DNA from: an uncultured archaeon
GTDB taxonomy: Archaea; Thermoproteota; EX4484-205; JAAOZP01
Direction of reading: 5' to 3'
NCBI GenBank assembly: GCA_938045545.1
Contig: CALIBN010000006.1
Coordinates: 32,001-96,000 of the forward strand
DNA length: 64,000 nucleotides
Part shown: positions 1 to 64,000 of the stretch, piece after piece
Numbering within the stretch: position 1 is the first letter of the stretch
Layout: every line of letters begins with the position of its first letter
Notes under the pieces: generated by a model
The model's database searches: none
Seen by the model: only the letters and a program-made list of their open reading frames with translations
What the model was told of the DNA's origin: nothing
Position numbers and translations under genes: made by a program

Positions 1-856
1 AATGGAAGCGCCTCAGGGGTTATTCCCACTGCAAGAGCCAGCGCGAAAAGCAAAGAGTCTATCAACGGCCTCTGGAGGAGTGCGTTCGCTGCGAAGACGA
101 ATCCCGTCATCACCGCGACTATTTCCACCAGGAACCTGCTGAACCTTGAAATGCTTCTGGAGAATTCTGTTTCGCCCGTTTCCTCAGCAAGGTATTTCAC
201 AGCCCTTCCGAAGAATGTCTGCTTCCCAGTTGAGACGACTATACCTGTTGCTGCGCCGGAGATAACGCTGGTGCCCATGAAGACAAAGTTGGAAAGCTCT
301 TGGGGAACGGGTTTAGCCTTAATCGGGTTGAAGTTTTTTCAACAGGCAATGACTCTCCTGTTAAAGTCGACTCGTTTGTAGTGAAGTTTTCACACGATAT
401 TAGTCTTATGTCCGCCGGAACTATGTCGCCGACTGTAAGCTCTACAATATCCCCTGGTACGAGTTGAGACGAATCTATCACCATTTTCTTACCGTCTCTT
501 ACAACCTTTACGCTATACCTGACGTATCTCCTTAATTTTTCAAGGGCTTTTCCAGATCTTCTTTCCAATACGAATCCGATTAGAGAGTTTACAATTACTA
601 TGATGAGGATTATAATGGCGTCCGTCAGCTCCCCTGCGAACGCTGCGATGAGGGTTGCGAAAATCAATATGTAGACTAGGGGGCTTCTAAACTGGGAGAT
701 GAATAGAAAAAGGGAGGATAATCTTTTACTGGTAGCAGCCTCGTTTAAACCGTACTCCCTAAGTCTACGGTCCGCCTCATCCCTACTGAGCCCTTGGGGA
801 GTGGTCTTTAACTCTTCGAAAACCTGTTCAGGGGGGAGCTCCCATATGTTTCTCAT
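1..856 (-). pseudogene. mgtA: Mg2+-importing P-type ATPase (MgtA-like), N-terminal part; frameshifted near 325-339 and running off the window edge
   Basis: ORF 856-239 has GLSRDEA..RL..YGLNE, LVPGDIV, GDIVPADIRL and ESTLTGESLPVEK. A different frame continues PIKAKPVPQELSNFVFMGTSV...FALALAVGITPEALP to base 1; AVGxTPE is typical of P3B ATPases. One extra A in the A6 run would restore the frame, so this may be a sequence error. Confidence 0.8.
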
Positions 857-1005
857 ATTCCCCGTTAGCCTTAGAACGACCTATATAGGTTTTGTAACCG
901 TCTTCCAGCGTGCGCTCTCTGCAACAACTTTATAAAGCATCGACCTGTTTCCTATGCATCACGCTGGCTTGAGGTTTGAAAAGCTCTTAGGCAGGAAACG
1001 AGGGG

Positions 1006-1689
1006 ATGTTTTTGAGAGTTAAGATTGCCGCTTCAATACTGTCCGCGGATTTCGCTAGGCTGGCTGAGGGCGTAAAGCAGGCGGAGTCAGCCGGAGTGGA
1101 TCTGCTTCACATAGACGTTATGGATGCGCATTTCGTGCCAAACATGACGATAGGACCGCCTGTAGTGAAATGCATCCGGAAGGAGACGAGGCTCCCCTTG
1201 GAGGCTCACCTTATGGTGGATAAGCCAGAATGGTTTATCAACGAGATGGCTAAGGCAGGAGTTGATATCATAACCATACACGTCGAGTCCACTCGCAGAC
1301 CTTTGAGCCTTATAAGGAGAATCAGAGAGCTCGGGGTCAAGCCGGGGGTTTCGCTAAACCCTGGCACTAAGGTTGGTAAAATCACGAGGCTGCTTGACAG
1401 CGTGAGCATCGTCCTTGTTATGACCGTCAACCCAGGCTTCGGCGCTCAACGATTCATGCCCGAAACGCTTCCAAAGATCACCGCGGTAAGGAGAAGCCTT
1501 TTTTCGAAGAGCCTGAGCAATGTGGATGTTGCTGTCGATGGGGGTGTGAACGTTGATACTGCGCCATTAGCTGTTAAAGCAGGTGCGACGATGCTTGTAG
1601 CCGGCTCCGCAATATACGGGTCTAACAATGTTGCAAAGGCGGTTAAAGATTTGAGAAAGAGTGTTGAGGGAGTACGCTGGGAGCCTTGA
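1006..1689 (+). CDS. rpe: Ribulose-phosphate 3-epimerase
   Basis: SILSADF, HIDVMDAHFVPN, HLMV, VMTVNPGFGAQ, VDGGVN and VAGSAI motifs. Confidence 0.95.
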   Translation: MFLRVKIAASILSADFARLAEGVKQAESAGVDLLHIDVMDAHFVPNMTIGPPVVKCIRKETRLPLEAHLMVDKPEWFINEMAKAGVDIITIHVESTRRPLSLIRRIRELGVKPGVSLNPGTKVGKITRLLDSVSIVLVMTVNPGFGAQRFMPETLPKITAVRRSLFSKSLSNVDVAVDGGVNVDTAPLAVKAGATMLVAGSAIYGSNNVAKAVKDLRKSVEGVRWEP

Positions 1690-2810
1690 GGCCTGCAATA
1701 TTTTACGACAGCATGACTTGCGATGAGGCAGGGATAAAACTGGCCGCTCAGGAAAAGGGAATAGTGCTTGAGACCGTAAATTTTCCAGTGACGGTAAACA
1801 TGCTTGGAGGCGTTGGAGAATACTCTCCGGTTATAAACAGGTGTCAATCTAAAGCGAGAAGGGAGAGAGCATCGTTCCTGCTGGAGGAGGAAGGGTGTAG
1901 AGTGATAAATGCCTTTGAAGTTGAAACCGTCTGCAACAATAAAACGTTCACTATCGCGAAGTTCATTAGAAACGGAGTTAAAACCGTTAAGACTGCATAC
2001 GTTCCTTTCGCCGTCGAAAAAGAAGGGGAGAAACCCGTATACAGGGTTGAAGACATCAGTAAAGTAGTTGAAAGAATAGAGTTTTCATTCGACTACCCGT
2101 TGGTTGTTAAGCCTGAAAGAGGCAGCCGGGGGAGGAACGTCATGCTGATTGAGGAGAGGAAGCAGCTTGAAAGCGTGCTTAAAAGATGGGTTAGAAGCCT
2201 AGACAGTCCTTCAGGCCTGCTGGTGCAGAGTCTCGTGAACAAGGCTTTCGACTTAAGGATAGTAGTGGTTTCTTACGATGGGGTTAATCATGTCTGTATA
2301 GCGTCTCTGGCAAGAGTCCCTTCCTCGAGAGAGGCTTTTGCAACGAACACTGCCATGGGTGCCGTGCCCGTAGGCGTGAGTATTCCTGGAAGGATTTGGA
2401 ACGAGGCTGTCAAGGCTGCCGCGGCCGTTTCAAAGAAAATAGGTGTACTTGGGGTTGACGCAATACCTGAGGCGGATAATGAAGCTGTCGAAAAAGTTGT
2501 CGAATACGCTAATATCCTTGCACCCGTTCATGAGCGGGTTAAAAGGCTTAAGGAGTATTTTTCCAGAAGCGTCAGGCTCCCGCCGGAGAAGTTTCTAGAG
2601 GCCAGGGGGAAGATGGATGAAGCTTTCAAAGAAATGTTTAGAACGCCGGAGTACGTCAAGCTTAGAAGCTTTCTGGAAGAGGTTTTGGACGATGCGGATG
2701 TCTACTTCATAGAGGTTAATTCTCGCCCAGACTTCTACATTAACACTAGGAACTGTACGGGGGTGGATGTTTCAGAAGCATACGTAGAATGCTTAGAGGC
2801 GATGCTTTGA
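1686..2810 (+). CDS. RimK/LysX-like ATP-grasp ligase with a helical insertion
   Basis: VIN..CNNK, PLVVKPERGSRGRNV, DLRIVVV, TNTAMG, GVD, FIEVNSRP; 4-nt overlap with rpe. Confidence 0.75.
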   Translation: MRPAIFYDSMTCDEAGIKLAAQEKGIVLETVNFPVTVNMLGGVGEYSPVINRCQSKARRERASFLLEEEGCRVINAFEVETVCNNKTFTIAKFIRNGVKTVKTAYVPFAVEKEGEKPVYRVEDISKVVERIEFSFDYPLVVKPERGSRGRNVMLIEERKQLESVLKRWVRSLDSPSGLLVQSLVNKAFDLRIVVVSYDGVNHVCIASLARVPSSREAFATNTAMGAVPVGVSIPGRIWNEAVKAAAAVSKKIGVLGVDAIPEADNEAVEKVVEYANILAPVHERVKRLKEYFSRSVRLPPEKFLEARGKMDEAFKEMFRTPEYVKLRSFLEEVLDDADVYFIEVNSRPDFYINTRNCTGVDVSEAYVECLEAML

Positions 2811-2823
2811 ATTTTTCGACTAG

Positions 2824-4005
2824 CTATATTGTAAAGCCGAGAAGCAGGAACTTTGCGGCAGCGTACGCGCCTACGAAAAGTATAGCTTTAACCCATTGGA
2901 ACTCATGAACAACCCTGAGCGATATGGCAAAAAGGAGGAACTGCCATATTGATATGGCTATGATTAGAACCTGAACTATCGGGCTAATCTTCTCGTTTAT
3001 AAGGTTGACTAAAGGCCGCGGGTCAGGGCTTTGCGCCACCTCCGTGTAGAAGCTTGAAGAAATCTCGTAGCTTTCCACCTTCATACGCGCATCGTAGACA
3101 TTCAAAGTCACGGTGTACGGTATGGACATGTTTTCTTGAACCGGTGAGACATAGGTGTTGTTCAGGAGCAGGGTTAAGTCAACAGTGAACCTCTTAACGC
3201 AATCCCCTGTGCAGTAGTCTCCGCTGTCAAAAACGTTTTTCATTATCAATGGAGTGTCATAGTTTATACTTGTACCGTTTAACCAAATGCGTTTCATGGT
3301 CTTATTAATTCCCGATAAGGTTACCGCAGCATAAGTAATATTGATTTCTCCTTCAACTATTCTAGTGGTCCCTATTATCGCGCCGGTGCTACTAATCGTA
3401 GCGTTTAACGGGATGTCATAGTAACCTCTGACCCTTATTGTTAAATTGGACTCTTCCCCAACGTAATCCCTTAAACCTATGACTATGTTATCCTCATACT
3501 GTCCTCTCGCAGGATAGCCTACGAGTGTGAGAACCCCTGTTGGAACCGCTGGCGTAGACAGGATCAGTAAAATGATAATCACAAGGCCCAAGACATTGGG
3601 GAAGTGCACATAGCCTGTTACAGAAATGCCCTGTTTAAAGTTTCCATATCCGCCTATAAGTCTTCCGCTCGAGAAAATAAGCAGTAACAGAAGTATGCCG
3701 AACAAGACTATAATTATGTATTGCATCAACCGGAATTGAATAAGACTGTTTACGAAAGAATCTATCTGCCCCGTGTAGAAAGCTGCCGGAATATCCATTT
3801 TCACCCTATAGAAAACATAGTATTGAGCAAAAGTTAATATCACGAGGATCGGCGGGATGACCGCCATTGGAAGAACGCTGGGCGAATCCTTGACTCGGAG
3901 AAACGCTTCCTTCGGATTTATGATTACTAGCAGAATTTGCCTCAGAAAACGACGTGGGGCTGGCGCCTCTTCCTCCTCCTTCAAACCCTCTTGCTCAACA
4001 GACAA
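2824..4005 (-). CDS. Yip1-domain membrane protein with a large extracytoplasmic insert
   Basis: IINPKEAF start motif, GGYGNFKQ..SVTGY..FP, C-terminal SLRVVHEF.W.KA. Start placed at TTG 4005 because the longer ORF overlaps the divergent gene. Confidence 0.65.
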   Translation of the reverse strand: MSVEQEGLKEEEEAPAPRRFLRQILLVIINPKEAFLRVKDSPSVLPMAVIPPILVILTFAQYYVFYRVKMDIPAAFYTGQIDSFVNSLIQFRLMQYIIIVLFGILLLLLIFSSGRLIGGYGNFKQGISVTGYVHFPNVLGLVIIILLILSTPAVPTGVLTLVGYPARGQYEDNIVIGLRDYVGEESNLTIRVRGYYDIPLNATISSTGAIIGTTRIVEGEINITYAAVTLSGINKTMKRIWLNGTSINYDTPLIMKNVFDSGDYCTGDCVKRFTVDLTLLLNNTYVSPVQENMSIPYTVTLNVYDARMKVESYEISSSFYTEVAQSPDPRPLVNLINEKISPIVQVLIIAISIWQFLLFAISLRVVHEFQWVKAILFVGAYAAAKFLLLGFTI

Positions 4006-4117
4006 TTTTGACGGTTCTTCACCGCGGCCATTATTAAACTTTTTAGACGCAGGGTTGCTGGAGCCAGAAAGTAAGCTTCTCGAAAAGTTTATTTGAAAAC
4101 TAGCGTAGAAAAACTGT

Positions 4118-5473
4118 GTGTCAGCGCCTAGTCGCCAAAATAGTGTCGATTGGATTTTCAAGTATTACTCTCAACCGAGGGTCATAGAGGATCTTTTAGA
4201 TTATGGTAGAAACAGGTGGATAGCTGTCGAAGGCAACTCCAAGGGAAGAGTCTTCATAAGGCATGGTAGAGACGGCTCGCCCCTTAGATTCGAGGATTCA
4301 AGCAGCGTAATCAGGCTGCTTAAAGAATTCTGGTTTGTTAAGCCTAGGTCTTTCTACGGCTCGGCTAACAAATACGGTAGGCTTTCGGCGAACGAGGACT
4401 TAGAGGATGTCTCCAACATTCTCCGTTCGACTCCAACCTGGGATGTTGACAACAGCGTTGAAAAGTGGCGCGAAACCCTGGCTGTTTGCAGGCTGATAGT
4501 TGAAACGCTTGAGAAGGAGAACGTTGTGAAGTCAGTGTATCTCAAGTGGAGTGGGAGAGGGTGTCATGTGCATGTTTCTGAAGAAGCTTTTTCCAGGGAG
4601 TTTCTTAAAAAGCATCATCCTCTTGACGCTGCTTTCGCGGTAGTCGAGTACGTCACCAGGATTGTTAAGCCTAGGCTTAATGCTCTAGCTGCCGGCGCCA
4701 AGGTTGAGAACAAGATGGATTTGAAACGGGTTTTCACGCTTCCGCTCTCGCTCCACAGGAAGCTGGACTCCGCATGCGTCTGCTTCAAACCCGATGAGAT
4801 CAACGTCTTTGATCTCTCATGGGTGGACCCTAGAAACTTTAAGCATAAACCCGCCTACAAGGATTTTGAAGCGGGAGAGGCAGACGGGCTTGCTGAAAAA
4901 GCTTTATCTTCCGTCGGAGGGTATTTCAAAAGGGTGGCTCCGATGTCTTCCAGCAGAGTTGGCAGCAGGAAGGATGAGGCACCTAGGCTTGGAAGGTTCC
5001 AGGTTATGGCGTTGCTGCAGGCTGCCCGATGCTTCCTTTTAACCGGGGACATTGAGAAATCCAAGTCTTTCGGTTTAAACAGGGCAATATTCTACGCTTG
5101 GGCTAAGCATAGAGGGGTTGAGGCAAAGAAGCCTCCTGGCGGAAGAGGAGTTGTAAAGCATGAAAAACGGGTGGGGGAGGTGAATATGTTCTATTTGGGG
5201 AACGAGGCGGCCTACTTGTCTGACGACGGGTGGCTTACAATAGGTGACGCTAAGCAGACTCCGCAGGACTATGATGCCCAGATAGCCAAGAGGATAAACA
5301 GCGTCATTCCCTATGAGGAGGCTTGGAGGAGAGCCCTTGAATACATTGGAAGATTCCCGCGAGAGACTCTGCTTGACCAACAGAAGTTTTTCAACCAGGT
5401 TTACAAGCCTGTGAGAGACTCGTTTATCGAAACAGTCTACAGAAGGGAAACCGGCTCAGGAAGCAGCGTTTAG
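4118..5473 (+). CDS. Archaeo-eukaryotic primase (AEP/PriS-like) domain fused to an uncharacterised C-terminal domain
   Basis: AEP motif I TWDVD, motif II KWSGRGCHVH, motif III KMD.KRVFTLPLSLH; linker then GRFQVMALLQAAR...GLNRAIFYAWAK domain. Confidence 0.7.
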   Translation: MSAPSRQNSVDWIFKYYSQPRVIEDLLDYGRNRWIAVEGNSKGRVFIRHGRDGSPLRFEDSSSVIRLLKEFWFVKPRSFYGSANKYGRLSANEDLEDVSNILRSTPTWDVDNSVEKWRETLAVCRLIVETLEKENVVKSVYLKWSGRGCHVHVSEEAFSREFLKKHHPLDAAFAVVEYVTRIVKPRLNALAAGAKVENKMDLKRVFTLPLSLHRKLDSACVCFKPDEINVFDLSWVDPRNFKHKPAYKDFEAGEADGLAEKALSSVGGYFKRVAPMSSSRVGSRKDEAPRLGRFQVMALLQAARCFLLTGDIEKSKSFGLNRAIFYAWAKHRGVEAKKPPGGRGVVKHEKRVGEVNMFYLGNEAAYLSDDGWLTIGDAKQTPQDYDAQIAKRINSVIPYEEAWRRALEYIGRFPRETLLDQQKFFNQVYKPVRDSFIETVYRRETGSGSSV

Positions 5474-5496
5474 AAAGTTAAACAAAAGCACTAAAT

Positions 5497-6813
5497 CTAA
5501 TCGTTATTTTTAGCGATTTTCCTTAACGGGTCTGTTTCCACGTATTTTATTAGTATTAGCAGGCAGGGGATTAATGTTACTGAGGACACTGGGCCCCATA
5601 GCAGTAGCCCCATAGAGTAGGTCTGACCCTGGGCAGGGGGCAGGTCTGCCAGGATGCCGGAAATGTAGCGGGCTAAGGCTTGCAGTATGTTCAACGGCAC
5701 GCTGACTAAGCCCACGTAGCTGCCTGCACGGGCCTCCCTCTTCGTGACCTCGTCTTCCTGCGCCATGTCTGCTGTAACAGGGTTCGGCAAGAGGTACCAG
5801 CCTGAGATCCCTGCTCCGACGAACGCGACAAACAGGACTGCTTGAACCATGCGGGGGACAGGGTCTAGGGCTGGCTGGCCGAAGACTAATGTGAGGGGCA
5901 GGAAGACCACAAGGATCATTAGAGATGTTACCAGCGGCTTCTTCTTCCCGGTTCTCCTCGCTATCCTGGCCCATACGAAGAAAAGCACTATTGTTAGAAG
6001 GAGCATTAGGCCTCCTGCCATCATGTACTCAACATCCCCTAGGCCCAGAACCCTCTGCAAATAGCTTATAACTAGGCTTGCTAGAACAGCTGTTGGAATC
6101 GACATGGCTCCTTGGAGGGCAAGCCACGCCCTGTAGTTCCTGTTGCTCCAAAGTATTGACAGCTCTCTTCGCACATCCGGCTTCGGAATAGGCTTCTCCT
6201 CCTCCCTTATAGTTAAGACAGCCGGCATGTATAATGCTATTTCTAAAACAGCTAGGCCAAGTAGCAAACCCAGATAGGAGAAGGAGCCGGTTTTCAGAAG
6301 GGAAGGAAGCAGGAAGCCAACAGGTATCCCGACGACCTGCGCCATCATGCCGAAAATATTTTGATACGCTGAAACGATTACTCGTTCTTCAGGGCTAACG
6401 ATTTCCGCAAGCCACGCCATATAGGGTGTGCTTAGAAGCCCGTAGCTCATGTTCGCAAGGCTAAGGAAAAAAGTCGCGTAAGCGAATAACTGTGCCTCAT
6501 CGGAAACCGATATGAAGTAGCTTGGCATGAATATCATTATCGTTGAGAAAGCTAGAAGCAGACTCCCCGCTAAAACGTATTGCCGCCTTCTACCCCATCT
6601 TCTCGACTTGGTCACGTCACTCAGATAGCCAAAGTACCAGCCGAAAAAGGCTATGACAAGCTTTCCGGTGGCGAAGGCAACACCTGTTAAAAACCCGCTT
6701 AGCTTAAGAAAATCCCAGTAGAACCAGAATGTTGCGAGATCTATGAGAGACAACAGGATGGAGGACCCAAGCCTCCCCATAGCGTAAATCAGCTTTCCCC
6801 TCCCAGTTAACAA
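5497..6813 (-). CDS. MFS transporter, glycoside-pentoside-hexuronide (MelB-like) family
   Basis: GYLSDVTKSRRWGRRR, PYMAWLAEI..EER, DMAQEDE..REARAGSY; about 12 TM segments. Confidence 0.85.
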   Translation of the reverse strand: MLTGRGKLIYAMGRLGSSILLSLIDLATFWFYWDFLKLSGFLTGVAFATGKLVIAFFGWYFGYLSDVTKSRRWGRRRQYVLAGSLLLAFSTIMIFMPSYFISVSDEAQLFAYATFFLSLANMSYGLLSTPYMAWLAEIVSPEERVIVSAYQNIFGMMAQVVGIPVGFLLPSLLKTGSFSYLGLLLGLAVLEIALYMPAVLTIREEEKPIPKPDVRRELSILWSNRNYRAWLALQGAMSIPTAVLASLVISYLQRVLGLGDVEYMMAGGLMLLLTIVLFFVWARIARRTGKKKPLVTSLMILVVFLPLTLVFGQPALDPVPRMVQAVLFVAFVGAGISGWYLLPNPVTADMAQEDEVTKREARAGSYVGLVSVPLNILQALARYISGILADLPPAQGQTYSMGLLLWGPVSSVTLIPCLLILIKYVETDPLRKIAKNND

Positions 6814-6986
6814 CCGTGATTCACAACTGTGATGGACTGCAACACATGTATAAATGTTTTTGCAAACTGGTTATAAGCCAGCTGAGAGCTGGGGAACACG
6901 TATCCTTCGGAAATGACTTTTCGAAATCACATTTTGAGAGCCATTTTTAAATACTGTTAAGGCTTTTTAAAGCTGGTGGATGGAAA

Positions 6987-7613
6987 GTGAGGATTGAGCC
7001 TAGGAAAACTGTGGAAATAGACGTTTTAGAGGAAGACCTGTTCGTCGGAGAAGGTTCAACCATCAAGGCGAAGACAGGTGAAATGATCATTGTGAAAGGA
7101 GTTGTGGAGTTTGAGGGGGATTGTAATATCCTTTCCAGCTTACGTGCTTCCGGCCTCCGCCTCAAAGACGAGGGGAGGATTAAAGTTCAGGGCGACCTTA
7201 TCGTAGAGGGGTCCATCGACCTCGAGGACGGGGAGCTGTGGGTAAGCGGGAGGCTTGAGGCTCAAGACGTGGACGTCGGAAAGATGGTCAAGGTGGGCAA
7301 GGGCCTGAGATGCTCGGAAATAAGCGTCGGAGGAGCTTTAGAAGCCATGGGCAACGTAGAAGCTGAGAGAATAGATGTGGGGGGAAGGGCCTCTATTCAA
7401 GGAAACGTGAAGGGACGTGACCTCAACGTAGGGGGAGCCCTAACCGTTAAGGGTTTAACGGAGCTTGAAAGCCTTGACGTGGGCGGCATGGCGAGGATCA
7501 GCGGCGGGAGAATACTCAATATAAGCGTCGGAGGATCCTTCGAGTCGACCGGAAAACTGTCCTTCGAGGAGTTGGATGTTGGAGGAGTTGCGAAGTTAAA
7601 GGCGGTGGGTTGA
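6987..7613 (+). CDS. Bactofilin-like/polymer-forming beta-helix protein, first of a pair
   Basis: About 17-aa repeats (I/L)xVGGxLx(V/I)xGx. Confidence 0.65.
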   Translation: MRIEPRKTVEIDVLEEDLFVGEGSTIKAKTGEMIIVKGVVEFEGDCNILSSLRASGLRLKDEGRIKVQGDLIVEGSIDLEDGELWVSGRLEAQDVDVGKMVKVGKGLRCSEISVGGALEAMGNVEAERIDVGGRASIQGNVKGRDLNVGGALTVKGLTELESLDVGGMARISGGRILNISVGGSFESTGKLSFEELDVGGVAKLKAVG

Positions 7614-7614
7614 G

Positions 7615-8217
7615 ATGGAAATAAAGGGTTCTCGCATTTCGGTGGGCGGTAGTCTAAGGGTTGAGGGGGACGCGGAGATCGACGAAGTAGAGGTAGGAGG
7701 GACAATCAAGGTTGAGGGTTTCATAAAGGCGAAGAGGATTGAGGTTGGAGGAGCGCTAAGTGTTGATGGGAATGCCTCCGTGGAAAACAGGCTGGAGGTG
7801 GGCGGGGTAGCGAAGGTGAGCGGGGAGCTGAAAGCCGGCATAGTCGAAGTGGGCGGCGCTTTGAAGGCTGACGTCCTTTTCGCTGAGGTCGCGAAAGTCG
7901 GCGGGAGGGTTGAGACCAGAAGGGGCTCAAGGGTCAGGACGTTCGAAATAGGGAAGAAGGGGGAGGTTATAGGCCCGATCGTCGCGGAGAACGTCAAAAT
8001 AGGCCGTAAGGCGAGCGTTGAGGACATCTACGCCGACCGGCTTGAACTCGGAGAAGATTCTTCCGCCCGCAACGTCTACGCGAGGGAAGCATATTTGAGA
8101 GAGGGATGCGAGGTCACGGGGGAGCTCCTTTACGTCGATAAGCTGGAATTGGGGAGAAACGTCAAAACGTATTCCGAGCCTCGAAAGGTGGAGAAGCTGC
8201 CCGAGCCCTCCACTTAG
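7615..8217 (+). CDS. Bactofilin-like/polymer-forming beta-helix protein, second of a pair
   Basis: Same VGG repeats; C-terminus EDIYAD.LELG...GCEVTGELLY; starts 1 nt after the upstream TGA. Confidence 0.65.
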   Translation: MEIKGSRISVGGSLRVEGDAEIDEVEVGGTIKVEGFIKAKRIEVGGALSVDGNASVENRLEVGGVAKVSGELKAGIVEVGGALKADVLFAEVAKVGGRVETRRGSRVRTFEIGKKGEVIGPIVAENVKIGRKASVEDIYADRLELGEDSSARNVYAREAYLREGCEVTGELLYVDKLELGRNVKTYSEPRKVEKLPEPST

Positions 8218-8255
8218 AGCCCCCTATAGTTACAACTAGAATATGGTGGAAACGC

Positions 8256-8516
8256 ATGGGCAGGCCCAAGAGGCATAGGCTCCAACTGTATGCGGATATC
8301 CTCAGGGTCCTGAGGGTCTATGAGGGGGGCTGCGGGATAACGAGGCTATCGTACGGGGCCAACATGCCCCTGGACAGGGCTAAGAGGCTCGTTGGAGAGC
8401 TGATTTCTCACGGTTTGATAGGTAGAAGGACCGATGACCCGAGAATATTCGTCTTAACAACCAGGGGAATGGAATTCCTGAATGCCTTCGACAAGCTTGC
8501 AATGTTCCTCGAATAA
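8256..8516 (+). CDS. Small winged-helix transcriptional regulator (archaeal HTH_45/ArnR1-like)
   Basis: RHRLQLYADILR...ITRLSYGANM......L..GLI....FVLTTRGMEFL. Confidence 0.8.
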   Translation: MGRPKRHRLQLYADILRVLRVYEGGCGITRLSYGANMPLDRAKRLVGELISHGLIGRRTDDPRIFVLTTRGMEFLNAFDKLAMFLE

Positions 8517-8616
8517 CTCTGAACCCAATACAACGCTTGAAAGGACAGCGTGGTTCAGATCGAGGGGAATGGCAAGACTTATTTAGTCATCATTACCGCC
8601 TGGTCAAGAAGGAAAA

Positions 8617-9960
8617 ATGTCCGTGCTTACGGATGGGATGAAGGCAGCCGAAAAACTCCTCCGCGAATGGAGGGGGGAATCGTACGTGTTTGGGGAGAAC
8701 GTACTGAACAGGGTCGGAAGTCTCGCGAAAGAATATGGGGACTATGCCCTCGTAGTGGCGTCGAGCGCCAACCCCTGGATTCAAAAACTGCTGGCAAAGG
8801 TTTCTGACTCCCTTAATGAGCAGGGGGTTAAGCATGATGTTGTGCTGGGCTCCAGGCCCAACTCTCCCTTGGCAGACCTTTACAGGATAGCTTACCATGC
8901 TGCACTATACAGGCCCAAGAGCATTATTGCACTGGGAGGAGGAAGCACGATAGACGCCGTCAAGGCTGCAAGCGTGCTGGCCACCTATTCGCCTGCTGAA
9001 GTGAGCCGCACATTGGGAGTAAGCTGGGATAAGGCTTGCACAATAGAGCCGTATTTCGGCACAGGTCTCGTCACCATGATGAAGAAGGCGACGGGCAGGG
9101 ACATCATGCCGGTTATTGCGGTGCAAACAGCCTCAGGCTCAGCCTCCCACCTGACCAAGTATTCGAACATAACTGACCCCGTGGCTGGGCAGAAGAAGCT
9201 GATCGTAGACGAGGCCATAGTTCCGAAAAAGGCTGTCTTCGACTACCTCGCGACGCTCGGTGCGCCAAGGGATCTAACTGTCGACGGGGCTCTCGACGGC
9301 ATTTCCCACATCTGGGAAGTATTCATGGGGGCAACTGGCAAAGACTACTACGGCAGGATAAAGGAGATCGCTCAGATTGGAATAAGGCTCATAGTGAACA
9401 GCCTTAGGCAAGCCGTAGAGAGGAACGATTTGAAGGCTAGGGTTGCCCTCGGACTCGGGACCGATCTTGGAGGATACGCTATAATGATTGGTGGAACAAG
9501 TGGTCCTCATCTCGGTAGTTTCTCGCTAGTCGACGTCCTGACGCACGGTAGGGCGTGCGCGATTCTCAACCCTTACTACACAGTGTTCTTCGCCGACAGG
9601 ATAGAGGATCAGCTTACAACTATCGCTCCAATACTTAGAGACGCAGGCCTCATAAGTGAGGACCCGCATGTTCTTAAGGGTAGAAAGCTGGCTGAAACCG
9701 TGGCTAAGGGCTTCCTCTCTTTCTACAGGTCTCTAGGGATTCCAACTACGTTGAAGGAGGCTGGGGCTTCAAGGCTGCACCTGGAACGCATGATGCTTGC
9801 GGCAAAAGACCCGCAGCTCAAGATGAAGCTGCTTAACATGCCAATACCATTAGACCCTGAAAGAGGAGATATAGAGAGATACATGAGAGGAATATTGGAG
9901 GCAGCGTTCACAGGAGACCTTAGCCTAATAAGCAGTATGACCCTAGCTAGGCTCAGTTAA
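8617..9960 (+). CDS. Iron-containing alcohol dehydrogenase family protein
   Basis: IALGGGSTIDAVKA, VQTASGSAS, DGISHIWE, THGRAC. Confidence 0.85.
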   Translation: MSVLTDGMKAAEKLLREWRGESYVFGENVLNRVGSLAKEYGDYALVVASSANPWIQKLLAKVSDSLNEQGVKHDVVLGSRPNSPLADLYRIAYHAALYRPKSIIALGGGSTIDAVKAASVLATYSPAEVSRTLGVSWDKACTIEPYFGTGLVTMMKKATGRDIMPVIAVQTASGSASHLTKYSNITDPVAGQKKLIVDEAIVPKKAVFDYLATLGAPRDLTVDGALDGISHIWEVFMGATGKDYYGRIKEIAQIGIRLIVNSLRQAVERNDLKARVALGLGTDLGGYAIMIGGTSGPHLGSFSLVDVLTHGRACAILNPYYTVFFADRIEDQLTTIAPILRDAGLISEDPHVLKGRKLAETVAKGFLSFYRSLGIPTTLKEAGASRLHLERMMLAAKDPQLKMKLLNMPIPLDPERGDIERYMRGILEAAFTGDLSLISSMTLARLS

Positions 9961-10092
9961 TAGAGCATTTGGCGTATTGAACCACCTTAAACCAGCCTTA
10001 TGCCTGTTAAAACCGGGTGCCGACAGTAATGCTTAATAGTTAAATAATATTTCCAGACATGAACAGCCCTGACGGAGTTTGCAAGAATACCT

Positions 10093-11103
10093 GTGATCGA
10101 CTGCCACATGCATGTAACAAGCATCCAGGAGACCAGTAACGTTCTCCAAATAGTTTCCGAGGCGGGTTTCCACAGAACATCCCTCTTAAGCATTATAGAT
10201 GATAAGAGGGTTAATTTTAACCCTGAAGTATTGTTTCTAAAGGCTTTACACCCGGAAATGTTCTACGCTTTCGGAAGCCTTGACTACTCTTTCGTTTTCA
10301 CAGGCAGCCAGCCTCAACCGCTTCGCGACCAGGTGGACAGGCTTCTAAACATCGGGTTTGACGGGGTTAAAATGGTTGAGGGGAAACCTGTTTGCAGGAA
10401 AATTTTGAAAATCAGGTTTGACGACCCTTTCTACGAGGATTATTTTGCACGCCTCGAAGAGACTGGGCTTCCCCTGCTTTTTCACGTCGCCGACCCCGAG
10501 GAATTCTGGGATCCCGTGAAAGTTCCGGTTTGGGCTAAGGAGCAAGGCTGGTTTTACGACCAGACTTATCCTCCGAAACAACAGTTCTACGAAGAGGTTG
10601 ACACCGTCTTAGAGAAGCATCCCGGTTTAAAAGTCGTATTCGCGCATTTCTATTTTCTTTCTGCAGACATAGCGGCAGCCTCAAGCTTCCTAGAGAAATA
10701 TAAGAATGTTCATTTCGACCTGACTCCGGGAATAGAGATGTATCATAATTTTTCGATGAAAAGAGAGGCTTGGCGGGGATTCTTCGTAAAATACGAGGAT
10801 AGGATTCTTTTCGGCACTGATATTTTCGGCGGCGAGAGGGTTGAAAGCGCTTTAGCTAAGGTTCAGCTGGTCAGGGGGTTTCTGGAAACCGATGAAGGGT
10901 TAAATCTGCCGAGGCATACTTTGGAGAAAGTATATTGTTCGAATTTCCAGAGAATCGTAGGCCCCAGGCCGAGAAAGCTCGATTTCGACCTTGCTGTAGA
11001 AGAGTGTGGAAGACTAGCTAGGGAGGAAGCACTTCTAAGCTCGCGGCCTCTGGAAGAAACCGTTGCTTGGACTGTTGCCGGAAAAATAAGGAGCCTAGCC
11101 TGA
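10093..11103 (+). CDS. Amidohydrolase (Amidohydro_2) family metallohydrolase
   Basis: IDCHMH, PLLFHVAD, VVFAHF, RILFGTD. Confidence 0.85.
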   Translation: MIDCHMHVTSIQETSNVLQIVSEAGFHRTSLLSIIDDKRVNFNPEVLFLKALHPEMFYAFGSLDYSFVFTGSQPQPLRDQVDRLLNIGFDGVKMVEGKPVCRKILKIRFDDPFYEDYFARLEETGLPLLFHVADPEEFWDPVKVPVWAKEQGWFYDQTYPPKQQFYEEVDTVLEKHPGLKVVFAHFYFLSADIAAASSFLEKYKNVHFDLTPGIEMYHNFSMKREAWRGFFVKYEDRILFGTDIFGGERVESALAKVQLVRGFLETDEGLNLPRHTLEKVYCSNFQRIVGPRPRKLDFDLAVEECGRLAREEALLSSRPLEETVAWTVAGKIRSLA

Positions 11104-11260
11104 TCTCAACAATCTCTTCCAACGATTCAGCGGGAACCCGCATAATAGATTTTCAAGGCCATTGAATGTGCTGCGGACAACAGCAAACAGTATGCTGAAC
11201 CCTAGCATAGTGTTTTCCTCAGTCAAGGTTAATATTCCGGTGTAGTGTCTAATCTACGGG

Positions 11261-12118
11261 TTGGAGAAGCCTCGCGTAAGGCAAGTATCAGCCTTAATTC
11301 CGAGTTTTCTAGCATGCAAAATCGCCGGGCAACTAACGGCTAAACCGGGTTTCGAGCAGGCGCCAGTAACCAGCAAGTATGAAGCAATAAGAGGAAGGTT
11401 AAGAGGTAAGACTGTGATAATATACCGTTCCGGCAGTATTGTCTACGACGAGGCTCTTAAAGAAGTCAGAAGCATGCTTGAGGAGGCCCTTTACGACTAC
11501 TATAAGGCTGCCGGCATCCTCATTGGATCGGATGAGGCGGGTAAAGGAGAGGCCCTCGGGCCCCTTGTTATTGCCGCAGTTGCGTTAACACCAAGGCAGG
11601 CAGCGTATCTCCAATCAATAGGTGTTGCAGACAGTAAGATTATTCCTGAGAACAGGATTCTGGAACTTGCAAAAAGTATTAAACGGTTTTCACTCGGCTA
11701 TAGCATTTTGAGAATTCCTCCGTTTAAGCTTAACGAAATGTTTAGGGCAAAGGAGAAGCACGGTAACTTGAACGATATACTTGCAAAAGCACACTGTAAA
11801 GTTTTAAAGTCTGTTCTTTCAAAGATCTCTGAGAAGCCTTCTCAAATAATAATTGACAAATTTGATTCCAGTAAAACTAATAGGCGGACAAAGATTATTG
11901 AGAACGCTCTCAACGGTTTAAGGGTCCAGGCGATTGAAAAAGGAGAGGTTTTCCCAGCGGTGGCAGCGGCAAGCATACTGGCTAGGAGCAGCTACTTAAA
12001 ATGGATAAGTAGAAAACTCGATGTGGAGACGCTGAGAAGAGTTAAGGAGGGAGAGTATAGTGCTGTCGGAGCTAAGGAAAGCCTTCCACAATATTTCAAG
12101 ATGTGCTATTTAAAGTGA
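11261..12118 (+). CDS. rnhC: Ribonuclease HIII (TBP-like N-terminal domain plus type 2 RNase H domain)
   Basis: N-terminal YEAIRG...TVIIYRSGSIV (TBP-like); IGSDEAGKGEALGPLVIAAV, GVADSK, IIIDKF, KGE..PAVAAASILAR. Confidence 0.75.
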   Translation: MEKPRVRQVSALIPSFLACKIAGQLTAKPGFEQAPVTSKYEAIRGRLRGKTVIIYRSGSIVYDEALKEVRSMLEEALYDYYKAAGILIGSDEAGKGEALGPLVIAAVALTPRQAAYLQSIGVADSKIIPENRILELAKSIKRFSLGYSILRIPPFKLNEMFRAKEKHGNLNDILAKAHCKVLKSVLSKISEKPSQIIIDKFDSSKTNRRTKIIENALNGLRVQAIEKGEVFPAVAAASILARSSYLKWISRKLDVETLRRVKEGEYSAVGAKESLPQYFKMCYLK

Positions 12119-12181
12119 ACCATACTGTAATATAGCTGTTATTCGAGGCGCTAGACAGGGAAAGCTTTAAAATCCGTCCTG

Positions 12182-12904
12182 ATGCTTAAGGTAATTGTGC
12201 TGACGAAACTGCTCTATATGGATGACTCGTACCTGAGGGAGTTTGATGCTAGGGTTGTTGAAATCTCGGGGGACAACGTGATACTTGAGAGAACAGCATT
12301 CCATCCTAGGGGAGGAGGTCTTCCAGATGATACGGGTGTTTTTCTAAAAGAAGGGAGGGCAACTAAGGTTGTTCAAGTTTTAAGTGAAGATGGAAAAGTC
12401 CTGCACTCGGCACCGGGCCATGGGTTTAGTGTCGGAGATTCTGTGAAGGGCATCCTAGACTGGGAGAGGAGGTATTTAATCATGAGAATGCATACCGGCA
12501 TCCACGCTTTGGCCTCGGTTTTTAACAAACGAACAGGGGCTTTAATAACTGGAAACCAGGTTAACGTGGATAAGTCTAGGCTTGATCTGAATCTTGAGAA
12601 GATGGATAGGGCTTTGATAGATGATGTTTTCAACGAGACCAACAGGGAGCTTGCCTCAGGAAGAAACGTTAAGATATATTATCTTCCTAGGGAGGAGGCT
12701 CTTAAAATACCGGGGATAGTTAAGCTTGCTGAGGCGGCACCACCTAACGTTGAGAAACTCAGAATAGTTGAGATTGAAAACCTAGATGTTCAGGCTGACG
12801 GTGGGCCTCACGTGGCCAACACGAGAGAAGTTGGAGAACTGATTCTCTTGAAAATAGAGAATAAAGGGAAGAACAATAGAAGGGTCTACTTCACCTTAAG
12901 ATGA
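12182..12904 (+). CDS. alaX: Alanyl-tRNA editing protein AlaX-M
   Basis: LYMDDSYLREF, FHPRGGG..DTG, MRMHTGIH, QADGGPHVANTREVG. Confidence 0.9.
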   Translation: MLKVIVLTKLLYMDDSYLREFDARVVEISGDNVILERTAFHPRGGGLPDDTGVFLKEGRATKVVQVLSEDGKVLHSAPGHGFSVGDSVKGILDWERRYLIMRMHTGIHALASVFNKRTGALITGNQVNVDKSRLDLNLEKMDRALIDDVFNETNRELASGRNVKIYYLPREEALKIPGIVKLAEAAPPNVEKLRIVEIENLDVQADGGPHVANTREVGELILLKIENKGKNNRRVYFTLR

Positions 12905-13139
12905 TTTTAGAGGAAAAAAGAAAAGAGGACGGAAGCTCTTCTCCGACTTCTGCATAGAAGTCAATCCGGTCCGGTTTTTGTCCATTTGCCTCAATTTGCC
13001 CATTGGATTCTCTCTTTTTTATTTCCATCTTTGCATCGAAAGGAAGAGAGCTCGCTATTTTTTATTTTTTCCTTCAGAGGTTTTTTATCTAGAAGTATGT
13101 ATGGCTTTTTCTCTCGAGTAAAATATTTATAACAATGCG

Positions 13140-13619
13140 CCCTCCCTCAGCATCGTGGAGATGCCCACCCTGTATGCCCTCTGCGGTGTCGCAACGAGCA
13201 TTGGTGCTCCCATGGCCGGTTTACTAGTCGACAGATACGGGGGACCTACTCTCACTCATCATCAGGGATGCTCCATCCCTTCCACTCCTCCTTACCTTCG
13301 CGCTAGCTCCGCTACCCATGGCTGCGGCATCGCTAGCATTTCTGGCCTTCCTTGCACAGTTGAGCAGAGGATCGAGTCGATACTTGGTGGAGAAGACGAA
13401 GCAAGAGCACAGGGGTCTAGTAATGGGGTTCATGAATGCCGTGGGGAAGTGTCGGCGATACCAGGCCCCCTACCTGGAACTCTCCTCTGGAAAATCTCCC
13501 CTCGTATCGTCTTCGTGATTCCCGCTGCAGCAATACCAGTGGGCATTGCAATGCTCCTTGCAACGCTTAAGATCGACAAAAAGCCTAAACTTCCAGCCGA
13601 AGAATTGCAGCACTGTTGA
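13140..13619 (+). pseudogene. Degraded C-terminal half of an MFS transporter
   Basis: Fragments in alternating frames: AGLLVDRYG, EHRGLVMGFMNAV, PGPL.GTLLWKISPRIVF; no N-terminal half. Confidence 0.6.
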
Positions 13620-13729
13620 CAAATGTTTATTATTTCGCAAGTGATCCTATGGTCAGGTTGAGGGAAGCAGGTGCACTGAAGGAAGAACAATAGGAAAGTT
13701 TACTCATCCAAAGTGGAGTTGGTTCCGAA

Positions 13730-14089
13730 TTACAATGCGAGCAAAGCCTCGCTTTTTCTAAGCTGCTGCGTTACTGGGTCGACTTCGAGCCCCAAGCTTT
13801 CTAACCCATGTAAACCTAAGACGTTTCCATCTTTCTCTTCCGCAAAGACTACTAGGGTAGGTGCCTCCTCCCCCTCGTATTCTATAAGTATGTGTCCGAC
13901 CTCTCTTTCTACTACATCGCCTCTTATGGTTTTGAACCTCATCCTTCTAACCGGTTTTACACCCAACTCTTCCAATGTTTTTCTTGAAACCCAGGAGTAA
14001 GTGGCTCCTGTATCTACAAGTAGCCTTAATTCTTCCCGCTTTGTTCCGGCTATTGCCCGCACTTTGACAAGTACGTATGTTTCTCCCAA
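13730..14089 (-). CDS. Retropepsin-like (clan AA) aspartic protease
   Basis: LLVDTGATYSW and VLGLHGLESLGLEVDP. Confidence 0.85.
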   Translation of the reverse strand: MGETYVLVKVRAIAGTKREELRLLVDTGATYSWVSRKTLEELGVKPVRRMRFKTIRGDVVEREVGHILIEYEGEEAPTLVVFAEEKDGNVLGLHGLESLGLEVDPVTQQLRKSEALLAL

Positions 14090-14255
14090 AGCCCGATATT
14101 CTCAAGCGGCGCTTCATTTATAAACTATTCTACTATTCTGGCAGATAATAAATCAAGACGATACTAAGCGGGGGAAGTGTGCATAAACTGTCCGTGTATT
14201 CACCCGGTATTTTTAACTAAATGCTTTTAACCGGGCATCTTTATGCTGCACATAA

Positions 14256-15461
14256 TTGCCTGAGGAAAACCGGATCGGTTTAAGAAGAAGCGTGTATGAG
14301 GCGATTCTTCTCTTCGGCATAGTGAGCCTGATGGGAGACGTGATATACGAGGGTTCGAGAGGAGTAGTGCCAGATTACCTTAAGTTTCTCGGTGCTTCCG
14401 CAGTGGTGGTTGGACTGGTAAGCGGCTTTGGAGAGTTCCTGGGCTACGCGGTGAGAATCCTAAGCGGGTACCTTGCTGACTTAACCAAGTCATACTGGCT
14501 GTTTACATTCATAGGTTACGGGCTTATCGTAGCAGTTCCCCTTCTATTTTTAAGCAATATGTGGACCGTTGCGATCATTCTCATCATTCTTGAAAGAATT
14601 GGGAAAGCCATTAGGACGCCGGCGCGAGACACGTTGCTCTCAATAATCGGCAGAGGGTCTGAAACCGGTAAGGTCTTCGGGCTCCACGAGTTTTTCGACC
14701 AGATTGGAGCCATCATAGGCCCGATGCTAATGTCGATAGCGATGCTTTATACTTACAACAATTATCAACTATCCTTTAGTCTCATGTTCATCCCCTATAT
14801 CATATTAATACTAGCCTTATTCTATGCTTTCATAAGGATTGGAAGAACTATAAGCATTGAGAAAACACCAAGAGGTGGAATAAAGGGGAAGCTGGACACT
14901 AGGTTTAAAACTTATGTCGCCGCTGTTTTCTTCAACACGTTCGGACTGATTCCTGCCAGCCTCATACTTTACAAAGCATCCACACTGCTCAGCGCCACGG
15001 GCCAGCAATGGATTGTCCCAATCCTCTATCTTGTGATTCAAGCGGTCGACGCGCCCATCGCGATAGTGTCCGGTTACTTTTACGATAAACATGGTTTAAA
15101 AATTCTGTCACTACCATTCCTCCTATCAATAGCTCCATCGCTAATAGCTTCGCTTCAGCCGAGCCTACTCTCTCTAACAATTGCTTCAATATGTTTTGGA
15201 ATGGTTCTGGGCATGCAGGAGTCGATTTACCGTGCAGCCGTGTCAGACTTGGTGGAGGTTAACATCAGGGGTTCTGCATACGGAGTTTTTAACACTGCTT
15301 ATGGATTGGGGATGCTTCTGGGAGGATTAGCCTACGGGTTTTTCACTGATACTGGTTTTGCAATAACTGTTGTAGCTTTTTACTCCATAAGCCTACAGCT
15401 TGTTGCAATACTACTCCTTAGAAAAACCTTTAGCAAGGCAGGTCCACAGAAGGTTTTATAA
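14256..15461 (+). CDS. MFS transporter
   Basis: SGYLAD, ERIGKAIRTPARD, FGLHEFFDQIGA; about 12 TM segments. Confidence 0.85.
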   Translation: MPEENRIGLRRSVYEAILLFGIVSLMGDVIYEGSRGVVPDYLKFLGASAVVVGLVSGFGEFLGYAVRILSGYLADLTKSYWLFTFIGYGLIVAVPLLFLSNMWTVAIILIILERIGKAIRTPARDTLLSIIGRGSETGKVFGLHEFFDQIGAIIGPMLMSIAMLYTYNNYQLSFSLMFIPYIILILALFYAFIRIGRTISIEKTPRGGIKGKLDTRFKTYVAAVFFNTFGLIPASLILYKASTLLSATGQQWIVPILYLVIQAVDAPIAIVSGYFYDKHGLKILSLPFLLSIAPSLIASLQPSLLSLTIASICFGMVLGMQESIYRAAVSDLVEVNIRGSAYGVFNTAYGLGMLLGGLAYGFFTDTGFAITVVAFYSISLQLVAILLLRKTFSKAGPQKVL

Positions 15462-15493
15462 AGATATTTGGAGACAATATGTTTTGAAGAACC

Positions 15494-15958
15494 ATGAGTA
15501 GGACGGTTCAAGGGTTCAGAAGGGTGACGCAGATAGGGATTGTCGTGAGGAACATTGAGAAAAGCGTTGAAACATGGGGGAAACTCCTAGGCGTAAAGGC
15601 TTCTGGGATAGTGGAGACCGGGCCCTTGGAGGAAACAGGCATGAAGTATAAGGGTAGGGCTGCGGAGGGAAGGGCTAAACTAGCGTTCCTACAGCTTGAG
15701 AACATAACTATTGAGCTGATAGAGCCCGTGGGTGGACCCAGCACCTGGAGAGACTTTTTAGAGAAGCATGGGGAGGGTGTGCACCACATAGCGTTCAACG
15801 TTGAGAACATGGAGCATGCCGAGAATAGCCTTAGAGAGATCGGTGTTGAAATAGATCAGGAGGGGTTTTTCACAGGAGGAGCCTATGCCTACACGAATCC
15901 TGAAAGCCCCCTGGGAATCATAATAGAGCTCCTAGCGCATAACTCCCGACTCCGATAA
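15494..15958 (+). CDS. VOC/glyoxalase family protein (methylmalonyl-CoA epimerase-like)
   Basis: QIGIVVRNIE, IELIEP, GEGVHHIAF, IIIELL. Confidence 0.85.
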   Translation: MSRTVQGFRRVTQIGIVVRNIEKSVETWGKLLGVKASGIVETGPLEETGMKYKGRAAEGRAKLAFLQLENITIELIEPVGGPSTWRDFLEKHGEGVHHIAFNVENMEHAENSLREIGVEIDQEGFFTGGAYAYTNPESPLGIIIELLAHNSRLR

Positions 15959-16081
15959 TCCGCACCCATAGTAATCCTTAACCCAGTTTTTCCCACCCCT
16001 ATGTGTCGAGTCTTGAAGCATGAGGCAGAAACTGCCCCTCAGCGACAAAGTTAAAATCTCTCGGCTGCTTAATTATTCGGG

Positions 16082-18424
16082 TTGAGAGTGAAGCTTTGGC
16101 TTCTAGATTTGAACCAGGAGTTCCTCTCAGGTAAAGATGCTGTTTTCCTATGGGGTATCTCTAATGCTGGAAAAAGAGTGCTGCTGGTAGATGATAGTGT
16201 TGAAAGCTTTTTCTTCCTGAAGCCTTTAAACGGTGTTGACGCTGATGAAGCGGTTAGAGCGGCTTTTCCGGAGGGTAGGAGGTATGGCGTCACCAGGATG
16301 GAGGTGTGCGACAAGCTGGTTCTCGGAAAACCCGTTAGGGTTGTTAAAGTATGCGTCGACAGGTCTGACAATGTTGAGAAAGCAGCCGGGAGGCTTGAAA
16401 AGCTTAAGCTGTTCGAGAAGGCTTTCGAAAGTGACCTTAGGCTTTCGACAAGGTATTTGCTTGAGAAAAACCTTACTCCATCCTCTTGGTTTGAGGCAGA
16501 GGTTGAGATAAACCCTTTTCTACCTTCCATTCCTAACGTAGAAGCCTTCAAGGTTAACGCGGTCAGACCATTAGAGGAGGAGAAACCCCCGGAGCTCCGA
16601 GTAATGGCTGTGCATCTTCTCAAAGTGGGTGGAAAAGGCTCTCCTAAGCCGGAGTACGATCCTATTGTTGCAATATCCACTTACGATGGGAAGGAGCTGA
16701 AACAGTTTAGGTTTGACGGTGAAACAGACAGGTTTTTAATAGAAGGCTTTCTGGATCAAGTGAAAAAGTTTGATCCAGATGTTATAGTGGGGTATGGAAT
16801 AACTGAGGACTGGAGTTATCTGGCGGAGAGATGCAAGAGGGTTGACGTTCAGCTGGAGGTTGGACGGAACTACGCTAAGCCGCATACGAGTGTTTTCGGG
16901 CATGTTTCAGTAACCGGCAGGATTAGCATCGATCTTTTCCATAATGCTCGAGAAAACCCTCAGTTGACTGAATATACGTTGGACGAGTATGCTGAATCCC
17001 TCGGCTTTAGAGTTGGCCAAAGGATTCCTGAGCATAAATACTCCGAGTATTTGTCAAGCTCTTCAGAGGCGGAGAAGCTTTTCAAACAATCAGAGGAGTA
17101 TGCGAGGCTGTTGCACAGGATTTGGATGATGCTCGGCGATTTCGCAATACAGCTTTCCCAGATCACCGGGCTGCCTATGGACCATGTTTTCACAGCCTCC
17201 TCGGGGCATAGGGCTGAGGCATACTTGATCAGGGAGGCCTATTCTTTGGGAGAGTTAATACCCCCAAGGGTTGAAAAACCATATGTTCCTTACGCAGGCG
17301 GCCTGGTTCTACAGCCGCAGGAAGGCGTTTATGAAAACGTCAGCGTGATCGATTTCTCATCGATGTATCCAAACATTATGCTGAAATACAATGTTTCTCC
17401 AGACACATATGTCCCTGAAGGCGAGGAATGCAAGGATTGTTACGTCTCGCCTGAGTCGAAACACAGGTTTAGGAAAGACTATAGAGGAGTCTACACTAGA
17501 ATGCTTCAGAAGCTTCTGGAGGCTCGGAGGAGTGTGAGAAAGAGGCTTGAAAGCGTGGAGGAGGGGAGTGTTGAACACAGGATTCTCGACGCTAGGCAGA
17601 AAGCCCTCAAGATTCTTGCGAACACGCTTTACGGTTACGCCGGCTGGATTGGTGCACGCTGGTATCTGAGGCAGGTTGCTGAATCCGTTGCAGAATGGGG
17701 AAGATACATGATTACAATGGCTATTCAGAAAGCCGGGCAGATGGGGATGAAGATAGTCTATGGGGACACTGACAGCATCTTTGTTATGGACGGTGAGAAG
17801 CTTAAGGAGCTGGTAGGCTGGATTGAAAGTGAGCTTGAAATGGAGGCGCGTGTCGATAAGAAATACAGGAGAATACTTTTCACTGAGGCGAAGAAAAGGT
17901 ATGGCGGTCTTTTAGAGGATGGTGGTCTCGAGGTTGTAGGCTTAGAGGTTGTCAGGGGGGACTGGGCGGAAATCGCTAAGGAGACTCAGCTGGGGGTTTT
18001 GAAAACAATGCTTGAAACAATGGATGTCGGCAAGGCAGTATCCTACGTGAGAAACATTATAGCAGAAACCAGAAGCGGCAGGGTTGAGATGGAGAAGATG
18101 ATCATATGGAAGAGAATGACTAAGCCTCCGGAGGCCTATGAAGTCAGAGCACCGCACGTGTTGGCTGCTCTCGAGCTCTCTAAAAGAGGCTGGAGGATAG
18201 ATGTGGGTGACAAGGTTGGCTACGTTATTGTAAAGGGTTCTTCGAAAATAGGTGAGAGAGCCAAACCATGCCAGCTGGTTGAAAAGAGGGATGTTGACTA
18301 CGAGTATTATGTTAAGAACCAGATAGTTCCGGCAGCCATGAGAATACTTAAAGTGTTTGGAGTAGACGAGCAGAATCTACTGCATGAGTCTAAGAGGGGG
18401 CTCATGGCCTTTGGTGCAGATTAA
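16082..18424 (+). CDS. polB: Family B DNA polymerase (PolB3-like) with degenerate 3'-5' exonuclease motifs
   Basis: DFSSMYPNIM, RQKALKILANTLYGY, YGDTDS and KKRY are intact; ExoI reads AVHLL instead of AFDIE. Confidence 0.92.
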   Translation: MRVKLWLLDLNQEFLSGKDAVFLWGISNAGKRVLLVDDSVESFFFLKPLNGVDADEAVRAAFPEGRRYGVTRMEVCDKLVLGKPVRVVKVCVDRSDNVEKAAGRLEKLKLFEKAFESDLRLSTRYLLEKNLTPSSWFEAEVEINPFLPSIPNVEAFKVNAVRPLEEEKPPELRVMAVHLLKVGGKGSPKPEYDPIVAISTYDGKELKQFRFDGETDRFLIEGFLDQVKKFDPDVIVGYGITEDWSYLAERCKRVDVQLEVGRNYAKPHTSVFGHVSVTGRISIDLFHNARENPQLTEYTLDEYAESLGFRVGQRIPEHKYSEYLSSSSEAEKLFKQSEEYARLLHRIWMMLGDFAIQLSQITGLPMDHVFTASSGHRAEAYLIREAYSLGELIPPRVEKPYVPYAGGLVLQPQEGVYENVSVIDFSSMYPNIMLKYNVSPDTYVPEGEECKDCYVSPESKHRFRKDYRGVYTRMLQKLLEARRSVRKRLESVEEGSVEHRILDARQKALKILANTLYGYAGWIGARWYLRQVAESVAEWGRYMITMAIQKAGQMGMKIVYGDTDSIFVMDGEKLKELVGWIESELEMEARVDKKYRRILFTEAKKRYGGLLEDGGLEVVGLEVVRGDWAEIAKETQLGVLKTMLETMDVGKAVSYVRNIIAETRSGRVEMEKMIIWKRMTKPPEAYEVRAPHVLAALELSKRGWRIDVGDKVGYVIVKGSSKIGERAKPCQLVEKRDVDYEYYVKNQIVPAAMRILKVFGVDEQNLLHESKRGLMAFGAD

Positions 18425-18734
18425 ATCAAAAGCCCGTCTATCCCTATTAATTAATAACTGTTAAGTAAAAATAATAACCCGTTTAAACCCGCCGCGGCAC
18501 GCGCCGAATTGTTTAGTAGAGGAGATAGTTGCAATTTCTAAATGGTTATAAAAATGTTACCTTATGGAATTATGCTTTTTAGGAGGATAAATCGTTTCTC
18601 ACTGAACGAAGGCTAAAACTCTTGCAAGACAACGTCTAGTTAGGTTTTCAAAGAGATAGAGACAAACCATTCTTATTTTCCTGATCGAAACACATAAGAT
18701 TAATGAATCAAACCATCATCTTAGCAACAAGGGA

Positions 18735-19187
18735 ATGTTTGAGAAAGAGTACATAGTAAGGGAGGCTAAAGAAGAAGATTTAGAGACAATAGTGAGGCTT
18801 GAAAAAGCCTCCTTTCCTGAGTATCCTTACCCCTTTAAGGTTTTTGAAGAACTATTGATGCGCTGCCCGAAGTATTTTTTAATAGTAGAATACAAGGGGA
18901 GGATTTCAGGCTATGTTTGTGGAAGGCTTGTTGGAAAAAGCCTGGGGGTAGTCGTGTCTATAGCTGTTGAACCAGAGTTGAGGAGGAGGGGAATCGGCAG
19001 GATTTTGATGCTTGAGCTTGAATCAAGGTTTAGGGAAAACCATGTTAAAACTGTTCGTTTAGAGGTGGGTGTTGATAATGATGCAGCTATTCGGCTTTAC
19101 GAGTCTTTGGGCTATGAGACTGCCGGGTTGAGGAGGAAATACTATCCGGATGGAAGCGACGCATTGGTAATGGTTAAAAATTTATGA
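18735..19187 (+). CDS. rimI: RimI/Ard1-type protein N-acetyltransferase
   Basis: SIAVEPELRRRGIG, LEV..DN..AIRLYESLGY, YYPDGSDALVM. Confidence 0.85.
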   Translation: MFEKEYIVREAKEEDLETIVRLEKASFPEYPYPFKVFEELLMRCPKYFLIVEYKGRISGYVCGRLVGKSLGVVVSIAVEPELRRRGIGRILMLELESRFRENHVKTVRLEVGVDNDAAIRLYESLGYETAGLRRKYYPDGSDALVMVKNL

Positions 19188-19221
19188 TGAAAATACGAGT
19201 TTCACAATATCAGCTAAAATG

Positions 19222-19229
19222 TTTATAAT
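19222..19229 (+). promoter_or_regulatory. TATA box of the nikR-like gene
   Basis: TTTATAAT begins 30 bp upstream of ATG 19252. Confidence 0.5.
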
Positions 19230-19251
19230 ATTCGTCTGCGCGGGTTTAACT

Positions 19252-19650
19252 ATGAGGAGCAGGATTGTTAGGACATCGGTCTCTTTGCCTAGGGACCTGA
19301 TAAAAGAGCTGGATAGGTTTGTGGATTCGATTAAATCCGACAGGTCTAAGGTTGTTCAGCAGGCGATAAGGAATTTTCTGAGCATACCGCACAAAGAGGG
19401 TGATGTGGTTTCAGGTTCCCTGATGATAGTCTATAGCCATGATGAACGCGGTTTAGAGGAAGAGCTGACAGATATTCAACATAGGTTCGTCAACTTCATT
19501 ATTTCAAACATTCATATTCATTTAGATGAGCATAGATGCATGCTAACGATATTCGTAAAAGGAAGCTTTAAAGATGTTCAGAGCCTGATTAGAAGTATCA
19601 CAGGGAAGAAGGGCGTGTTAATGGTTAGAGAATCGCTGGTACGGATTTAA
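19252..19650 (+). CDS. nikR: NikR-family ribbon-helix-helix regulator
   Basis: RTSVSLP.DL..ELD...DRSK, IQH, IHIHLDEHRC; start moved to ATG 19252. Confidence 0.85.
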   Translation: MRSRIVRTSVSLPRDLIKELDRFVDSIKSDRSKVVQQAIRNFLSIPHKEGDVVSGSLMIVYSHDERGLEEELTDIQHRFVNFIISNIHIHLDEHRCMLTIFVKGSFKDVQSLIRSITGKKGVLMVRESLVRI

Positions 19651-19663
19651 AAACGCTTTGAAA

Positions 19664-20665
19664 TCACTCTGGCAATATTAAAATCCCCATGATTGACGAT
19701 AGGAATATCATATAGAGAACTAATAGGTAGAAGCCTTCTCTTAAGCCAAGGTTGCCCTTGTGCATTAAATACCATAAGAGTATGTTTGCAAGCGTTGAAA
19801 AAGCCACTAGGTCGGAGAAAACCTGGATGTTGAACCTTACTGTGGAGAGTAAAAGCGTTGCCCCCAGTATAAGCGTAATGTTCGTGAAGCAACTTCCTAT
19901 AGCATTGCCGAAGGCGAGATCAACATGTCCCTTCAACATGGCTTGAATGGACAATGACAACTCTGGGGCGTTTGTTCCTACAGCAATGATGGTTGCAGAT
20001 ATTATGGATGCCGGCACTCCGATTATGAGGGCGATTTTTACCGTTGAATTAACTAGAAGGTCTGCACCTACAATAACCCCGATTATACCCATTAATGCCA
20101 ACACCAAGTAAAGTATTAACTTGCTTCCCTCACGATTCTTCGCGATAACGGTCTCAGCGTTTTCCCCTAGAGGAAGTTCTCTCTTTAGAATTATTTGAAA
20201 AGTGTTGAAGGCGTATATAATTATCAGTACTAACCCGACGATTTTGCTAGCGGGCAGGAAGCTTATCAGGAGAATAGGGATAACGGATGCCGTGAATATT
20301 CCAAGGTATAGCAGGTCAAGCTCTTCAGGTTTAAACCCGACGGAGGGAAGTTTCTTGGATCTTGTTCTGAAAGAATATAAGACTAGACCTAATCCTATAA
20401 CCAGGCAAACGTTAGCAACATTAGAGCCTAATATGTTTCCTATAGATACTGGTGCTTCTCCCGATATTGCCGCGAAAAAGGCTACTGCAAGCTCTGGCAG
20501 GGTTGTTGATGTTGCCACTAGGGTGAAACCTATCCTCGACTTCCCTAAGCCGGTTATCTCCGACACTTTCACGATGTTCCTAATGGCTAAATGGCTACCT
20601 ATTACTACCAGTATCAGAGAAAAAACCATGTTTGCAATACTTAACAAAGGTTCGTACCCAATCAT
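19664..20665 (-). CDS. Ca2+/cation antiporter (CaCA, YrbG-like)
   Basis: Two alpha repeats: STTLPEL..GNILGSN and GTNAPEL..GNAIGS. Confidence 0.9.
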   Translation of the reverse strand: MIGYEPLLSIANMVFSLILVVIGSHLAIRNIVKVSEITGLGKSRIGFTLVATSTTLPELAVAFFAAISGEAPVSIGNILGSNVANVCLVIGLGLVLYSFRTRSKKLPSVGFKPEELDLLYLGIFTASVIPILLISFLPASKIVGLVLIIIYAFNTFQIILKRELPLGENAETVIAKNREGSKLILYLVLALMGIIGVIVGADLLVNSTVKIALIIGVPASIISATIIAVGTNAPELSLSIQAMLKGHVDLAFGNAIGSCFTNITLILGATLLLSTVRFNIQVFSDLVAFSTLANILLWYLMHKGNLGLREGFYLLVLYMIFLSSIMGILILPE

Positions 20666-20739
20666 CTTCCACTGTCTTGAAACAAGGGTTTAAAAGGTTT
20701 TCCTTCCTTTCAAACATTGGCAGGCAGCGTCAAAAGTAA

Positions 20740-21744
20740 TTAGTGGCTTTCCCAGACGAGTATGACTCCTAAAGCCTTCGTCCTGTCTTTCAACAGTTGC
20801 CCGTAGATTTCTGGCGCATCCTTGTAGGGCACTTTATGAGTTATGAGTTTTGAAACATCCAGCTCCCCGTTTTGAAGCATATCGAAGAAGAGTTCGACAT
20901 GTCTCCTCCTGCTCCAAGGGTTGTTCAGGGTTTCAACCGGCGGATGCGACATGTTGTGTGCACCTATTATGGTGAAGCTGGGAGCGTTACAGTAGTCGTG
21001 GAGGTCAATATACGTTGGGCCTCTCGGGCTGCTTAACACGACGAATCTTCCGAGCCTTCTCAAGCATTTAAACTCTTCAACAATCAGGTTTTGGTTTCCA
21101 GTGACTTCGAAGACTATATCTGCCATCCTCCCCTTGGTCAGTCTTTCAACCTCTGAGGCAACATCCTGCTTCAACGGGTTTATCTTGACGATGTTCCCGG
21201 GAAGGTATTCAAGCCTGTTATCTGAGACGTCGACGACTATAACGGGCATAGCGCCCGCCATCTTGCAAATCCTCGCGGTCAACTGGCCGAGTATCCCGGC
21301 GCCGTAGATTACGACCGATTCTCCGAATGAAAGCTGGCTTCTCCTGACGCCGTTCATAACGATTTCAGCTATCGTGAAGAACGAAGCCTCGTCCATAGAA
21401 ACACCCTGGGGGACGAGCATGATGTCCTTCTGGGAGGCTGAAACATACATAGCGTGGGGCGAGTATGAGGCAACGGTTTTACCTATTAGGCTCCGGTCAG
21501 CATCAGGGCCAGCGTCGACAACCATGCCTATGTTGTCGTAACCTGGGGTAAACGGGTATTTGCCGTAGTTTGCCCAGTACGACTGGGGAGGGAACTCGCC
21601 GCTTAAAATAGTGAGCTCTGTTCCTATGCTGACCAGGCTCCGCTCGGTTCTTATGAGAACCTCGTCCCCCTTGATCCGTGGAATCTCCTTGTCTTCAACG
21701 ATAACGGTTTTAGGCTTGGGAAACACTACCGTAGGGTTGTTCAA
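20740..21744 (-). CDS. Medium-chain dehydrogenase/reductase lacking canonical Zn ligands
   Basis: SLVSIGTE, YPFTPGY, GAGILG Rossmann motif, VFEVTG. Confidence 0.8.
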   Translation of the reverse strand: MNNPTVVFPKPKTVIVEDKEIPRIKGDEVLIRTERSLVSIGTELTILSGEFPPQSYWANYGKYPFTPGYDNIGMVVDAGPDADRSLIGKTVASYSPHAMYVSASQKDIMLVPQGVSMDEASFFTIAEIVMNGVRRSQLSFGESVVIYGAGILGQLTARICKMAGAMPVIVVDVSDNRLEYLPGNIVKINPLKQDVASEVERLTKGRMADIVFEVTGNQNLIVEEFKCLRRLGRFVVLSSPRGPTYIDLHDYCNAPSFTIIGAHNMSHPPVETLNNPWSRRRHVELFFDMLQNGELDVSKLITHKVPYKDAPEIYGQLLKDRTKALGVILVWESH

Positions 21745-21814
21745 CTCGTCTTAAACACTGTCTCCCGGTAAATATTCTTTTCCGTTTAGGCTGCGAGCAG
21801 AATGCGGGGAAAAC

Positions 21815-21821
21815 TTATAAA
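21815..21821 (+). promoter_or_regulatory. TATA box of gapN
   Basis: TTATAAA preceded by purine-rich GGGGAAAAC, about 29 bp upstream of ATG 21844. Confidence 0.5.
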
Positions 21822-21843
21822 CGTGTCATGGAGCCGGCTCCCC

Positions 21844-23370
21844 ATGGCTTCGAATAAGCTTGACGAAATAACTCTTCCAGACGAGTTCAAAGATTTTTAT
21901 GACGAGGAGGATGGTTTGAAGAGGTTCAGGCTTTTCATAGGGGGGAGATGGGTTAGGCCTGGAAACGGAAGATACTTCAGTGTAAAATCGCCTTCAACCA
22001 GGAGGGTTCTGGCAGAGGCCCCGCTGGGAAGCAGGAATGATGCTCTCCAAGCTATTTCGGAGGCGGATTCTTCAAGGAGTAAAATAAGGAACCTCGCGGC
22101 AATAGACAGGATAGAGATACTGGAGGAGGCGTCCAGCCTAATCGCCAAATATGAGGACTGCTTGATCAGTATTCTAGTGTCTGAGGCTGGTAAACCTTTA
22201 GCATACGCTGAGGGAGAGGTTAAGGCCGCCAGGGAGAGGTTGAGGCTCACGCTGGAGGAGGCGAGAAAGATATATGGGGAATACATTCCTGGGGACTGGG
22301 TCGACGATACTAAGAACAAGTTCGCAATAGTTCTAAGGGAGCCTGTTGGAGTGATTGCCGCCATCACGCCGTTCAACTACCCTCTTTTCTCACCGATAGC
22401 GAAGATTGCTCCCGCGCTTGCCTCCGGGAACTGCGTGGTCCATAAGCCCGCCAGCGACACTCCAATAATGGGGCTCGTCCTAGCCAGGATACTGCAGGCC
22501 GCTGGGCTTCCAGACGGTGTTTTAAACGTCGTAACTGGGCCGGGAGGCGAGGTTGGAGACACTTTTATTTCAGACCCAAGGGTGAGGGCCGTAAGCTTCA
22601 CCGGAAGCACGGAAGTCGGCTCCAAGATACCTGTTAAAGCAGGCTTGAAGAAGCTTCATCTAGAGCTCGGGGGGAAGGCTGCGGCAATAGTTCTTAAGGA
22701 TGCTGACCTTGACCTTGCTGCGGAGAAGATCACGTTAGGCGTCGTGAAGAACTCTGGCCAACGGTGCGACGCCATAAGCCGGGCGCTGGTTGTTAAGGAG
22801 GTTGCCGACGAGCTCGTCAGCAAGCTTGAGGACAGGTTCAGAAGCGTCAAGTTCGGCTATCCTTGGGAGGAGGGTGTTCAAGTCGGACCCTTAATAAACG
22901 AGAGGGCTTTAAACCATGTTGCAAGCCTCGTCGAAGACGCTGTCAGCAGGAACGCCGTCCTGCTGGTGGGAGGGAAAAACCACGGTTTGATCTATGAGCC
23001 TACTCTTCTCGACCACGTGCCGCTTGAAGCCAGGATTGCCTGGGAGGAGACGTTCGGCCCAGTCCTGCCAGTGATAAGGGTTAGGGACGAGCATGAAGCT
23101 GTAGAGGTTGCGAACAGGTCCAACCTGGGTTTAGACTCCGCGGTTTTCACGAACTCGCTGTACAGCATGTGGAGGGTTGCTAAGACTCTGCAAGTCGGCA
23201 GTGTGAGCGTTAACGATGCTCCAGCGCACGGGGTTGGAAACTTCCCGTTCGGCGGTGTGAAGGATTCAGGAATAGGGAGGGAGGGGCTTGGATACAGTAT
23301 TGATGAGTTGACGGTTATAAAAACGGTTTCCGTGAACCTTGCACCATCCGGGCTCTGGAAGGGAAGATAG
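21844..23370 (+). CDS. gapN: Non-phosphorylating glyceraldehyde-3-phosphate dehydrogenase (ALDH family)
   Basis: EYIPGDW, ITPFNYP, FTGST, LELGGK, SGQRCDA, EETFGP, PFGGVKDSGIGREG. Confidence 0.8.
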   Translation: MASNKLDEITLPDEFKDFYDEEDGLKRFRLFIGGRWVRPGNGRYFSVKSPSTRRVLAEAPLGSRNDALQAISEADSSRSKIRNLAAIDRIEILEEASSLIAKYEDCLISILVSEAGKPLAYAEGEVKAARERLRLTLEEARKIYGEYIPGDWVDDTKNKFAIVLREPVGVIAAITPFNYPLFSPIAKIAPALASGNCVVHKPASDTPIMGLVLARILQAAGLPDGVLNVVTGPGGEVGDTFISDPRVRAVSFTGSTEVGSKIPVKAGLKKLHLELGGKAAAIVLKDADLDLAAEKITLGVVKNSGQRCDAISRALVVKEVADELVSKLEDRFRSVKFGYPWEEGVQVGPLINERALNHVASLVEDAVSRNAVLLVGGKNHGLIYEPTLLDHVPLEARIAWEETFGPVLPVIRVRDEHEAVEVANRSNLGLDSAVFTNSLYSMWRVAKTLQVGSVSVNDAPAHGVGNFPFGGVKDSGIGREGLGYSIDELTVIKTVSVNLAPSGLWKGR

Positions 23371-23415
23371 TCTTCCAGTCTAAAAATTAATATTTTGAAG
23401 CGTTGCTATAGAAGC

Positions 23416-24381
23416 ATGGCTACAAAGGGGTTGCGAAGGATCCTAGGCTTAGTCTACGGGAGGGAGCTGCTATCCTATGATTTCGGCCCAGGCCACGTGA
23501 TGAATTCAGCTAGGCTTGAGTCCTTTTTCAAAGCCTTAGAGTCGTCTGGGCTGGTTTCAGACAGCAGGATTATTCTGATTAAGCCTAGGATGGCAACCAT
23601 GGAGGAGTTAGCTCTATACCATGACGAGAAGTATATCGAATTCGTGAAGCACATGTCTGCAGAGGGAAAGGGCCTGCTAGACCATGGTGATACTCCCGCC
23701 TTCCCAGGTGTTTTCGAGGCCGCTTCTCTAGTAGTCGGCTCCACGCTTGAAGCGCTGGACGCAGTCATGAGGCGGGACGTTTCATACTCCATGAACCCGA
23801 TGGGAGGATTACACCACGCGAGGCGCGGCAGGGCCGCTGGATTCTGCGTTTTCAACGATGTTGGTGTTTTAATCGAAAAAGCCAGGAGAAAATACGGTGT
23901 TAGGAAAATACTGTACGTTGACTTGGATGCTCACCATGGCGACGGCGTGATGTACGACTACTATTATGACCCGGATCTTTTCATCGTTGACTTCCATGAG
24001 AACGGCCGGTACCTCTACCCGGGAACGGGTTTCGAAGGGGAAACCGGCGGCGGGGAAGCTGCCGGGACTAAGCTGAACCTTCCTTTAAAACCGTGGGCGA
24101 CCGACCGGGATTTCGAGGATAAGATGGAGAGGGCTAAGCAGTTCGTGTCTAAAGCCTCCTTTGAATTGATGGTTTTTCAAGCTGGTGCTGACAGTATTGC
24201 AGGCGACCCTATTACACACCTGAAGCTAAGTGCTCAGGCGCACCTTCAAATTGTTTCTCTTCTTAAAGACCTATCCAGTAAATCAAGCATGTGCCCCCTG
24301 ATCGTGCTGGGCGGCGGAGGATATAATCCGAGTAACACGGCGGAAGTCTGGCTTAAAATAGTTAACGCCCTAATAAAATAA
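23416..24381 (+). CDS. Zn-dependent deacetylase (HDAC/AcuC family)
   Basis: GGLHHA..AAGFCVFND, DLDAHHGDG, YPGTG, GAD...DP, GGGGY. Confidence 0.9.
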   Translation: MATKGLRRILGLVYGRELLSYDFGPGHVMNSARLESFFKALESSGLVSDSRIILIKPRMATMEELALYHDEKYIEFVKHMSAEGKGLLDHGDTPAFPGVFEAASLVVGSTLEALDAVMRRDVSYSMNPMGGLHHARRGRAAGFCVFNDVGVLIEKARRKYGVRKILYVDLDAHHGDGVMYDYYYDPDLFIVDFHENGRYLYPGTGFEGETGGGEAAGTKLNLPLKPWATDRDFEDKMERAKQFVSKASFELMVFQAGADSIAGDPITHLKLSAQAHLQIVSLLKDLSSKSSMCPLIVLGGGGYNPSNTAEVWLKIVNALIK

Positions 24382-24423
24382 CGAGTGTACGAAACACTCC
24401 ATGGAACATAAATTGTTAAATGT

Positions 24424-25353
24424 ATGTGGATAGCGCGGGATGACCGAATGAAGATCGCGGTCTTAGCGGAGCTGCTTGCAGTATTCTTCTGGGCCCTGGG
24501 GAACATATTCGTAGCATATTTAAGCATGTTCTTCGACAACTATACGCAGAACTTTTTCAGGTTTGTCTCAGCCGGCGTGGCGCTACTGGTTTTCTCATTA
24601 TTATTTAAAAAGGAGGCTTATTTAAACTCTTTGAGAAGGCTGAAGACATTTTCAATCCCCATTGCCACCGTCTTCGCCTTCCAAATATTCATCGTGTACG
24701 GGATAGTGTTTACAACGCCAACTGTAGCAATGTTGATAACGCGCCTCAGCATCGTCTTCGTCGACATACTTGCCTTCCTCCTATTCCCGGAGGAGAGAGC
24801 AGCCCTTTCGAAGAAGAGTTTTGCAGCAGGCACTGTAATGTCTTTCATAGGGGTTACAGGGGTTGTCTTAACAGGATCAGGTTTTTCCGAGCCTGGAGGA
24901 ATGTTTCTCGCCGGCGTCGTCTTCCTGCTGCTGGCCTCAATACTCTGGGCGGTTTACACGGTTTCCATGAAGATTGCGCTCAGGGATTCAGACCCGCTTT
25001 CAGCGACGGCCAACATATTCCTGTTCTCAGGAATAATTTATCTCCCCTTCTCAACGCTAACCGGGGGAATATACGAGGTCTTGAAAGCAGAGCCGGCTGT
25101 GAACCTGCTGCTGGCCGTCTCAGGGATTCTCGCGATAGGCTTAGCAAACTTTCTCAACTATTACGCTATACAGAGGTTGGGCGCATCCCTGCCTGCAAAC
25201 CTTCAGATTCTCCTCCCGGTTTTCACCGGCGCGATGTCCATGATAGTGTTCCGTGAAGAAATGCAGCCCCTTAAAATCTTCTTCTCCGTCTTAACCCTGA
25301 TTGGAAGCTGGGTTATAGTTAGAGCTTCAGAGCAAGCCTTTCTGAGAAAATGA
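24424..25353 (+). CDS. DMT/EamA family transporter
   Basis: Two EamA repeats, about 10 TM segments. Confidence 0.85.
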   Translation: MWIARDDRMKIAVLAELLAVFFWALGNIFVAYLSMFFDNYTQNFFRFVSAGVALLVFSLLFKKEAYLNSLRRLKTFSIPIATVFAFQIFIVYGIVFTTPTVAMLITRLSIVFVDILAFLLFPEERAALSKKSFAAGTVMSFIGVTGVVLTGSGFSEPGGMFLAGVVFLLLASILWAVYTVSMKIALRDSDPLSATANIFLFSGIIYLPFSTLTGGIYEVLKAEPAVNLLLAVSGILAIGLANFLNYYAIQRLGASLPANLQILLPVFTGAMSMIVFREEMQPLKIFFSVLTLIGSWVIVRASEQAFLRK

Positions 25354-25452
25354 ATATTCGGCATAAGCCTCAAACAGCTTGTTTAAACCTGCTCAACATG
25401 CTTGGCTGTTTAAAATAGAAAAATTTATCCATACGGTTTTCTCGCCTAATGC

Positions 25453-26772
25453 ATGAGCAATAGGGATGACCTTGCGAAGCTGCTTTCAAACCTGCTGCAG
25501 ATAGATACGAGTAATCCGCCTGGGAATGAGAGTAATGCTGCCGGCTTTCTAAGAGACTGGCTTTCGGAGAGGGGTGTGGAATCTGAAATCGTGGAGTTCG
25601 AGAAGGGGAGGGCTAACCTGTTTTCCAGGATAAAGGGCTCCGGTGAAGGACCATCATTACTCCTGCTTTCACACACCGATGTTGTTCCTGCTGATCCAGC
25701 GAGGTGGAAGATTCCTCCTTTCTCCGGCGCTGTTAAAGACGGATATATCTGGGGGAGGGGAGCGTTAGACATGAAGAGCATGGTTGCCGTGGAAACCATG
25801 GTTTTCAGCGAAATGGCGGATAAGCGGTTGAAGGGCGACCTAGTTCTCTTAGCGGCGGCCGATGAAGAGAAGGGAGGCTTAGGAGTGAAAAAAATGCTTG
25901 AAAACTCTATGGGAAAAATTATTGCCGACTACGTTATAAACGAGGGCGGGGGAGAGGGGGTGCTCACCAAGAAGGGCTGGCTGTTCGATATTCAGACCGC
26001 TGAAAGAGGAGTCTTTTGGTTTCGTGTTCAAACAAGGGGTTCTCCGGCACACGGCTCAGTACCTGGGCTTGGCGTGAACGCTATAGAAAGGATGCGACCA
26101 TTGCTGAACAGGGTTTCAGAATTCAAGGGGGCTTGCGAACGGGTCGACCCGTCTTGGAGATACGTTGAATCCCTGTTGAAAATGATGGGGCTTGCAGTCG
26201 AGGAAGTGGATGTCAACAATATTGAGATTCTCCTGAATAAGCTGGCGGAAACCGATAGGGGTTTGGGAGAGTCTGCGAAAGCCATGCTTCAGGTTACGAT
26301 GACGCCCACAATGATTCAGGGGGGTGTTAAGGAGAATGTTGTCCCATACGAGTGTAACCTAACCGTTGACTGCAGAGTCCCCCCCGGATACTCTAAGGAG
26401 CGCGCGAAAAGCATGATTACCGGCCTGTTCCATGGCCTTGAATACGAGTTAGAGTTCATACAGGAGTCGGAGCCAACCGTCTCACCTGTCGACACGCCTC
26501 TGTACAGGGTGATTGAGAGTTCTCTCTTGAAGCAGGTTCCCGGAGCTAAGCTTGAACCCACTACTAAGACGGGTGGAACAGATTCAAGATACTTCAGGAG
26601 AATGGGCATACCTGCATACGGCTTTCAGCCTTTAATGGTTGAGGGAAACTATTACGAATGGTCAAGAATGGTGCACGGGGACAACGAGAGGATCTCGATA
26701 GAGAACCTGGACTTCTGCTACAGGGTTTTGAAACAAGTGGTCGACTCATTCATGTCGCCACACCACGGCTAA
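25453..26772 (+). CDS. M20 metallopeptidase/deacylase (ArgE/DapE family)
   Basis: SHTDVVP, GRGALDMK, ADEEKG, INEGG, GGTDSRYF, HGDNERI. Confidence 0.9.
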   Translation: MSNRDDLAKLLSNLLQIDTSNPPGNESNAAGFLRDWLSERGVESEIVEFEKGRANLFSRIKGSGEGPSLLLLSHTDVVPADPARWKIPPFSGAVKDGYIWGRGALDMKSMVAVETMVFSEMADKRLKGDLVLLAAADEEKGGLGVKKMLENSMGKIIADYVINEGGGEGVLTKKGWLFDIQTAERGVFWFRVQTRGSPAHGSVPGLGVNAIERMRPLLNRVSEFKGACERVDPSWRYVESLLKMMGLAVEEVDVNNIEILLNKLAETDRGLGESAKAMLQVTMTPTMIQGGVKENVVPYECNLTVDCRVPPGYSKERAKSMITGLFHGLEYELEFIQESEPTVSPVDTPLYRVIESSLLKQVPGAKLEPTTKTGGTDSRYFRRMGIPAYGFQPLMVEGNYYEWSRMVHGDNERISIENLDFCYRVLKQVVDSFMSPHHG

Positions 26773-26915
26773 AGCAGGGTTTCGGTTCACACTCCTATGG
26801 GGAATATCCTGCCGATTCCTATCGAGCCGGAGCCATAACGCTGACTATTTCTAAGAATATGGATGCGGGCAATTCGACTAGAGTTTTTAATCAAAAAAAG
26901 CGGAGAATATTTAGT

Positions 26916-27299
26916 TTAGATGTATTGTTTACAGTTGTAACAGTAGTATCTCTTATACTGAGGTATCCATGTTCCAGGCTTGCCGCACTTGGGGCAGAGT
27001 GGTGCTGCCGGTTGAGCAGCGGGGGCTGCGGCGGCCGGAGCCTGCTGCACAGCGGGTGCAGCAGCCACAGCCACTTGGGGTATTTCAATCTTTTTAGAAA
27101 GCAGGATAATGTCGCCAACAGTCTTCACGTCTCCCCACTCTATCTCAACCGTGCTGCCGGCTTTCGTCGAAATATAAAGCGTTATGCCTCCCTCGCCTGG
27201 AACAAGCCCTATTTCCTTAACCGTCCCTACGAAAAGGCAGTCGGGATCGTAAACCTGCATGCCTATTAGTTTCGACTGGGGAATACCTTTTCCACTCAT
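26916..27299 (-). CDS. PRC-barrel protein with an Ala/Pro/Gln linker and C-terminal zinc ribbon
   Basis: LIGMQVYDPD..FVGTVKEI...IEWGDVKTVGDIILL; CPKCG..WIPQYKRYYCYNC. Confidence 0.8.
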   Translation of the reverse strand: MSGKGIPQSKLIGMQVYDPDCLFVGTVKEIGLVPGEGGITLYISTKAGSTVEIEWGDVKTVGDIILLSKKIEIPQVAVAAAPAVQQAPAAAAPAAQPAAPLCPKCGKPGTWIPQYKRYYCYNCKQYI

Positions 27300-27500
27300 C
27301 GCCGCTAAAAAGCGCTGAGGGTCATATATTAACTTTCACGTTTTTCATCCAGATAAGACTTTTCCCGGCAGATAAACATTGTTGAGACTGTGCAACCATT
27401 TTTAACACCGTCAAAAGCGTTTCCGGCTGGGGTCAGTTTTTCCCCGATACGCCTCGGTGGAAAACTCTTTTAAAAAGAGCAGCCGGTCGAGGAGCATACG

Positions 27501-28739
27501 TCATAGAGATTTGGAACTGAGCTCCTCCACATTCCTCTTAACCTTCTCGAATGCCGCTATTATGTCATCCATATCCTCCTTGGAGCCGAGTAGCACGTTC
27601 TGAGGAAGCCATAAGCCCTCCGCGTAACAGGCTTTCTCAGCCACAGGCAGGCTTAGCTTAGAGTAATCCATTGAACTGCCGTAATACGGGCACGACAATG
27701 GGCATTTTTTAAAATATTCGAGGTACGGCTCCTTGTAAAGCGGCCTCGAGTAACCTACGCTTACAGGTATACCCTCAGCCTTCATCGCCTCGGAGAAAAC
27801 AGCCTTGGATGCTCCTCCAAAGGCTTCTGGGTCATACCTGAATATGTAGAGGTGCCAAGCATGCCTAGTAATCCTCTCGTCATCCTTCAGAGGCTTTAAA
27901 CCATCTATTTTAGAAAGCTTGCCGTTAAGATAGCTCGCGTTCTCCATGCGTCTCCTAGTATGCTCGTCCAGCCTCTCAAGTTGAGCTAGCAAGAGTGCAG
28001 CCTGAAACTCAGTCATACGGTAGTTGACCCCGGGAAGATAATGCTCGTACCATGCTCCCTGCGGGAGGCGGCCGCAGTTATGCAGGCTCCAAGCCTTAAC
28101 GTACAGCTCCTGGTTGCTGGTTACTATGATTCCCCCCTCCCCGCTGGTGATGTTCTTGCTCGACTGGAAGCTGAAGCACCCGAAGTCTCCGAAGCTCCCT
28201 GTCCTCCTCCCCTTCCACTCTGCACCCCAGGCTTGACACGCGTCCTCAACAACGCAGAGATCATGCTTCTCCGCTATCCTCATGACCTCATCCATGTTCG
28301 CCGGCCTGCCCCCTATGTGGACAGGAAGGATCGCCCTTGTTTTTTCAGTAATAGCCTCCTCTATTCTGCGGGGGTCAATATTGAAAGTATCAGGCTCAAT
28401 GTCGACGAAGACGGGTATAGCGTTAACATAAAGGATTGCTGTGGCCGTAGCCATAAACGTGTAGGGGGTTGTTATAACCTCGCTCCCACAGCCTACTCCA
28501 CATGCGCGGAGAGATATTTCGAGCGCGGTTGTGCCACTGGTTACGGCAACACCATACTTGGCATGCTGGTATGCTGCGAACTTCTCCTCGAGCTGCTTAA
28601 CATATTGCCCGCCTATACCCCACACGCCACTCTCCAAGACTTTTTTCAAAGCTTCAAGCTCGCTGCCGTCGAAGACAGGCCACTTTGGAAACGGTTTATC
28701 CCTAACCGGCTTACCTCCTTTTAAAGCTAGTTGAACCAT
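27501..28739 (-). CDS. DegT/DnrJ/EryC1/StrS PLP-dependent sugar aminotransferase
   Basis: SGTTAL, EDACQAWG, FSFQSSKNITSGEGG, NYRMTEFQAA. Confidence 0.92.
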   Translation of the reverse strand: MVQLALKGGKPVRDKPFPKWPVFDGSELEALKKVLESGVWGIGGQYVKQLEEKFAAYQHAKYGVAVTSGTTALEISLRACGVGCGSEVITTPYTFMATATAILYVNAIPVFVDIEPDTFNIDPRRIEEAITEKTRAILPVHIGGRPANMDEVMRIAEKHDLCVVEDACQAWGAEWKGRRTGSFGDFGCFSFQSSKNITSGEGGIIVTSNQELYVKAWSLHNCGRLPQGAWYEHYLPGVNYRMTEFQAALLLAQLERLDEHTRRRMENASYLNGKLSKIDGLKPLKDDERITRHAWHLYIFRYDPEAFGGASKAVFSEAMKAEGIPVSVGYSRPLYKEPYLEYFKKCPLSCPYYGSSMDYSKLSLPVAEKACYAEGLWLPQNVLLGSKEDMDDIIAAFEKVKRNVEELSSKSL

Positions 28740-28970
28740 GTCTTCAACCCTCTTCTAGCAGTATAAAAATATATCTTGAGAAAAACACCCCGCCACATGG
28801 GTCGACAGTTTTGCGAACATTTCAATCATGTCTCGCAACATTAAACAAAGGTCAAAACTGCGCTCCAACGCCTTTAAAAGTCCCTAGGGTGAGCTAGACG
28901 GAACTGCGGCGTAAAAAGCCTCATAGCCAGATGGCGTTAGCCGGGATGATTTCCGGTTTAAAGCTTAAGG

Positions 28971-31478
28971 CTAGACGCGTAAAACGTAGTTTAAGACGAA
29001 CAGCGTAACGTTGTAGGCAGCGTGCAGTGCTATTGGGCACCACAGTCTGTAGCCTCGTTTCTTGAAAACGTATCCGAGTATGATGCCGACTAGGAAAGCG
29101 GGGAGAAATTGCCAAGGGTTAAGGTGGAAAGCCCCGAAAAGGATTGACGATAATAGTATTCCCCACTTGCTCCCAAAGCTTGACTCTAAGCCCCGCTGCA
29201 TGAACCCTCTGAATAAAACTTCTTCGCAAGGAGCGACGACGAGAATCGTTATTAGAGAAAGAGCAACTAGATCTACGAATGAAGAGGGCGATAGCATTTT
29301 AAAAACTTCTTCAAACCATGGCGGAACAGGTATGAGTTTTTCAACGATCACTCCGGCTGAAAAACCCGTTAAGACGGTTAAAGGAAGAACAAGCAGCGCT
29401 ATTCTATACTCCTGCAGTGCGCTCTGAGAGTCTAATCCAAGGAACCTTAAGCTGATCTTCTTACCAACCATGTAGAGCAAGACTGGGATGACCATCGCAA
29501 ACTCCCCCGTGATGAGCAGTGCTAAGCTATCAATAGTCAAGCCTGTTGAAAAAGAGAATGCTAAAAAGGGTAGTTCTAAGACGGTGGGGAGAAACATTGC
29601 TAGGACAAGCATTAGGAATGATTGAGAAGCCTTCCACGGCACTTTGCCAGGAGCCTCGAACACGGCTTTCTCACCGCATTGTTTCACGGCTTTCCTCTGG
29701 AGCAGTATGGATGCTGCAAGCACTAGGCTTGTTAAACCTGCTAAAGGCAGACCATAAACCCACCTCTCTGATTCTGACCGGCCTAGTGAAACAGCTTCAG
29801 GTTTTCCGAGAGAAATCCCGACTAGGCTTACAACTAGAAGTATTGAAGAAGCCAGCGTTGAAAAGTTCAGAATATAACTCCTGTAGTCTATTGGATTCTG
29901 TGTTTCAAGCCTCTGACTGGCTGTGGGAAAAGGCTCCTCAACAGGAGGCTGGCAGAAAAACGTTTCCGACCTTGCCAGCGTATACTTGGATAACAGGAAG
30001 GCGATTAGGCTTGTGTAGGATACTAGTATGAGGATAATCATGGGCGGGGGTGTGTCTGCGATGCTGATCGTGGTTCTGGCAAGTATTACAGGCATGGAGA
30101 GAAATACGGCTCCGAAAAGCGGTATGAACACGTATAGTAGGGCGCTGAGTGAAAGAGCGTTTGAAGGCTTGCTCAACACTAGTGCTGAGGCTACTGACAG
30201 GATGGATGAGAAGAGCGTCACAGATAATATGAGCAGGAAATCAAGCACTAGGAAAGGTGTTCCAGCTAAAAGGATGCTGAAAACAGAGTAGAAAACAACG
30301 GCGAAGCTGAAGGTCGCTATAAAGTAGGCTACGAGCATGCCTTTCACGTATCTCCGAAACCCTTTTTCCGAGACCGCTACCGTCCAGAGTGTTTCACGCT
30401 CAATTATTCCCCAGTTTATCGAGAAGATCGCCGGGATTAAAGGGGTGTAGAGTATGCTGAAGGTTAAGGCTGCCAGCGCGAAGAATCTAAACTGCCTAAC
30501 TAGAATCGGGAAGCTTAAATTGGCGAGTGTAGCGATTGCGAAGAGCATAATGGCCGTGAAAAGACTGCCATCCCTCAATATCCTCAGGAGGTTCAGCTTA
30601 ACGACTAAAGCCGTCGGCTTCTCACTCATTTTAGGCGAAAGTATCTGTGTGAAAGTCCTTGGAACCCATCTAAGTATTCTACGGTTGCTCGAAGGCATCT
30701 CCATTAACGCCGTTGTGAGAAGAGGAGTAACATTAGGAAGGAAATTGATCCTCATCACAGCGGAGTAGGAGCCCAAAATCAAAATCAAGTAGGCAAACCA
30801 TATGGCTGTTTCCAGGGTTCCTAAAGAGCCTAAAGAGAATTTGGCCAGCAGGGTTGAAGGATAAGGCAGGTCGGAGTAGTTCACATCCAGTCCCATTGCC
30901 ATGCTTACCAGAGGCATGAAGAGTGTGAGAAGGATAACCCATCCAGCTGCCTCGACGCCAACTTCTTTCACGATACTCTTCAGAACCCCCAGTATCTGGG
31001 CTATTGTTGAAGAGGAAAAAAGCATCATCTCATAGGATAGAAAGACAGCGGGCAGAGCGTTTAAACGAGGATAGAGCATCACGGCCATGAAGGAAATTAA
31101 CGGCGGAGTGACGGCGAAGTTTAGGAAGAAGAATTGGAAAAGCAGGTCTGCCACAAGATATGTTGAAGGCCTTATGGGTGATGTTAAGACAAAGTCTATT
31201 TCCGGTTCAAGTGCCGTTATTCCTCCTTTAAGACCTAAGAAGACGCCCATGGCGATCACGCTTGAAAAAGTTATCGATATTACGTTGACAAGCTCCCTCT
31301 CGCTCATCTCGGAGAAACCATAGACCCCTCTTATGAAAAACCCGCTGAAAAGAGACGAGAAAACAATGACGAAGTAAAACATGACTGTGGAGAACTTTAC
31401 TGAGGGACTTCTCCTTAACGGTCCATAATACTGGAGAAGCTTGAAAAAGAATATTTGCAGAACCCTAGAGCCTCCCAC
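28971..31478 (-). CDS. ABC exporter permease fused to a C-terminal CPBP (CAAX/Abi) glutamic intramembrane protease
   Basis: N-terminal multi-TM region with EIDFVLTSPI; C-terminal EEVLFRG, FGAFH and HAAYN. Confidence 0.75.
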   Translation of the reverse strand: MGGSRVLQIFFFKLLQYYGPLRRSPSVKFSTVMFYFVIVFSSLFSGFFIRGVYGFSEMSERELVNVISITFSSVIAMGVFLGLKGGITALEPEIDFVLTSPIRPSTYLVADLLFQFFFLNFAVTPPLISFMAVMLYPRLNALPAVFLSYEMMLFSSSTIAQILGVLKSIVKEVGVEAAGWVILLTLFMPLVSMAMGLDVNYSDLPYPSTLLAKFSLGSLGTLETAIWFAYLILILGSYSAVMRINFLPNVTPLLTTALMEMPSSNRRILRWVPRTFTQILSPKMSEKPTALVVKLNLLRILRDGSLFTAIMLFAIATLANLSFPILVRQFRFFALAALTFSILYTPLIPAIFSINWGIIERETLWTVAVSEKGFRRYVKGMLVAYFIATFSFAVVFYSVFSILLAGTPFLVLDFLLILSVTLFSSILSVASALVLSKPSNALSLSALLYVFIPLFGAVFLSMPVILARTTISIADTPPPMIILILVSYTSLIAFLLSKYTLARSETFFCQPPVEEPFPTASQRLETQNPIDYRSYILNFSTLASSILLVVSLVGISLGKPEAVSLGRSESERWVYGLPLAGLTSLVLAASILLQRKAVKQCGEKAVFEAPGKVPWKASQSFLMLVLAMFLPTVLELPFLAFSFSTGLTIDSLALLITGEFAMVIPVLLYMVGKKISLRFLGLDSQSALQEYRIALLVLPLTVLTGFSAGVIVEKLIPVPPWFEEVFKMLSPSSFVDLVALSLITILVVAPCEEVLFRGFMQRGLESSFGSKWGILLSSILFGAFHLNPWQFLPAFLVGIILGYVFKKRGYRLWCPIALHAAYNVTLFVLNYVLRV

Positions 31479-32223
31479 CCTCTATTCCCCCGACTATTCT
31501 GAAGAAGGCTTCCTCCAACGTCGCCGTGGATTCAAGCCCCACGGTTTTCTTAAGCCCGTCTATGGAACCGTCGGCGATGCTTCTCCCCCTGTTTATTATT
31601 GTGGCGCTGGTGCAGAATCTCTCAGCCATGTCGAGCATATGCGTGCACACGAGTGCCGCTCCACCGTCGCCGACAATGTTTTTAACAAGGTTTTTCACGA
31701 GACGCTGGCCCTCTGGATCCAGGCCGATGAAAGGCTCATCCATTATTATGAGCTTAGGCTGATGTATGAATACTGTTGCCAAAGCTAGCCTCTGCTTCAA
31801 GCCTTTCGAAAGCTCAAGGATAAACCTGTTTTCATAACCTTTAAGGTCAAACATGCTTAGAAACTCCTGGACCCTCTTCCTAGTCTCCTCCCCTGGTTCA
31901 ACCCCCCTGATCCTTGCAATATACCCTAGAAACTCCTTGGGAGTAAGATAGTCTGGGAGGGAAGGGGCTTCAGGCAAGTATCCAACCAGCCTTTTAAAAC
32001 CCTCGTCACTGTTAACGTTCCTCCGCATCACGAGTATCCTCCCTTTATCCGGTTTAAGAAGGCCGACGATGCATTTCACAGTGGTCGTCTTACCGGCGCC
32101 GTTTGGGCCTATTAGGCCATGTATAGCTCCTGCGTTAACCCTCATAAATAAGCCTGCTACGCCCACTGTTTCCCCATAGCTCTTCCAGAGGTTCTCAACA
32201 TCGAGCAGAACGTCGTTTTCCAC
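31465..32223 (-). CDS. ABC transporter ATP-binding subunit
   Basis: GPNGAGKTT, LSKGLKQR, IMDEP, CTH; start placed at GTG 32223. Confidence 0.92.
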   Translation of the reverse strand: MENDVLLDVENLWKSYGETVGVAGLFMRVNAGAIHGLIGPNGAGKTTTVKCIVGLLKPDKGRILVMRRNVNSDEGFKRLVGYLPEAPSLPDYLTPKEFLGYIARIRGVEPGEETRKRVQEFLSMFDLKGYENRFILELSKGLKQRLALATVFIHQPKLIIMDEPFIGLDPEGQRLVKNLVKNIVGDGGAALVCTHMLDMAERFCTSATIINRGRSIADGSIDGLKKTVGLESTATLEEAFFRIVGGIEGGRL

Positions 32224-32319
32224 GTATTCGTCGCACGCCTGGAGCAAGACTGCTGAACAGTTTTGAAACAAGCATAGAATTTTTAAGCTTTTAACAATAC
32301 GGGGAGAGACAATCGAAGC

Positions 32320-33501
32320 ATGAAGCATGGAAGGCTACGGGTTTTGATATATATGGGGTGGACCCATTCTCTAAACCACGGCCTATTCGTATCGATAGCA
32401 CCATTGATCCCGATGATTGCTTCAGAGGGATTCGACTACCTTAGCATAGGTCTTCTCCTATCCGTCTACCTTCTTTTATACAGCTTCGGTTCTCTGCTCT
32501 CAGCACCTCTTCTAAGGCGCGTGGAAGACAGTAGAATCCTGTTCACGTCTCTCATGCTCCAAGGCTTGTCCACATTTTTCCTGCTCATGCCCGGTTTAAC
32601 TGGCTTAAGCCTCTTCATACTATTCTCAGGAGTCTTCGCAAGTCTTTACCATCCTGTTTCAAACGTTTTCATATTTAACAGGTTCAGGGAAAACGTTAAT
32701 TTTGCAATGGGGCTGCACGGCACAGGTGGAAACATAGCTCAATTCATATTCCCATTGTTTTCTTTCCTGATGGCGGTGAGCCTCGGCTGGAGGATGGCGC
32801 TCATCTCAACCGGTTTCATGGTTTCCCTCTCTTCAATACCTTATCTCGCAACACCCCGTGTTGAGAAAAACGTTTCTGAGATGGGAGGAGACCTACGAGG
32901 ATTCATCAAAGTTGTTTCACAGAAGTCGCTCATTATTCTAATATTTTTCTCGCTCCTCTTCGGCCTATATTATAGGGGGATAGAAGTGTTTCTGCCAACC
33001 TACTTGAATTCGGAGAAGGGGTTTAGCGGGGAAGCGGGCAGCACTGCTCTATCAATATTGTTGCTTGCAGGCGCACTCGGCCAGTACTTGGGGGGAGTGG
33101 TGGGGGAAAGGTTGAACGAGGAGACAGTCCTCCTCTTAGCATCAGCATTAGAATTAGGTTCACTCATACTGCTTCAAACAGTTTCCAGCCCCATGCTAGT
33201 TATGCTTTCAACTGCTCTTCTCGGGTTTGCATTCTACTCCCACCAGCCGGCTGCAAACTCGCTCTTAGGAAAAAAGAGCACGGAGGAGTTAAGAGCATAC
33301 AGTTACAGCGTCTGGTTTTTCCTTGGCTTCATATCCTCCTCACCATCCACTTTAACAGTCAGCCTTATCGGCCAGAAATTCGGCTTCACAGTCGCAATAC
33401 TGGTCTTAAGCATGATCGCCATCCTGCCGCTGGCATTAGCCATCCATATTTATCTCGAGACTAGACAACCCGGGGAGAGTGGTGATAAAACCCGTCTATA
33501 G
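32320..33501 (+). CDS. MFS transporter (FSR-like)
   Basis: HSLNH, SLYHP, AMGLHGTGGN; about 12 TM segments. Confidence 0.85.
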   Translation: MKHGRLRVLIYMGWTHSLNHGLFVSIAPLIPMIASEGFDYLSIGLLLSVYLLLYSFGSLLSAPLLRRVEDSRILFTSLMLQGLSTFFLLMPGLTGLSLFILFSGVFASLYHPVSNVFIFNRFRENVNFAMGLHGTGGNIAQFIFPLFSFLMAVSLGWRMALISTGFMVSLSSIPYLATPRVEKNVSEMGGDLRGFIKVVSQKSLIILIFFSLLFGLYYRGIEVFLPTYLNSEKGFSGEAGSTALSILLLAGALGQYLGGVVGERLNEETVLLLASALELGSLILLQTVSSPMLVMLSTALLGFAFYSHQPAANSLLGKKSTEELRAYSYSVWFFLGFISSSPSTLTVSLIGQKFGFTVAILVLSMIAILPLALAIHIYLETRQPGESGDKTRL

Positions 33502-33612
33502 GGGGAACAGGTACGCTCGTTTGTGAAAAGCTTTTCAGCTTTGAAAAGATTAGCCTAGTTTCCCCGGTTCTAATGTCACAAACGTTTTAAACCAGAGTAA
33601 AAATAGTTTTCA

Positions 33613-34836
33613 TCAGAATACATATGGTAAAAATATTAACCCTACTATAAGCCCCAAGAGGGCTAGGCTTACAGCGTAAACCATTTTATCAATAGTGCTA
33701 ATGCTCATCCTGCCGCCGAGCTTTCTCCTACAGAACAGTTTGAAGACAACTCCGCCGTCCATCGGGTAAAGGGGAAGCGCATTAAACACTCCCAAGTTCA
33801 AGTTTACAAACCAGACCCAGAAGAAAAAGTTCACAGGATAATGATAATCCTCACCTAGGAGGAGCGAGACATAATATTTTTGAAGAAGACTTGAAAAAGG
33901 TATTGTCTCGTAAACCCATGGAAACGGGACGGTGGGAATCATGAGGTATGTTACAAAACCTTCGAGAGGCGAGCGTGCGAAAGCCGTAGAATAGTTTTCA
34001 AGAACGTCTTTAAGCGGAACCAAGCTGAGTATCCCGCTGGAACTAATGTTCTTTCCCAGCGTGAAAGTATAGTTTGAAAAACCGTTGCGCGAAACCCTGA
34101 ATGTTATGTTTCCCTCAAGCTTGTAAACTTTTCTGACAGCTTCGGCGAAACTATGCCAGTCAGGCGTCGGCTCACCGTTCACACCTATTATTATGTCTCC
34201 AGGCCTCATTCCTTTCTGATAAGCAGTCCCGTTGGCGGAGAGCCCAACCACCAGTATCCCGTCAACAACCGGCTTTAAAGTAAGCATTAGAAGTATGAAG
34301 ATGGCCAGCGCTGCTAAAGCTGCAATAACGTTGGAAACAGGCCCTGCTGATAAGACTCGCCCTGCTTTCTCAAGCCCAGCGTCTTCAAGCTGCTTCTCGT
34401 CAACCTCGGCGAAAGCGCCTACAGGTATTATTAGAAACAGCACTAAGCCAGTGGACTTAACATTCATGCCGTTAGCCTTTGCCTGAGTCCCGTGGGAATA
34501 CTCGTGTATTACCATAGCTATGATCAGCGCCACCCAACCGTAGAAAACAGGCAGGTAAGGGTTTACGCCTGGAAGAAGTATGTTGGATGCGGGCCCGAGT
34601 TCCCTTAAAACTCTGCTGACGCTGGGGTTGCTCAGCATATTGCTTATCGCGTTAAGCAGCAGGTAAACCATTACCGCCCCTAGGAACGGCATTACTACTA
34701 GCGAGACGAGCCCCATCTTCCTGGAAAACCCTGTTCCCCCAAGCCTATCCATCAGCTCCAATCCAACCCTCGTCTTGACTAGGATAAACGGGAATTGGAC
34801 TTCAACCATGCTCGGCAGGCGTAAGCGCATCAACAA
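33613..34836 (-). CDS. Site-2 protease (M50) with PDZ domain
   Basis: IHEYSHG, AGPVSN, PDZ GMRPGDIIIGVNG, FNALPLYPMDGG. Confidence 0.9.
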   Translation of the reverse strand: MLMRLRLPSMVEVQFPFILVKTRVGLELMDRLGGTGFSRKMGLVSLVVMPFLGAVMVYLLLNAISNMLSNPSVSRVLRELGPASNILLPGVNPYLPVFYGWVALIIAMVIHEYSHGTQAKANGMNVKSTGLVLFLIIPVGAFAEVDEKQLEDAGLEKAGRVLSAGPVSNVIAALAALAIFILLMLTLKPVVDGILVVGLSANGTAYQKGMRPGDIIIGVNGEPTPDWHSFAEAVRKVYKLEGNITFRVSRNGFSNYTFTLGKNISSSGILSLVPLKDVLENYSTAFARSPLEGFVTYLMIPTVPFPWVYETIPFSSLLQKYYVSLLLGEDYHYPVNFFFWVWFVNLNLGVFNALPLYPMDGGVVFKLFCRRKLGGRMSISTIDKMVYAVSLALLGLIVGLIFLPYVF

Positions 34837-34887
34837 TGTTTCAGCCGAAGGGCTCTTTTAAACATAGCCCGGTTGAGCGCGGCTCCA

Positions 34888-35415
34888 TTATTGTTTAAAG
34901 CCGTCGAAAGAAACTATTTCGCTCAAAGGCTTCCTAGCGTCGGATTCTTTAAACTGCTCGCCAGCAGGATACCCTAAAGGGGTTATGGCGACAACATTGT
35001 ACTCCTCAGGTATTTCGAGCACCTCTTTAACCTTCCCGTTGTCGAATGAGCCTATCCAGCATGTTCCGAGGCCCTCAGCCCTAGCCGCAAGGATGAGATG
35101 TGTGAAGGCTATTGAAACGTCTACGAGCATGCTCATAGAGCCCATGTACCCACCCCTATTCCACCCTATGTCGCGGCCGCACGCAACAATGACCACGGGG
35201 GCCTCAGCTATGAAACCCTGGTTGCCGCACGCAGGTACGAGCTTCCTCTTCAAAGCCTCGTTCTTCACCACTATGAACCTCCAAGGCTGACGGTTTGAAC
35301 CAGAAGGAGCTATTCTCGCAGCATCCAGAACCCTGGTTAACACGTCGTCGGGTATGGGATCCGGCTTGTAAGACCTTATGCTCCTCCTAGTTCTCACCAC
35401 CTCGTAGAAGTCCAT
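34888..35415 (-). CDS. Nitroreductase family protein
   Basis: RRSIRSY, APSGSNRQPWRF, LAARAEGLGTCW, PLGYP. Confidence 0.92.
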   Translation of the reverse strand: MDFYEVVRTRRSIRSYKPDPIPDDVLTRVLDAARIAPSGSNRQPWRFIVVKNEALKRKLVPACGNQGFIAEAPVVIVACGRDIGWNRGGYMGSMSMLVDVSIAFTHLILAARAEGLGTCWIGSFDNGKVKEVLEIPEEYNVVAITPLGYPAGEQFKESDARKPLSEIVSFDGFKQ

Positions 35416-35508
35416 CTTCCTACACCCAATTAGCTTCGCAAAAAGATGAATAAAAGTTTTAGCAACGGGCTAACGAGCGAAAGGAATTAAAAAAGAAAGG
35501 GTTGTCTA

Positions 35509-36942
35509 TTATCTGGATGGAGGCGGCGGAGGCGGGGGTGGTGGAAACTCTGCTTTAGGCTTTCTCCTTAAAAGCAGCAACACCAAAACCACAACGACTA
35601 CTACTACAACAGCCCCTATGATCATGAGCCAGGGGATTTCTGGGGCGGCTACAGCTCCTTCCTCCTTGCTAACGGTCAGGCTCCCTGTTAAACCGTTAAC
35701 GTTAATACTATACGTTCCCTCGCCAGTCGGCGTGAAGGTGAAGCTGACCGTTGTAGACTGGTCTGGGCCTAATGTGCCTGTTTTAGTATCTACAACCTGG
35801 TTGTTAATCTTAAGCGTGACCTCGTATGTGCCTGATTCCCCCCCAGTGTTCTTAACAGTGACGGAGATCGTTGAAGACTGTCCAACCTTGATAGAAATCG
35901 GGCTTATATTCAGTCCGCTAACCTCAAACCTTGCTGGAAGAGTTGCCGAAACAGTTATTGTGACTGTCTGGTCGCCAATCCTGACAACGTACGACCCCTC
36001 TGCGGTAAAGGGTAATTTGTAGATTAGACTCTTACTCTCACCAGGATTCAGAACAATCAGCCAACTCTTCTTAACCTCTCCGTCCACGGTTATAGTCAGA
36101 TTATGAACACCCATGGCGTTGCCGGTATTGGAAGCAGTAATCGTGATAGTGATTTCCTCGTTAGGCTTTAACCGTGTCTTATCAAGGTTAGCGTTAATCA
36201 CTACGTTAGGCGTCGGCTGCGGGCTAACCAGCTCAATCGATAAAAGCTCTGTCTTGACCCATTCGCGCGTCTCAGGCGACTCAGAGTACACGTATACTAA
36301 AAGGGTGCCGAAGCTGACAGGGGCGAACCACATTTCCACGATAGTACGGTAAACTACCGGTGCATTCGCGAATCCTTCCCACCTCCATTTGTATACTAGA
36401 AGCTGGCTTGGGCCGAATGTCCTAGTTTCTGGACCTAAGTAAATAATTCTTCCATACCCGAGCTCCCAGTATCCATATACCGTGGTTAGGTTCCATGCTT
36501 TCCACAGGATGCCGACCCAAATAACCCAGTAACGCATCATGGAGTCTCCAATAATCTCAGCATATTGCCCCGTGTAGATTTCTCCGTTAATCTCCACCTG
36601 TAGGCATTTGCCTGTCGACTTTGAGATCCACAGAGGTACAGCATTAGTCTCCCCGTTACTCTTATACTCCCATTCAACTTTCCACGCGGCCTCCCCGCTC
36701 ACGGTTTCCTCTCCAAGAACCCGGAAGCCTACTTCTCCAGCGACTCCTTCTTCATCCGAGTAACGGTACCTGACCGACTTAACGTTGTTCAGTATGATCT
36801 TCACATCCTCATACGTAGATTCCTGAGCGTAAGACACCATTAGCGGATTTTGAACCAACAAAAGCATCATCAGGAGGGCGAGGCAGAACGCACTTTTCCG
36901 CTTTTCCGAACTACCTAACGGTTTCATTTGGAAAAAAGCCAC
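35509..36942 (-). CDS. Secreted, C-terminally anchored surface protein with two CARDB/Ig-like domains and a polyproline tail
   Basis: Signal peptide; two N(T)G...(L)xPxES/QS Ig repeats; TM helix, RRKPK, EFPPPPPPPPP. Exact start uncertain. Confidence 0.75.
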   Translation of the reverse strand: MAFFQMKPLGSSEKRKSAFCLALLMMLLLVQNPLMVSYAQESTYEDVKIILNNVKSVRYRYSDEEGVAGEVGFRVLGEETVSGEAAWKVEWEYKSNGETNAVPLWISKSTGKCLQVEINGEIYTGQYAEIIGDSMMRYWVIWVGILWKAWNLTTVYGYWELGYGRIIYLGPETRTFGPSQLLVYKWRWEGFANAPVVYRTIVEMWFAPVSFGTLLVYVYSESPETREWVKTELLSIELVSPQPTPNVVINANLDKTRLKPNEEITITITASNTGNAMGVHNLTITVDGEVKKSWLIVLNPGESKSLIYKLPFTAEGSYVVRIGDQTVTITVSATLPARFEVSGLNISPISIKVGQSSTISVTVKNTGGESGTYEVTLKINNQVVDTKTGTLGPDQSTTVSFTFTPTGEGTYSINVNGLTGSLTVSKEEGAVAAPEIPWLMIIGAVVVVVVVVLVLLLLRRKPKAEFPPPPPPPPPSR

Positions 36943-37101
36943 ATATAGAGCTTATAAAGATTTCGACCTTTAAAGGGCTTTTTCCTTAAAAGCACGAGAT
37001 AACCAGTCACCCTGTCAGCATCATCATTATAATAGAGATCAAGCAAGTCTTTTATGATCATCACTCCATATAAGGATTACTAACGGGGTTAAAAACACTG
37101 G

Positions 37102-37467
37102 TCAGGAGAGTTTCTTTGAACAAGCTTGGCTCATAGGGCAAGTGCTGCAGGCTTTTCTCTTACAGTACTCTAGGTTCAGCCTGACTAGCTGAGACTCCAC
37201 TTCTTTAATCCTCTTCACCCTGAGCCTCCGGGCGGTTTCAACAGCCAGTTTAGAAGGCTCAGGATCCGCCTTGCTCCAGACGCCTCTCAGCTCTCTCAGA
37301 AAAATATTGACTCCCGCAGGGCCGATGCCTCGAAACTCTGCGAGTAGTTCCTCCAGATGCTCGGGAGACCCAGCTTTTTCATGAACCCCGTCTATGCTTC
37401 CGAATTTTTCCAAAAGGCTCTTCAAAACGTCCAGCAGGTTCGTAGCTGTCGAAAAATCATGCCTCAA
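37102..37467 (-). pseudogene. 5'-truncated HhH-GPD/endonuclease III-like protein
   Basis: RHDFSTAT.LL, FRGIGPAGVNIFLRELR, C-terminal CKRKACSTCPMSQAC; N-terminal part absent. Confidence 0.6.
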
Positions 37468-37477
37468 AAATCATGCC
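37452..37477. repeat. 12-bp direct repeat AAAAATCATGCC x2 (2-bp spacer) at a gene-truncation junction
   Basis: Copies at 37452-37463 and 37466-37477. Confidence 0.8.
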
Positions 37478-39851
37478 GCTACTGAATTTGTAAATTCAAT
37501 CACAGTACCGGACCAACCTTCTTGGCTTGAAATAAATGTCAAAGCATCTGTAGAAAAATTCGTCTCGAAGGATGCCCCTGGATATGCTCCAAACTATGGT
37601 TGGATGCTTAAAGATGGAAAAGAAACATCGCCAATATTTTATCTCATGTTCTCTAAAGAGGCGATTTTCATTCCTCCCGCAGACTATAAACCTAGACTGA
37701 ATGTTAAATATTATCCTCCTCATTTGGAGCTTCAGATTTCAAAAGGGGACATGGAAGCGGGCAGCTGGATCAAAATGTCAGTATTTCGCAAGACTGCTAA
37801 TGGGGAATCAATAACTTGTGGAAACCTTAAGGTTAAGCTTGATTCAACATCTACTTCTTCCAATAAGAAATTTGCTTTAACTCCCGGAGGATCTGCGATA
37901 ACTGAGCTCGTAATACCCGATGGCTCAGATCATAAGGATTTCTACTACTACGATGAGAAAGTAGGAACATGGAAAATTAGTGTCTGGACTGAACAATACT
38001 CGCCTTACTATGGAGATGAGAAGCTTATCACTGTAAACCCTGGTCCGCTAGACCACTCACCTTCAACACTATTACATCTCCGAAGACCGTCATGAAACCA
38101 TTCACTATAACGATTACTGCTTACGACCGTATGGTAACGTTAAAAACGATTATACGGGGACGAATTCCCTCTCTGACACCACCGGAACAATAGAGCCAAT
38201 AATGACGGGTGCTTTTGTAAACGGCAAATGGACCGGCGACGTTGTTATAAAAAAAGTTGCTAAGAATGTTAGGATTACTACCCGTGGCTCAGGCAAGTCT
38301 GGCATAAGCAATAGTTTCGACGTTGAAGCCGGTCCCCCTGATAAGCTCGTCATAACGCCTTCGAGCTTTACGATGAATGCCGGAGAATTGTAATCCTACC
38401 TTAACATTTCCCTCAGGGATGCATATGGTTTCGAGACGATTACTCCTTCAACCATCACCGTAAGTCTTTCAACATCATCGCCCAAGGGGGAGTTTAGGGA
38501 TTGTGAAACAGGAGAGAAAATAACGAAGATATACGTATTCGCTGGCCACGGTTGGAATAAGGTGTGTTATAACGATACGAAGCGCGGAACCTGGGTGATA
38601 TCGGCCTCAGCCACAGGTTTAACCAGTGGGACAGCGACGGTGACAGTAATAGCTGATACAATTCCTCCTGTAACGACGATAACGATTGGCTTACCAAAGC
38701 ATTATGCTGGAAACTATATTTACGTCAATTCTTCAACGAGTTTCTCTTTATCGACTTCAGATGACATGAGTGGAGTGGAAAAGACGAAGTACAGGGTTGA
38801 TGAGGATCCATGGAAAGAATACACCAGTAAATTTAATCTTTCAGGATATTCTGATGGCGCTCATGAAATAAGGTATTACAGCATTGATAAAGCCGGTAAC
38901 AGTGAGGCTGAGAAAACGTTGACTGTCATACTGGATAATACTCCTCCTTCCATTGGAGACCCGTCTCCTACAGGAAGTCTAATTCAGAAAACGAATAGAG
39001 TTACCTTCACCGTTACCGTAGAAGACCCTGGTTCGGGAGTTAAAGAGGTCAGGTTAACTATAGATGGTATTTATCAGGGATTGATGACTAAGCGTGGGAA
39101 TAACTACACTAGGACAGTGAGCTTGGACGAGGGAGACCATTCATGGATGGTTGAAGTAGTAGATAACTTGGGCAATTCAGGGATTCAAAATTATTCACTA
39201 GAATTAATTGTCGACAACACCCTGCCGACAATATCCGGGTTATACGAGTCTTCGCCTGCGTGGGGAGAATCAACTATAGTATCATGCCAAGTTTCTGATG
39301 AGGAGTCAGGCGTTAAAGAAGTTTTCCTCTATCATTCAACGGATGGGACATCTTGGTCTCGAATAGCCATGAACCTCATAGGAAACAGATATTATGCCTC
39401 AATACCGTCTCAGCCGCCATTTACAAAAGTTCGGTATTACGTAGAAGCCTCGGATAACGTTGGAAACATCTCCCAGACGAGCATTTTTGAATATACGGTA
39501 GGGCTTCCAACGTGGTTATATATCTTAATTGTACTGATCGCAGTTTTAGCAATTTCATCTATATTCTTATTAAGGAGAAGGAAAAGGCCAAGGCCCAGCC
39601 CAACTCCAAAGGCCCCAGAGCCTAAACCGGAGGAGCCCCCTGTTCCCCCTCCTGCAGAGGAAGCTCCGCTAGAGCTTCAAGAACCAGTTTCATCGAGAGA
39701 AGAGACTAAACTTCCTTCCGAAGAGGAAGAGGCTCCGCATGAGGAATCGTACGAACCATCGCCTGGGGAAGCTCCGTCAGAAGAGGAAGAAATGCCTTCC
39801 ATCTTTGAGGAGGAGCCTCAACAACCTGAAGGGGAAGGCTTAGAATCATAG
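37478..39851 (+). pseudogene. Disrupted large Ig-like surface protein with C-terminal TM anchor and Pro/Glu-rich tail
   Basis: No signal peptide or 5' end; frameshifts near 38057 and 38128; in-frame TAA at 38391-38393; D(T/N)xPP and DxxSGV repeats, YYSIDKAGN; TM then RRRKRPRP. Confidence 0.7.
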
Positions 39852-40016
39852 GAATATATCGCAGCCTCCCTGTTGGAGAGCCTCGGCCATTCGATCTTGA
39901 GAAGAGGAAACCTGTGGTTGTTGGAGGAATCAAAAATAGCGGAGATAGACATCGTTGCCAAGGATTCTGATGGAAACGTTTTTGCAGTGGAGGTTAAGTA
40001 GGGAAAAGCCACTGTA
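39852..40016 (+). pseudogene. Remnant of a PD-(D/E)XK nuclease homologous to 42241..42930
   Basis: Reconstructs as EYIAASLLESLGHSIL/EKRKPVVVGGIKIAEIDIVAKDSDGNVFAVEVK*GKATV; frameshift near 39898, TAG at 39999-40001. Confidence 0.8.
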
Positions 40017-40089
40017 TTCAAAACCTATTTCAACCGGCCGAATGTCAGAATCCTTACCCATTGCTAAGGCGACAATATTCTCTAACTCT

Positions 40090-41064
40090 TTAACCTTTCG
40101 CTGAAGCTTGTGAACACTGTTTTTTCAACGCTGCTTGTCTCGCTTCAGAAGCCCGCTTAAAATATTCCTCCCTGGTTTCCAGGCTGAACTCTTCGATAAC
40201 GTTTCCCACGGTAGTCTCCTCGGCTTCGCAAGACATGAGGAACACTGCTTCCGGACGAGCCACTTCGAAACGGATCTTTGAACCATACTTCTCTTTTATC
40301 CGATCCATTTTTTCCCAGTTGTAGTCCAGATGCAGAACCTCGTAATCCAGGTTTATCTCGCAGGATATAACCGGCTGGTAGCTGCTGGAAACAGCTAGAA
40401 CCCTGCCCAAGGGGTTTATAATCATGCTTCCTCTGTCGTCAGCTATTGAGGAAACCATGTAGACACCATGGTTAAAAGCCCATGTCTTCAACTGTAGTCC
40501 ACCAGGATACATGGATGGGAAGAAAACGATCTTAACCCGGTTGTCGGCCAAGCCTTTAATAACGTCTTCGAAATTCAGGTCGAAACATATTGCCACGCCG
40601 ATTTTCCCAAGCTCCAGATCGAACACCTTAGCCTCAACCCCCGGCGTAACGCCCGCTTCAATCTCCCATATCGTAGGGTGAATCTTATCATAGCTTCCAA
40701 CATACTCCCCGTCTCTGCCTATTAAAACAGCCGAGTTGTAAACTTTACTGCCATCCCTCCGCATCATGGGGAAGACTATGTGAACCCTGTTCCGCCTGGC
40801 GAAGGACGATACTCTTGTGAAGATTGCTCCCGGGATTTCCTCAGCGTTCCTCACCATCTCCTCCAAGCTTAACCCTAGAAAAGGCGAGCACTCAGGAAGG
40901 CAAATTACATCAGGCTTATCGAAAACGGCTCTGTTTAAAAGCCTCAGTATTTCCTTAACATTGTCCTCTATCGTTTCGCTGACTGTTTCACCCCTGATTC
41001 CTCTAAAAGTTACAGTGGCTACGCGAACATTCTTGGCCAACTTGTTTCTAAACACCCGTCTCAC
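40090..41064 (-). CDS. Carbon-nitrogen hydrolase (nitrilase superfamily)
   Basis: ICLPE, YNSAVLI, YDKIHP, ICFD (E-K-C triad). Confidence 0.9.
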   Translation of the reverse strand: MRRVFRNKLAKNVRVATVTFRGIRGETVSETIEDNVKEILRLLNRAVFDKPDVICLPECSPFLGLSLEEMVRNAEEIPGAIFTRVSSFARRNRVHIVFPMMRRDGSKVYNSAVLIGRDGEYVGSYDKIHPTIWEIEAGVTPGVEAKVFDLELGKIGVAICFDLNFEDVIKGLADNRVKIVFFPSMYPGGLQLKTWAFNHGVYMVSSIADDRGSMIINPLGRVLAVSSSYQPVISCEINLDYEVLHLDYNWEKMDRIKEKYGSKIRFEVARPEAVFLMSCEAEETTVGNVIEEFSLETREEYFKRASEARQAALKKQCSQASAKG

Positions 41065-41101
41065 GATTTAAATATTGCTCACGTTTTTCAGAAACAAGGC
41101 T

Positions 41102-42124
41102 ATGAGTAGAAAGGATGAGAAAATCAGGGTTCTAATAACGATACCTAGAGCCCTCTACAAGAAGGTCTCAAGGGTTGAAGACGAGGAGACGCTTAAGTCT
41201 TTTTCAGAATGCGTTTTCAACCCATTGGACAGGAATCTTACCGAGGAGGAGCTGTCACAGCTCATAGTTGACGTAGACGGGTGTATTACAAGCTGGGGCT
41301 CTCCAAGGTTCACCGAAGCAGTTTTGAATAACGCTAACAGGCTTAAAATCATTGGCCACGCTGCTGGAAGCGTTAAACCCTACGTGACAGACGAGGTTTT
41401 CAAGAAAGGAATAGTGGTTGTTAACGCTGCTTCAACAATAGCCAAACCCGTGGCGGAGTTTACCCTCGCGATGATTCTGAACTGTTTAAGGGGAATACCG
41501 AAGTATGTTGAAGCAATGAGTAGAAGAGCCTGGAGCTATAGGGATCAGAAGAGCTTTACGACTTATGATTTGAGAGGGAAGACGGTGGGAATAATAGGGT
41601 TTGGCGCTGTTGCCAGTGAATTGGTGAAACTGCTTAAACCGTTCGAAGTCGACGTGATTGTACACGACCCATATGTGGAGCCCAGCCAAGCTGCTGCATG
41701 CGGTGTTAGGAAGGCTGATTTAAACGGGCTGCTTTCACGTTCAGACGTGGTTACTCTCCATGCTGCTTCAACCCCGGAGACCCGTCACATGATTGGCGAG
41801 AAAGAGTTGAGACTGATGAAGCCTACAGCCTACCTGATAAACACGTCCAGAGGTGCCCTCATAGATGAGAACGCCCTGGTTAAAGCTTTAAAGGAGAAAT
41901 GGATTGCGGGGGCTGCTCTGGATGTTTTTGAACAGGAGCCTTTGGAAACCAGTAGTCCACTGTACGACTTGGAGAACGTGTTTTTAACACCCCATGTGGC
42001 AGGAGGGTCTGATGAGAGTATGAGAAATTTGTTCGGCACTATCGTCGAGGATTTTAAAAGATTCTTTTCAGGAGAGAAGCCTGTCAACACAGTGCTATAC
42101 GAGAGGCTTAAAGTTCTTGCCTGA
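41102..42124 (+). CDS. D-2-hydroxyacid dehydrogenase family protein
   Basis: HAAGSVK, GIIGFGAVA, INTSRG, ALDVFEQEP, TPHVAG; start at ATG 41102. Confidence 0.9.
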   Translation: MSRKDEKIRVLITIPRALYKKVSRVEDEETLKSFSECVFNPLDRNLTEEELSQLIVDVDGCITSWGSPRFTEAVLNNANRLKIIGHAAGSVKPYVTDEVFKKGIVVVNAASTIAKPVAEFTLAMILNCLRGIPKYVEAMSRRAWSYRDQKSFTTYDLRGKTVGIIGFGAVASELVKLLKPFEVDVIVHDPYVEPSQAAACGVRKADLNGLLSRSDVVTLHAASTPETRHMIGEKELRLMKPTAYLINTSRGALIDENALVKALKEKWIAGAALDVFEQEPLETSSPLYDLENVFLTPHVAGGSDESMRNLFGTIVEDFKRFFSGEKPVNTVLYERLKVLA

Positions 42125-42240
42125 GGTTTTTGAACCGAGTGAAACATTCGACAGCGTCATTTTATGCAAGCATATTATTCCTCATAGAAAAAATAAACAC
42201 TTAAATAAGAAAACAGGATAAACAAACTGTAAACCAGTTA

Positions 42241-42930
42241 ATGAGAAAAGGATTGGATGCAGAAGACGTTGCGACCTCAATCTTGGAGAAGCTCGGCTAC
42301 ACGGTTTTAGAAAAAAGGAAGCCTATAGTAGTTGGAGGAGTGAAGGTTGCCGAGATAGATCTGATGGCAAGAGACCAGGAGGGGGATGTTTTAGCGGTTG
42401 AGGTTAAGTCTGGAAAGGCCTCAGTCACGGATGTTAGACAGGTTTTCAGCAACTCCAAGCTTTTAAAGGTCAAGCCGCTGCTAGTCTGCAAAGGCTTTTC
42501 AGACGCTTCAGCGCTCAGCCTCGCCAGCGAGCTGGGAGTCAGATATATCCTTCTACCAGAGTACTATCTTCTCACGTTTGAAGATTTCAAAGAGGTTTCC
42601 AGAGAGATTATACATGACTTGTTAACGCTTTACTTCTCAGCGGAGGTTCAAGAAATCAGTAGTGAAGAGGAGAAAATAGTTGAGGCCGTTGCTCGTTCAA
42701 ACAGCTTTACTGAAGCCTCGGGAAGGCTGAATGTTTCAGAAGAGGAGCTTGGCAGAATGGTTTCCAGCATGAGTATTTTCAGGCCTTCGGACAGGCAGAG
42801 CTTCAGCCAACTTAGGCTTAGAGCAATGCTTGTTAAAAGCAGGCTTAAAGAGAAGAGGCTTGTTGAAAACATTGAGCGTAGACTTGATGCTCTGGAAAAA
42901 AAGATAAATGGTTTGAAGGATAAAAAATAA
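42241..42930 (+). CDS. PD-(D/E)XK nuclease (YraN/RecB-like, archaeal) with helical C-terminus
   Basis: E.VA..LEKLGY, AEIDLMA, AVEVKSG. Confidence 0.75.
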   Translation: MRKGLDAEDVATSILEKLGYTVLEKRKPIVVGGVKVAEIDLMARDQEGDVLAVEVKSGKASVTDVRQVFSNSKLLKVKPLLVCKGFSDASALSLASELGVRYILLPEYYLLTFEDFKEVSREIIHDLLTLYFSAEVQEISSEEEKIVEAVARSNSFTEASGRLNVSEEELGRMVSSMSIFRPSDRQSFSQLRLRAMLVKSRLKEKRLVENIERRLDALEKKINGLKDKK

Positions 42931-42939
42931 GGGATTATT

Positions 42940-43620
42940 TTACCCGAGCTTCCTGTGGCAGAACCACCAGTCGAAGCACTCGAATTCACCTGCTTTCGCC
43001 TTCTCGAGACGGGTTTTCGCCGTTTCCACGTCTCTGGCAGGTGGGATTATCACATGATCCTTAATCAGCTCGTTGTTAGGCCAGTCCGCCGGCATCGCTA
43101 CACCATTCTTGTCCGATATCTGCATCGCCTCAACGATCCTAACAATCTCATCCATATTCCTCCCCAGCTCCTGAGGATAGTAGAGGATTATGCGTATCTT
43201 TCCCCTGTCGTCGACCACGAATACGGCTCTAACGGTATTCGTCCCTTTCCCAGGGTGGATAAGACCCAGCTTCTCAGCAACCTCGCCGGTGTCAGCTATT
43301 ATCGGAAACCTTATCTCTACGCCCAGTTTCTCCCTTATCCACTCCATCCATTTTATGTGTGAGAAAACCTGGTCTACGCTTAGGCCGATTAACTCGCAGT
43401 TTAACGCTTTAAACTTGTCATACCTTTTCTGGAAGGCTACAAACTCCGTTGTGCAGACTGGAGTGAAGTCTGCAGGATGGCTGAACAGCACGAACCATTT
43501 CCCTGCAAAAGCCTTAGGTAGCTCTATAACTCCGTGCGTCGTTTGAACCTTTATTTCTGGAAAATCGTCCCCTAGGAGAGGCATGCTCCTTCTTTTAATC
43601 TCCATAGTTTTTTCTTCCAT
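42940..43620 (-). CDS. Archaeal peroxiredoxin (Prx6-type)
   Basis: [13 protein letters not shown]; C-terminal CFDWWFC. Confidence 0.95.
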
Positions 43621-44046
43621 TCAACAATGCCTTGTTTTGCCGATATATAAGTTTTTCCAAAATTTCGAATCTGCGATACTTATTCTAGGCAATCCAGTTG
43701 ATAGATATTTTTCCAGGAGCATTCCTCCCATTCACATCGAAAAGCTTCTAACAATTCATATTCTTCCTAATTTACTTTAGTGAGAAGGGCCTCTTCCCTG
43801 AGTGCGGTTTATCAGTTTCCCATCATCTATGCCAGAGCGCCAGAGACCCCGTGAAAAATCCTATTTCTGTAAGCGTAATGGTAATTTCGCAAGGACATCA
43901 AAAATAATTTTTCACGCAATCAAAGGTTTATTCCAAGCTTTCCGAATCATAAAGTCACAATCCAATATTCATCTTTTATACAAATCTCAAATACTGTTCC
44001 CCATATTTCTCCAGAGTAGTTACGCGAAGCTCAATAAGTGTTTTAC

Positions 44047-44616
44047 CTAATCAATTCTCAAGACATGGTTAAATCTACTCATCAACATATCCAGTAGCCT
44101 TTTCTCTTTTTCAGAAATCCCTGAGCCTTTATCGTCCATTAGAGATTTATTGTAATATGAGTTTGCGACAACAGTGTTGGATAATTCTAGGCATTCGATT
44201 ATTTTAAAAACGTTGCCAGAGTGCAAATAGATTGAGAGATCATTAATTAAGAGAATTGGCGTAAGTTTCATTAAAAATTCTTCAATCAGGGGTTCAATCA
44301 TCATTCTGTTAAACTCTGCAAGACTGAGAACTTCCTCTTTACTTTTGCCTTCTATTCTCGGAGCTCTTATTATCTGCGGTATCAAATATCTGACTTTGAA
44401 AACTTTAGGAGTATAGGAAGAAATCCTGCCTCCTACTCCTGGCACGGTTGTGGGCGACATGTCTATTACTGTTATATCGCTAGGTGAAACTTTTTCAAGA
44501 AGCCTATCTAGTATTTCTGCAGTAATTTTTGTTTTACCACTACCCATCTTTCCAAGTATCAATATCTTTCTTCCTAAAACGTCTTGAATAATATTATTCA
44601 ATGTCCTTAAGAGCAC
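44047..44616 (-). CDS. Small P-loop NTPase of unknown function
   Basis: ILILGKMGSGKT, LLINDLSIYL; overlaps the end of thiW. Confidence 0.65.
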   Translation of the reverse strand: MLLRTLNNIIQDVLGRKILILGKMGSGKTKITAEILDRLLEKVSPSDITVIDMSPTTVPGVGGRISSYTPKVFKVRYLIPQIIRAPRIEGKSKEEVLSLAEFNRMMIEPLIEEFLMKLTPILLINDLSIYLHSGNVFKIIECLELSNTVVANSYYNKSLMDDKGSGISEKEKRLLDMLMSRFNHVLRID

Positions 44617-45139
44617 CTACTTTATCTAAAGCCAAGGCTAATAATATTCCAATAATGCATCCACTCACAGAGCTTAACGCCCATCCCAGATACAGAGGCA
44701 GCAGTGCACCAAACCTTGATTGCAAAACTGCTCCGAAGAAAGGATCAACTATATACCATGAAACAGTACCACCTATGAAAACTGTCCCTACCGGCTCTCC
44801 TAATGACGCAAGAACAATTGCCCTTCTAATTTCAAACCTCTTCTTAAGTAGGATGTATAAAAATCCAACGACCAGTCCTCCTGGGATCCCGCCGGGATAA
44901 GCAAAAACCGTTCCCAATCCAAGCATTATTCGTAAAGTACCGACAATAATTGCACAGAGAGAAGCCCACAATGGGCCAACCATTATCCCGGCTAAAACAT
45001 TGATCACATGTTGACCTGGAAAAGCCTTTGTTGGACCCCATTGGAACCATGCTACTGGAGAAACAGCTAAAGCAATAGCTGAAAACAATGCTGAGAGCAC
45101 GAGCTTCCTTAAAGACTTGCCTTTAATCGTTTTAATCAC
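44594..45139 (-). CDS. thiW: ECF transporter S component ThiW
   Basis: FPGQHVINVLAG..GP, GTVFAYPGG, GEPVGT. Confidence 0.9.
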   Translation of the reverse strand: MIKTIKGKSLRKLVLSALFSAIALAVSPVAWFQWGPTKAFPGQHVINVLAGIMVGPLWASLCAIIVGTLRIMLGLGTVFAYPGGIPGGLVVGFLYILLKKRFEIRRAIVLASLGEPVGTVFIGGTVSWYIVDPFFGAVLQSRFGALLPLYLGWALSSVSGCIIGILLALALDKVGALKDIE

Positions 45140-46496
45140 CCAATTCGGAAGCTATCATTAATACTTTAGTAGCTACTTCAACAGCGTTTCTGCCAAGTAT
45201 TCTTACCATTGGTTCTTTGCCAACATCCCCCAGGTCGTATATTACGTCCGGTATTTTTCCAGCATTTTCAATGGCTTTTCCAACACCCCATGGTAGGCTT
45301 TCCCCCTCCTTAGCTTTAACTTCTTCAGGCTCTTTTCTTCTGTCAAAAGATGAAACTGTTAACTTCAATGATTTACATGCTTCAACTATCTCACTAGAGT
45401 ATTTTATATTCATGGCTGCTCTCCACTCCTCTTCATACTCCATCACCTTCAAAACTACTCTGGCTACGTGTGAAGAAGCACCGAACTCGGGGCCTCTAAT
45501 AGCAAGTATCCTGTCCCCTAATTTAATAAGTCTCCCAGGTATTCCAGCCACATCTGATACGGAATTGGCATACCGCTTGGGTAAGGCCATGACTATGTTG
45601 CTTCCAACCTCAGGAATCAGCTTCGCAATTTCTGATGACTCCAGCATCTTTACAGCCTTAGACAAATTCTCAATGACTCTGTATTTTTCGGCATCCCTCT
45701 CCATCCATGCTGTCGGATTAACTGGCCCATGTCCCTTGCCAATGTTTAAACCATATTCTATGGCGAGCTGGATGAATTTTTTAGCCTCTTCTAAGGCTTC
45801 CATAATGTTCTTGCCTTTAGCAAGCCCTGCGGCAATTGCTGCAGAGAAGCTACATCCTGTTCCATGCGTATTCCTCGTATCAATCCTGCTGCCATGCAGT
45901 TCATGAAACTCTCCGCCACTGTAAACTATGTCAACAGCTTCTTTGTTTTTCTCCAAATGGCCTCCTTTAACGACGACTGCCCTAGGACCTAATTCGGCGA
46001 TCCTTTCAGCAGCAGCCTGCATATCGTCCAGTTTTGAAATTTTCAACCCGCTTAAAACCTCGGCCTCGAATATGTTTGGAGTAACTACTGTTGCCACGGG
46101 TAAAAGCGTCTTCTTCACAGATTCCTCAGCCTCAGGCTTGAGCAAGCGGGCCCCGCTTTTAGCAACCATTACCGGATCCACAACCAACGGAAAACCGTAT
46201 TCTCGGACCTTTTTCGCAACTAGTTCTATTACCTCTTTTCTATGAAGCATGCCTGTCTTAGCAGCATCTATACCGATGTCTTCGAAGACGACATCTATCT
46301 GTTTTTCCACAATGCTTAGCTCCACATCCTGTATGGCAAAGACGCCAACAGTATTCTGTGCAGTTATTGCCGTTAATGCCACGGTTCCATGTACCCCCAT
46401 AACAGAGAATGTTTTAAGGTCAGCCTCTATTCCTGCCCCCCCACCAGAATCGCTTCCAGCTATAGTCATAGCAACAGGAATCCTCTTAGCCTTCAT
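45132..46496 (-). CDS. thiD: Bifunctional HMP/HMP-P kinase and thiamine-phosphate synthase ThiDN
   Basis: [32 protein letters not shown]; ThiN domain [20 protein letters not shown]. Confidence 0.95.
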
Positions 46497-46516
46497 CTCT
46501 TATGCAAGCCGAAGTA

Positions 46517-46536
46517 AACATGTTTATAAACATGTT
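46517..46536. promoter_or_regulatory. Perfect 20-bp palindrome centred on a bidirectional TATA box; candidate operator
   Basis: AACATGTTTA|TAAACATGTT between the divergent thiDN and regulator genes. Confidence 0.65.
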
Positions 46537-46551
46537 GGCAACGTATTTTTT

Positions 46552-46943
46552 ATGAAAACGCTTACGAGTACGTTATAAAAAGCTACTTGCCTCAGTTGAG
46601 AGCGAGGATAGTTAGAGAGCTCATCGAGTCTCACGGTTGGAGTATAACGAGTGCAGTTAAGGCAATAGGGATCTCCTCGACTGCAGCCGCAAAGTACAAG
46701 AGGATAATAGCGACATCAAGCGGTTATTATAGCATAAGTTTAGATTCGTTCTCGAGAAGCTTTGCCGAGAGAATATTGAAAAACGAGCTTACGCCAAGCA
46801 GTTTCATAGAAGAAGTGTGCTTAAAGTGCATTTAGGAAAGAGCGAGAGGAAGCATTTGTAAGCTTCACAGAAAAGTTCAACCACAGCTTGAAAGCTGTAG
46901 AAGTTGTTTCAAAGTATTTCAGAAAATGACTGAGCGCGCATAG
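46552..46943 (+). pseudogene. Disrupted HTH and Cys/His zinc-finger transcriptional regulator (COG2522/ThiR N-domain-like)
   Basis: ATG 46552 MKT, 1-nt loss near 46561, then [21 protein letters not shown]...CLKCI; TAG at 46833-46835, then in frame ERARGSICKLH...CRSC. Confidence 0.7.
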
Positions 46944-47001
46944 GAAGTATGTCAAGCGTAATGGCGTTTTTATGCTTGATGTCTGGAAAGCTCGAAAATA
47001 C

Positions 47002-47964
47002 TCACCAGCCTTTTAAAGCAGCCTCCTTTAAGACCCCGGCTGGAGGGTTTAACCCTGCCTCTCTAAAAGCTATTAAAAGTGCGCCCACGGCAGGAGGGTA
47101 TGCCGGTCTTTTAACATTAATCTTACCGTATTCTAATGAAAGGTGCTTCCTAATTCTTCTAGCCAGGATGTCCGAATGATGGTTAAACATTCCCCCTACA
47201 AGGTAAATGTTCAACTCGTCTCCACGGGTCAGCTTCATCTTTCTAGCCACAGCCAACACGCCTCTCGAGAGGGATTTCGCAGCATCCTCAATTATGCACC
47301 TGGCAACCACATCGCCTTTCTCAGCCTCAGCCTTAACTATTTTCGCGAAGAGCGCTATACGCTCCTTCCTCATCTCGTGGACACGCCTAGCCAATTCCTC
47401 CATACTCCTGGCTTTAAAGAAACTTTTAGCCTCCTCCTCAAGGCTCGTCCTACTTCCCCTTCCATCGTAAGACTGGAATGCTGCTCTCAAAGCCTCGATG
47501 GAAACAGAGTATGCCCCACCCTCATCGTTGAAAACGTGGCCCCATCCTCCTGCTCTGAAAAATGAGCCTCCCGACACTCCTACAACAACCGAGCCTGTTC
47601 CAACCACGACTATAATACCCTGCTCCCCCAACCCTAAGCAGGCTGCTGCAGCAGCCTCAACATCGCTTTTGACCAGGATTTTACCAGCCCTAATCCTGTT
47701 TCGAAACAGTTTTTCAAGCATTCTCCTTGCTGTCCAGGCTCCCGAAAGACATAGTGCTACAACTTCAGCCTCGACGCACCCGAGTTTCCCCAGGGCTCCG
47801 TTAAACGCTCTCACCACTGAAAGCAGAGTTGTTTCAGGGCCTGCTGAAAGAATGTTTGACGGCCCGGATTTGCATGCGGCAACACGCCAACTGCCGGTTT
47901 CAACGGCCAGACACCTTGTTGAGCTCGCACCCCCGTCTACACCGGCTACAACAATGCGTTTCAA
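47002..47964 (-). CDS. BadF/BadG-type N-acetylhexosamine kinase (MurK/GlcNAc kinase-like)
   Basis: GVDGGASSTR, SDV, GTGSV, RAGGWGH.F.DEGGAY, LVGGMF. Confidence 0.85.
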   Translation of the reverse strand: MKRIVVAGVDGGASSTRCLAVETGSWRVAACKSGPSNILSAGPETTLLSVVRAFNGALGKLGCVEAEVVALCLSGAWTARRMLEKLFRNRIRAGKILVKSDVEAAAAACLGLGEQGIIVVVGTGSVVVGVSGGSFFRAGGWGHVFNDEGGAYSVSIEALRAAFQSYDGRGSRTSLEEEAKSFFKARSMEELARRVHEMRKERIALFAKIVKAEAEKGDVVARCIIEDAAKSLSRGVLAVARKMKLTRGDELNIYLVGGMFNHHSDILARRIRKHLSLEYGKINVKRPAYPPAVGALLIAFREAGLNPPAGVLKEAALKGW

Positions 47965-49109
47965 CCGTAGAGAAGAACCCTTCTGACCCTAGCTTTAAAC
48001 CTTTTCTGCTCGTCTCTCAGTCTCAAAACAATCTCTTCGACGCTAACGCCGTTTAAGATGTTTCTCCTGACCTTGCTGTCGCCGAGCAGCCTATCCATCT
48101 TCCCGTGTTCAACTTCTAACTCCCTCGGGTGAACCTCTAGCACAGTTTGAAGGATGTTGACCCCAACCTGGAAAGGCTTAATCTTCCTCTGGTCTTCCAC
48201 CACAAGGTGGATCCCTCTGCAAACCTTTCCCTCGTGTTTGGAAGAGGAAGGGATGAACCTGGTCTCCATGAGGAGGCAATCTTTACCCAGCTTACGTCTC
48301 AACACGGGGGCGACCTCCGCTGATTTAAACCATGGAGCACCGAAGACTTCAAAAGGCTTGTATGTTCCCCTGCCTTCAGAAAGGTTTGTAGCCTCCAGAA
48401 GAACCATCCCGGAATAGAGTAGCGCGGCAACCGGCGTCGGTATTGCGGGCGAAGGATAAACCCAGGGCAGGCCCGTGTCGCAGAAGTACATCATCCTGCT
48501 CCATCCTGAAAGCCTCACCACCAAGGGGGGTTTCAAGCCCTTTTCGAAAGCATAGAGGAGAGCCAGCTCGCCGGGAGTCATGCCGTATCTAAGGGGAACG
48601 TAATACGGTCCAACGAAGGATTCAAGCCCCTTTTTTAAAACAGGGCCCTCCACGGTGAGACCACCCAGTGGGTTAGGCCTGTCGAGAATCATGAAGCCGA
48701 CGCTGTTCTTCGACGCCTCCTCTAAACAGTTTAGCATCGTGGATATGTAAGTGTATGTTCTGCATCCAACGTCTTGAATATCGTAGATCAGCAGGTCTAG
48801 CTCCTTAAGCGTCTCGACACTGGGCTTTCTCCGCGTGCCGTATAGGCTTTGAACACTAACCCCGTTTAAAGAAAGTTTTTCAGACTCCACTGGCTCACCG
48901 GCACCGTAGGCTCCCCAAAGCCCGTGTTCAGGAGTAAAGATGGTTTTAACACGTATCCCTTTTTCTAAGAGCCGTATGTAAGACGGGTCTAATCTTCTCG
49001 TCACCGAAGTATGGTTTACGATAAGCCCTATGTTTAGACGGGAAAGCCTTTCAAGCAGTTTTCTCCTCTCGAGAAGGACGTCCAGCCCCGGCTTAACCCT
49101 GCTTGCCAA
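47961..49109 (-). CDS. namZ: Exo-beta-N-acetylmuramidase NamZ (DUF1343/YbbC); no signal peptide
   Basis: NHTS, PEHG, SLYG, DIQDVGCRTYTYISTM, LDRPNP, GMTPGELA, PSP, SEGRGT, FGAPW. Confidence 0.9.
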   Translation of the reverse strand: MASRVKPGLDVLLERRKLLERLSRLNIGLIVNHTSVTRRLDPSYIRLLEKGIRVKTIFTPEHGLWGAYGAGEPVESEKLSLNGVSVQSLYGTRRKPSVETLKELDLLIYDIQDVGCRTYTYISTMLNCLEEASKNSVGFMILDRPNPLGGLTVEGPVLKKGLESFVGPYYVPLRYGMTPGELALLYAFEKGLKPPLVVRLSGWSRMMYFCDTGLPWVYPSPAIPTPVAALLYSGMVLLEATNLSEGRGTYKPFEVFGAPWFKSAEVAPVLRRKLGKDCLLMETRFIPSSSKHEGKVCRGIHLVVEDQRKIKPFQVGVNILQTVLEVHPRELEVEHGKMDRLLGDSKVRRNILNGVSVEEIVLRLRDEQKRFKARVRRVLLYG

Positions 49110-49110
49110 A

Positions 49111-49824
49111 CTACTCGCCCAGGAGGCTTTTCCTCCTTATCCTCTTAACACCCCAGTCTCCGAAGGTCATGAACGCTTCAGCGTATTGGAAACCGACTTC
49201 AAGCCCTCTGATCCTTTTTAAGCAGGAATAGTAATCAACGTAGTTGAACCCGCTGTACTTTCCAGATGTAAAATCGTAAGTCTTAATCACATCCAAATAT
49301 TTTTCGAAAACACTGCCGACGTCAACGTACACCTCCGGCTGGAAGCCCTGCGGGTCCTCCCAGTTCTCAGGATAGTAAAGCTCAACCGACCTACTGTGCC
49401 TCCCCTCCGCCCTCTGCTCTCCCGTGAAGCTTTCGAAAGCCTGTATGGCTAGAAGGTGGCACGCAAGATGATCAGGATGATAGCTTCCCTTCCAGTGAAT
49501 CAGAACCGCGTCAGGCATGAACTCTGAAAGAGCCTTATACATTTTCTGCTTAACCTCCTCCGCATCGTAGGGAACGCCCTCCACGCAACCCAGGAAACCC
49601 ACTTCAGCATCCAGCTTCCTAGACGCTTCTAAAGCCTGCTTAACCCTTGTTTCAGCATACTCCTCAGCAGATAACCCTGGCGGACGAGCCCATTTTCCAG
49701 AAGGCTTAAACATGTGGAGTATTAGACATCTTCCCCCCTCCTCAGCGTTTCTCAGAATCGACCCGCCCGCTGTGATTTCAACATCCCCAGTGTGGGCGCT
49801 AAACGCTAGTATTTTAATGCCCAA
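49111..49824 (-). CDS. PIG-L/LmbE family N-deacetylase
   Basis: AHTGDVEI, HWKGSYHPDH, ENWED, YAEAF. Confidence 0.8.
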   Translation of the reverse strand: MGIKILAFSAHTGDVEITAGGSILRNAEEGGRCLILHMFKPSGKWARPPGLSAEEYAETRVKQALEASRKLDAEVGFLGCVEGVPYDAEEVKQKMYKALSEFMPDAVLIHWKGSYHPDHLACHLLAIQAFESFTGEQRAEGRHSRSVELYYPENWEDPQGFQPEVYVDVGSVFEKYLDVIKTYDFTSGKYSGFNYVDYYSCLKRIRGLEVGFQYAEAFMTFGDWGVKRIRRKSLLGE

Positions 49825-49830
49825 CGTTGG

Positions 49831-50751
49831 TCACCCTCTTTCAATACTCTTGGTGAAAACCGCGAACCTACGGGCTTCAGACATGCCGTTCCTCACGTAG
49901 AAACTGTAGTTTCTACCCCCGCCCCAGGCCAACCAAGCATTCTTACCGCCGAGAGACTGGATCAGCCTTAGACACCTGTGGAACAGGACCGTCCCAACCC
50001 CCTTGTTCCTATGCTCCTCAGCAACCCCGAAAGGGCCGAAATGCTCTATCAGCCCGTCGGTAGCTATTTGACAATAGCCAACTATCTCCCCGCCGTGGAA
50101 AGCAAGAGTAAACCAGTCGAGACACCTAGGATATTTCTCCATCGTCCTCCTAGCGTCCTCGTACCACCATGGGAACCTGGCTTTAAGGAAGAGAAGAAGC
50201 TCCAACACGTGTTCATCGTCAAGCTGCCGGAATAAGTAGCCTTCTCCAGAAAGCCTTCTCTCAAGTTCTAAAACCTCTCTTGGTGTCGCGTATCCCATAA
50301 GCGACATGCTCATTGAAACCGATTCCCTGCTTGACTCACTGTAGCCGTTCTTGGTGAAGAAGCCTATCGCCCCCGGGTAAGCCTTAACGTCAACCCCTGG
50401 AACAAGGTATCTCGGCCCGCCTGAGAAGACTACTCTCTTAACCCCTTTCCCTCTGAGTTTTTCCTCAACCGTTGCAAGCATTCTCGACCCGACGCCCATG
50501 CCTCTAAACCCGTTTTTCACAGCAAGTATGTTTATGTATCCTGTTTCACCCCTTGTTACGGAGTAGATGAAGCCGACCACCCTGCCCTCGGACTCTGACA
50601 CGATGCAGAGATCAGGATCATAATTCTCCTGCAGGAGAACCCTGTACCTGAAGGACTCCTCGTTAAGCCTGTCGAGAGGCATCGCGTCATTGATGATTTC
50701 TAGAACAGGCCTGAGATCCCGGCCTTTAAAACTTCTTTCCTCCAGGTTCAA
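49831..50751 (-). CDS. Tandem GNAT N-acetyltransferase (GlmA-like)
   Basis: Two acetyl-CoA motifs FRGMGVG and HRNKGVG; YLVPGVD; HFGPFGV. Confidence 0.8.
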   Translation of the reverse strand: MNLEERSFKGRDLRPVLEIINDAMPLDRLNEESFRYRVLLQENYDPDLCIVSESEGRVVGFIYSVTRGETGYINILAVKNGFRGMGVGSRMLATVEEKLRGKGVKRVVFSGGPRYLVPGVDVKAYPGAIGFFTKNGYSESSRESVSMSMSLMGYATPREVLELERRLSGEGYLFRQLDDEHVLELLLFLKARFPWWYEDARRTMEKYPRCLDWFTLAFHGGEIVGYCQIATDGLIEHFGPFGVAEEHRNKGVGTVLFHRCLRLIQSLGGKNAWLAWGGGRNYSFYVRNGMSEARRFAVFTKSIERG

Positions 50752-50835
50752 CGAAAATCTGTTTGAACTGCTACATATAAGTGTTTTTCAAACCCAAGGT
50801 TTATCACCCACCGGGTTAACGTATAACGGCTTAAC

Positions 50836-51831
50836 ATGGTTTCAAGACTGGAGAGGATAGACGCGGAGTTTGAAAAACTGTTGACGGAGCATAGAAACCC
50901 TAGGACGGTTAGGATAGACAGGGTTGAGGTGGTTGAGGCCTTGAAGATGATAAACAGGGAGGACAAGAAGGTGGCTAGGGCTGTTGAACTAGAGATACCG
51001 AGGATCGCCAGGGCTGTTGAAAGCGTCGTCAAAGCCTTTAAGAAAGGCGGTAGGCTGATTTACGTTGGCGCCGGCACGAGCGGCAGGATAGGAGTCATAG
51101 ACGCGGCCGAGTGTCCACCTACCTTCGGCACAAGCCCAAGCATGGTTCAGGCTCTGATAGCGGGTGGAAGAAGAGCCATGTTCAGGGCTGTTGAAGGGGC
51201 TGAGGACAACATGAAGGCCGGGGTTAACGATATCAAGCGTCTTAAGGTTTCCGAGAGGGATGTCGTCATAGGGCTGAGCGCCTCGGGCAGGGCACCCTAC
51301 GTGGCAGGGGCTCTTAAGGAGGCTAGGCGAAGAGGTGCTGAAACCATTGCCGTCGCAACAGTGCCTAACCCTAAGATCGGGGTCTACGCCAACATACTGA
51401 TAACGCCAATAGTTGGTCCAGAAGCGATAGCGGGGTCTACTAGGATGAAGGCGGGTACTGCTGAGAAGATGGTGCTAAACATGATTTCAACAGTCTCGAT
51501 GGTCAGGATTGGAAAGGTGTATACGAACCTGATGATAGACATTAAGCCTTTAAGCGTGAAGCTTAGGTCACGGGCTAGGAGGCTGCTACGCTTTTTCGCA
51601 GGAGTCTCAAGCGAAGAGGCAGAGGAAATATACAGGGAGAGCAGGTATGATTTGAAGGTTGCTCTAGTCATGGCTTTAGCGAGGGTTGAGGCAGGCCAGG
51701 CAAGAAAAGCTTTGAGGAAAAGCCAGGGCCTAGTCTGGAGGGCTATAAGGCTGATTCAGGAAGAAAGCACGAGACCCAGGTTTAAAACTCGAAAACAACA
51801 ACGTCGTAAACCATCAGGCTGTCCAGAGTGA
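50836..51831 (+). CDS. murQ: N-acetylmuramic acid 6-phosphate etherase
   Basis: TEHRNP, GAGTSGRIG..DAAECPPTFG, VEGAED, GSTRMKAGTA.KMVLN, GKVY.NLM.D. Confidence 0.93.
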   Translation: MVSRLERIDAEFEKLLTEHRNPRTVRIDRVEVVEALKMINREDKKVARAVELEIPRIARAVESVVKAFKKGGRLIYVGAGTSGRIGVIDAAECPPTFGTSPSMVQALIAGGRRAMFRAVEGAEDNMKAGVNDIKRLKVSERDVVIGLSASGRAPYVAGALKEARRRGAETIAVATVPNPKIGVYANILITPIVGPEAIAGSTRMKAGTAEKMVLNMISTVSMVRIGKVYTNLMIDIKPLSVKLRSRARRLLRFFAGVSSEEAEEIYRESRYDLKVALVMALARVEAGQARKALRKSQGLVWRAIRLIQEESTRPRFKTRKQQRRKPSGCPE

Positions 51832-53968
51832 ATTCAAAACAGTCGGGGAGCTCCCGGACGGGGAGCATGCCTCTATCGCTAAGCTTAAACACCCTCCTGG
51901 GCCGGCTACCCCTGATTCTGACTTTAATATTGTGCACACTGGTTATGCTTGAAATAGGCCTCTGCATGTCTCCAGTAGTATTAACAAGGTGGACAAGAAT
52001 TCTGCCCGTGCTTCTCTGCTCCCTGACTTCGAACAGCACCGTCTCGGGAGCGTCAACCTCCACGACAGGAGGCTTACGCATCGCAAACCTAATGCAGCCG
52101 GCATAAACCTGCGAGATATCCGGCATCCTGTACCTGGAGTAGAAGTCTTCAATAAGCGAGGAGAAGTAGATCGTCCTGCTCTCGCCGTGGCTACTGCAGA
52201 TGATTGCAGCATAGTTCGAAACCCCTCTGGGAGCCGCGTAGTAGGCGCCTATCGGATTCATGAAAAAGCATATCGCCTCAGCATCCCGCCTGCTGAAAGC
52301 CTTAAGGCTATACACTGGTCTAGGGATTAACGCGCCAACAGGCATTGAGAAGATTTTCTTTTCAGGCTCTGCAAGCTTCATGTATTCCTCCCCGACCCTG
52401 GGAAGCATCATGCCGTCGCATCTTTCTACGCCTAGAATACTCCAGAGCGGGTTTTCAAGCCTATGGTCCCCATACTCGTCATAACAACCGGTTTCAAAGG
52501 AGCAGACCAAGCTTCCACCCTTTCCAATGAAGCTTCTAACGCTGCGGATCTGTTCATCGCTCAAGCAGGCAGAGTTTGGAAGAATAAGCAGAGAGTATTT
52601 TTCAAGCTCGCCTTTGGCAAGAGCGTCATCCAGAATCACGTCGTACGGAATATGGCTTCGGCTTAAAATGGTTGCAGCGCCCAGTATAGAGTTAGTGTAG
52701 ATCTCGTCGCATATTTCCTTTCTCGCCTTAAGGTCTGTTTTCCTCCTGCCAGTACTCCCCTCTATCCTAAGGTCCCTCTCAACACCAGTCCCCGGATCCA
52801 AGTATAGTTCCCTGAGCTCAGACAAGTAGAACGTGGATGTTTGCGTTGAGACCAGCAGGGCTACTTCAGCCTTCGAGACAGTGTCAGCATAGTATTCTTC
52901 GTTTCTCGACAGGAAGCCGAGAATGTTTCTCATAGGGGTTAAGGCATCCTCCAGCCTAGTGTCTAAAGCGTAGTCGAATACTGCGAACCAAGGGTTTGCA
53001 CCGCAGGAAACGGTTTGCGCAACCGAGACCTCAGCCTCGAAACGTGGCAGGGGAACGTAGTGCCAGCTGCCCAGCGCGTGATGGCTGAAGACAACCGCCG
53101 GCTTACCTTTGGCGGCGAGGTGCTTAGCCTCAAGCGTCCAGAAGATTAGAGGCACGTTTTGAGAACCAGGATGGAAGAACGCCTCTGCGCCGTTAAAATC
53201 CTCGTATTCGCTTAGCTTTTCAATGTTGCGGGCAACCCTCCAGCTGCCGGGCCACCAGGCCCCACCGTTAAGAAATATTACACCCTCCTCGTTAACCCTC
53301 TTAACAGCTTGACGAGCATCCCTGAGAAACTCAACCATAGACTCTTCTCTGAACTCTATGAATCTCTTCCAGAGAGGGTTCGACCAGTCTTCCCAGCTGG
53401 GAGGCTCGCTGCCATGCTTTTCCGAAAACTTTTCCCGGCATGACTTGCAGTAGCAGCACCCTGGGAAAACAACCGGCCCATCCAGGAAAACACCGTCAAT
53501 CCCTGTTTTCATAGCCTCCTCTATGAGTTCGAAAGCCCAGTTTCTCCACCCTGTGTTCACGCAGAAAGTCGTCCCGGATCCATATAGGGGATGCACGCTA
53601 CCATAGCTTCTACCGTCTTCTATGCGTTGCTCCCAATCAGCATGCCTACGTCCAAACTCATACGAATACCAGTGCATGTTCAAGTATGCTAAGACCCTGA
53701 TCCCATGCTTCCTGGCATGAGGCAAGTATTCCCTCACCAGGTCGAAATCACCCAGCCCAGGATACTTTTCGAACTTCGGCGTGTTGAAAGTGGTTAAGTA
53801 GCCCAGCCCCGGGGCTGTCCCCGGCGTACCTATCACCCATTCGCAGTTAATATTCCACTCCTCCTTCTTCCACCCGGCCAGCTTATCCATGTCTGATTCA
53901 GCCATCCTGCCCAGAGCATCCAAGTAGTCGAGCCTCATCATCCTAACGGGTTTCCGCCACCACTCCAA
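51782..53968 (-). CDS. Uncharacterised glycoside hydrolase (GHL6/GH42-like TIM barrel plus trimerisation-type domain)
   Basis: ARKHGIRVLAY, IDGVFLDG, CYCKSCREKF, IPYDVI, LILPNSACLSDEQ. Confidence 0.7.
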   Translation of the reverse strand: MEWWRKPVRMMRLDYLDALGRMAESDMDKLAGWKKEEWNINCEWVIGTPGTAPGLGYLTTFNTPKFEKYPGLGDFDLVREYLPHARKHGIRVLAYLNMHWYSYEFGRRHADWEQRIEDGRSYGSVHPLYGSGTTFCVNTGWRNWAFELIEEAMKTGIDGVFLDGPVVFPGCCYCKSCREKFSEKHGSEPPSWEDWSNPLWKRFIEFREESMVEFLRDARQAVKRVNEEGVIFLNGGAWWPGSWRVARNIEKLSEYEDFNGAEAFFHPGSQNVPLIFWTLEAKHLAAKGKPAVVFSHHALGSWHYVPLPRFEAEVSVAQTVSCGANPWFAVFDYALDTRLEDALTPMRNILGFLSRNEEYYADTVSKAEVALLVSTQTSTFYLSELRELYLDPGTGVERDLRIEGSTGRRKTDLKARKEICDEIYTNSILGAATILSRSHIPYDVILDDALAKGELEKYSLLILPNSACLSDEQIRSVRSFIGKGGSLVCSFETGCYDEYGDHRLENPLWSILGVERCDGMMLPRVGEEYMKLAEPEKKIFSMPVGALIPRPVYSLKAFSRRDAEAICFFMNPIGAYYAAPRGVSNYAAIICSSHGESRTIYFSSLIEDFYSRYRMPDISQVYAGCIRFAMRKPPVVEVDAPETVLFEVREQRSTGRILVHLVNTTGDMQRPISSITSVHNIKVRIRGSRPRRVFKLSDRGMLPVRELPDCFEFTLDSLMVYDVVVFEF

Positions 53969-54280
53969 GCCTATCGCCGTTTATGCGACGAGATGTTGAA
54001 AAGCTATTTTAAAACATTTATGCCTCATGCAAACCACAGTCATGAAGCTTAGAGCACTACCATCTCGTGATGCGGCAAGTTAAACAGAGAATTGTCTGCA
54101 ATACTCCCGCATCTCTTCAGAAAGCTTCAAGCGATTCATCTACTTGCTGACGCAACAATGGAGACGGTTTCTCCAGCATTGCGATGAGCCCATTTCCGGA
54201 TTTAAAGTATTTTTACCTAGTTTAAGTTTATAGCTTGGAACTAATACAGTAGACTAGTTAGAAAGCACGGAGGAAAAATA

Positions 54281-55399
54281 TTGGTCGAAGATGCAACGAG
54301 GGAACAGAAGGTACACGGTGTACAAATGTCGATTATAATCCCCACTTACATGGAAGCAGAAACCCTTTCTAAGCTTGTAGAAAGAGTAGAGAAGACTTTG
54401 GTGGAAACAGATTTCGAGATCATCATTGTCGACGATAATAGTCCCGATGGGACAGCTGACATCGCTGAGGGGCTTGGCATGAAGTTTGGAAATATCAGGG
54501 TGATAAGAAGGCCTGGAAAGCTGGGGTTGGGCTCTGCAGTGATGGATGGACTAAAGTTGGCGAGATCACAGCTGATCGCTGTTATGGACGCCGATTTGCA
54601 GCATCCTCCGGAAGTCCTAAAACATATGTTGGAGGAGTTAGGAAAAGGTTGTGATGTTGTCATCGCCTCAAGGTATGTTAAGGGTGGTGGAGCCCAGGGC
54701 CTCAGCGTGTGGAGGCGATTTATATCTAAAGGAGCCACCGTCCTTGCGCACGTTTCCCTGCCGAAGACGAGCCGCGTTTCAGACCCGCTATCTGGATATT
54801 TCGCGCTCAACAAGAAAGTGATTCATGGAATTAAGCTGAACCCGATCGGTTACAAGATCCTGCTCGAAATCCTTGTGAAAGGAAAATACGGAAGGGTCTG
54901 CGAAATACCTTACAACCTTCAGCATAGGGCTGGGGGTAGAAGTAAACTCGGTTTACGCGAGATTTTGCTTTATTTGAAACACTTATACTCATTGACAAAG
55001 GAGGCAAGCGAACATAGGAGGCTTATAAACTTCGTGCTGGTTGGGTTGGCGGGAATCCTAGTTAATGAGACCATCTTATGGTTTTTGACTGAACACTTAT
55101 ATCTGCATTATGTGTTTTCCGCTTCGATCAGCGCAGAAGTATCTGTTTTATCAAACTTCGCTCTGAACGAGGTTTTCACGTTCAGGGACCTGGTAGCAGA
55201 TTCCTCTTTAAGATCGGTGTTTAGAAGAGTCTTTGAATACAACTGGACAAGAATAGTGGGGATATGCATAGAGCTGTTCACATTGCATGTTTTAACCATT
55301 TTCGCGGGACTACACTATCTTCTTGCAAACCTTGTGGGTATTGCTTTAAGCTTGGCTTGGGGTTATTCAACCAGCATCTCAATTGTATGGAAGAGTTAG
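54281..55399 (+). CDS. GT2 dolichol-phosphate mannose synthase-like glycosyltransferase fused to a GtrA-like domain
   Basis: SIIIPTY.E, VDDNSPDGT, MDADLQHPP, ASRY, DPLSGYF; C-terminal FVLVGLAGILVNE..SNFALNE.FTF. Confidence 0.88.
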   Translation: MVEDATREQKVHGVQMSIIIPTYMEAETLSKLVERVEKTLVETDFEIIIVDDNSPDGTADIAEGLGMKFGNIRVIRRPGKLGLGSAVMDGLKLARSQLIAVMDADLQHPPEVLKHMLEELGKGCDVVIASRYVKGGGAQGLSVWRRFISKGATVLAHVSLPKTSRVSDPLSGYFALNKKVIHGIKLNPIGYKILLEILVKGKYGRVCEIPYNLQHRAGGRSKLGLREILLYLKHLYSLTKEASEHRRLINFVLVGLAGILVNETILWFLTEHLYLHYVFSASISAEVSVLSNFALNEVFTFRDLVADSSLRSVFRRVFEYNWTRIVGICIELFTLHVLTIFAGLHYLLANLVGIALSLAWGYSTSISIVWKS

Positions 55400-55561
55400 G
55401 CCATGCCAGTTATTCTTTGAGTAAGCTAGGGTGTTTTTTGAAGATGTTGAACACGAGTCTCATATTCCGAGATACTGGGTTGAGAGCAGTATTGAGCGTT
55501 AATCCAGTTCGATTAATTCCGAGCTGGTAGCGTTGCCGTAATGCTTTTAAACTTTGGCTTC

Positions 55562-55583
55562 TTATCAATAATTTGCCTGATAA
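55562..55583. promoter_or_regulatory. Inverted repeat TTATCA-N10-TGATAA; possible operator
   Basis: Lies between CTTTTAAA (about 55544) and ATG 55593. Confidence 0.3.
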
Positions 55584-55592
55584 TAAGCTAAG

Positions 55593-57887
55593 ATGAGCAT
55601 GCCTTTGAAAGCCGCACATTCGTGTTTGAAAACATTTACACTCATCCTTATTGTCGTCTTGCTTGCACTCAGCCTTCTCTCGATTCCTCTAGGCATTAGC
55701 ATAATCTTAGTTGAAGGCCTCTCGAATGCAGCCTCGAAAATCCAAACATCGTGGTACTTTTACTTCGCATTAGCTGAGATTATTTATTCTTTATGCTTCG
55801 TTTTTGCTTTCAGGTCGAGAGAAAGCCTCAGAAAATCTATACGTAAATTTCTTAACGAGCCCATTGCATTTCCAAGCGATAATTTCTTGCTACTTATGCC
55901 TGTTATCACGTGCTTAACCCATATGGCCCTGAGCCTTATCGAATCGATCCAAAAACATCTACAGATATCAACAGGCCTCCCACCCCTAAGCTCGGACCCG
56001 ATATCGGCCTACTTTGAATCAGCCTGGTCCCCCATACTTGAAGAGATTGTGTTTAGAATGCTCTTGCTGGGTTTTTTCTACTCTTTCTACCTGAACAGAG
56101 GCATCGGCACCCTTTCAGTTCGCAAAAAGCTCAATGTTTCTCTGCTTTCATTCTTAAGCCCGGAAAGCGCGAAGAGGCTTTTAAGATCATGGGGCTCATC
56201 CATATCTTTTAAAATCGAAAATGACGAATGGATGATCATCATTTTCTCCTCTGCCCTCTTTGCTTTTTCCCACTACGCGGTGCCAAACGCTTGGGGTATT
56301 GGAAAACTTACCTTAGCGTTCATACAAGGATTTACTATGGCGCTGTCATACGTCTTTTATGGTATCTATGCTTCCCTACTAATTCACTGGTACTTCAATT
56401 ACTATCTGTACACCAATAGACTAATTGCAGTTTTACTTCCAAACCTGTCATTTCTAAGCGTGTTCAGCGAAGTAGTATCCATGGTCTTGACAGTACTAAC
56501 CTTAACCCTGTTGGTGCTTTTGAACATTAGAAGCATGATCAAGACAGTTTCGTCTACCTGCAAGAAATATCGGCCGAGCCTCATAATGCTAGTCCCTAGA
56601 GCCTGCGTGACAATAAAGAAAAGAATGCTGGCTTTAAATGTTGTTAAAAAAGCAATCCCTGAGCTGGCTTTGCTAGCTGTAGTTGTCCTCACGTTAATCT
56701 TAAGGCTGTCCATTCTCGAATATCCGAAGCGTGAAACCTACGGAGGGATAGTAAGCTGGGACTTTATATTTGATGAGAAGTATTACGTTAGTGCAGCTAG
56801 AGACATGTTGGCAGACAAGGCAACGAACAATGAACATCCACCTCTAGTGAAGGTTTTCATTGCTTTGGGCATAATGTTCTTGGGAGATAACCCGGCAGGT
56901 TGGCGTGTCTTCACAATCTCAGCTGCAACGGCTTCAGTATTATTGGTGTACGCACTTTCTTTGCTTCTCAATGGTAGTAGAGAGGTTTCTCTTTGCTCAG
57001 CGATACTCTTTGCCTTAGACATAATGGTGTTCAACATAGGACAGATCGCCATTCTAGATGCTCCAGCAATAACGTTTATGCTTGCTGCAAGCGTATTATT
57101 TTTGAAGAAGAGGCATGATCTTGGCGGGTTTTTTCTAGGCTTAGCCTCATTGTGTAAGCTTACTTCCGTGTTTTTATATTTAGGCATCACAGCCTTTCTA
57201 GTTCTATCTGAGGTAAAGTCGTTCCGAAAGACTATAGAATCCTGTTTAAGGATTGGCGTCACAGCCCTTGTTGTCTTCTTAGCCGGATTATGGGTCTACG
57301 ACTCATTATATTCCGCCTTCGCTAAAAACCCTCTAAGTCACATTAGCTACATGCTAACATACCACAGCAGCCTGAAATATCAGGATTCGAAAGAAGTAAT
57401 TCTTCCATTACAATGGATAAATCCACTCGACCCGTTCACCCCCATGCCGTTCTACGTTATAACGACTATGGAAACAGTGGGAGGAACCCTTAAAGTATAC
57501 CATCCTGTTGCCTATTACGGTATCTACAGCCCTCTATGGTGGAGCATATGGATAGTCATGTCTCTAAGCCTATTCTACATCTTAAGAGAAGCAAGAAATA
57601 GAAGTTTTGAGAGAACCCGGCTTTTCATCCTTACTTGGATCCTTGCGAACTTCTTGCCTTATGTTTTTCTAGCATACCTAATGTCTAGATGGGTTTACCC
57701 ATTTTACTTCTACTTGACATTGCCGGCGCTATATATCGGTCTATCCAGCTACTTGAATAGATGCAAGTATTCAAAACTAGTTATGGCTTCCACTGTAATT
57801 TTGCAAGCTTTTTGGTTCGTCTTATGGTTTCCGGTTAAACCAAAGCTTCTTATTGATATCTTAGCATCTTTGGGATTGCCAGTTTAA
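55593..57887 (+). CDS. CPBP intramembrane protease fused to a PMT/GT-C (GT39-like) protein glycosyltransferase
   Basis: N-terminal half: PILEEIVFR, LFAFSH, IHWYFN. C-terminal half: FDEKYY, EHPPLVK, GDNPAGWR, AILD, LCKLTS, RWVYPFYF. Confidence 0.8.
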   Translation: MSMPLKAAHSCLKTFTLILIVVLLALSLLSIPLGISIILVEGLSNAASKIQTSWYFYFALAEIIYSLCFVFAFRSRESLRKSIRKFLNEPIAFPSDNFLLLMPVITCLTHMALSLIESIQKHLQISTGLPPLSSDPISAYFESAWSPILEEIVFRMLLLGFFYSFYLNRGIGTLSVRKKLNVSLLSFLSPESAKRLLRSWGSSISFKIENDEWMIIIFSSALFAFSHYAVPNAWGIGKLTLAFIQGFTMALSYVFYGIYASLLIHWYFNYYLYTNRLIAVLLPNLSFLSVFSEVVSMVLTVLTLTLLVLLNIRSMIKTVSSTCKKYRPSLIMLVPRACVTIKKRMLALNVVKKAIPELALLAVVVLTLILRLSILEYPKRETYGGIVSWDFIFDEKYYVSAARDMLADKATNNEHPPLVKVFIALGIMFLGDNPAGWRVFTISAATASVLLVYALSLLLNGSREVSLCSAILFALDIMVFNIGQIAILDAPAITFMLAASVLFLKKRHDLGGFFLGLASLCKLTSVFLYLGITAFLVLSEVKSFRKTIESCLRIGVTALVVFLAGLWVYDSLYSAFAKNPLSHISYMLTYHSSLKYQDSKEVILPLQWINPLDPFTPMPFYVITTMETVGGTLKVYHPVAYYGIYSPLWWSIWIVMSLSLFYILREARNRSFERTRLFILTWILANFLPYVFLAYLMSRWVYPFYFYLTLPALYIGLSSYLNRCKYSKLVMASTVILQAFWFVLWFPVKPKLLIDILASLGLPV

Positions 57888-58090
57888 AGAAACCGATCTC
57901 GACTCGACTCCCACTCGTATTGAAAGAAGACGGTGCAAAATATGACGAGGCAGATGAGAATTTTAAAAATCATGGTGTCTGTTTAGACATATTATGGTCA
58001 AGATTAATAACAAAACTTTTTTGCATCACCTAGCAATCTCATATAAGGTGGTACTTAATTTTTATTGAAAAAGATAACAGGGTATTATAG

Positions 58091-60016
58091 TTACTTCTTT
58101 CTGGATGCCACGAGCCAGCCGATTGCAACGCCTATTATAAGCGCTACTATGCCAATGCCCCCGGCACTAACCACATCGAAACCTGGTGCTCCGGCAACTG
58201 TAGTAGTAACAGTGATTGTTACAGTTACAGCAGTAGGCGGCGACTTCGGCTGTATCCTAGCTAGTACGAAGAAGAACGTAGGCCACCAGTTGTAAGGCAC
58301 TATGTACATATTGTCTTGAGAAGGCCAGCCAACCCAGTATTTGGTTGAGAAAGTCTGTACGAACGTCTTCTCAACCGCGGGAACAGTTATGCAGTCCCTC
58401 TGCACTATGTAAAAGGCTTCTTCCAGTAACGAGGCGGTACGCGGATGGTCTAATGGTATTGTCCAAAGCTCATCTATTATGGCATCTAGCTCCGGGTTTC
58501 TGTACCTTGGATTAGCACCCTGGATACCGGGAGAGTTGGAAGTACTACCGATAGGAGCGTACCATTTGCTGTGAAATACGTCTAGGGTTGACACAGGGTC
58601 ACCCATGATCCATCCCGGGGTGCAGTGAGTACATATCCTTATGTCGTATTGGCCAAGCGCTGAGAGATCACCCAGCAGCGCACCTCCTATTTTAGTAGTG
58701 GCGTCTATTCCGACTGCCTTTAGTTCCTCCACTAGGTCATAACCTATGTAGTGGGCAGCGTCTTCACCCAGCAGAAGCTCTACAGTGAACTTTGTCCCGT
58801 TAGGCAGCTCTCTAAACCCGTCTTTATCTATGTCCCGGAACCCTAGGGAGTCCAATATTTGTTTCGCCTTTTCAGGGTCGTATTTCAATTCGAAACCAAG
58901 TTCATTCTTGATTCTTTCTAGCCCCCTGTTAATCATGGGTTTATACGGATCGAAAACAGCCCAAGAGTATGGCATCGGAAGAAGCCAATCTGTCGTCGGA
59001 GTGCCATTCGATAACGCATAAGCCCTAGCTAAGGCAGGACGGTTCACTAAATAAGCTATGGCCCATCTGAACTCCCTTATGCTAAACGGATACTTGGCCA
59101 CGTTAAACGAGTTAATCCCATAGGGACATGGGTCGGTATATGGAGCTATAACAATATCAATTGTCCTCCTCATAGCAGTACTGATCATCTCCCAAGTAAA
59201 TATGTGGGGAAGCACGACATCGACATCACCCCTAACGAAGTCCTCAAGATCCACGTCGGCTGCAGGAATGCCACGCCATATCACGTATTTGGGAGTTGGG
59301 AAAACCCCCATATTTTTACCCCAGTAATCATCTCTCCTCTCCCATATGAACATCGGTATTTCTGGATAAACTGCATAAAGCTTGTAGGGGCCCGTGTCTA
59401 CGGGTGGCCAATTCGCAAAGGTTTTCGGATCAACATTCTTCCATATGTGCTCCGGGACTATGGGGAAATAGCTCCACATCCTGAATGTATGATGGAACCT
59501 TGGGTTAGGCTTCTTCAAGTGTACAACCAGTGTATAGTCGTCAGGCATTTCAACCGATTCAACCCATTCGTTAACATAACTTGAACCTCCAAAGTCAGGA
59601 TTCTGTTTCAGCATGTTCATAGTGAATGCAATATCTCTTGCAGTATATGGATGGCCGTCATTCCAAGTAACACCCCTCCTGATGTACAGGGTAAAGGTTC
59701 TGTAATCATCGCTATATTTCCACCCAGTTACTCTCCAGTATATGATTTCGCCAGTAGCATAGTTAATGTACCAGTCCCATTCTTGTGCTATTTGGTGCCA
59801 TCCAGAACCCCACTGCGAACCTTGAGGTATGAAGGGATTCGCTTTGTCAAATACCGTGAAGTAAGGTGAAAGCATTATCTCGGTAATTACTGTTTGATCC
59901 CGGGGGACAGGCAGAGCCGGTTGAGCCTTAACTGGCATTGCTAAGGGCATCAAGAAGGCAAATACAATTATTGATATGAAAATCGATTTAGCCATCCTTT
60001 TTAACAACATTTTCAC
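58091..60016 (-). CDS. ABC substrate-binding protein family 5 (peptide/oligosaccharide) with Thr-rich linker and C-terminal TM anchor
   Basis: Signal peptide; RRGVTWNDGHPYTARDI.FT, TGPYKL, YDPEKAKQILD, YWVGWP; TAVTVTITVTTTV-APGF-TM-RKK. Confidence 0.9.
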   Translation of the reverse strand: MKMLLKRMAKSIFISIIVFAFLMPLAMPVKAQPALPVPRDQTVITEIMLSPYFTVFDKANPFIPQGSQWGSGWHQIAQEWDWYINYATGEIIYWRVTGWKYSDDYRTFTLYIRRGVTWNDGHPYTARDIAFTMNMLKQNPDFGGSSYVNEWVESVEMPDDYTLVVHLKKPNPRFHHTFRMWSYFPIVPEHIWKNVDPKTFANWPPVDTGPYKLYAVYPEIPMFIWERRDDYWGKNMGVFPTPKYVIWRGIPAADVDLEDFVRGDVDVVLPHIFTWEMISTAMRRTIDIVIAPYTDPCPYGINSFNVAKYPFSIREFRWAIAYLVNRPALARAYALSNGTPTTDWLLPMPYSWAVFDPYKPMINRGLERIKNELGFELKYDPEKAKQILDSLGFRDIDKDGFRELPNGTKFTVELLLGEDAAHYIGYDLVEELKAVGIDATTKIGGALLGDLSALGQYDIRICTHCTPGWIMGDPVSTLDVFHSKWYAPIGSTSNSPGIQGANPRYRNPELDAIIDELWTIPLDHPRTASLLEEAFYIVQRDCITVPAVEKTFVQTFSTKYWVGWPSQDNMYIVPYNWWPTFFFVLARIQPKSPPTAVTVTITVTTTVAGAPGFDVVSAGGIGIVALIIGVAIGWLVASRKK

Positions 60017-60132
60017 TCAAAGCATTATTAATTCAGGTACATATAAATCTTATGGTTAAAAAAGTAAACTCGACGGCCGGCGACAGAAAGCTTTTTATTT
60101 TAGATCTTTATCTTTCAAAGAAGGTAGAGTGA

Positions 60133-61152
60133 ATGACTAGTAAAAAACGCATTCTGCGCTATATGACGAAGCGTGTAATCGTCTACGTGATCACGTTATT
60201 CATATCATTCTCAATCGTGTTCTTATTCCTACGTTTGATACCGGGAGACCCTATAACACGATACTTGAGAATGCTTGAGCAGAGATACTCTTATTCAATG
60301 GAAATGCTGGATATTGTGGTAAAATGGAAGGCTGAGCTTGGTCTAGAAGGAGATCTATTTACACAATACTCGCGTTATATACAAAATTTATTCTTACGTT
60401 TAGATTTGGGCCCATCATTCGTGGCTTTCCCAACTCCGGTTCAGGATCTCATACTGACGAGGCTGCCGTGGACGATAGCACTCCTAGGAGTGGCAACTTT
60501 AATTTCTTGGAGTATCGGTACTTTAGCAGGGGTAATATTAGGTTGGAAGAGAGGCACTAAATTTGACTCCACGCTTTTTACAATAGCTCTCTGTATGTCT
60601 CAAGTACCATATTATATCGCCGCAATTTTTTTAGTTCTACTTTTAGCCTATGTTTTCCCTGTTTTTCCATCCAGATATGCTTTTTCACCTGGAGTTCAAA
60701 TAAAGCTCAGTCTCGACTTTATATCAAGTGTTTTATACCATTCTTTTCTTCCCGCATTATCCATAGTACTAACTTCTGCTTTTGGTTGGCTAATTTCCGC
60801 AAGGTTCCTTACCATTAGTATAATAGGTGAGGATTATCTTCTCTTTGCCCAAGCCAAAGGTCTAAAGGCAAACAGAGTCTTAAATAGGTACATTCTAAGA
60901 AATGCCTTATTACCGCAAGCCACAGGACTCGCCATGTCACTGGGCTTCATAGTAAATGGTGCTTACTTAGTGGAGTGGGTGTTTTCTTACCCAGGCATAG
61001 GAGGACTATTACAGTATGCTATAAATCTTGTTGACTATAATACTATCCAAGGAATCATATTGATGTCAATCTTTACTGTTCTCACAGCCAACCTTATAAT
61101 GGATCTGATTTACCCGTTGATAGACCCAAGAATAAGGTCTGGTGAGAGATGA
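60133..61152 (+). CDS. Opp/Dpp ABC permease, B subunit
   Basis: RLIPGDP, DLGPS, RLPWT, EDY..FAQAKGL, RNALLP, IDPRIR. Confidence 0.92.
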   Translation: MTSKKRILRYMTKRVIVYVITLFISFSIVFLFLRLIPGDPITRYLRMLEQRYSYSMEMLDIVVKWKAELGLEGDLFTQYSRYIQNLFLRLDLGPSFVAFPTPVQDLILTRLPWTIALLGVATLISWSIGTLAGVILGWKRGTKFDSTLFTIALCMSQVPYYIAAIFLVLLLAYVFPVFPSRYAFSPGVQIKLSLDFISSVLYHSFLPALSIVLTSAFGWLISARFLTISIIGEDYLLFAQAKGLKANRVLNRYILRNALLPQATGLAMSLGFIVNGAYLVEWVFSYPGIGGLLQYAINLVDYNTIQGIILMSIFTVLTANLIMDLIYPLIDPRIRSGER

Positions 61153-62042
61153 TGAATACTCTTAAGTTAAAAAAAGGATTAAAAAGCGCAGCATCATTTT
61201 TTGCGAGATCGACTGCCTTTAGAGTGGGAATTATCATGCTTAGTCTGATCCTGCTTCTAGCTTTATTAGAACCAGTCATAAACGGATACATTCTTAAAGG
61301 AAAAGGTCCTCTCAAGACCGGGGTTTTTGACAAATATTTACCTCCTTCTTTAGAGCATCCGTTAGGAACAGACCACTATGGAAGGGATGTGCTTGCTCTC
61401 TTACTAGCTAGCCTTAAGTATTCTTTGCTAATAGGAGCCTTCGCAGGATTGATCGCCACTTTGATCGGAACCACGATAGCTAGTTTATCCGGCTATTTTG
61501 GTGGCAAGGTTGACCTTATATTAAACAGTGTCACAAACGGGATGCTGGTTATTCCAAGTTTTCCGATTCTGATAGCTATTGCTGCGTATATACGACTCGA
61601 TCTTATTACAATGTGCTTGGTCCTAGCGATATTCAGCTGGGCTTGGTCTGCACGCTTGGTAAGAGCCCAGATTTTAAGCATGAAGGAAAGACCCTATATA
61701 GAACTAGCTAAAGTCTCTGGCTTCCACAGTTTCGAAATAATGTTTCTAGAAATACTGCCGAACATGGCTCCCTTTATAATTATGGGTTTAATAAATAGCA
61801 TAATGGGTGCGATGTTTGCTGAAACCGGATTAAGGGTTCTGGGTTTAGGGCCTGGTGAAATACCGTCTCTCGGCCTTATGATAAGCTGGGCACTTACTTT
61901 CGGAGCTATCTCCATAGGGCGTTATAACTTATTAGTAGCTCCGGCAGGGGCTCTCGTCCTGGTTTTCATATCGTTAAACTTAATTAACATAGGTCTGGAG
62001 GAAATATTTAATCCAAGGCTTAAAAAAATTACAGGGCTTTAG
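61149..62042 (+). CDS. Opp/Dpp ABC permease, C subunit
   Basis: HPLGTDHYGRD, ARLVRAQ, EILPN, FNPRL. Confidence 0.92.
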   Translation: MMNTLKLKKGLKSAASFFARSTAFRVGIIMLSLILLLALLEPVINGYILKGKGPLKTGVFDKYLPPSLEHPLGTDHYGRDVLALLLASLKYSLLIGAFAGLIATLIGTTIASLSGYFGGKVDLILNSVTNGMLVIPSFPILIAIAAYIRLDLITMCLVLAIFSWAWSARLVRAQILSMKERPYIELAKVSGFHSFEIMFLEILPNMAPFIIMGLINSIMGAMFAETGLRVLGLGPGEIPSLGLMISWALTFGAISIGRYNLLVAPAGALVLVFISLNLINIGLEEIFNPRLKKITGL

Positions 62043-62049
62043 AAAATGG

Positions 62050-63054
62050 TTATTTAACATAGAGAAAGCACAGGACCCTTCTACCTGGCTCCACCTCTAT
62101 CATAGGGGGCCTTTCTTTTTTACACACGTCCATAGCGTAGGGACATCTTGGCCAGAATATGCAGCCCTTCTCTACCCTAGCCTGCTCCGAGAGGGAAGTC
62201 GCTTCTGCCAACTGCATCCGATCTTTCCATCTAGCCTTCGGGCTGGGAGCAGGTATTGAGGATAGTAAGAGCTTTGTATATGGATGCAATGGTTCATTTA
62301 TAATTTCGTTGGTACTACCCTCCTCAACAACATTGCCTTGACACAATACGATTAAACTATCTGCCACGCAGTTAGCTATATCCAGGTCATGAGTTATGTA
62401 TAAGCATGAGGCCCCTATCTTATCTTTTAATACGCGTAACTGATCTAGGAATATCGCTCTTAAAGAAGCATCTATCATGGAGACAGGTTCATCCGCCACT
62501 ATGAGTCTAGGTTTTATTAGAAGTATCCTGGCTAGCATTAGCCTTTGTCTTTCTCCTCCACTCAGTTGATGAGGATATCTTCCTAATATATCTTCAGGCC
62601 TGAGCCCCATGTCTTTCATAGCAGAAATAATCATATCTTCGATAGCTTTACCGTCGTTAACTATTTTCAACTTTTTTAAGGGCGCTTTGAGTATTCGCTC
62701 GACTCTATAGAAAGGATTATAGATGCTGTAAGGGTCTTGAAAAATGGGTTGAACCTCTTTTAAATAAGCTAACTTATTTTTTCTGAGCCACTCCGATACA
62801 GACTTTCCTTTATATAATACCTTTCCATAAGTAGGCTCTAGCAACCCCAAGATCAGTCTGGCTATTGTAGTTTTTCCACTGCCACTTTCACCTATAAGAC
62901 CTATAGATACAGGCTTCTCAGAAGGCACTGAAAATGAAACGGAAACTAATGCTTTAATAGTCGATCTACCTACTATTCCTAAACCACCGCCTACCCTATA
63001 TTCATGCGTGACATCCTTCAATTCAAGAAGCGGTTCACTCTTCATTTTAATCAC
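62050..63054 (-). CDS. Opp/Dpp ABC ATPase (OppF-like)
   Basis: GESGSGKTT, YPHQLSGGERQR, ADEPVS, HPYTKLL, GCIFWPRCP. Confidence 0.93.
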   Translation of the reverse strand: MIKMKSEPLLELKDVTHEYRVGGGLGIVGRSTIKALVSVSFSVPSEKPVSIGLIGESGSGKTTIARLILGLLEPTYGKVLYKGKSVSEWLRKNKLAYLKEVQPIFQDPYSIYNPFYRVERILKAPLKKLKIVNDGKAIEDMIISAMKDMGLRPEDILGRYPHQLSGGERQRLMLARILLIKPRLIVADEPVSMIDASLRAIFLDQLRVLKDKIGASCLYITHDLDIANCVADSLIVLCQGNVVEEGSTNEIINEPLHPYTKLLLSSIPAPSPKARWKDRMQLAEATSLSEQARVEKGCIFWPRCPYAMDVCKKERPPMIEVEPGRRVLCFLYVK

Positions 63055-64000
63055 CGTAAAGATGACATGCTACAAATCTACCTTGTTGAATTGATTTAAC
63101 AGGAGGTTCGATTTCCCTACAGATATTCATGACAAAGGGGCATCTCGGATGGAACCGACAGCCTTTAGGCCAATCCAAGGGGCTTGGTGCCAACCCAGGT
63201 ATACCCTTGATTATTTTCTTTTCAAGTGACGGCACGGCCGCTATCAGTCCTTTACTGTAGGGATGTAAAGGGTCCTCAAATAGTTCGTAGACAGGACTGA
63301 CTTCTACAACTTTCCCCGCATACATTACGGCCACCCTATCACCAACCTGCGCGTGAGCAGCCATGCTGTGAGATACTAAAACGATAGACATGCCGTACTT
63401 ATCCTTGAGGGTCCTTAAAAGCTGCAGGATTCCCTTCTGAACAACTACATCCAAAGCAGTGGTTGGTTCATCGGCTATAATTAGAGTAGGCTTCAAAGCT
63501 ATGGCCATCGCTATTATGACTCTCTGTTTCATACCACCACTAAGCTCGTGAGGATACATTTCAGCCACCTTGGTAGATAGGCCCACTTCCTGAAGCAACT
63601 GCATTATAAGTTGCATAGCCTCTTTCTTTTTCATATCAGAATGATCTAGTATAGCATCCATCATCTGTTCTTTGACTTTTAAGAAGGGGTTCAAAGAATT
63701 CATAGCACCTTGCGGAACGTAAGCTAACTTAGTCCACCTAATTCTGTTTAATTCTTTCTCAGGAAGTTTCAATAAATCTACTCCTTCAAATATGACTTTA
63801 CCGCTGGGAATGTAGCCCGGAGTTTTAACTAGTCTAAGCATTCCATCTACGAGGGTTGATTTACCACATCCCGATTCTCCAGCTATGCTGAAAACTTCAT
63901 CGCGAACCACTTCTAAAGACACCCCGTCAACAGATTTATAGTCGCCATATATGCTTCTATAATATATTTTTAAATCCTTGACTTCCAGTATTTTATCCAA
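63047..64000 (-). CDS. Opp/Dpp ABC ATPase (OppD-like); start at the window edge
   Basis: GESGCGKST, YPHELSGGMKQR, ADEPTTALD, GCRFHPRCP. Confidence 0.93.
   Translation of the reverse strand: MDKILEVKDLKIYYRSIYGDYKSVDGVSLEVVRDEVFSIAGESGCGKSTLVDGMLRLVKTPGYIPSGKVIFEGVDLLKLPEKELNRIRWTKLAYVPQGAMNSLNPFLKVKEQMMDAILDHSDMKKKEAMQLIMQLLQEVGLSTKVAEMYPHELSGGMKQRVIIAMAIALKPTLIIADEPTTALDVVVQKGILQLLRTLKDKYGMSIVLVSHSMAAHAQVGDRVAVMYAGKVVEVSPVYELFEDPLHPYSKGLIAAVPSLEKKIIKGIPGLAPSPLDWPKGCRFHPRCPFVMNICREIEPPVKSIQQGRFVACHLYGD

What the first reader, a model, noticed from the sequence alone, without database searches (positions are those of the whole stretch)
47002..53968. Peptidoglycan (MurNAc) scavenging cluster in an archaeon
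Seen: a tightly packed minus-strand operon (tandem GNAT > PIG-L deacetylase > NamZ > BadF-type kinase) is divergent from murQ, with a glycoside hydrolase converging on murQ; the surrounding genes are archaeal. Known: NamZ releases MurNAc from peptidoglycan fragments, MurK-type BadF kinases make MurNAc-6-P/GlcNAc-6-P, and MurQ converts MurNAc-6-P to GlcNAc-6-P plus D-lactate. Archaea do not make MurNAc-containing murein. Inference: this is not recycling of self cell wall but feeding on bacterial cell-wall debris. NamZ begins directly at the catalytic domain, so processing would be cytoplasmic after import. Codon style looks host-like, suggesting an old acquisition.
Basis: partly seen in the sequence, partly recalled or inferred. 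Interest (0 to 1): 0.88.

Follow-up and report, generated by a model that had tools for sequence, protein, structure and literature searches.

The report
Archaeal cluster for eating bacterial walls
An archaeon that builds no bacterial-type cell wall carries a compact, inherited gene cluster for breaking down the wall sugar N-acetylmuramic acid inside the cell, which points to feeding on the remains of bacteria.

Summary
Window 47002-53968 holds, on the minus strand, a BadF-type sugar kinase, NamZ, a PIG-L protein and a tandem GNAT. MurQ is divergent from them, and a 728-aa glycosidase converges on MurQ.

The host is archaeal. The cluster is not an assembly artefact:
- It recurs with the same flanks in same-genus genomes.
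- A contig from another study bridges one border.
- Its composition is host-like.

NamZ keeps the proposed catalytic Glu and Arg but has no room for a signal peptide. This holds for all 36 archaeal NamZ genes tested. MurQ scores above its equivalog cut-off and keeps both catalytic Glu. The kinase is nearest to a solved MurNAc/GlcNAc kinase. The GNAT is a GlmA-type glucosamine N-acetyltransferase.

Elsewhere the genome has AnmK beside a beta-lactamase-family gene, plus NagA, a NagB-like gene and GH3 enzymes. It has no MurB and no recognisable lysozyme.

NamZ occurs in 41 of 401 sampled genomes of the phylum. A single archaeal NamZ clade is not rejected.

The roles of the PIG-L protein (variant active-site motif) and the glycosidase remain open, and the importer is unknown. 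I found no paper describing this in archaea.

Verdict: a real, probably old, bacterial-type peptidoglycan-sugar catabolic route in archaea. All functions are inferred from sequence.

The parts
47002..47964 (-). BadF/BadG-type sugar kinase, MurK-like (320 aa). Inferred to phosphorylate MurNAc and GlcNAc at C6.
   Evidence: PF01869 1.1e-35. Best solved relative is 8zo3 'N-acetylmuramic acid/N-acetylglucosamine kinase' at 2e-41, ahead of the Sulfolobus tokodaii hexokinase 2e2n at 1.8e-27. The NagK_SO3507 equivalog scores 86.9 bits against a cut-off of 370, so it is not met.
47961..49109 (-). NamZ (GH171-type exo-beta-N-acetylmuramidase family), 382 aa, no signal peptide
   Evidence: NamZ_N 1.7e-69 and NamZ_C 8.3e-42. 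PDB 4k05 at 3e-63. E61 and R247 align with Glu92 and Arg279 of a 414-aa Bacillus NamZ (residues named in PMC8054146). Only 7 residues can precede the conserved start.
49111..49824 (-). PIG-L/LmbE-family protein of a variant subfamily (237 aa); substrate unknown
   Evidence: PF02585 3.8e-17. The BshB1 model scores 61.8 bits against a cut-off of 182.5. The motif reads AHTGD where TT1542 has HPDD, while HPDH is kept. In 80 metagenome loci, 75 read H-x-[GA]-D and 5 were unread.
49831..50751 (-). Tandem-GNAT acetyltransferase of the GlmA type (glucosamine/glucosaminide N-acetyltransferase-like), 306 aa
   Evidence: Two GNAT stretches. A profile of 7 archaeal orthologues matches PDB 5kga/5kf1 over positions 15-317 of 326, at 8.5e-23 and 1.2e-22. 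It next matches the glucosamine N-acetyltransferase region of 4zm6 at 3.8e-18. All other hits are at 2e-7 or weaker.
50752..50835 (.). 84-base divergent intergenic region, presumed to hold both promoters
   Evidence: Read directly. A/T-rich TATA-like words lie about 26-32 bases before each start codon. This is inference only; no transcript data.
50836..51831 (+). [quoted passage not shown]
   Evidence: TIGR00274 365.4 bits (cut-off 302) and PRK05441 397.5 bits. PDB 4s12 at 6.1e-86. It is 45% identical to E. coli K-12 MurQ without gaps, and E92 and E123 align with E. coli E83 and E114. It is the only copy over the cut-off in the genome.
51782..53968 (-). 728-aa cytoplasmic three-domain glycosidase-like protein (GHL6 family, GH42/GH151-like fold); substrate unknown. 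Present in this genus's version of the cluster only.
   Evidence: GHL6 1.5e-13 and Glyco_hydro_42M 1.4e-6. AlphaFold2 model has mean pLDDT 93.2. Foldseek: 6tvk GH151 fucosidase 2.6e-40 (TM 0.76/0.83), then GH42 and GH164 at 11-16% identity. Absent in G009 and split into two frames in G002.

Best explanation
This is a cytoplasmic catabolic route for the sugars of bacterial peptidoglycan. It is carried as a native, long-resident accessory cluster by an archaeon of the Thermoproteota. The names of its nearest homologues point to the Brockarchaeota group.

Proposed flow; every step is inferred from homology:
1. Peptidoglycan fragments released by other organisms are imported unphosphorylated by a transporter that has not been identified.
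2. NamZ removes MurNAc from the non-reducing end of MurNAc-GlcNAc.
3. The GlmA-type tandem GNAT re-acetylates glucosamine, or glucosamine at the end of de-N-acetylated fragments.
4. The MurK-like kinase makes MurNAc-6-P and GlcNAc-6-P.
5. MurQ converts MurNAc-6-P into GlcNAc-6-P plus D-lactate.

Elsewhere in the genome, AnmK feeds 1,6-anhydro-MurNAc into the same MurQ step. A beta-lactamase-family enzyme beside AnmK may remove stem peptides. NagA and a NagB-like enzyme carry GlcNAc-6-P on to fructose-6-P.

The PIG-L protein is most likely an amino-sugar N-deacetylase working with the GNAT. One possibility is action on GlcNAc-6-P. Its substrate is open. The 728-aa glycosidase is a genus-specific addition of unknown specificity.
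For: Active-site residues are kept:
- NamZ E61 and R247 (with PMC8054146 passages).
- MurQ E92 and E123.

NamZ is cytoplasmic. Of 36 archaeal NamZ frames, 0 can hold an N-terminal extension of 20 or more residues with a hydrophobic 12-mer (median possible extension 7 residues). Among bacterial frames the figure is 36 of 79 (median 36).

The rest of the pathway is in the same genome:
- NagA, 312 bits against a cut-off of 225.65.
- A Glucosamine_iso protein.
- Four GH3 genes.
- AnmK at 2.3e-89, next to a PF00144 gene.

No endogenous MurNAc is made: MurB was not found in the 92%-complete genome.

The cluster is native:
- Same-genus genomes G007, G008, G002, G009 and G016 hold the genes at 72-92% protein identity with the same flanks.
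- A 15,638-base contig of a run from another study lies on 46300-54236 at about 95% identity. It bridges the ThiDN border.
- Composition and codon use are host-like.

Lineage spread within the class (26 genomes): NamZ 14, MurQ 16, AnmK 15. Within the genus (16 other genomes), NamZ and MurQ sit in the same 7, and AnmK is in 6 of those 7 plus one other. Across the phylum, NamZ is in 41 of 401 genomes and 20 of 161 genera, including a one-contig genome.

The class's 16 MurQ rows form one group (SH-aLRT 94) that follows the family split. All 37 archaeal NamZ rows held as one clade give a better likelihood than the free quick tree (p-AU 0.824).

Other archaeal families carry GNAT, PIG-L, NamZ, kinase and MurQ together, with a PF00144 gene beside them.
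Against: - No enzyme here has been assayed, and no RNA evidence exists.
- No GH73, GH25 or SLT domain was found, so the organism has no recognisable way to cut intact walls.
- No importer is identified. The Opp-type ABC system at 58091-64000 is only a neighbour, 4 kb away.
- The one Amidase_2 match carries two in-frame stops.
- The PF00144 gene is cut by a contig end. Its proposed amidase role rests on recalled analogy with B. subtilis AmiE.
- The PIG-L protein lacks the first Asp of HPDD.
- The test of 'PIG-L replaces NagA' gave no clean pattern across 27 genomes. Families f28, f39 and f48 have PIG-L without NagA. Six of seven f12 genomes have both. Families f45, f27 and f49 have neither.
- The GNAT/PIG-L pair occurs without NamZ or MurQ within the fetched flanks in many metagenome loci. 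The pair may therefore serve amino sugars in general.
- Nine of the 16 other genomes of the genus lack NamZ and MurQ.
- MurNAc specificity of the kinase cannot be read from sequence (stated in PMC10465942).
Confidence: 0.75

Rival explanations
1. The cluster serves amino sugars in general (chitin or chitosan oligomers, or the archaeon's own or other glycans). On this reading the NamZ, MurQ and AnmK homologues act on substrates other than peptidoglycan-derived MurNAc.
For: - The GNAT/PIG-L pair is found without NamZ or MurQ in the fetched flanks of many of 80 metagenome loci. NamZ is present in 26 and MurQ in 14.
- In L190 the pair sits in an operon with a full Opp/Dpp-type ABC importer and no MurNAc gene within 6 kb.
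- The genome has a separate NagA / acetyltransferase / MFS / YdjC cluster typical of chitobiose-type use.
- The glycosidase has no link to peptidoglycan.
Against: - MurQ passes an equivalog cut-off and keeps both catalytic Glu.
- NamZ keeps its proposed catalytic pair.
- AnmK scores 300 bits.
- NamZ, MurQ and AnmK co-occur across the class.
- No substrate other than MurNAc derivatives is known to me for all three (own knowledge).
- Short contigs undercount neighbours.
Confidence: 0.12
2. The route is real but serves an interaction with living bacteria, not scavenging of debris. Examples would be feeding on a bacterial partner or prey, or consuming muropeptides shed by growing neighbours.
For: AnmK handles 1,6-anhydro-MurNAc, the turnover product of living Gram-negative walls (own knowledge). 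It is present in 15 of 26 genomes of the class. No wall-cutting enzyme was found, so the fragments must come from others.
Against: Nothing in the window or the genome parts examined points to attachment, secretion or lysis functions. Sequence cannot separate debris from shed fragments.
Confidence: 0.08
3. The cluster is bacterial DNA wrongly joined or binned into an archaeal genome.
For: The genome is a 51-contig assembly with 1.37% estimated contamination. All six protein families are mainly bacterial. One public 'Nitrosopumilus sp.' contig with NamZ, MurQ and kinase nests inside Pirellulaceae in both trees, so such errors do occur.
Against: - The contig is 126 kb and carries archaeal-type genes on both sides.
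- The same cluster with the same flanks is in five other genomes of the genus.
- An independent contig bridges the left border.
- NamZ lies in a one-contig archaeal genome.
- Composition is ordinary for the genome.
- The nearest bacterial NamZ is only about 42-47% identical.
Confidence: 0.02

Closest known systems
Bacillus subtilis muropeptide rescue operon murQ-murR-murP-amiE-nagZ-namZ (NamZ paper PMC8054146, passages read; operon order partly recalled)
   Same: NamZ plus MurQ as paired steps. A beta-lactamase-family partner and GH3 enzymes are encoded in the same genome. NamZ's proposed catalytic Glu and Arg are kept.
   Different: - B. subtilis NamZ is secreted with a signal peptide; the archaeal one has none.
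- Uptake in Bacillus is by the phosphorylating PTS MurP. Here there is no PTS gene in the cluster, and a kinase takes that place.
- The host makes no murein (MurB not found), so this is not recycling of self.
Tannerella forsythia MurNAc salvage (MurT transporter, MurK kinase, MurQ, NamZ1/NamZ2; PMC10465942 passages; bioRxiv 10.1101/2021.12.02.470905 seen in a search listing only)
   Same: An organism that cannot make MurNAc takes it from other bacteria. Free MurNAc is phosphorylated by a BadF-type kinase and passed to MurQ.
   Different: Tannerella uses the sugar to build its own wall. The archaeon has no wall to build with it, so the flow must be catabolic. T. forsythia MurK was not among the solved relatives of the window's kinase at E 0.001 or better.
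Clostridium acetobutylicum MurK and GlmA (glucosamine/glucosaminide N-acetyltransferase, Reith and Mayer 2011). The paper is not held. It is cited in PMC4680927. That PDB 5kf1 is this enzyme is recalled.
   Same: The nearest solved kinase is a MurNAc/GlcNAc kinase. The nearest solved acetyltransferase is the 328-aa tandem GNAT 5kf1/5kga, matched over its full length.
   Different: Here the two sit in one operon with NamZ and a PIG-L protein, in an archaeon. Identity to the solved proteins is low.
Thermococcus kodakarensis chitin route (PIG-L-family diacetylchitobiose deacetylase plus exo-beta-D-glucosaminidase GlmA; recalled)
   Same: An archaeal cytoplasmic amino-sugar route that uses a PIG-L-family deacetylase. 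Diacetylchitobiose deacetylases are weak solved relatives of the window's PIG-L protein (1.4e-4 to 2.6e-3).
   Different: That route has no MurNAc enzymes. The window's 728-aa glycosidase did not match the Thermococcus glucosaminidase in the sequence search at E 0.01 or better, nor in the listed Foldseek ranks.
Lateral transfer of NamZ, nagB-PIGL and murQ into anaerobic ciliates (PMC13198582, passages read)
   Same: A host without murein acquired NamZ, MurQ and a PIG-L-domain enzyme. This was read as a way to digest bacterial walls.
   Different: Those hosts are eukaryotic and phagotrophic, and their genes are scattered. Here the genes form an operon-like cluster in archaea and appear to be inherited within a class.

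Membership tests
NamZ / DUF1343 (CAZy GH171, exo-beta-N-acetylmuramidase) | Both Pfam domains (NamZ_N, NamZ_C) over the gathering score | tested here: met
   233.7 and 144 bits against cut-offs of 26.9 and 25
NamZ / DUF1343 (CAZy GH171, exo-beta-N-acetylmuramidase) | Conserved Glu at the tip of strand 2 and Arg of the C-terminal domain (Glu92 and Arg279 of B. subtilis NamZ, PMC8054146) | tested here: met
   E61 and R247 align with positions 92 and 279 of a 414-aa Bacillus atrophaeus NamZ. Both are kept in all 12 aligned rows.
NamZ / DUF1343 (CAZy GH171, exo-beta-N-acetylmuramidase) | Hydrolysis of non-reducing terminal MurNAc | not testable with these tools
   Needs an enzyme assay
MurQ (MurNAc-6-P etherase) | Score over the equivalog cut-off of TIGR00274 | tested here: met
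   365.4 bits against 302
MurQ (MurNAc-6-P etherase) | The two catalytic glutamates (E. coli Glu83 and Glu114; their roles are recalled, not from a call) | tested here: met
   E92 and E123 in an ungapped BLASTP alignment with E. coli K-12 MurQ
MurK-type MurNAc/GlcNAc kinase (BadF/BadG/BcrA/BcrD ATPase family) | Family membership and nearest characterised relative | tested here: met
   PF01869 123.9 bits. Best solved relative is 8zo3 'N-acetylmuramic acid/N-acetylglucosamine kinase' at 2e-41.
MurK-type MurNAc/GlcNAc kinase (BadF/BadG/BcrA/BcrD ATPase family) | Room for the lactyl ether, i.e. MurNAc specificity | not testable with these tools
   PMC10465942 states that MurNAc binding cannot be identified from sequence analysis
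NagK of the Shewanella type (NF046058 equivalog) | Score over the equivalog cut-off | tested here: not met
   86.9 bits against 370
GlmA-type glucosamine/glucosaminide N-acetyltransferase (tandem GNAT) | Two GNAT domains in one chain of about 300-330 residues, alignable over the full length to the solved member | tested here: met
   Profile positions 15-317 of 326 match residues 7-308 of 5kga/5kf1 at 8.5e-23 and 1.2e-22. The next hit is the glucosamine N-acetyltransferase region of 4zm6 at 3.8e-18.
PIG-L / LmbE zinc deacetylases | Pfam PF02585 over the gathering score | tested here: met
   63.4 bits against 28.2
PIG-L / LmbE zinc deacetylases | Canonical A-H-P-D-D motif (first Asp as general base, second as metal ligand; roles recalled from MshB work) | tested here: not met
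   The window reads AHTGD where TT1542 has HPDD. All 8 archaeal orthologues read H-x-G-D. Of 80 metagenome loci, 75 read H-x-[GA]-D and 5 were unread.
PIG-L / LmbE zinc deacetylases | Second motif H-x-D-H | tested here: met
   HPDH at 116-119. H116, D118 and H119 are invariant in 8 orthologues.
Bacillithiol deacetylase BshB1 (TIGR04001) | Score over the equivalog cut-off | tested here: not met
   61.8 bits against 182.5
GH42 / GH151 / GH164-like three-domain glycosidases (Pfam GHL6) | TIM barrel, then trimerisation-type domain, then beta-sandwich | tested here: met
   Model pLDDT 93.2. Foldseek: 6tvk 2.6e-40 (TM 0.76/0.83) and GH42 entries near 1e-29.
GH42 / GH151 / GH164-like three-domain glycosidases (Pfam GHL6) | Catalytic acid/base and nucleophile at the ends of strands 4 and 7 | tested here: inconclusive
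   Invariant D163, E262 and E311 lie near barrel strands. I could not map them onto the catalytic pair of a characterised family at 11-16% identity.

The most novel reading that the evidence does not exclude
Several lineages of Thermoproteota may inherit a complete cytoplasmic route for bacterial wall sugars that stems from one old transfer. If so, consuming bacterial peptidoglycan would be a lineage trait of these archaea and not a stray gene.

Within the route, the GlmA-type tandem GNAT and the PIG-L protein with the H-x-G-D motif would form an undescribed two-enzyme module of peptidoglycan-sugar processing. The module would be shared by archaea and some bacteria. The PIG-L member would carry out a reaction not yet assigned to that family, for example deacetylation of GlcNAc-6-P or of a MurNAc-containing fragment.
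Probability: 0.35. Interest if true: 0.78.

Novelty: new variant of a known kind. Interest (0 to 1): 0.66.

Why it matters
Peptidoglycan is a large pool of carbon and nitrogen in dead microbial matter, and its breakdown is credited almost wholly to bacteria. A complete, inherited MurNAc route in archaea would add archaea to that part of the carbon cycle. NamZ is present in about a tenth of the sampled genomes of this phylum.

The finding gives concrete enzymes to test, including NamZ forms that work inside the cell. It also points to an unstudied acetyltransferase/PIG-L pair that travels with the MurNAc genes in both domains.

It is a clear case of a multi-gene bacterial pathway that was taken up and then kept by vertical descent in archaea.

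Tried and rejected
1. Is the 728-aa glycosidase the counterpart of the Thermococcus exo-beta-D-glucosaminidase, which would pair with a PIG-L deacetylase? No such entry appeared in the sequence search of solved structures at E 0.01 or better. None appeared in the listed Foldseek ranks either. I dropped the idea.

2. Does PIG-L stand in for NagA? I compared NagA and the PIG-L profile in 27 NamZ-bearing archaeal genomes.
- Families f28, f39 and f48 (5 genomes) have PIG-L and no NagA.
- Six of seven f12 genomes have both.
- Families f45, f27 and f49 (9 genomes) have neither.
- Families f25, f46 and f60 have NagA only.
The result is inconclusive.

3. Search for an importer. The genes around the kinase-NamZ pair of G023 (L095) were scanned. 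They gave a mixed sugar island (GH1, PfkB, dehydrogenases, M24 peptidase, asparaginase) and no transporter.

4. Scan of genome contigs with a NamZ profile. It therefore did not give the archaeal relatives by name.

5. Expression. No RNA holder was listed for 46400-54400.

6. Parts of the stretch without contig cover in runs X2, X5 and X6 are not used as evidence.

7. Literature.
- None returned a paper that reports NamZ, MurQ or MurNAc use in archaea.
- The Brockarchaeota paper PMC8065059 has no occurrence of peptidoglycan, muram-, murein, chitin or amino sugar in its main text.
- One paper mentions carbohydrate esterases 'related to peptidoglycan degradation' in Bathyarchaeia in one sentence (PMC13288992).
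- The search was badly framed (two of five terms sufficed), so it says little.
- Supplements were closed and may hold gene tables that list these genes.

Full report
WHAT IS THERE

On the minus strand, in order of transcription:
- 49831-50751: a 306-aa protein with two GNAT stretches.
- 49111-49824: a 237-aa PIG-L family protein.
- 47961-49109: a 382-aa protein with both NamZ domains.
- 47002-47964: a 320-aa BadF/BadG-type ATPase.

Spacing between these genes is 6, 1 and -4 bases. MurQ (50836-51831) starts 84 bases from the GNAT start, on the other strand. It scores 365.4 bits on the TIGR00274 equivalog model, whose cut-off is 302. A 728-aa protein with GHL6 and Glyco_hydro_42M matches (51782-53968, minus strand) runs into the 3' end of MurQ with a 50-base overlap. 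A 94-aa frame at 50748-51032 matched no family and is probably not a gene.

THE HOST IS AN ARCHAEON AND THE CLUSTER BELONGS TO IT

The window is bases 32001-96000 of a 126,245-base contig. The assembly has 51 contigs and 2.03 Mb, with 92% estimated completeness and 1.37% contamination.

Evidence for an archaeal host:
- The window also carries a family-B DNA polymerase and a ThiD-ThiN fusion that passes its equivalog cut-off.
- The genome has RNA polymerase subunit N. That family rang only in the four archaeal genomes among 14 controls.
- The closest homologues of NamZ (66-89% identity), PIG-L and the glycosidase are named by NCBI 'Thermoproteota archaeon' or 'Crenarchaeota archaeon'. One partial glycosidase at 84% identity is named 'Candidatus Brockarcha...'. 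I did not test the lineage name phylogenetically.

Evidence that the cluster is native:
- Same-genus genomes G007, G008, G002 and G009 carry the genes in the same order at 72-92% protein identity. G016's contig ends inside the cluster.
- In those genomes the kinase side is flanked by peroxiredoxin, a 229-aa protein, a D-2-hydroxyacid dehydrogenase and a nitrilase-family gene. In two of them the other side carries the GT2 and PMT_2 genes.
- Relative to them, the window has ThiDN, ThiW and a 189-aa gene inserted between peroxiredoxin and the kinase.
- A 15,638-base contig of run X3 comes from a different study than the possible source run. It lies on 46300-54236 with 371 differing letters over about 7.6 kb. 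It bridges the ThiDN end into the cluster, then continues with unrelated sequence after 54236.
- The cluster's tetranucleotide distance from the genome mean is at the 78.5th percentile of 508 windows of 7 kb.
- Its G+C is 51.4% against 48.0% for the genome.
- The codon-use distance of its six genes falls between the 8th and 71st percentile of 1057 long ORFs.

I therefore reject a chimeric join.

THE ENZYMES

NamZ:
- It aligns with a 414-aa Bacillus atrophaeus NamZ so that E61 and R247 fall on positions 92 and 279. These are the residues proposed as catalytic Glu and exposed Arg for B. subtilis NamZ (PMC8054146, passages read).
- The Bacillus proteins begin with a 23-residue signal peptide. The window's protein begins 7 residues before the conserved start.
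- I measured the longest possible N-terminal extension in every NamZ frame I held. This is a crude test of my own, not a signal-peptide predictor.
- In 36 archaeal frames the median was 7 residues. None combined 20 or more residues with a hydrophobic 12-mer.
- In 79 bacterial frames the median was 36 residues, and 36 passed that test.

Kinase: its best solved relative is 8zo3, deposited as N-acetylmuramic acid/N-acetylglucosamine kinase (2e-41). That is ahead of the Sulfolobus tokodaii hexokinase (1.8e-27) and human GlcNAc kinase.

MurQ: it is 45% identical to E. coli K-12 MurQ without a gap. E92 and E123 match E83 and E114.

Tandem GNAT: a profile of seven archaeal orthologues matches PDB 5kga/5kf1 over both domains, at 8.5e-23 and 1.2e-22. 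It then matches the C-terminal region of the fungal GH3 enzyme 4zm6 at 3.8e-18. PMC4680927 shows that this region is a glucosamine N-acetyltransferase and likens it to the Clostridium acetobutylicum enzyme. That 5kf1 is the clostridial GlmA is my recollection; the original paper is not held.

PIG-L protein: it is a family member by Pfam, but below every NCBIfam equivalog cut-off. It reads AHTGD where Thermus TT1542 has HPDD, and it keeps HPDH. The same H-x-G-D form is in all eight archaeal orthologues aligned. It is thus a conserved subfamily and not a decayed gene.

728-aa protein: the model is confident (pLDDT 93.2) and resembles GH151, GH42 and GH164 three-domain glycosidases at 11-16% identity. 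It has no signal peptide by eye. Its closest relatives outside the genus are 50-57% identical proteins, several of them named from Armatimonadota. Its substrate cannot be named.

THE REST OF THE PATHWAY IN THE SAME GENOME

Found:
- NagA, over its cut-off (312 bits against 225.65). It sits in a second cluster with an Antibiotic_NAT-family acetyltransferase, an MFS transporter and a YdjC-family protein.
- A Glucosamine_iso (NagB-type) protein beside a GH3 gene.
- Four GH3 genes in all.
- AnmK at 2.3e-89, lying tail to tail with a PF00144 beta-lactamase-family gene that is cut by the contig end.
- One Amidase_2 match with two in-frame stops.

Not found, in this 92%-complete genome:
- MurB.
- GH73, GH25 and SLT domains.

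The cell has the steps from MurNAc, anhydro-MurNAc and GlcNAc down to fructose-6-P. It has no way to make MurNAc and no recognisable way to cut intact walls.

SPREAD AND HISTORY

- In the window's class (26 genomes held), NamZ is in 14, MurQ in 16 and AnmK in 15.
- Among the 16 other genomes of the genus, NamZ and MurQ are in the same seven. AnmK is in six of those seven plus one other.
- In 401 genomes sampled across the phylum, NamZ is in 41, spread over 20 of 161 genera. These include a one-contig genome.
- Families f12 and f28 carry GNAT, PIG-L, NamZ, kinase and MurQ side by side, with a PF00144 gene next door.
- Families f45, f39 and f27 carry GH3, kinase, MurQ and NamZ.
- E. coli's own murQ operon also ends with a PF00144 protein, yfeW.

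NamZ tree (124 rows): BLAST hits under 85% coverage and duplicate rows were dropped from 143 hits. In the tree, 33 archaeal rows form one group (SH-aLRT 88) next to three Bacillota rows (93), and four further archaeal rows lie outside. Holding all 37 archaeal rows together gives a tree 28.9 log-likelihood units better than the free quick search, with p-AU 0.824. One origin is thus not rejected. That does not prove it, and the tree is unrooted.

MurQ tree (54 rows): hits under 80% coverage or 35% identity and duplicates were dropped. The 16 rows of the class form one group (94) that splits by family, as vertical descent would give.

The bacterial sampling is a biased sample: the 80 best of 600 pattern matches. 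I name no donor.

THE GNAT/PIG-L PAIR

Among the 80 NamZ loci from named genomes, nearly all bacterial, 28 have MurQ and 22 have the kinase within the flanks. Only 2 have a GNAT2-like gene and none has this PIG-L. This looked like an archaeal addition.

A scan of metagenome contigs with the PIG-L profile corrected that reading. Of the 80 loci kept:
- 54 have the tandem GNAT directly upstream.
- 26 have NamZ, 14 MurQ, 12 the PF00144 gene, 11 the kinase and 3 AnmK. Many of these contigs are short, so these are lower bounds.

Of the 26 NamZ genes there, 14 are nearest to archaeal rows. Twelve are nearest to bacterial rows: Bacillota 6, Chloroflexota 5, Ignavibacteriota 1. The pair is therefore shared by both domains.

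In L190 the pair heads an operon with a complete Opp/Dpp-type ABC importer. It faces an FAD-linked oxidase with two electron-transfer flavoprotein genes.

The pair thus travels with imported amino-sugar substrates, often but not always with the MurNAc genes.

HOW IT MOST LIKELY WORKS

No PTS is present and NamZ is cytoplasmic. Unphosphorylated fragments such as MurNAc-GlcNAc, MurNAc, anhydro-MurNAc and GlcN- or GlcNAc-ended pieces must therefore be imported. NamZ, the GNAT, the kinase or AnmK, and MurQ then process them to GlcNAc-6-P plus D-lactate. NagA, or possibly the PIG-L protein, together with NagB finish the job.

What is shown: gene presence, order, conservation, kept active-site residues, lack of a signal peptide, and lack of MurB. 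What is inferred: every substrate and every flux.

COMPARISON AND NOVELTY

The route is the bacterial MurQ pathway in its kinase-dependent form, as in Tannerella and Clostridium. It differs in three ways:
- It sits in a host that has no murein.
- Its NamZ has moved inside the cell.
- It carries a GNAT/PIG-L pair of unassigned role.

The idea that murein-free hosts acquire NamZ, a PIG-L enzyme and MurQ to digest bacterial walls is in print for ciliates (PMC13198582). Databases already label the archaeal genes as NamZ family. I found no paper that describes the route in archaea (searches listed under Tried and rejected). I rate it a new variant of a known kind, of solid but not extreme interest.

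Noticed in passing
G000 contig C14 16192-18312 (L172:11193-13313): AnmK (PF03702, 2.3e-89) lies tail to tail with a PF00144 beta-lactamase-family gene that is cut by the contig end. This is a second entry into the MurQ step, outside the window.
   Followed up: partly
G000 contig C7 47553-52084 (L110:6553-11084): A second amino-sugar cluster: NagA, an Antibiotic_NAT-family acetyltransferase, an MFS transporter and a YdjC-family protein, all on one strand.
   Followed up: partly
G000 contig C7 909-2696 (L112): An Amidase_2 (MurNAc-L-Ala amidase type) match carries one TGA and one TAG inside. It looks like a remnant. A 396-aa GHL10/GHL6 protein lies next to it.
   Followed up: no
window 48507-49435: One low-depth 926-base contig of run X6 joins 48507 to 49435, skipping 927 bases. 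The skipped part is the N-terminal half of NamZ and the C-terminal part of the PIG-L gene. It may be a deletion variant in a related population or an assembly artefact.
   Followed up: no
L092 (G002) 5306-7500; L093 (G009) 12005-14436: In G002 the 728-aa glycosidase is split into two overlapping frames. In G009 it is absent, and MurQ is followed directly by the GT2 gene. The glycosidase is thus a variable part of the cluster.
   Followed up: partly
window 44047-46835: ThiDN, ThiW, a 189-aa gene and an 82-aa frame (46587-46835, no family match, looks helix-turn-helix-like by eye) sit between peroxiredoxin and the kinase. In the five same-genus genomes examined (G007, G008, G002, G009, G016) peroxiredoxin directly adjoins the kinase. 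Run X3's contig shares the window's arrangement at the ThiDN end.
   Followed up: partly
window 41075-42124: A D-isomer-specific 2-hydroxyacid dehydrogenase stays close to the cluster in the five same-genus genomes examined. It is below all equivalog cut-offs. It might oxidise the D-lactate released by MurQ, but that is pure conjecture.
   Followed up: no
window 58091-64000: An Opp/Dpp-type ABC importer (641-aa binding protein, two permeases, probable ATPases) lies 4 kb from the cluster, beyond the GT2 and PMT_2 genes. It is a candidate importer only by position. In metagenome loci L188-L190 and L257, Opp-type permeases lie beside the GNAT/PIG-L pair.
   Followed up: partly
L049 (public contig labelled Nitrosopumilus sp.): Its two NamZ genes and its MurQ nest inside Pirellulaceae sequences with starred support. 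The contig is probably planctomycete DNA binned into an archaeal genome.
   Followed up: partly
G000 contig C14 10029-13526 (L172:5030-8527): A 1165-aa iron-sulfur/flavin oxidoreductase is interrupted by an intein with a LAGLIDADG endonuclease domain.
   Followed up: no
L169 3334-9215 (G177): In another archaeal family a diaminopimelate/ornithine decarboxylase-family gene lies beside GH3, kinase, MurQ and NamZ. It could deal with diaminopimelate from stem peptides, or it could be a chance neighbour.
   Followed up: no
L190 636-3873: An FAD-linked oxidase (D-lactate dehydrogenase type by domains) with two electron-transfer flavoprotein genes faces the GNAT-GNAT-PIG-L-Opp operon.
   Followed up: no

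Follow-up and report, generated by a model that had tools for sequence, protein, structure and literature searches.

The forward strand of the window (the whole stretch of archaeal DNA that was analysed, 64,000 nucleotides in length) encodes a single protein in which a CPBP (Rce1-like) half is joined by a basic linker to a GT-C glycosyltransferase half of the protein O-mannosyltransferase (PMT) type (Table 1). By its sequence record, this CPBP-GT-C fusion is real and under selection. It is encoded directly beside an ABC substrate-binding protein (SBP) with a conserved C-terminal tail, and this SBP is probably the substrate of the fusion. We tentatively propose, at somewhat less than an even chance, that the locus is a dedicated surface-protein maturation cassette in which the GT-C half would O-glycosylate a Thr-rich stalk of the SBP and the outward-facing CPBP half would recognise and cleave its tail.

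Table 1. Features of the locus, with residue numbers of the encoded proteins and positions in the window
Feature	Residues	Position	Strand	Remarks
GT2 + GtrA/DPMS-TM protein		54281..55399	+	372 aa; Glycos_transf_2 E 4e-35; GtrA_DPMS_TM E 3e-18
CPBP-GT-C fusion ORF		55593..57887 (stop codon included)	+	764 aa, uninterrupted frame
CPBP / Rce1-like half	1-320	55593..56552	+	
CPBP motif 1, EExxxR	150-155	56040..56057	+	EEIVFR; E150, E151, R155
CPBP motif 2, FxxxH	223-227	56259..56273	+	FAFSH; F223, H227
CPBP motif 3, HxxxN	265-269	56385..56399	+	HWYFN; H265, N269
Basic linker	321-356	56553..56660	+	36 residues; 9 K+R, 0 D+E
GT-C half, PMT / PMT_2 (GT39-like) type	357-764	56661..57884	+	
DE motif	394-395	56772..56777	+	D394 E395; first loop past GT-C TM1
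NNEHPPL motif	412-418	56826..56846	+	
SBP_bac_5 (oligopeptide/nickel class) ABC substrate-binding protein		58091..60016	-	641 aa; Pfam E 1.5e-52; NCBIfam Opp4A-like
Conserved tail of the SBP	C-terminal 60 aa	58094..58273	-	Thr-rich stalk, P-x-x-D, Gly-rich TM ending GW, SRKK
Two ABC permease genes, same transporter		60133..62042	+	ORFs and translations
Two ABC ATPase genes		62050..64000	-	Walker motifs; second starts at last bases of window

The earlier note had described one ORF of 764 aa joining a CPBP domain to a PMT-type GT-C domain through a basic linker, and the ORF, the linker and all of the motifs were located as claimed. The strand opposite 55593-57887 contains many stops. The linker coincides with the low-confidence stretch of the structural model (residues 323-348), where pLDDT falls below 50 at 323-338 and 342-348, and we infer that it is cytoplasmic. 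Where a script could delimit it in other fusions, the linker measures 21-43 aa with 6-11 K+R and 0-4 D+E. That this is not a characterised architecture, as the same note had supposed, agrees with the literature search, in which no publication describing a CPBP-glycosyltransferase or CPBP-mannosyltransferase fusion was found. Among the ESM Atlas clusters of at least 50 members, no cluster combined the CPBP and PMT families, and the closest of the large clusters consist of stand-alone PMT/PMT_2 proteins, approximately 390-440 aa long.

Twenty-five distinct fused ORFs were collected from independent assemblies. All of them keep the frame and carry EExxxR, HxxxN and NNEHPPL (25/25 each), and a regex search found FxxxH at the expected spacing in 23 of the 25. 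Nine database proteins span both halves with 39-82% identity, and fused loci number 3 among the 80 from genomes and 19 among the 79 from metagenomes. The fused GT-C halves group as one clade with SH-aLRT support of 100 in a quick IQ-TREE phylogeny of 15 fused and 44 stand-alone rows; the prospect that all relatives encode two genes, raised with the original description, is thus not borne out, the fused forms being a clade of intact ORFs. It is vanishingly improbable that two adjacent genes were joined here by a sequencing error in the linker or by a gene-calling artefact. The window does come from a metagenome-assembled genome of 51 contigs, and nothing else was found in favour of an artefact, whereas the 25 intact ORFs come from different assemblies, a separately built contig from run X1 (possibly the source sample) is identical across 54207-60100, and a contig from another study (X2) carries the GT2, fusion and SBP genes collinearly. 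These ORFs and independent contigs refute an artefact as far as sequence can. A conserved pair of neighbouring CPBP and GT-C genes as the origin of the fusion was also considered and rejected, as a GT-C or Dpm1-like gene is missing, over a distance of up to 8 kb, at 77 of the 80 CPBP loci and a CPBP ORF is present at 0 of 60 non-fused GT-C loci.

The CPBP half is hidden from a plain hmmscan of the 764-aa protein, which returned no PF02517 match, because an insert of approximately 45 residues separates motif 1 from motif 2. The whole-genome scan recovered PF02517 with a score of 29.8 bits (cut-off 22.4; window 56019-56402). Of 40 relatives of this half that were scanned, 20 also pass the PF02517 cut-off, as does 1 of the 12 members of alignment A1. 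A phmmer search identified 220 relatives of this half, mostly stand-alone proteins of 340-365 aa. In the CPBP subfamily alignment (A2, 31 rows), EExxxR, FxxxH and H265 do not vary, and conservation of N269 is at least 90%. The model of this half (pLDDT 90, pTM 0.88) is composed of eight long helices and additional peripheral helices, with motifs 1, 2 and 3 located on helices 136-169, 210-229 and 258-281, respectively. Comparison with 48,161 chains by VIA-align provided weak matches, including the SpdC complex 6u0o_A at rank 1 (Z 5.9, 134 residues aligned) and MmRce1 4cad_C at rank 5 (Z 4.6, 126 residues aligned). Foldseek analysis of the N-half model against the PDB gave no match at E up to 0.001, and the sole match of a PDB sequence-profile search with A2 was a designed protein, matched by chance. 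A single helix follows the HxxxN helix in the model, as in MmRce1, where the cavity opens on one side and the termini are located on the other (PMC5874806). Given this topology and a cytoplasmic C-terminus, the CPBP cavity would be expected to face outward, as the DE loop of the GT-C half does; the depth of the active site is ambiguous when judged by helix boundaries alone.

Stand-alone CPBP genes are neighboured by class-I tRNA synthetase genes at 41 of 77 loci, by SAM-synthetase-like genes at 27 and by HisRS-like genes at 26, identities that were read from cluster-representative sequences rather than from a family scan. These housekeeping neighbours give no hint of a substrate. They suggest that the ancestral function of the CPBP family members was unrelated to glycosylation, and the stand-alone relatives appear to be core genes with no GT-C or SBP gene nearby. 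Together with the disordered linker of the model, this would fit a CPBP half that acts elsewhere, either in self-processing at the linker, which would yield two separate proteins, or in quality control or turnover of the GT-C half, the fusion then being a lineage-specific accident of gene order. We regard such a role as very improbable, for the fusion has a single origin with both halves kept in frame down to 39% identity, the CPBP subfamily occurs solely as the fusion in the class of genome G000, and the linker should be cytoplasmic with the cavity predicted to open on the other side, outward.

The GT-C half exceeds the Pfam cut-offs of both PMT_2 (PF13231; 42.1 bits against 26.1) and PMT (PF02366; 24.1 bits against 22.7), as do 11 and 12 of the 12 A1 members, respectively, and the fusion is the sole PMT_2 match in the genome. 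D394 E395 and NNEHPPL are invariant in all 12 rows of A1. Searching the PDB with the A1 profile gave yeast Pmt1 as the sole sequence match (6p25_A, E 4.5e-8), which spans DE and HPPL and aligns D394 E395 with the FDE of Pmt1. The best Foldseek match was Pmt4 (9i5k_A, E 1.3e-5, TMt 0.57), followed by AglB, Pmt1 and ArnT, with ALG enzymes also among the GT-C fold matches. This homology suggests that the GT-C half may transfer mannose from Dol-P-Man to Ser/Thr residues of proteins. No Pfam match to MIR or PMT_4TMC was found in the fusion at E up to 1, and the NCBIfam protein O-mannosyltransferase equivalog NF058602 scored 38.7 bits against a cut-off of 800. Distant relatives P0014-P0016 carry PF16192.

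The gene upstream of the fusion likely encodes a polyprenyl (dolichyl)-phosphate hexose synthase, which would make the lipid-linked donor. Its GT2 domain is nearest, among named NCBIfam models, to AglJ (the best match), PgfS and ArnC-like, all of which score far below their cut-offs, and a GT2 homologue adjoins the fusion in L001, L002, L003, L087, L089, L090, L091 and L102. Instead of Thr, the GT-C half could use a glycan or lipid as its acceptor. In Haloferax, the GT2 enzyme AglD makes Dol-P-Man and AglS moves the mannose to an Asn-linked tetrasaccharide outside the cell (PMC3871713), and by this precedent the GT-C half might move hexose from Dol-P-hexose to an N-linked glycan or glycolipid at the outer face, with the SBP linked to it through a shared accessory island of transporter and envelope glycosylation genes and the CPBP half serving a separate role. 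The AglJ match, the low NF058602 score, the missing MIR and PMT_4TMC matches and the presence of AglB, ArnT and ALG enzymes among the fold matches are consistent with this transfer. Pmt1 and Pmt4 are nevertheless the best sequence and fold matches, and a Thr-rich, acceptor-like stalk adjoins, such that we consider a glycan or glycolipid acceptor improbable and protein O-glycosylation the preferred reading.

The SBP gene is convergent with the fusion at a distance of 203 bp, and its product has a signal-peptide-like N-terminal start. In the tail alignment (A4), P30, D33, S36, G39, G41, A44, L45, G48, G52, W53 and V55 are invariant in 12 of 12 tails, and Cys is present in none of them. When the 60-aa tail was scanned against NCBIfam (E up to 1), no C-terminal signal model was identified, the only match being to YneF by chance. 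Three groups, which are 20-27% identical, are seen among the SBP bodies, and the median identity of the tails is 75%; on its sequence, the tail is a portable module. The tail HMM identified exactly one ORF in the genome, which is one of four SBP_bac_5 paralogues, two of the others having ordinary TM anchors. A many-member sorting-signal family was sought among the 41 TM-plus-basic C-termini of a crude all-ORF scan and rejected, as these are varied anchors with no second tail. The idea of a general sortase was dropped because the tail is single-copy in the genome. At locus L003, the SBP, two permeases and ATPases follow the fusion in the same order as in the window. Crenarchaeal oligopeptide-binding proteins have been described with a C-terminal TM segment following glycosylated Ser/Thr residues, in organisms without archaeosortases (PMC3387779).

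Using a tail profile built from fusion neighbours, a tail-bearing SBP was found directly downstream of the fusion at 15 loci, consisting of the window, L003 and 13 metagenome loci; 10 of these 13 are fused, and in the other three the contig end cuts the GT-C ORF. The tail ORF was found at 0 of 77 stand-alone CPBP loci and 0 of approximately 48 complete stand-alone GT-C loci. Among genomes, which are kin and perhaps represent only three independent lineages, the tail is present in five of the seven that bear the fusion (G000, G021, G028, G003, G134) and in 1 of 270 that do not (G084). The contig ends at the fusion gene in the two tail-less fusion genomes (G026, G008), and the tail-bearing SBP of G084, in which no fusion was detected, lies approximately 750 bp from a contig end. 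In G134 the tail and the fusion are on different contigs and so co-occur without adjacency. The tail ORF is absent from at least 3 kb downstream in six fused loci (L093, L094, L102, L108-110), of which L108-110 share one sequence.

In GC content the cassette (0.426) lies below the genome mean (0.480), only 0.6% of 10-kb windows being this low, and so forms a low-GC island. It is patchy within the genus: of 17 genomes, 4 have the full-length fusion and 3 the tail. Inheritance of these genes together, as an island, could thus look like a functional link, which again agrees with hexose transfer to a glycan or glycolipid, the transporter genes sharing the island. Hitch-hiking on an island, however, does not explain the conservation of the tail over such divergent SBP bodies, nor its co-occurrence with the fusion on a different contig in G134. 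The earlier note had envisaged one machine coupling the processing of surface proteins to their glycosylation. This is upheld in part, and indirectly, by an adjoining, co-occurring candidate substrate with a Thr-rich stalk and a C-terminal anchor, and must be narrowed from surface proteins generally to one partner per genome. Complex prediction that paired the 60-aa tail (A4) with the full-length fusion (A3) scored 0.00 in both runs, which were made without controls, and is evidence neither way.

In the proposed cassette, the upstream GT2-GtrA protein would, judging by its family, make dolichyl-phosphate-hexose at the membrane's cytoplasmic face. The SBP would be exported and held by its conserved C-terminal helix, which places the Thr-rich stalk just outside. 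Co-occurrence and tail conservation suggest that the CPBP half would recognise the tail helix inside the membrane, and homology to PMT enzymes suggests that the GT-C half, with its DE loop outward, would transfer hexose from Dol-P-hexose to Thr residues of the stalk. As the two enzymes are fused, one recognition event would serve both reactions. In the least certain step, the CPBP half may cut the tail near the P-x-x-D boundary, and the glycosylated SBP would be released or re-anchored relative to its original helix. The locus would then represent a previously unrecognised archaeal C-terminal maturation system, in which the fusion reads a Cys-free tail signal, O-glycosylates the stalk and cleaves the anchor; this is possible, though on balance unlikely.

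The tail might instead be bound without being cut. The CPBP half, like SpdC, could bind the SBP tail helix and/or the polyprenyl tail of Dol-P-sugar, bringing the Thr-rich stalk to the active site of the GT-C half and leaving the SBP with its own helix anchor. SpdC, a CPBP protein with eight helices, controls a glycan-processing enzyme that is anchored in the membrane; it acts non-catalytically despite its CPBP motifs, mutants in its putative catalytic residues showing wild-type behaviour, and may also bind the lipid carrier (10.1101/2020.05.21.109470). Another noncatalytic CPBP regulator has been reported in the literature. Among the structural matches of the N-half, the SpdC complex ranks first, weak as that match is, and the tail, with its Gly-rich helix, GW and SRKK, looks like a stable, well-packed anchor. 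The co-occurrence evidence fits docking equally well. We nonetheless judge docking alone to be rather unlikely, since E150, E151, R155, H227, H265 and N269 are kept both in the fusions, over 39-82% identity, and in the stand-alone subfamily, as in an active enzyme, and since the P-x-x-D conserved at the helix's outer boundary is more like a processing site than a packing feature.

We know of no identified enzyme that O-glycosylates archaeal surface proteins. Accounts of glycosylated Ser/Thr stalks in crenarchaeal binding proteins name no enzyme in their available text (PMC3387779). The locus offers a testable trio of candidates, namely a donor synthase, a transferase-protease fusion and a single acceptor with a 60-residue target region. 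If the cassette functions as proposed, it would be the first of its kind in two respects, as a candidate enzyme-substrate pair for archaeal protein O-glycosylation and as a sorting protease coupled to a glycosyltransferase. The emerging idea that CPBP proteins serve as modules for sorting or for recognising partners would also come to include a signal without Cys, and the locus offers a possible route by which substrate recognition inside the membrane is physically coupled to modification outside. If the CPBP half only docks the tail, the fusion would still represent a natural counterpart of SagB-SpdC, with the same principle realised in one chain.

Among known CPBP enzymes, MmRce1 (4CAD) shares with the fusion the three motifs with catalytic Glu, His, His and Asn and the eight long helices of the model. 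The fusion differs in its insert of approximately 45 residues and in a membrane orientation that is predicted to be opposite, with the C-terminus inside, and no prenyl-Cys substrate was seen. In silico work has proposed CPBP enzymes, one of them archaeal, as proteases for C-terminal sorting, and the sorting signals described so far in the available text all carry Cys (10.1101/2023.06.07.544157). As with the myxosortases MrtX/MrtC/MrtP, MrtJ (JDVT-CTERM) and the archaeomyxosortase MrtA (CGP-CTERM), a CPBP enzyme is paired here, through adjacency and co-occurrence, with proteins bearing a motif, a TM helix and a basic end. Unlike those described for the myxosortases, the tail has no invariant Cys and there is one target per genome, and the available text does not describe myxosortases as fused to a glycosyltransferase (10.1101/2023.06.07.544157). 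The MrtJ model NF033192 scored 16.3 bits against a cut-off of 75, over residues 145-165 only. The ArtA/PGF-CTERM system of the haloarchaeal S-layer glycoprotein likewise features a Thr-rich stalk, a Pro-containing motif, a TM helix, a basic end and a polytopic membrane enzyme. The Thr-rich stalk of this S-layer glycoprotein is O-glycosylated, and the Pro-containing motif in the tail from the window literally reads PGF. In contrast to ArtA, the candidate enzyme belongs to an unrelated family; no match to the exosortase/archaeosortase family PF09721 was found in the genome (92% complete), and the tail matches no NCBIfam signal model.

The PMT/GT39 enzymes (Pmt1/Pmt2/Pmt4 and actinobacterial Pmt) resemble the GT-C half in the Pfam cut-offs passed, the outer-loop DE, HPPL and an adjacent gene for a lipid-phosphate-sugar synthase, whereas the GT-C part of the fusion is approximately 410 aa, has no detected MIR or PMT_4TMC, is joined to a CPBP domain and has a putative acceptor. 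The Haloferax AglD/AglR/AglS enzymes likewise combine a GT2 polyprenyl-phosphate-sugar synthase with a GT-C transferase acting outside the membrane, and the Pgf system of Streptococcus mutans, which acts on Thr-rich adhesin repeats, includes the PgfS that is among the nearest models of the upstream GT2. Unlike the fusion, neither system has a protease domain. In SagB-SpdC of Staphylococcus aureus, a CPBP-fold protein also works with a membrane-anchored carbohydrate-active enzyme at the outer face. There the two are separate proteins, with a peptidoglycan hydrolase as the partner and a non-catalytic CPBP protein, whereas the fusion is one polypeptide with a transferase as its partner domain and with catalytic residues that are strictly kept.

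The ORF at 55593–57887 on the forward strand runs for 764 codons without a stop, and the strand opposite it carries many stops. The earlier note had described this ORF as one polypeptide joining a CPBP protease domain to a PMT-type GT-C domain through a basic linker, a description that holds: PF02517 and both PMT-type Pfam families score above their cut-offs, every motif it named (EExxxR, FxxxH, HxxxN, DE and HPPL) is located in the protein and the linker is basic. Plain hmmscan against Pfam gave no family match in the N-terminal half, because an insertion of approximately 45 residues, present throughout the CPBP subfamily to which this half belongs, splits motifs 1 and 2. NCBIfam returned for this half only a sub-threshold match to MrtJ around EExxxR (16.3 bits, cut-off 75). 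A phmmer search of 1.84 billion representatives with residues 1–335 identified 220 relatives with E values up to 0.001, and an Rce1-like domain was above cut-off in 20 of the 40 relatives scanned.

Features of the fusion and its neighbour, with the results of the tail HMM searches
Feature	Position or search space	Detail
PF02517	window 56019–56402	29.8 bits, cut-off 22.4 (whole-genome scan)
EExxxR	fusion residues 150–155	EEIVFR
FxxxH	fusion residues 223–227	FAFSH
HxxxN	fusion residues 265–269	HWYFN
Linker	fusion residues 320–356	9 K+R, 0 acidic residues
DE	fusion residues 394–395	
NNEHPPL	fusion residues 412–418	
PMT_2 (Pfam)	fusion residues 415–564	42.1 bits, cut-off 26.1
PMT (Pfam)	C-terminal half of fusion	24.1 bits, cut-off 22.7
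SBP_bac_5 substrate-binding protein	window 58091–60016, strand opposite to fusion	Pfam E 1.5e-52
Tail HMM	window's genome, all ORFs	1 tail ORF, the fusion's neighbour
Tail HMM	77 stand-alone CPBP loci	0 tail ORFs
Tail HMM	~48 complete stand-alone GT-C loci	0 tail ORFs

Both halves are spanned by nine database proteins with 39–82% identity. The earlier note had also raised the case that relatives always encode two genes; fused forms are present in 3 of 80 genome loci with N-half relatives and in 19 of 79 metagenome loci with whole-protein relatives. EExxxR, HxxxN and NNEHPPL are each retained in all 25 distinct fused ORFs, and the linkers of the other fusions, where the script could delimit them, measure 21–43 residues and are always basic. 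Run X1, possibly the source sample itself, gave a separately assembled contig that is identical over positions 54207–60100, and in another study an 18.6-kb contig is collinear over the upstream GT2 gene, the fusion and the substrate-binding protein (SBP) gene. That the ORF is an artefact and not a true single gene is effectively excluded by the motifs kept in the fused ORFs and by these two contigs, and the fusion is real with near certainty.

The SBP gene lies 203 bp past the fusion stop and is followed by ABC permease and ATPase genes. The final 60 residues of the SBP consist of a Thr-rich stalk, the residues A-P-G-F-D, a Gly-rich helix ending in GW, and SRKK. SBPs with this tail also adjoin fusions just ~40% identical to that of the window, in the fetched locus L003 and in 13 metagenome loci, 10 of which are fused while the other three have a GT-C ORF cut by the contig end. 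Residues P30, D33, S36, G39, G41, A44, L45, G48, G52, W53 and V55 are invariant in 12 aligned tails. The tail-bearing binding domains fall into three groups with a mutual identity of only 20–27%, whereas median identity among the tails is 75% (45 pairs); the tail therefore behaves as a portable module and not like the C-terminus of a single orthologue that happens to evolve slowly. The window's genome has four SBP_bac_5 paralogues, and two others than the fusion's neighbour end in ordinary hydrophobic C-terminal anchors lacking the tail motif. The tail has no match among the curated C-terminal signal models of NCBIfam.

Among the 26 genomes of the window's class, the tail is found in the window's own genome, G021 and G028, each with the fusion, and is absent from all 21 fusion-less genomes. 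In the remaining fusion genomes, G026 and G008, the contig stops at the fusion gene (loci L001 on contig C11 and L002 on contig C72, ending exactly at, or inside the 3' part of, this gene); assembly may break in the repetitive Thr-coding stalk that the neighbour is expected to have, which would hide the partner. Contig C31 of G021, a genome of the window's genus, carries two tail-bearing ORFs along with the fusion (loci L169, L170 and L173), a 242-aa open frame directly downstream of it and one of 479 aa ~13 kb away. Of 251 genomes sampled in the class to which G003 belongs, only G003 and G134 have full fusions, and both also have the tail, which in G134 is encoded on a different contig. Genome G084 has a strong tail match and no detectable fusion, its SBP lying ~750 bp from a contig end. 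Two weak tail matches (E ~1e-4) were discounted for their partial cover of the model (positions 39–55 and 9–56). More than 90 sampled genomes have stand-alone halves but no tail. Overall, the tail occurs in 5 of 7 fusion genomes versus 1 of 270 others, counts that come from related genomes, perhaps only three independent lineages, and from a tail profile built on fusion neighbours. Six fused metagenome loci (L093, L094, L102 and L108–110, the last three sharing one sequence) extend at least 3 kb downstream and have no tail ORF there. Taken together, the SBP tail is probably the partner of the fusion, and a role of the CPBP half unrelated to the SBP is considered very unlikely.

Most relatives of the CPBP half and of the GT-C half are stand-alone proteins. 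The stand-alone CPBP subfamily (~350 aa) is nearly confined to records with Bathyarchaeia or Bathyarchaeota in the title, and its family-specific insert features a conserved L-x-P-x-K-A-K segment. Of the 77 loci of these genes (L004–L080), 41 encode a class-I aminoacyl-tRNA synthetase downstream, 27 have a SAM-synthetase-like gene upstream and 26 contain one that is HisRS-like; these neighbours were named from the sequences of cluster representatives without a family scan, and on this reading the neighbourhood appears to be housekeeping. Stand-alone GT-C proteins (~430–460 aa) have no CPBP neighbour in their loci. The fusion is thus not a simple welding of a conserved CPBP and GT-C gene pair. 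A quick-search tree of GT-C halves, drawn from the fetched loci alone and limited to near-full-length, non-identical sequences (neither the ORF of the window nor the database proteins are in it), groups all 15 fused rows in a single clade with SH-aLRT 100, to which none of the 44 stand-alone rows belongs.

Within the window's genome, the fusion is the sole member of either subfamily and the sole PMT_2 match, and four CPBP proteins are encoded besides it. The window itself encodes another long CPBP protein (835 aa; 28971–31478, reverse strand), whose N-terminal region has many helices and resembles an ABC-2-type permease and whose C-terminal domain is Rce1-like (PF02517, 88.8 bits); its gene follows directly on an ABC ATPase gene (31465–32328, reverse strand) and overlaps it. 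In the window's class the full-length fusion is present in four genomes, all of one genus, a fifth fusion, cut at the contig end, is in a genome of another family, and the fusion-less genomes gave zero N-half matches. The region from the GT2 gene to the window end (54001–64000) has a GC content of 0.426, whereas the genome averages 0.480 (sd 0.021) and just 0.6% of its 10-kb segments are as low, with membrane-protein genes being T-rich anyway. It is here that the GT2, fusion, SBP and ABC transporter genes lie, a cassette patchily distributed within the genus, and due to its low GC the cassette looks like an accessory, possibly transferred, island. Co-inheritance on the island could also be all that links the SBP to a transferase which caps N-glycans from Dol-P-Man, as described for AglS in the accessible part of PMC3871713; we consider this rather improbable. 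A separate cluster at 47002–53968 resembles one for uptake or catabolism of N-acetylmuramic acid and amino sugars, in an archaeon, and encodes a BadF/BcrA-type ATPase (sugar-kinase-like), a NamZ exo-beta-N-acetylmuramidase, a PIG-L deacetylase, a double GNAT, a SIS-domain protein (MurQ/GKRP-like) and a GHL6/GH42M glycosidase. Its first five genes are syntenic in L001.

The model of the full-length fusion (pLDDT 82.6, pTM 0.59) is disordered in the linker at residues 323–348. Its best PDB match is Pmt4 (9i5k_A, E 1.3e-5, TMt 0.57), followed by AglB, Pmt1 and ArnT, and a profile built on an alignment of 12 rows matches yeast Pmt1 alone in the PDB (E 4.5e-8), over the FDE and HPPL segments. The GT-C half is very probably a lipid-phosphate-sugar transferase. 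For the N-half modelled alone (pLDDT 90, pTM 0.88), Foldseek gave no match, and VIA-align against 48,161 chains ranked the SagB-SpdC complex first (6u0o_A, 134 residues aligned at Z 5.9) and put MmRce1 at rank 5 (4cad_C, 126 residues at Z 4.6, model residues 97–276 on chain residues 80–238); according to the notes of the tool, both Z values are within the noise range for helical bundles. These matches are consistent with a CPBP fold without proving it.

MmRce1 has eight transmembrane helices, both termini in the lumen and a cavity open to the cytosol, according to the accessible part of a review (PMC5874806). The model of the fusion N-half shares with MmRce1 a single helix after that of HxxxN, and the segment after the last CPBP helix is strongly basic. 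We take it from PMT topology that this segment must be cytoplasmic for the first GT-C transmembrane helix to put the DE loop outside. With the helix order of MmRce1 and a cytoplasmic basic segment, the CPBP cavity would open outward, on the side where the transferase site and the tail's P-x-x-D boundary lie. Three stand-alone CPBP relatives (P0050, P0051 and P0053) carry a C-terminal zinc-ribbon domain, presumably cytoplasmic, which would fit a cytoplasmic C-terminus for the CPBP subfamily.

The upstream gene encodes a GT2 with a GtrA/DPMS transmembrane domain, and at 8 further loci a homologue lies beside the fusion. The nearest named models (AglJ, PgfS and ArnC-like, all far below cut-offs) are polyprenyl-phosphate glycosyltransferases. 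Crenarchaeal oligopeptide-binding proteins carry a C-terminal transmembrane segment after glycosylated Ser/Thr, and crenarchaea are without archaeosortases, as far as the accessible parts of PMC3387779 and PMC2797410 describe; the window's genome has no match to the exosortase family. In the mechanism we propose, the GT2 would make Dol-P-hexose, the CPBP half would recognise the conserved tail helix, the GT-C half would O-glycosylate the Thr stalk next to this helix, and the CPBP half, with its strictly conserved catalytic residues, would cut near P-x-x-D. A stalk Thr as the acceptor falls slightly short of an even chance, and proteolytic cleavage of the tail is proposed tentatively. The CPBP half could instead dock its target without cleavage, in the manner of SpdC, which exerts non-catalytic control over a glycan hydrolase and possibly binds the lipid carrier (10.1101/2020.05.21.109470, accessible part); we consider docking unlikely.

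A role of CPBP enzymes as sorting proteases was proposed in silico in the myxosortase preprint (10.1101/2023.06.07.544157), the accessible part of which contains neither the word 'glycosyltransferase' nor 'fusion'. Nothing relevant on a CPBP-glycosyltransferase architecture was found in the literature outside subscription-only sources, so the initial view that this fusion is not a known characterised architecture stands for the openly searchable literature. The single-chain CPBP and GT-C architecture, the Cys-free tail outside all curated signal models and the pairing of one enzyme with one target are new, and so is the implied coupling of intramembrane recognition to glycosylation on the outer face. 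The CPBP and GT-C halves each belong to families already known, and the logic of an upstream GT2 with a GT-C is the same as that known from the AglD/AglS and Pgf systems.
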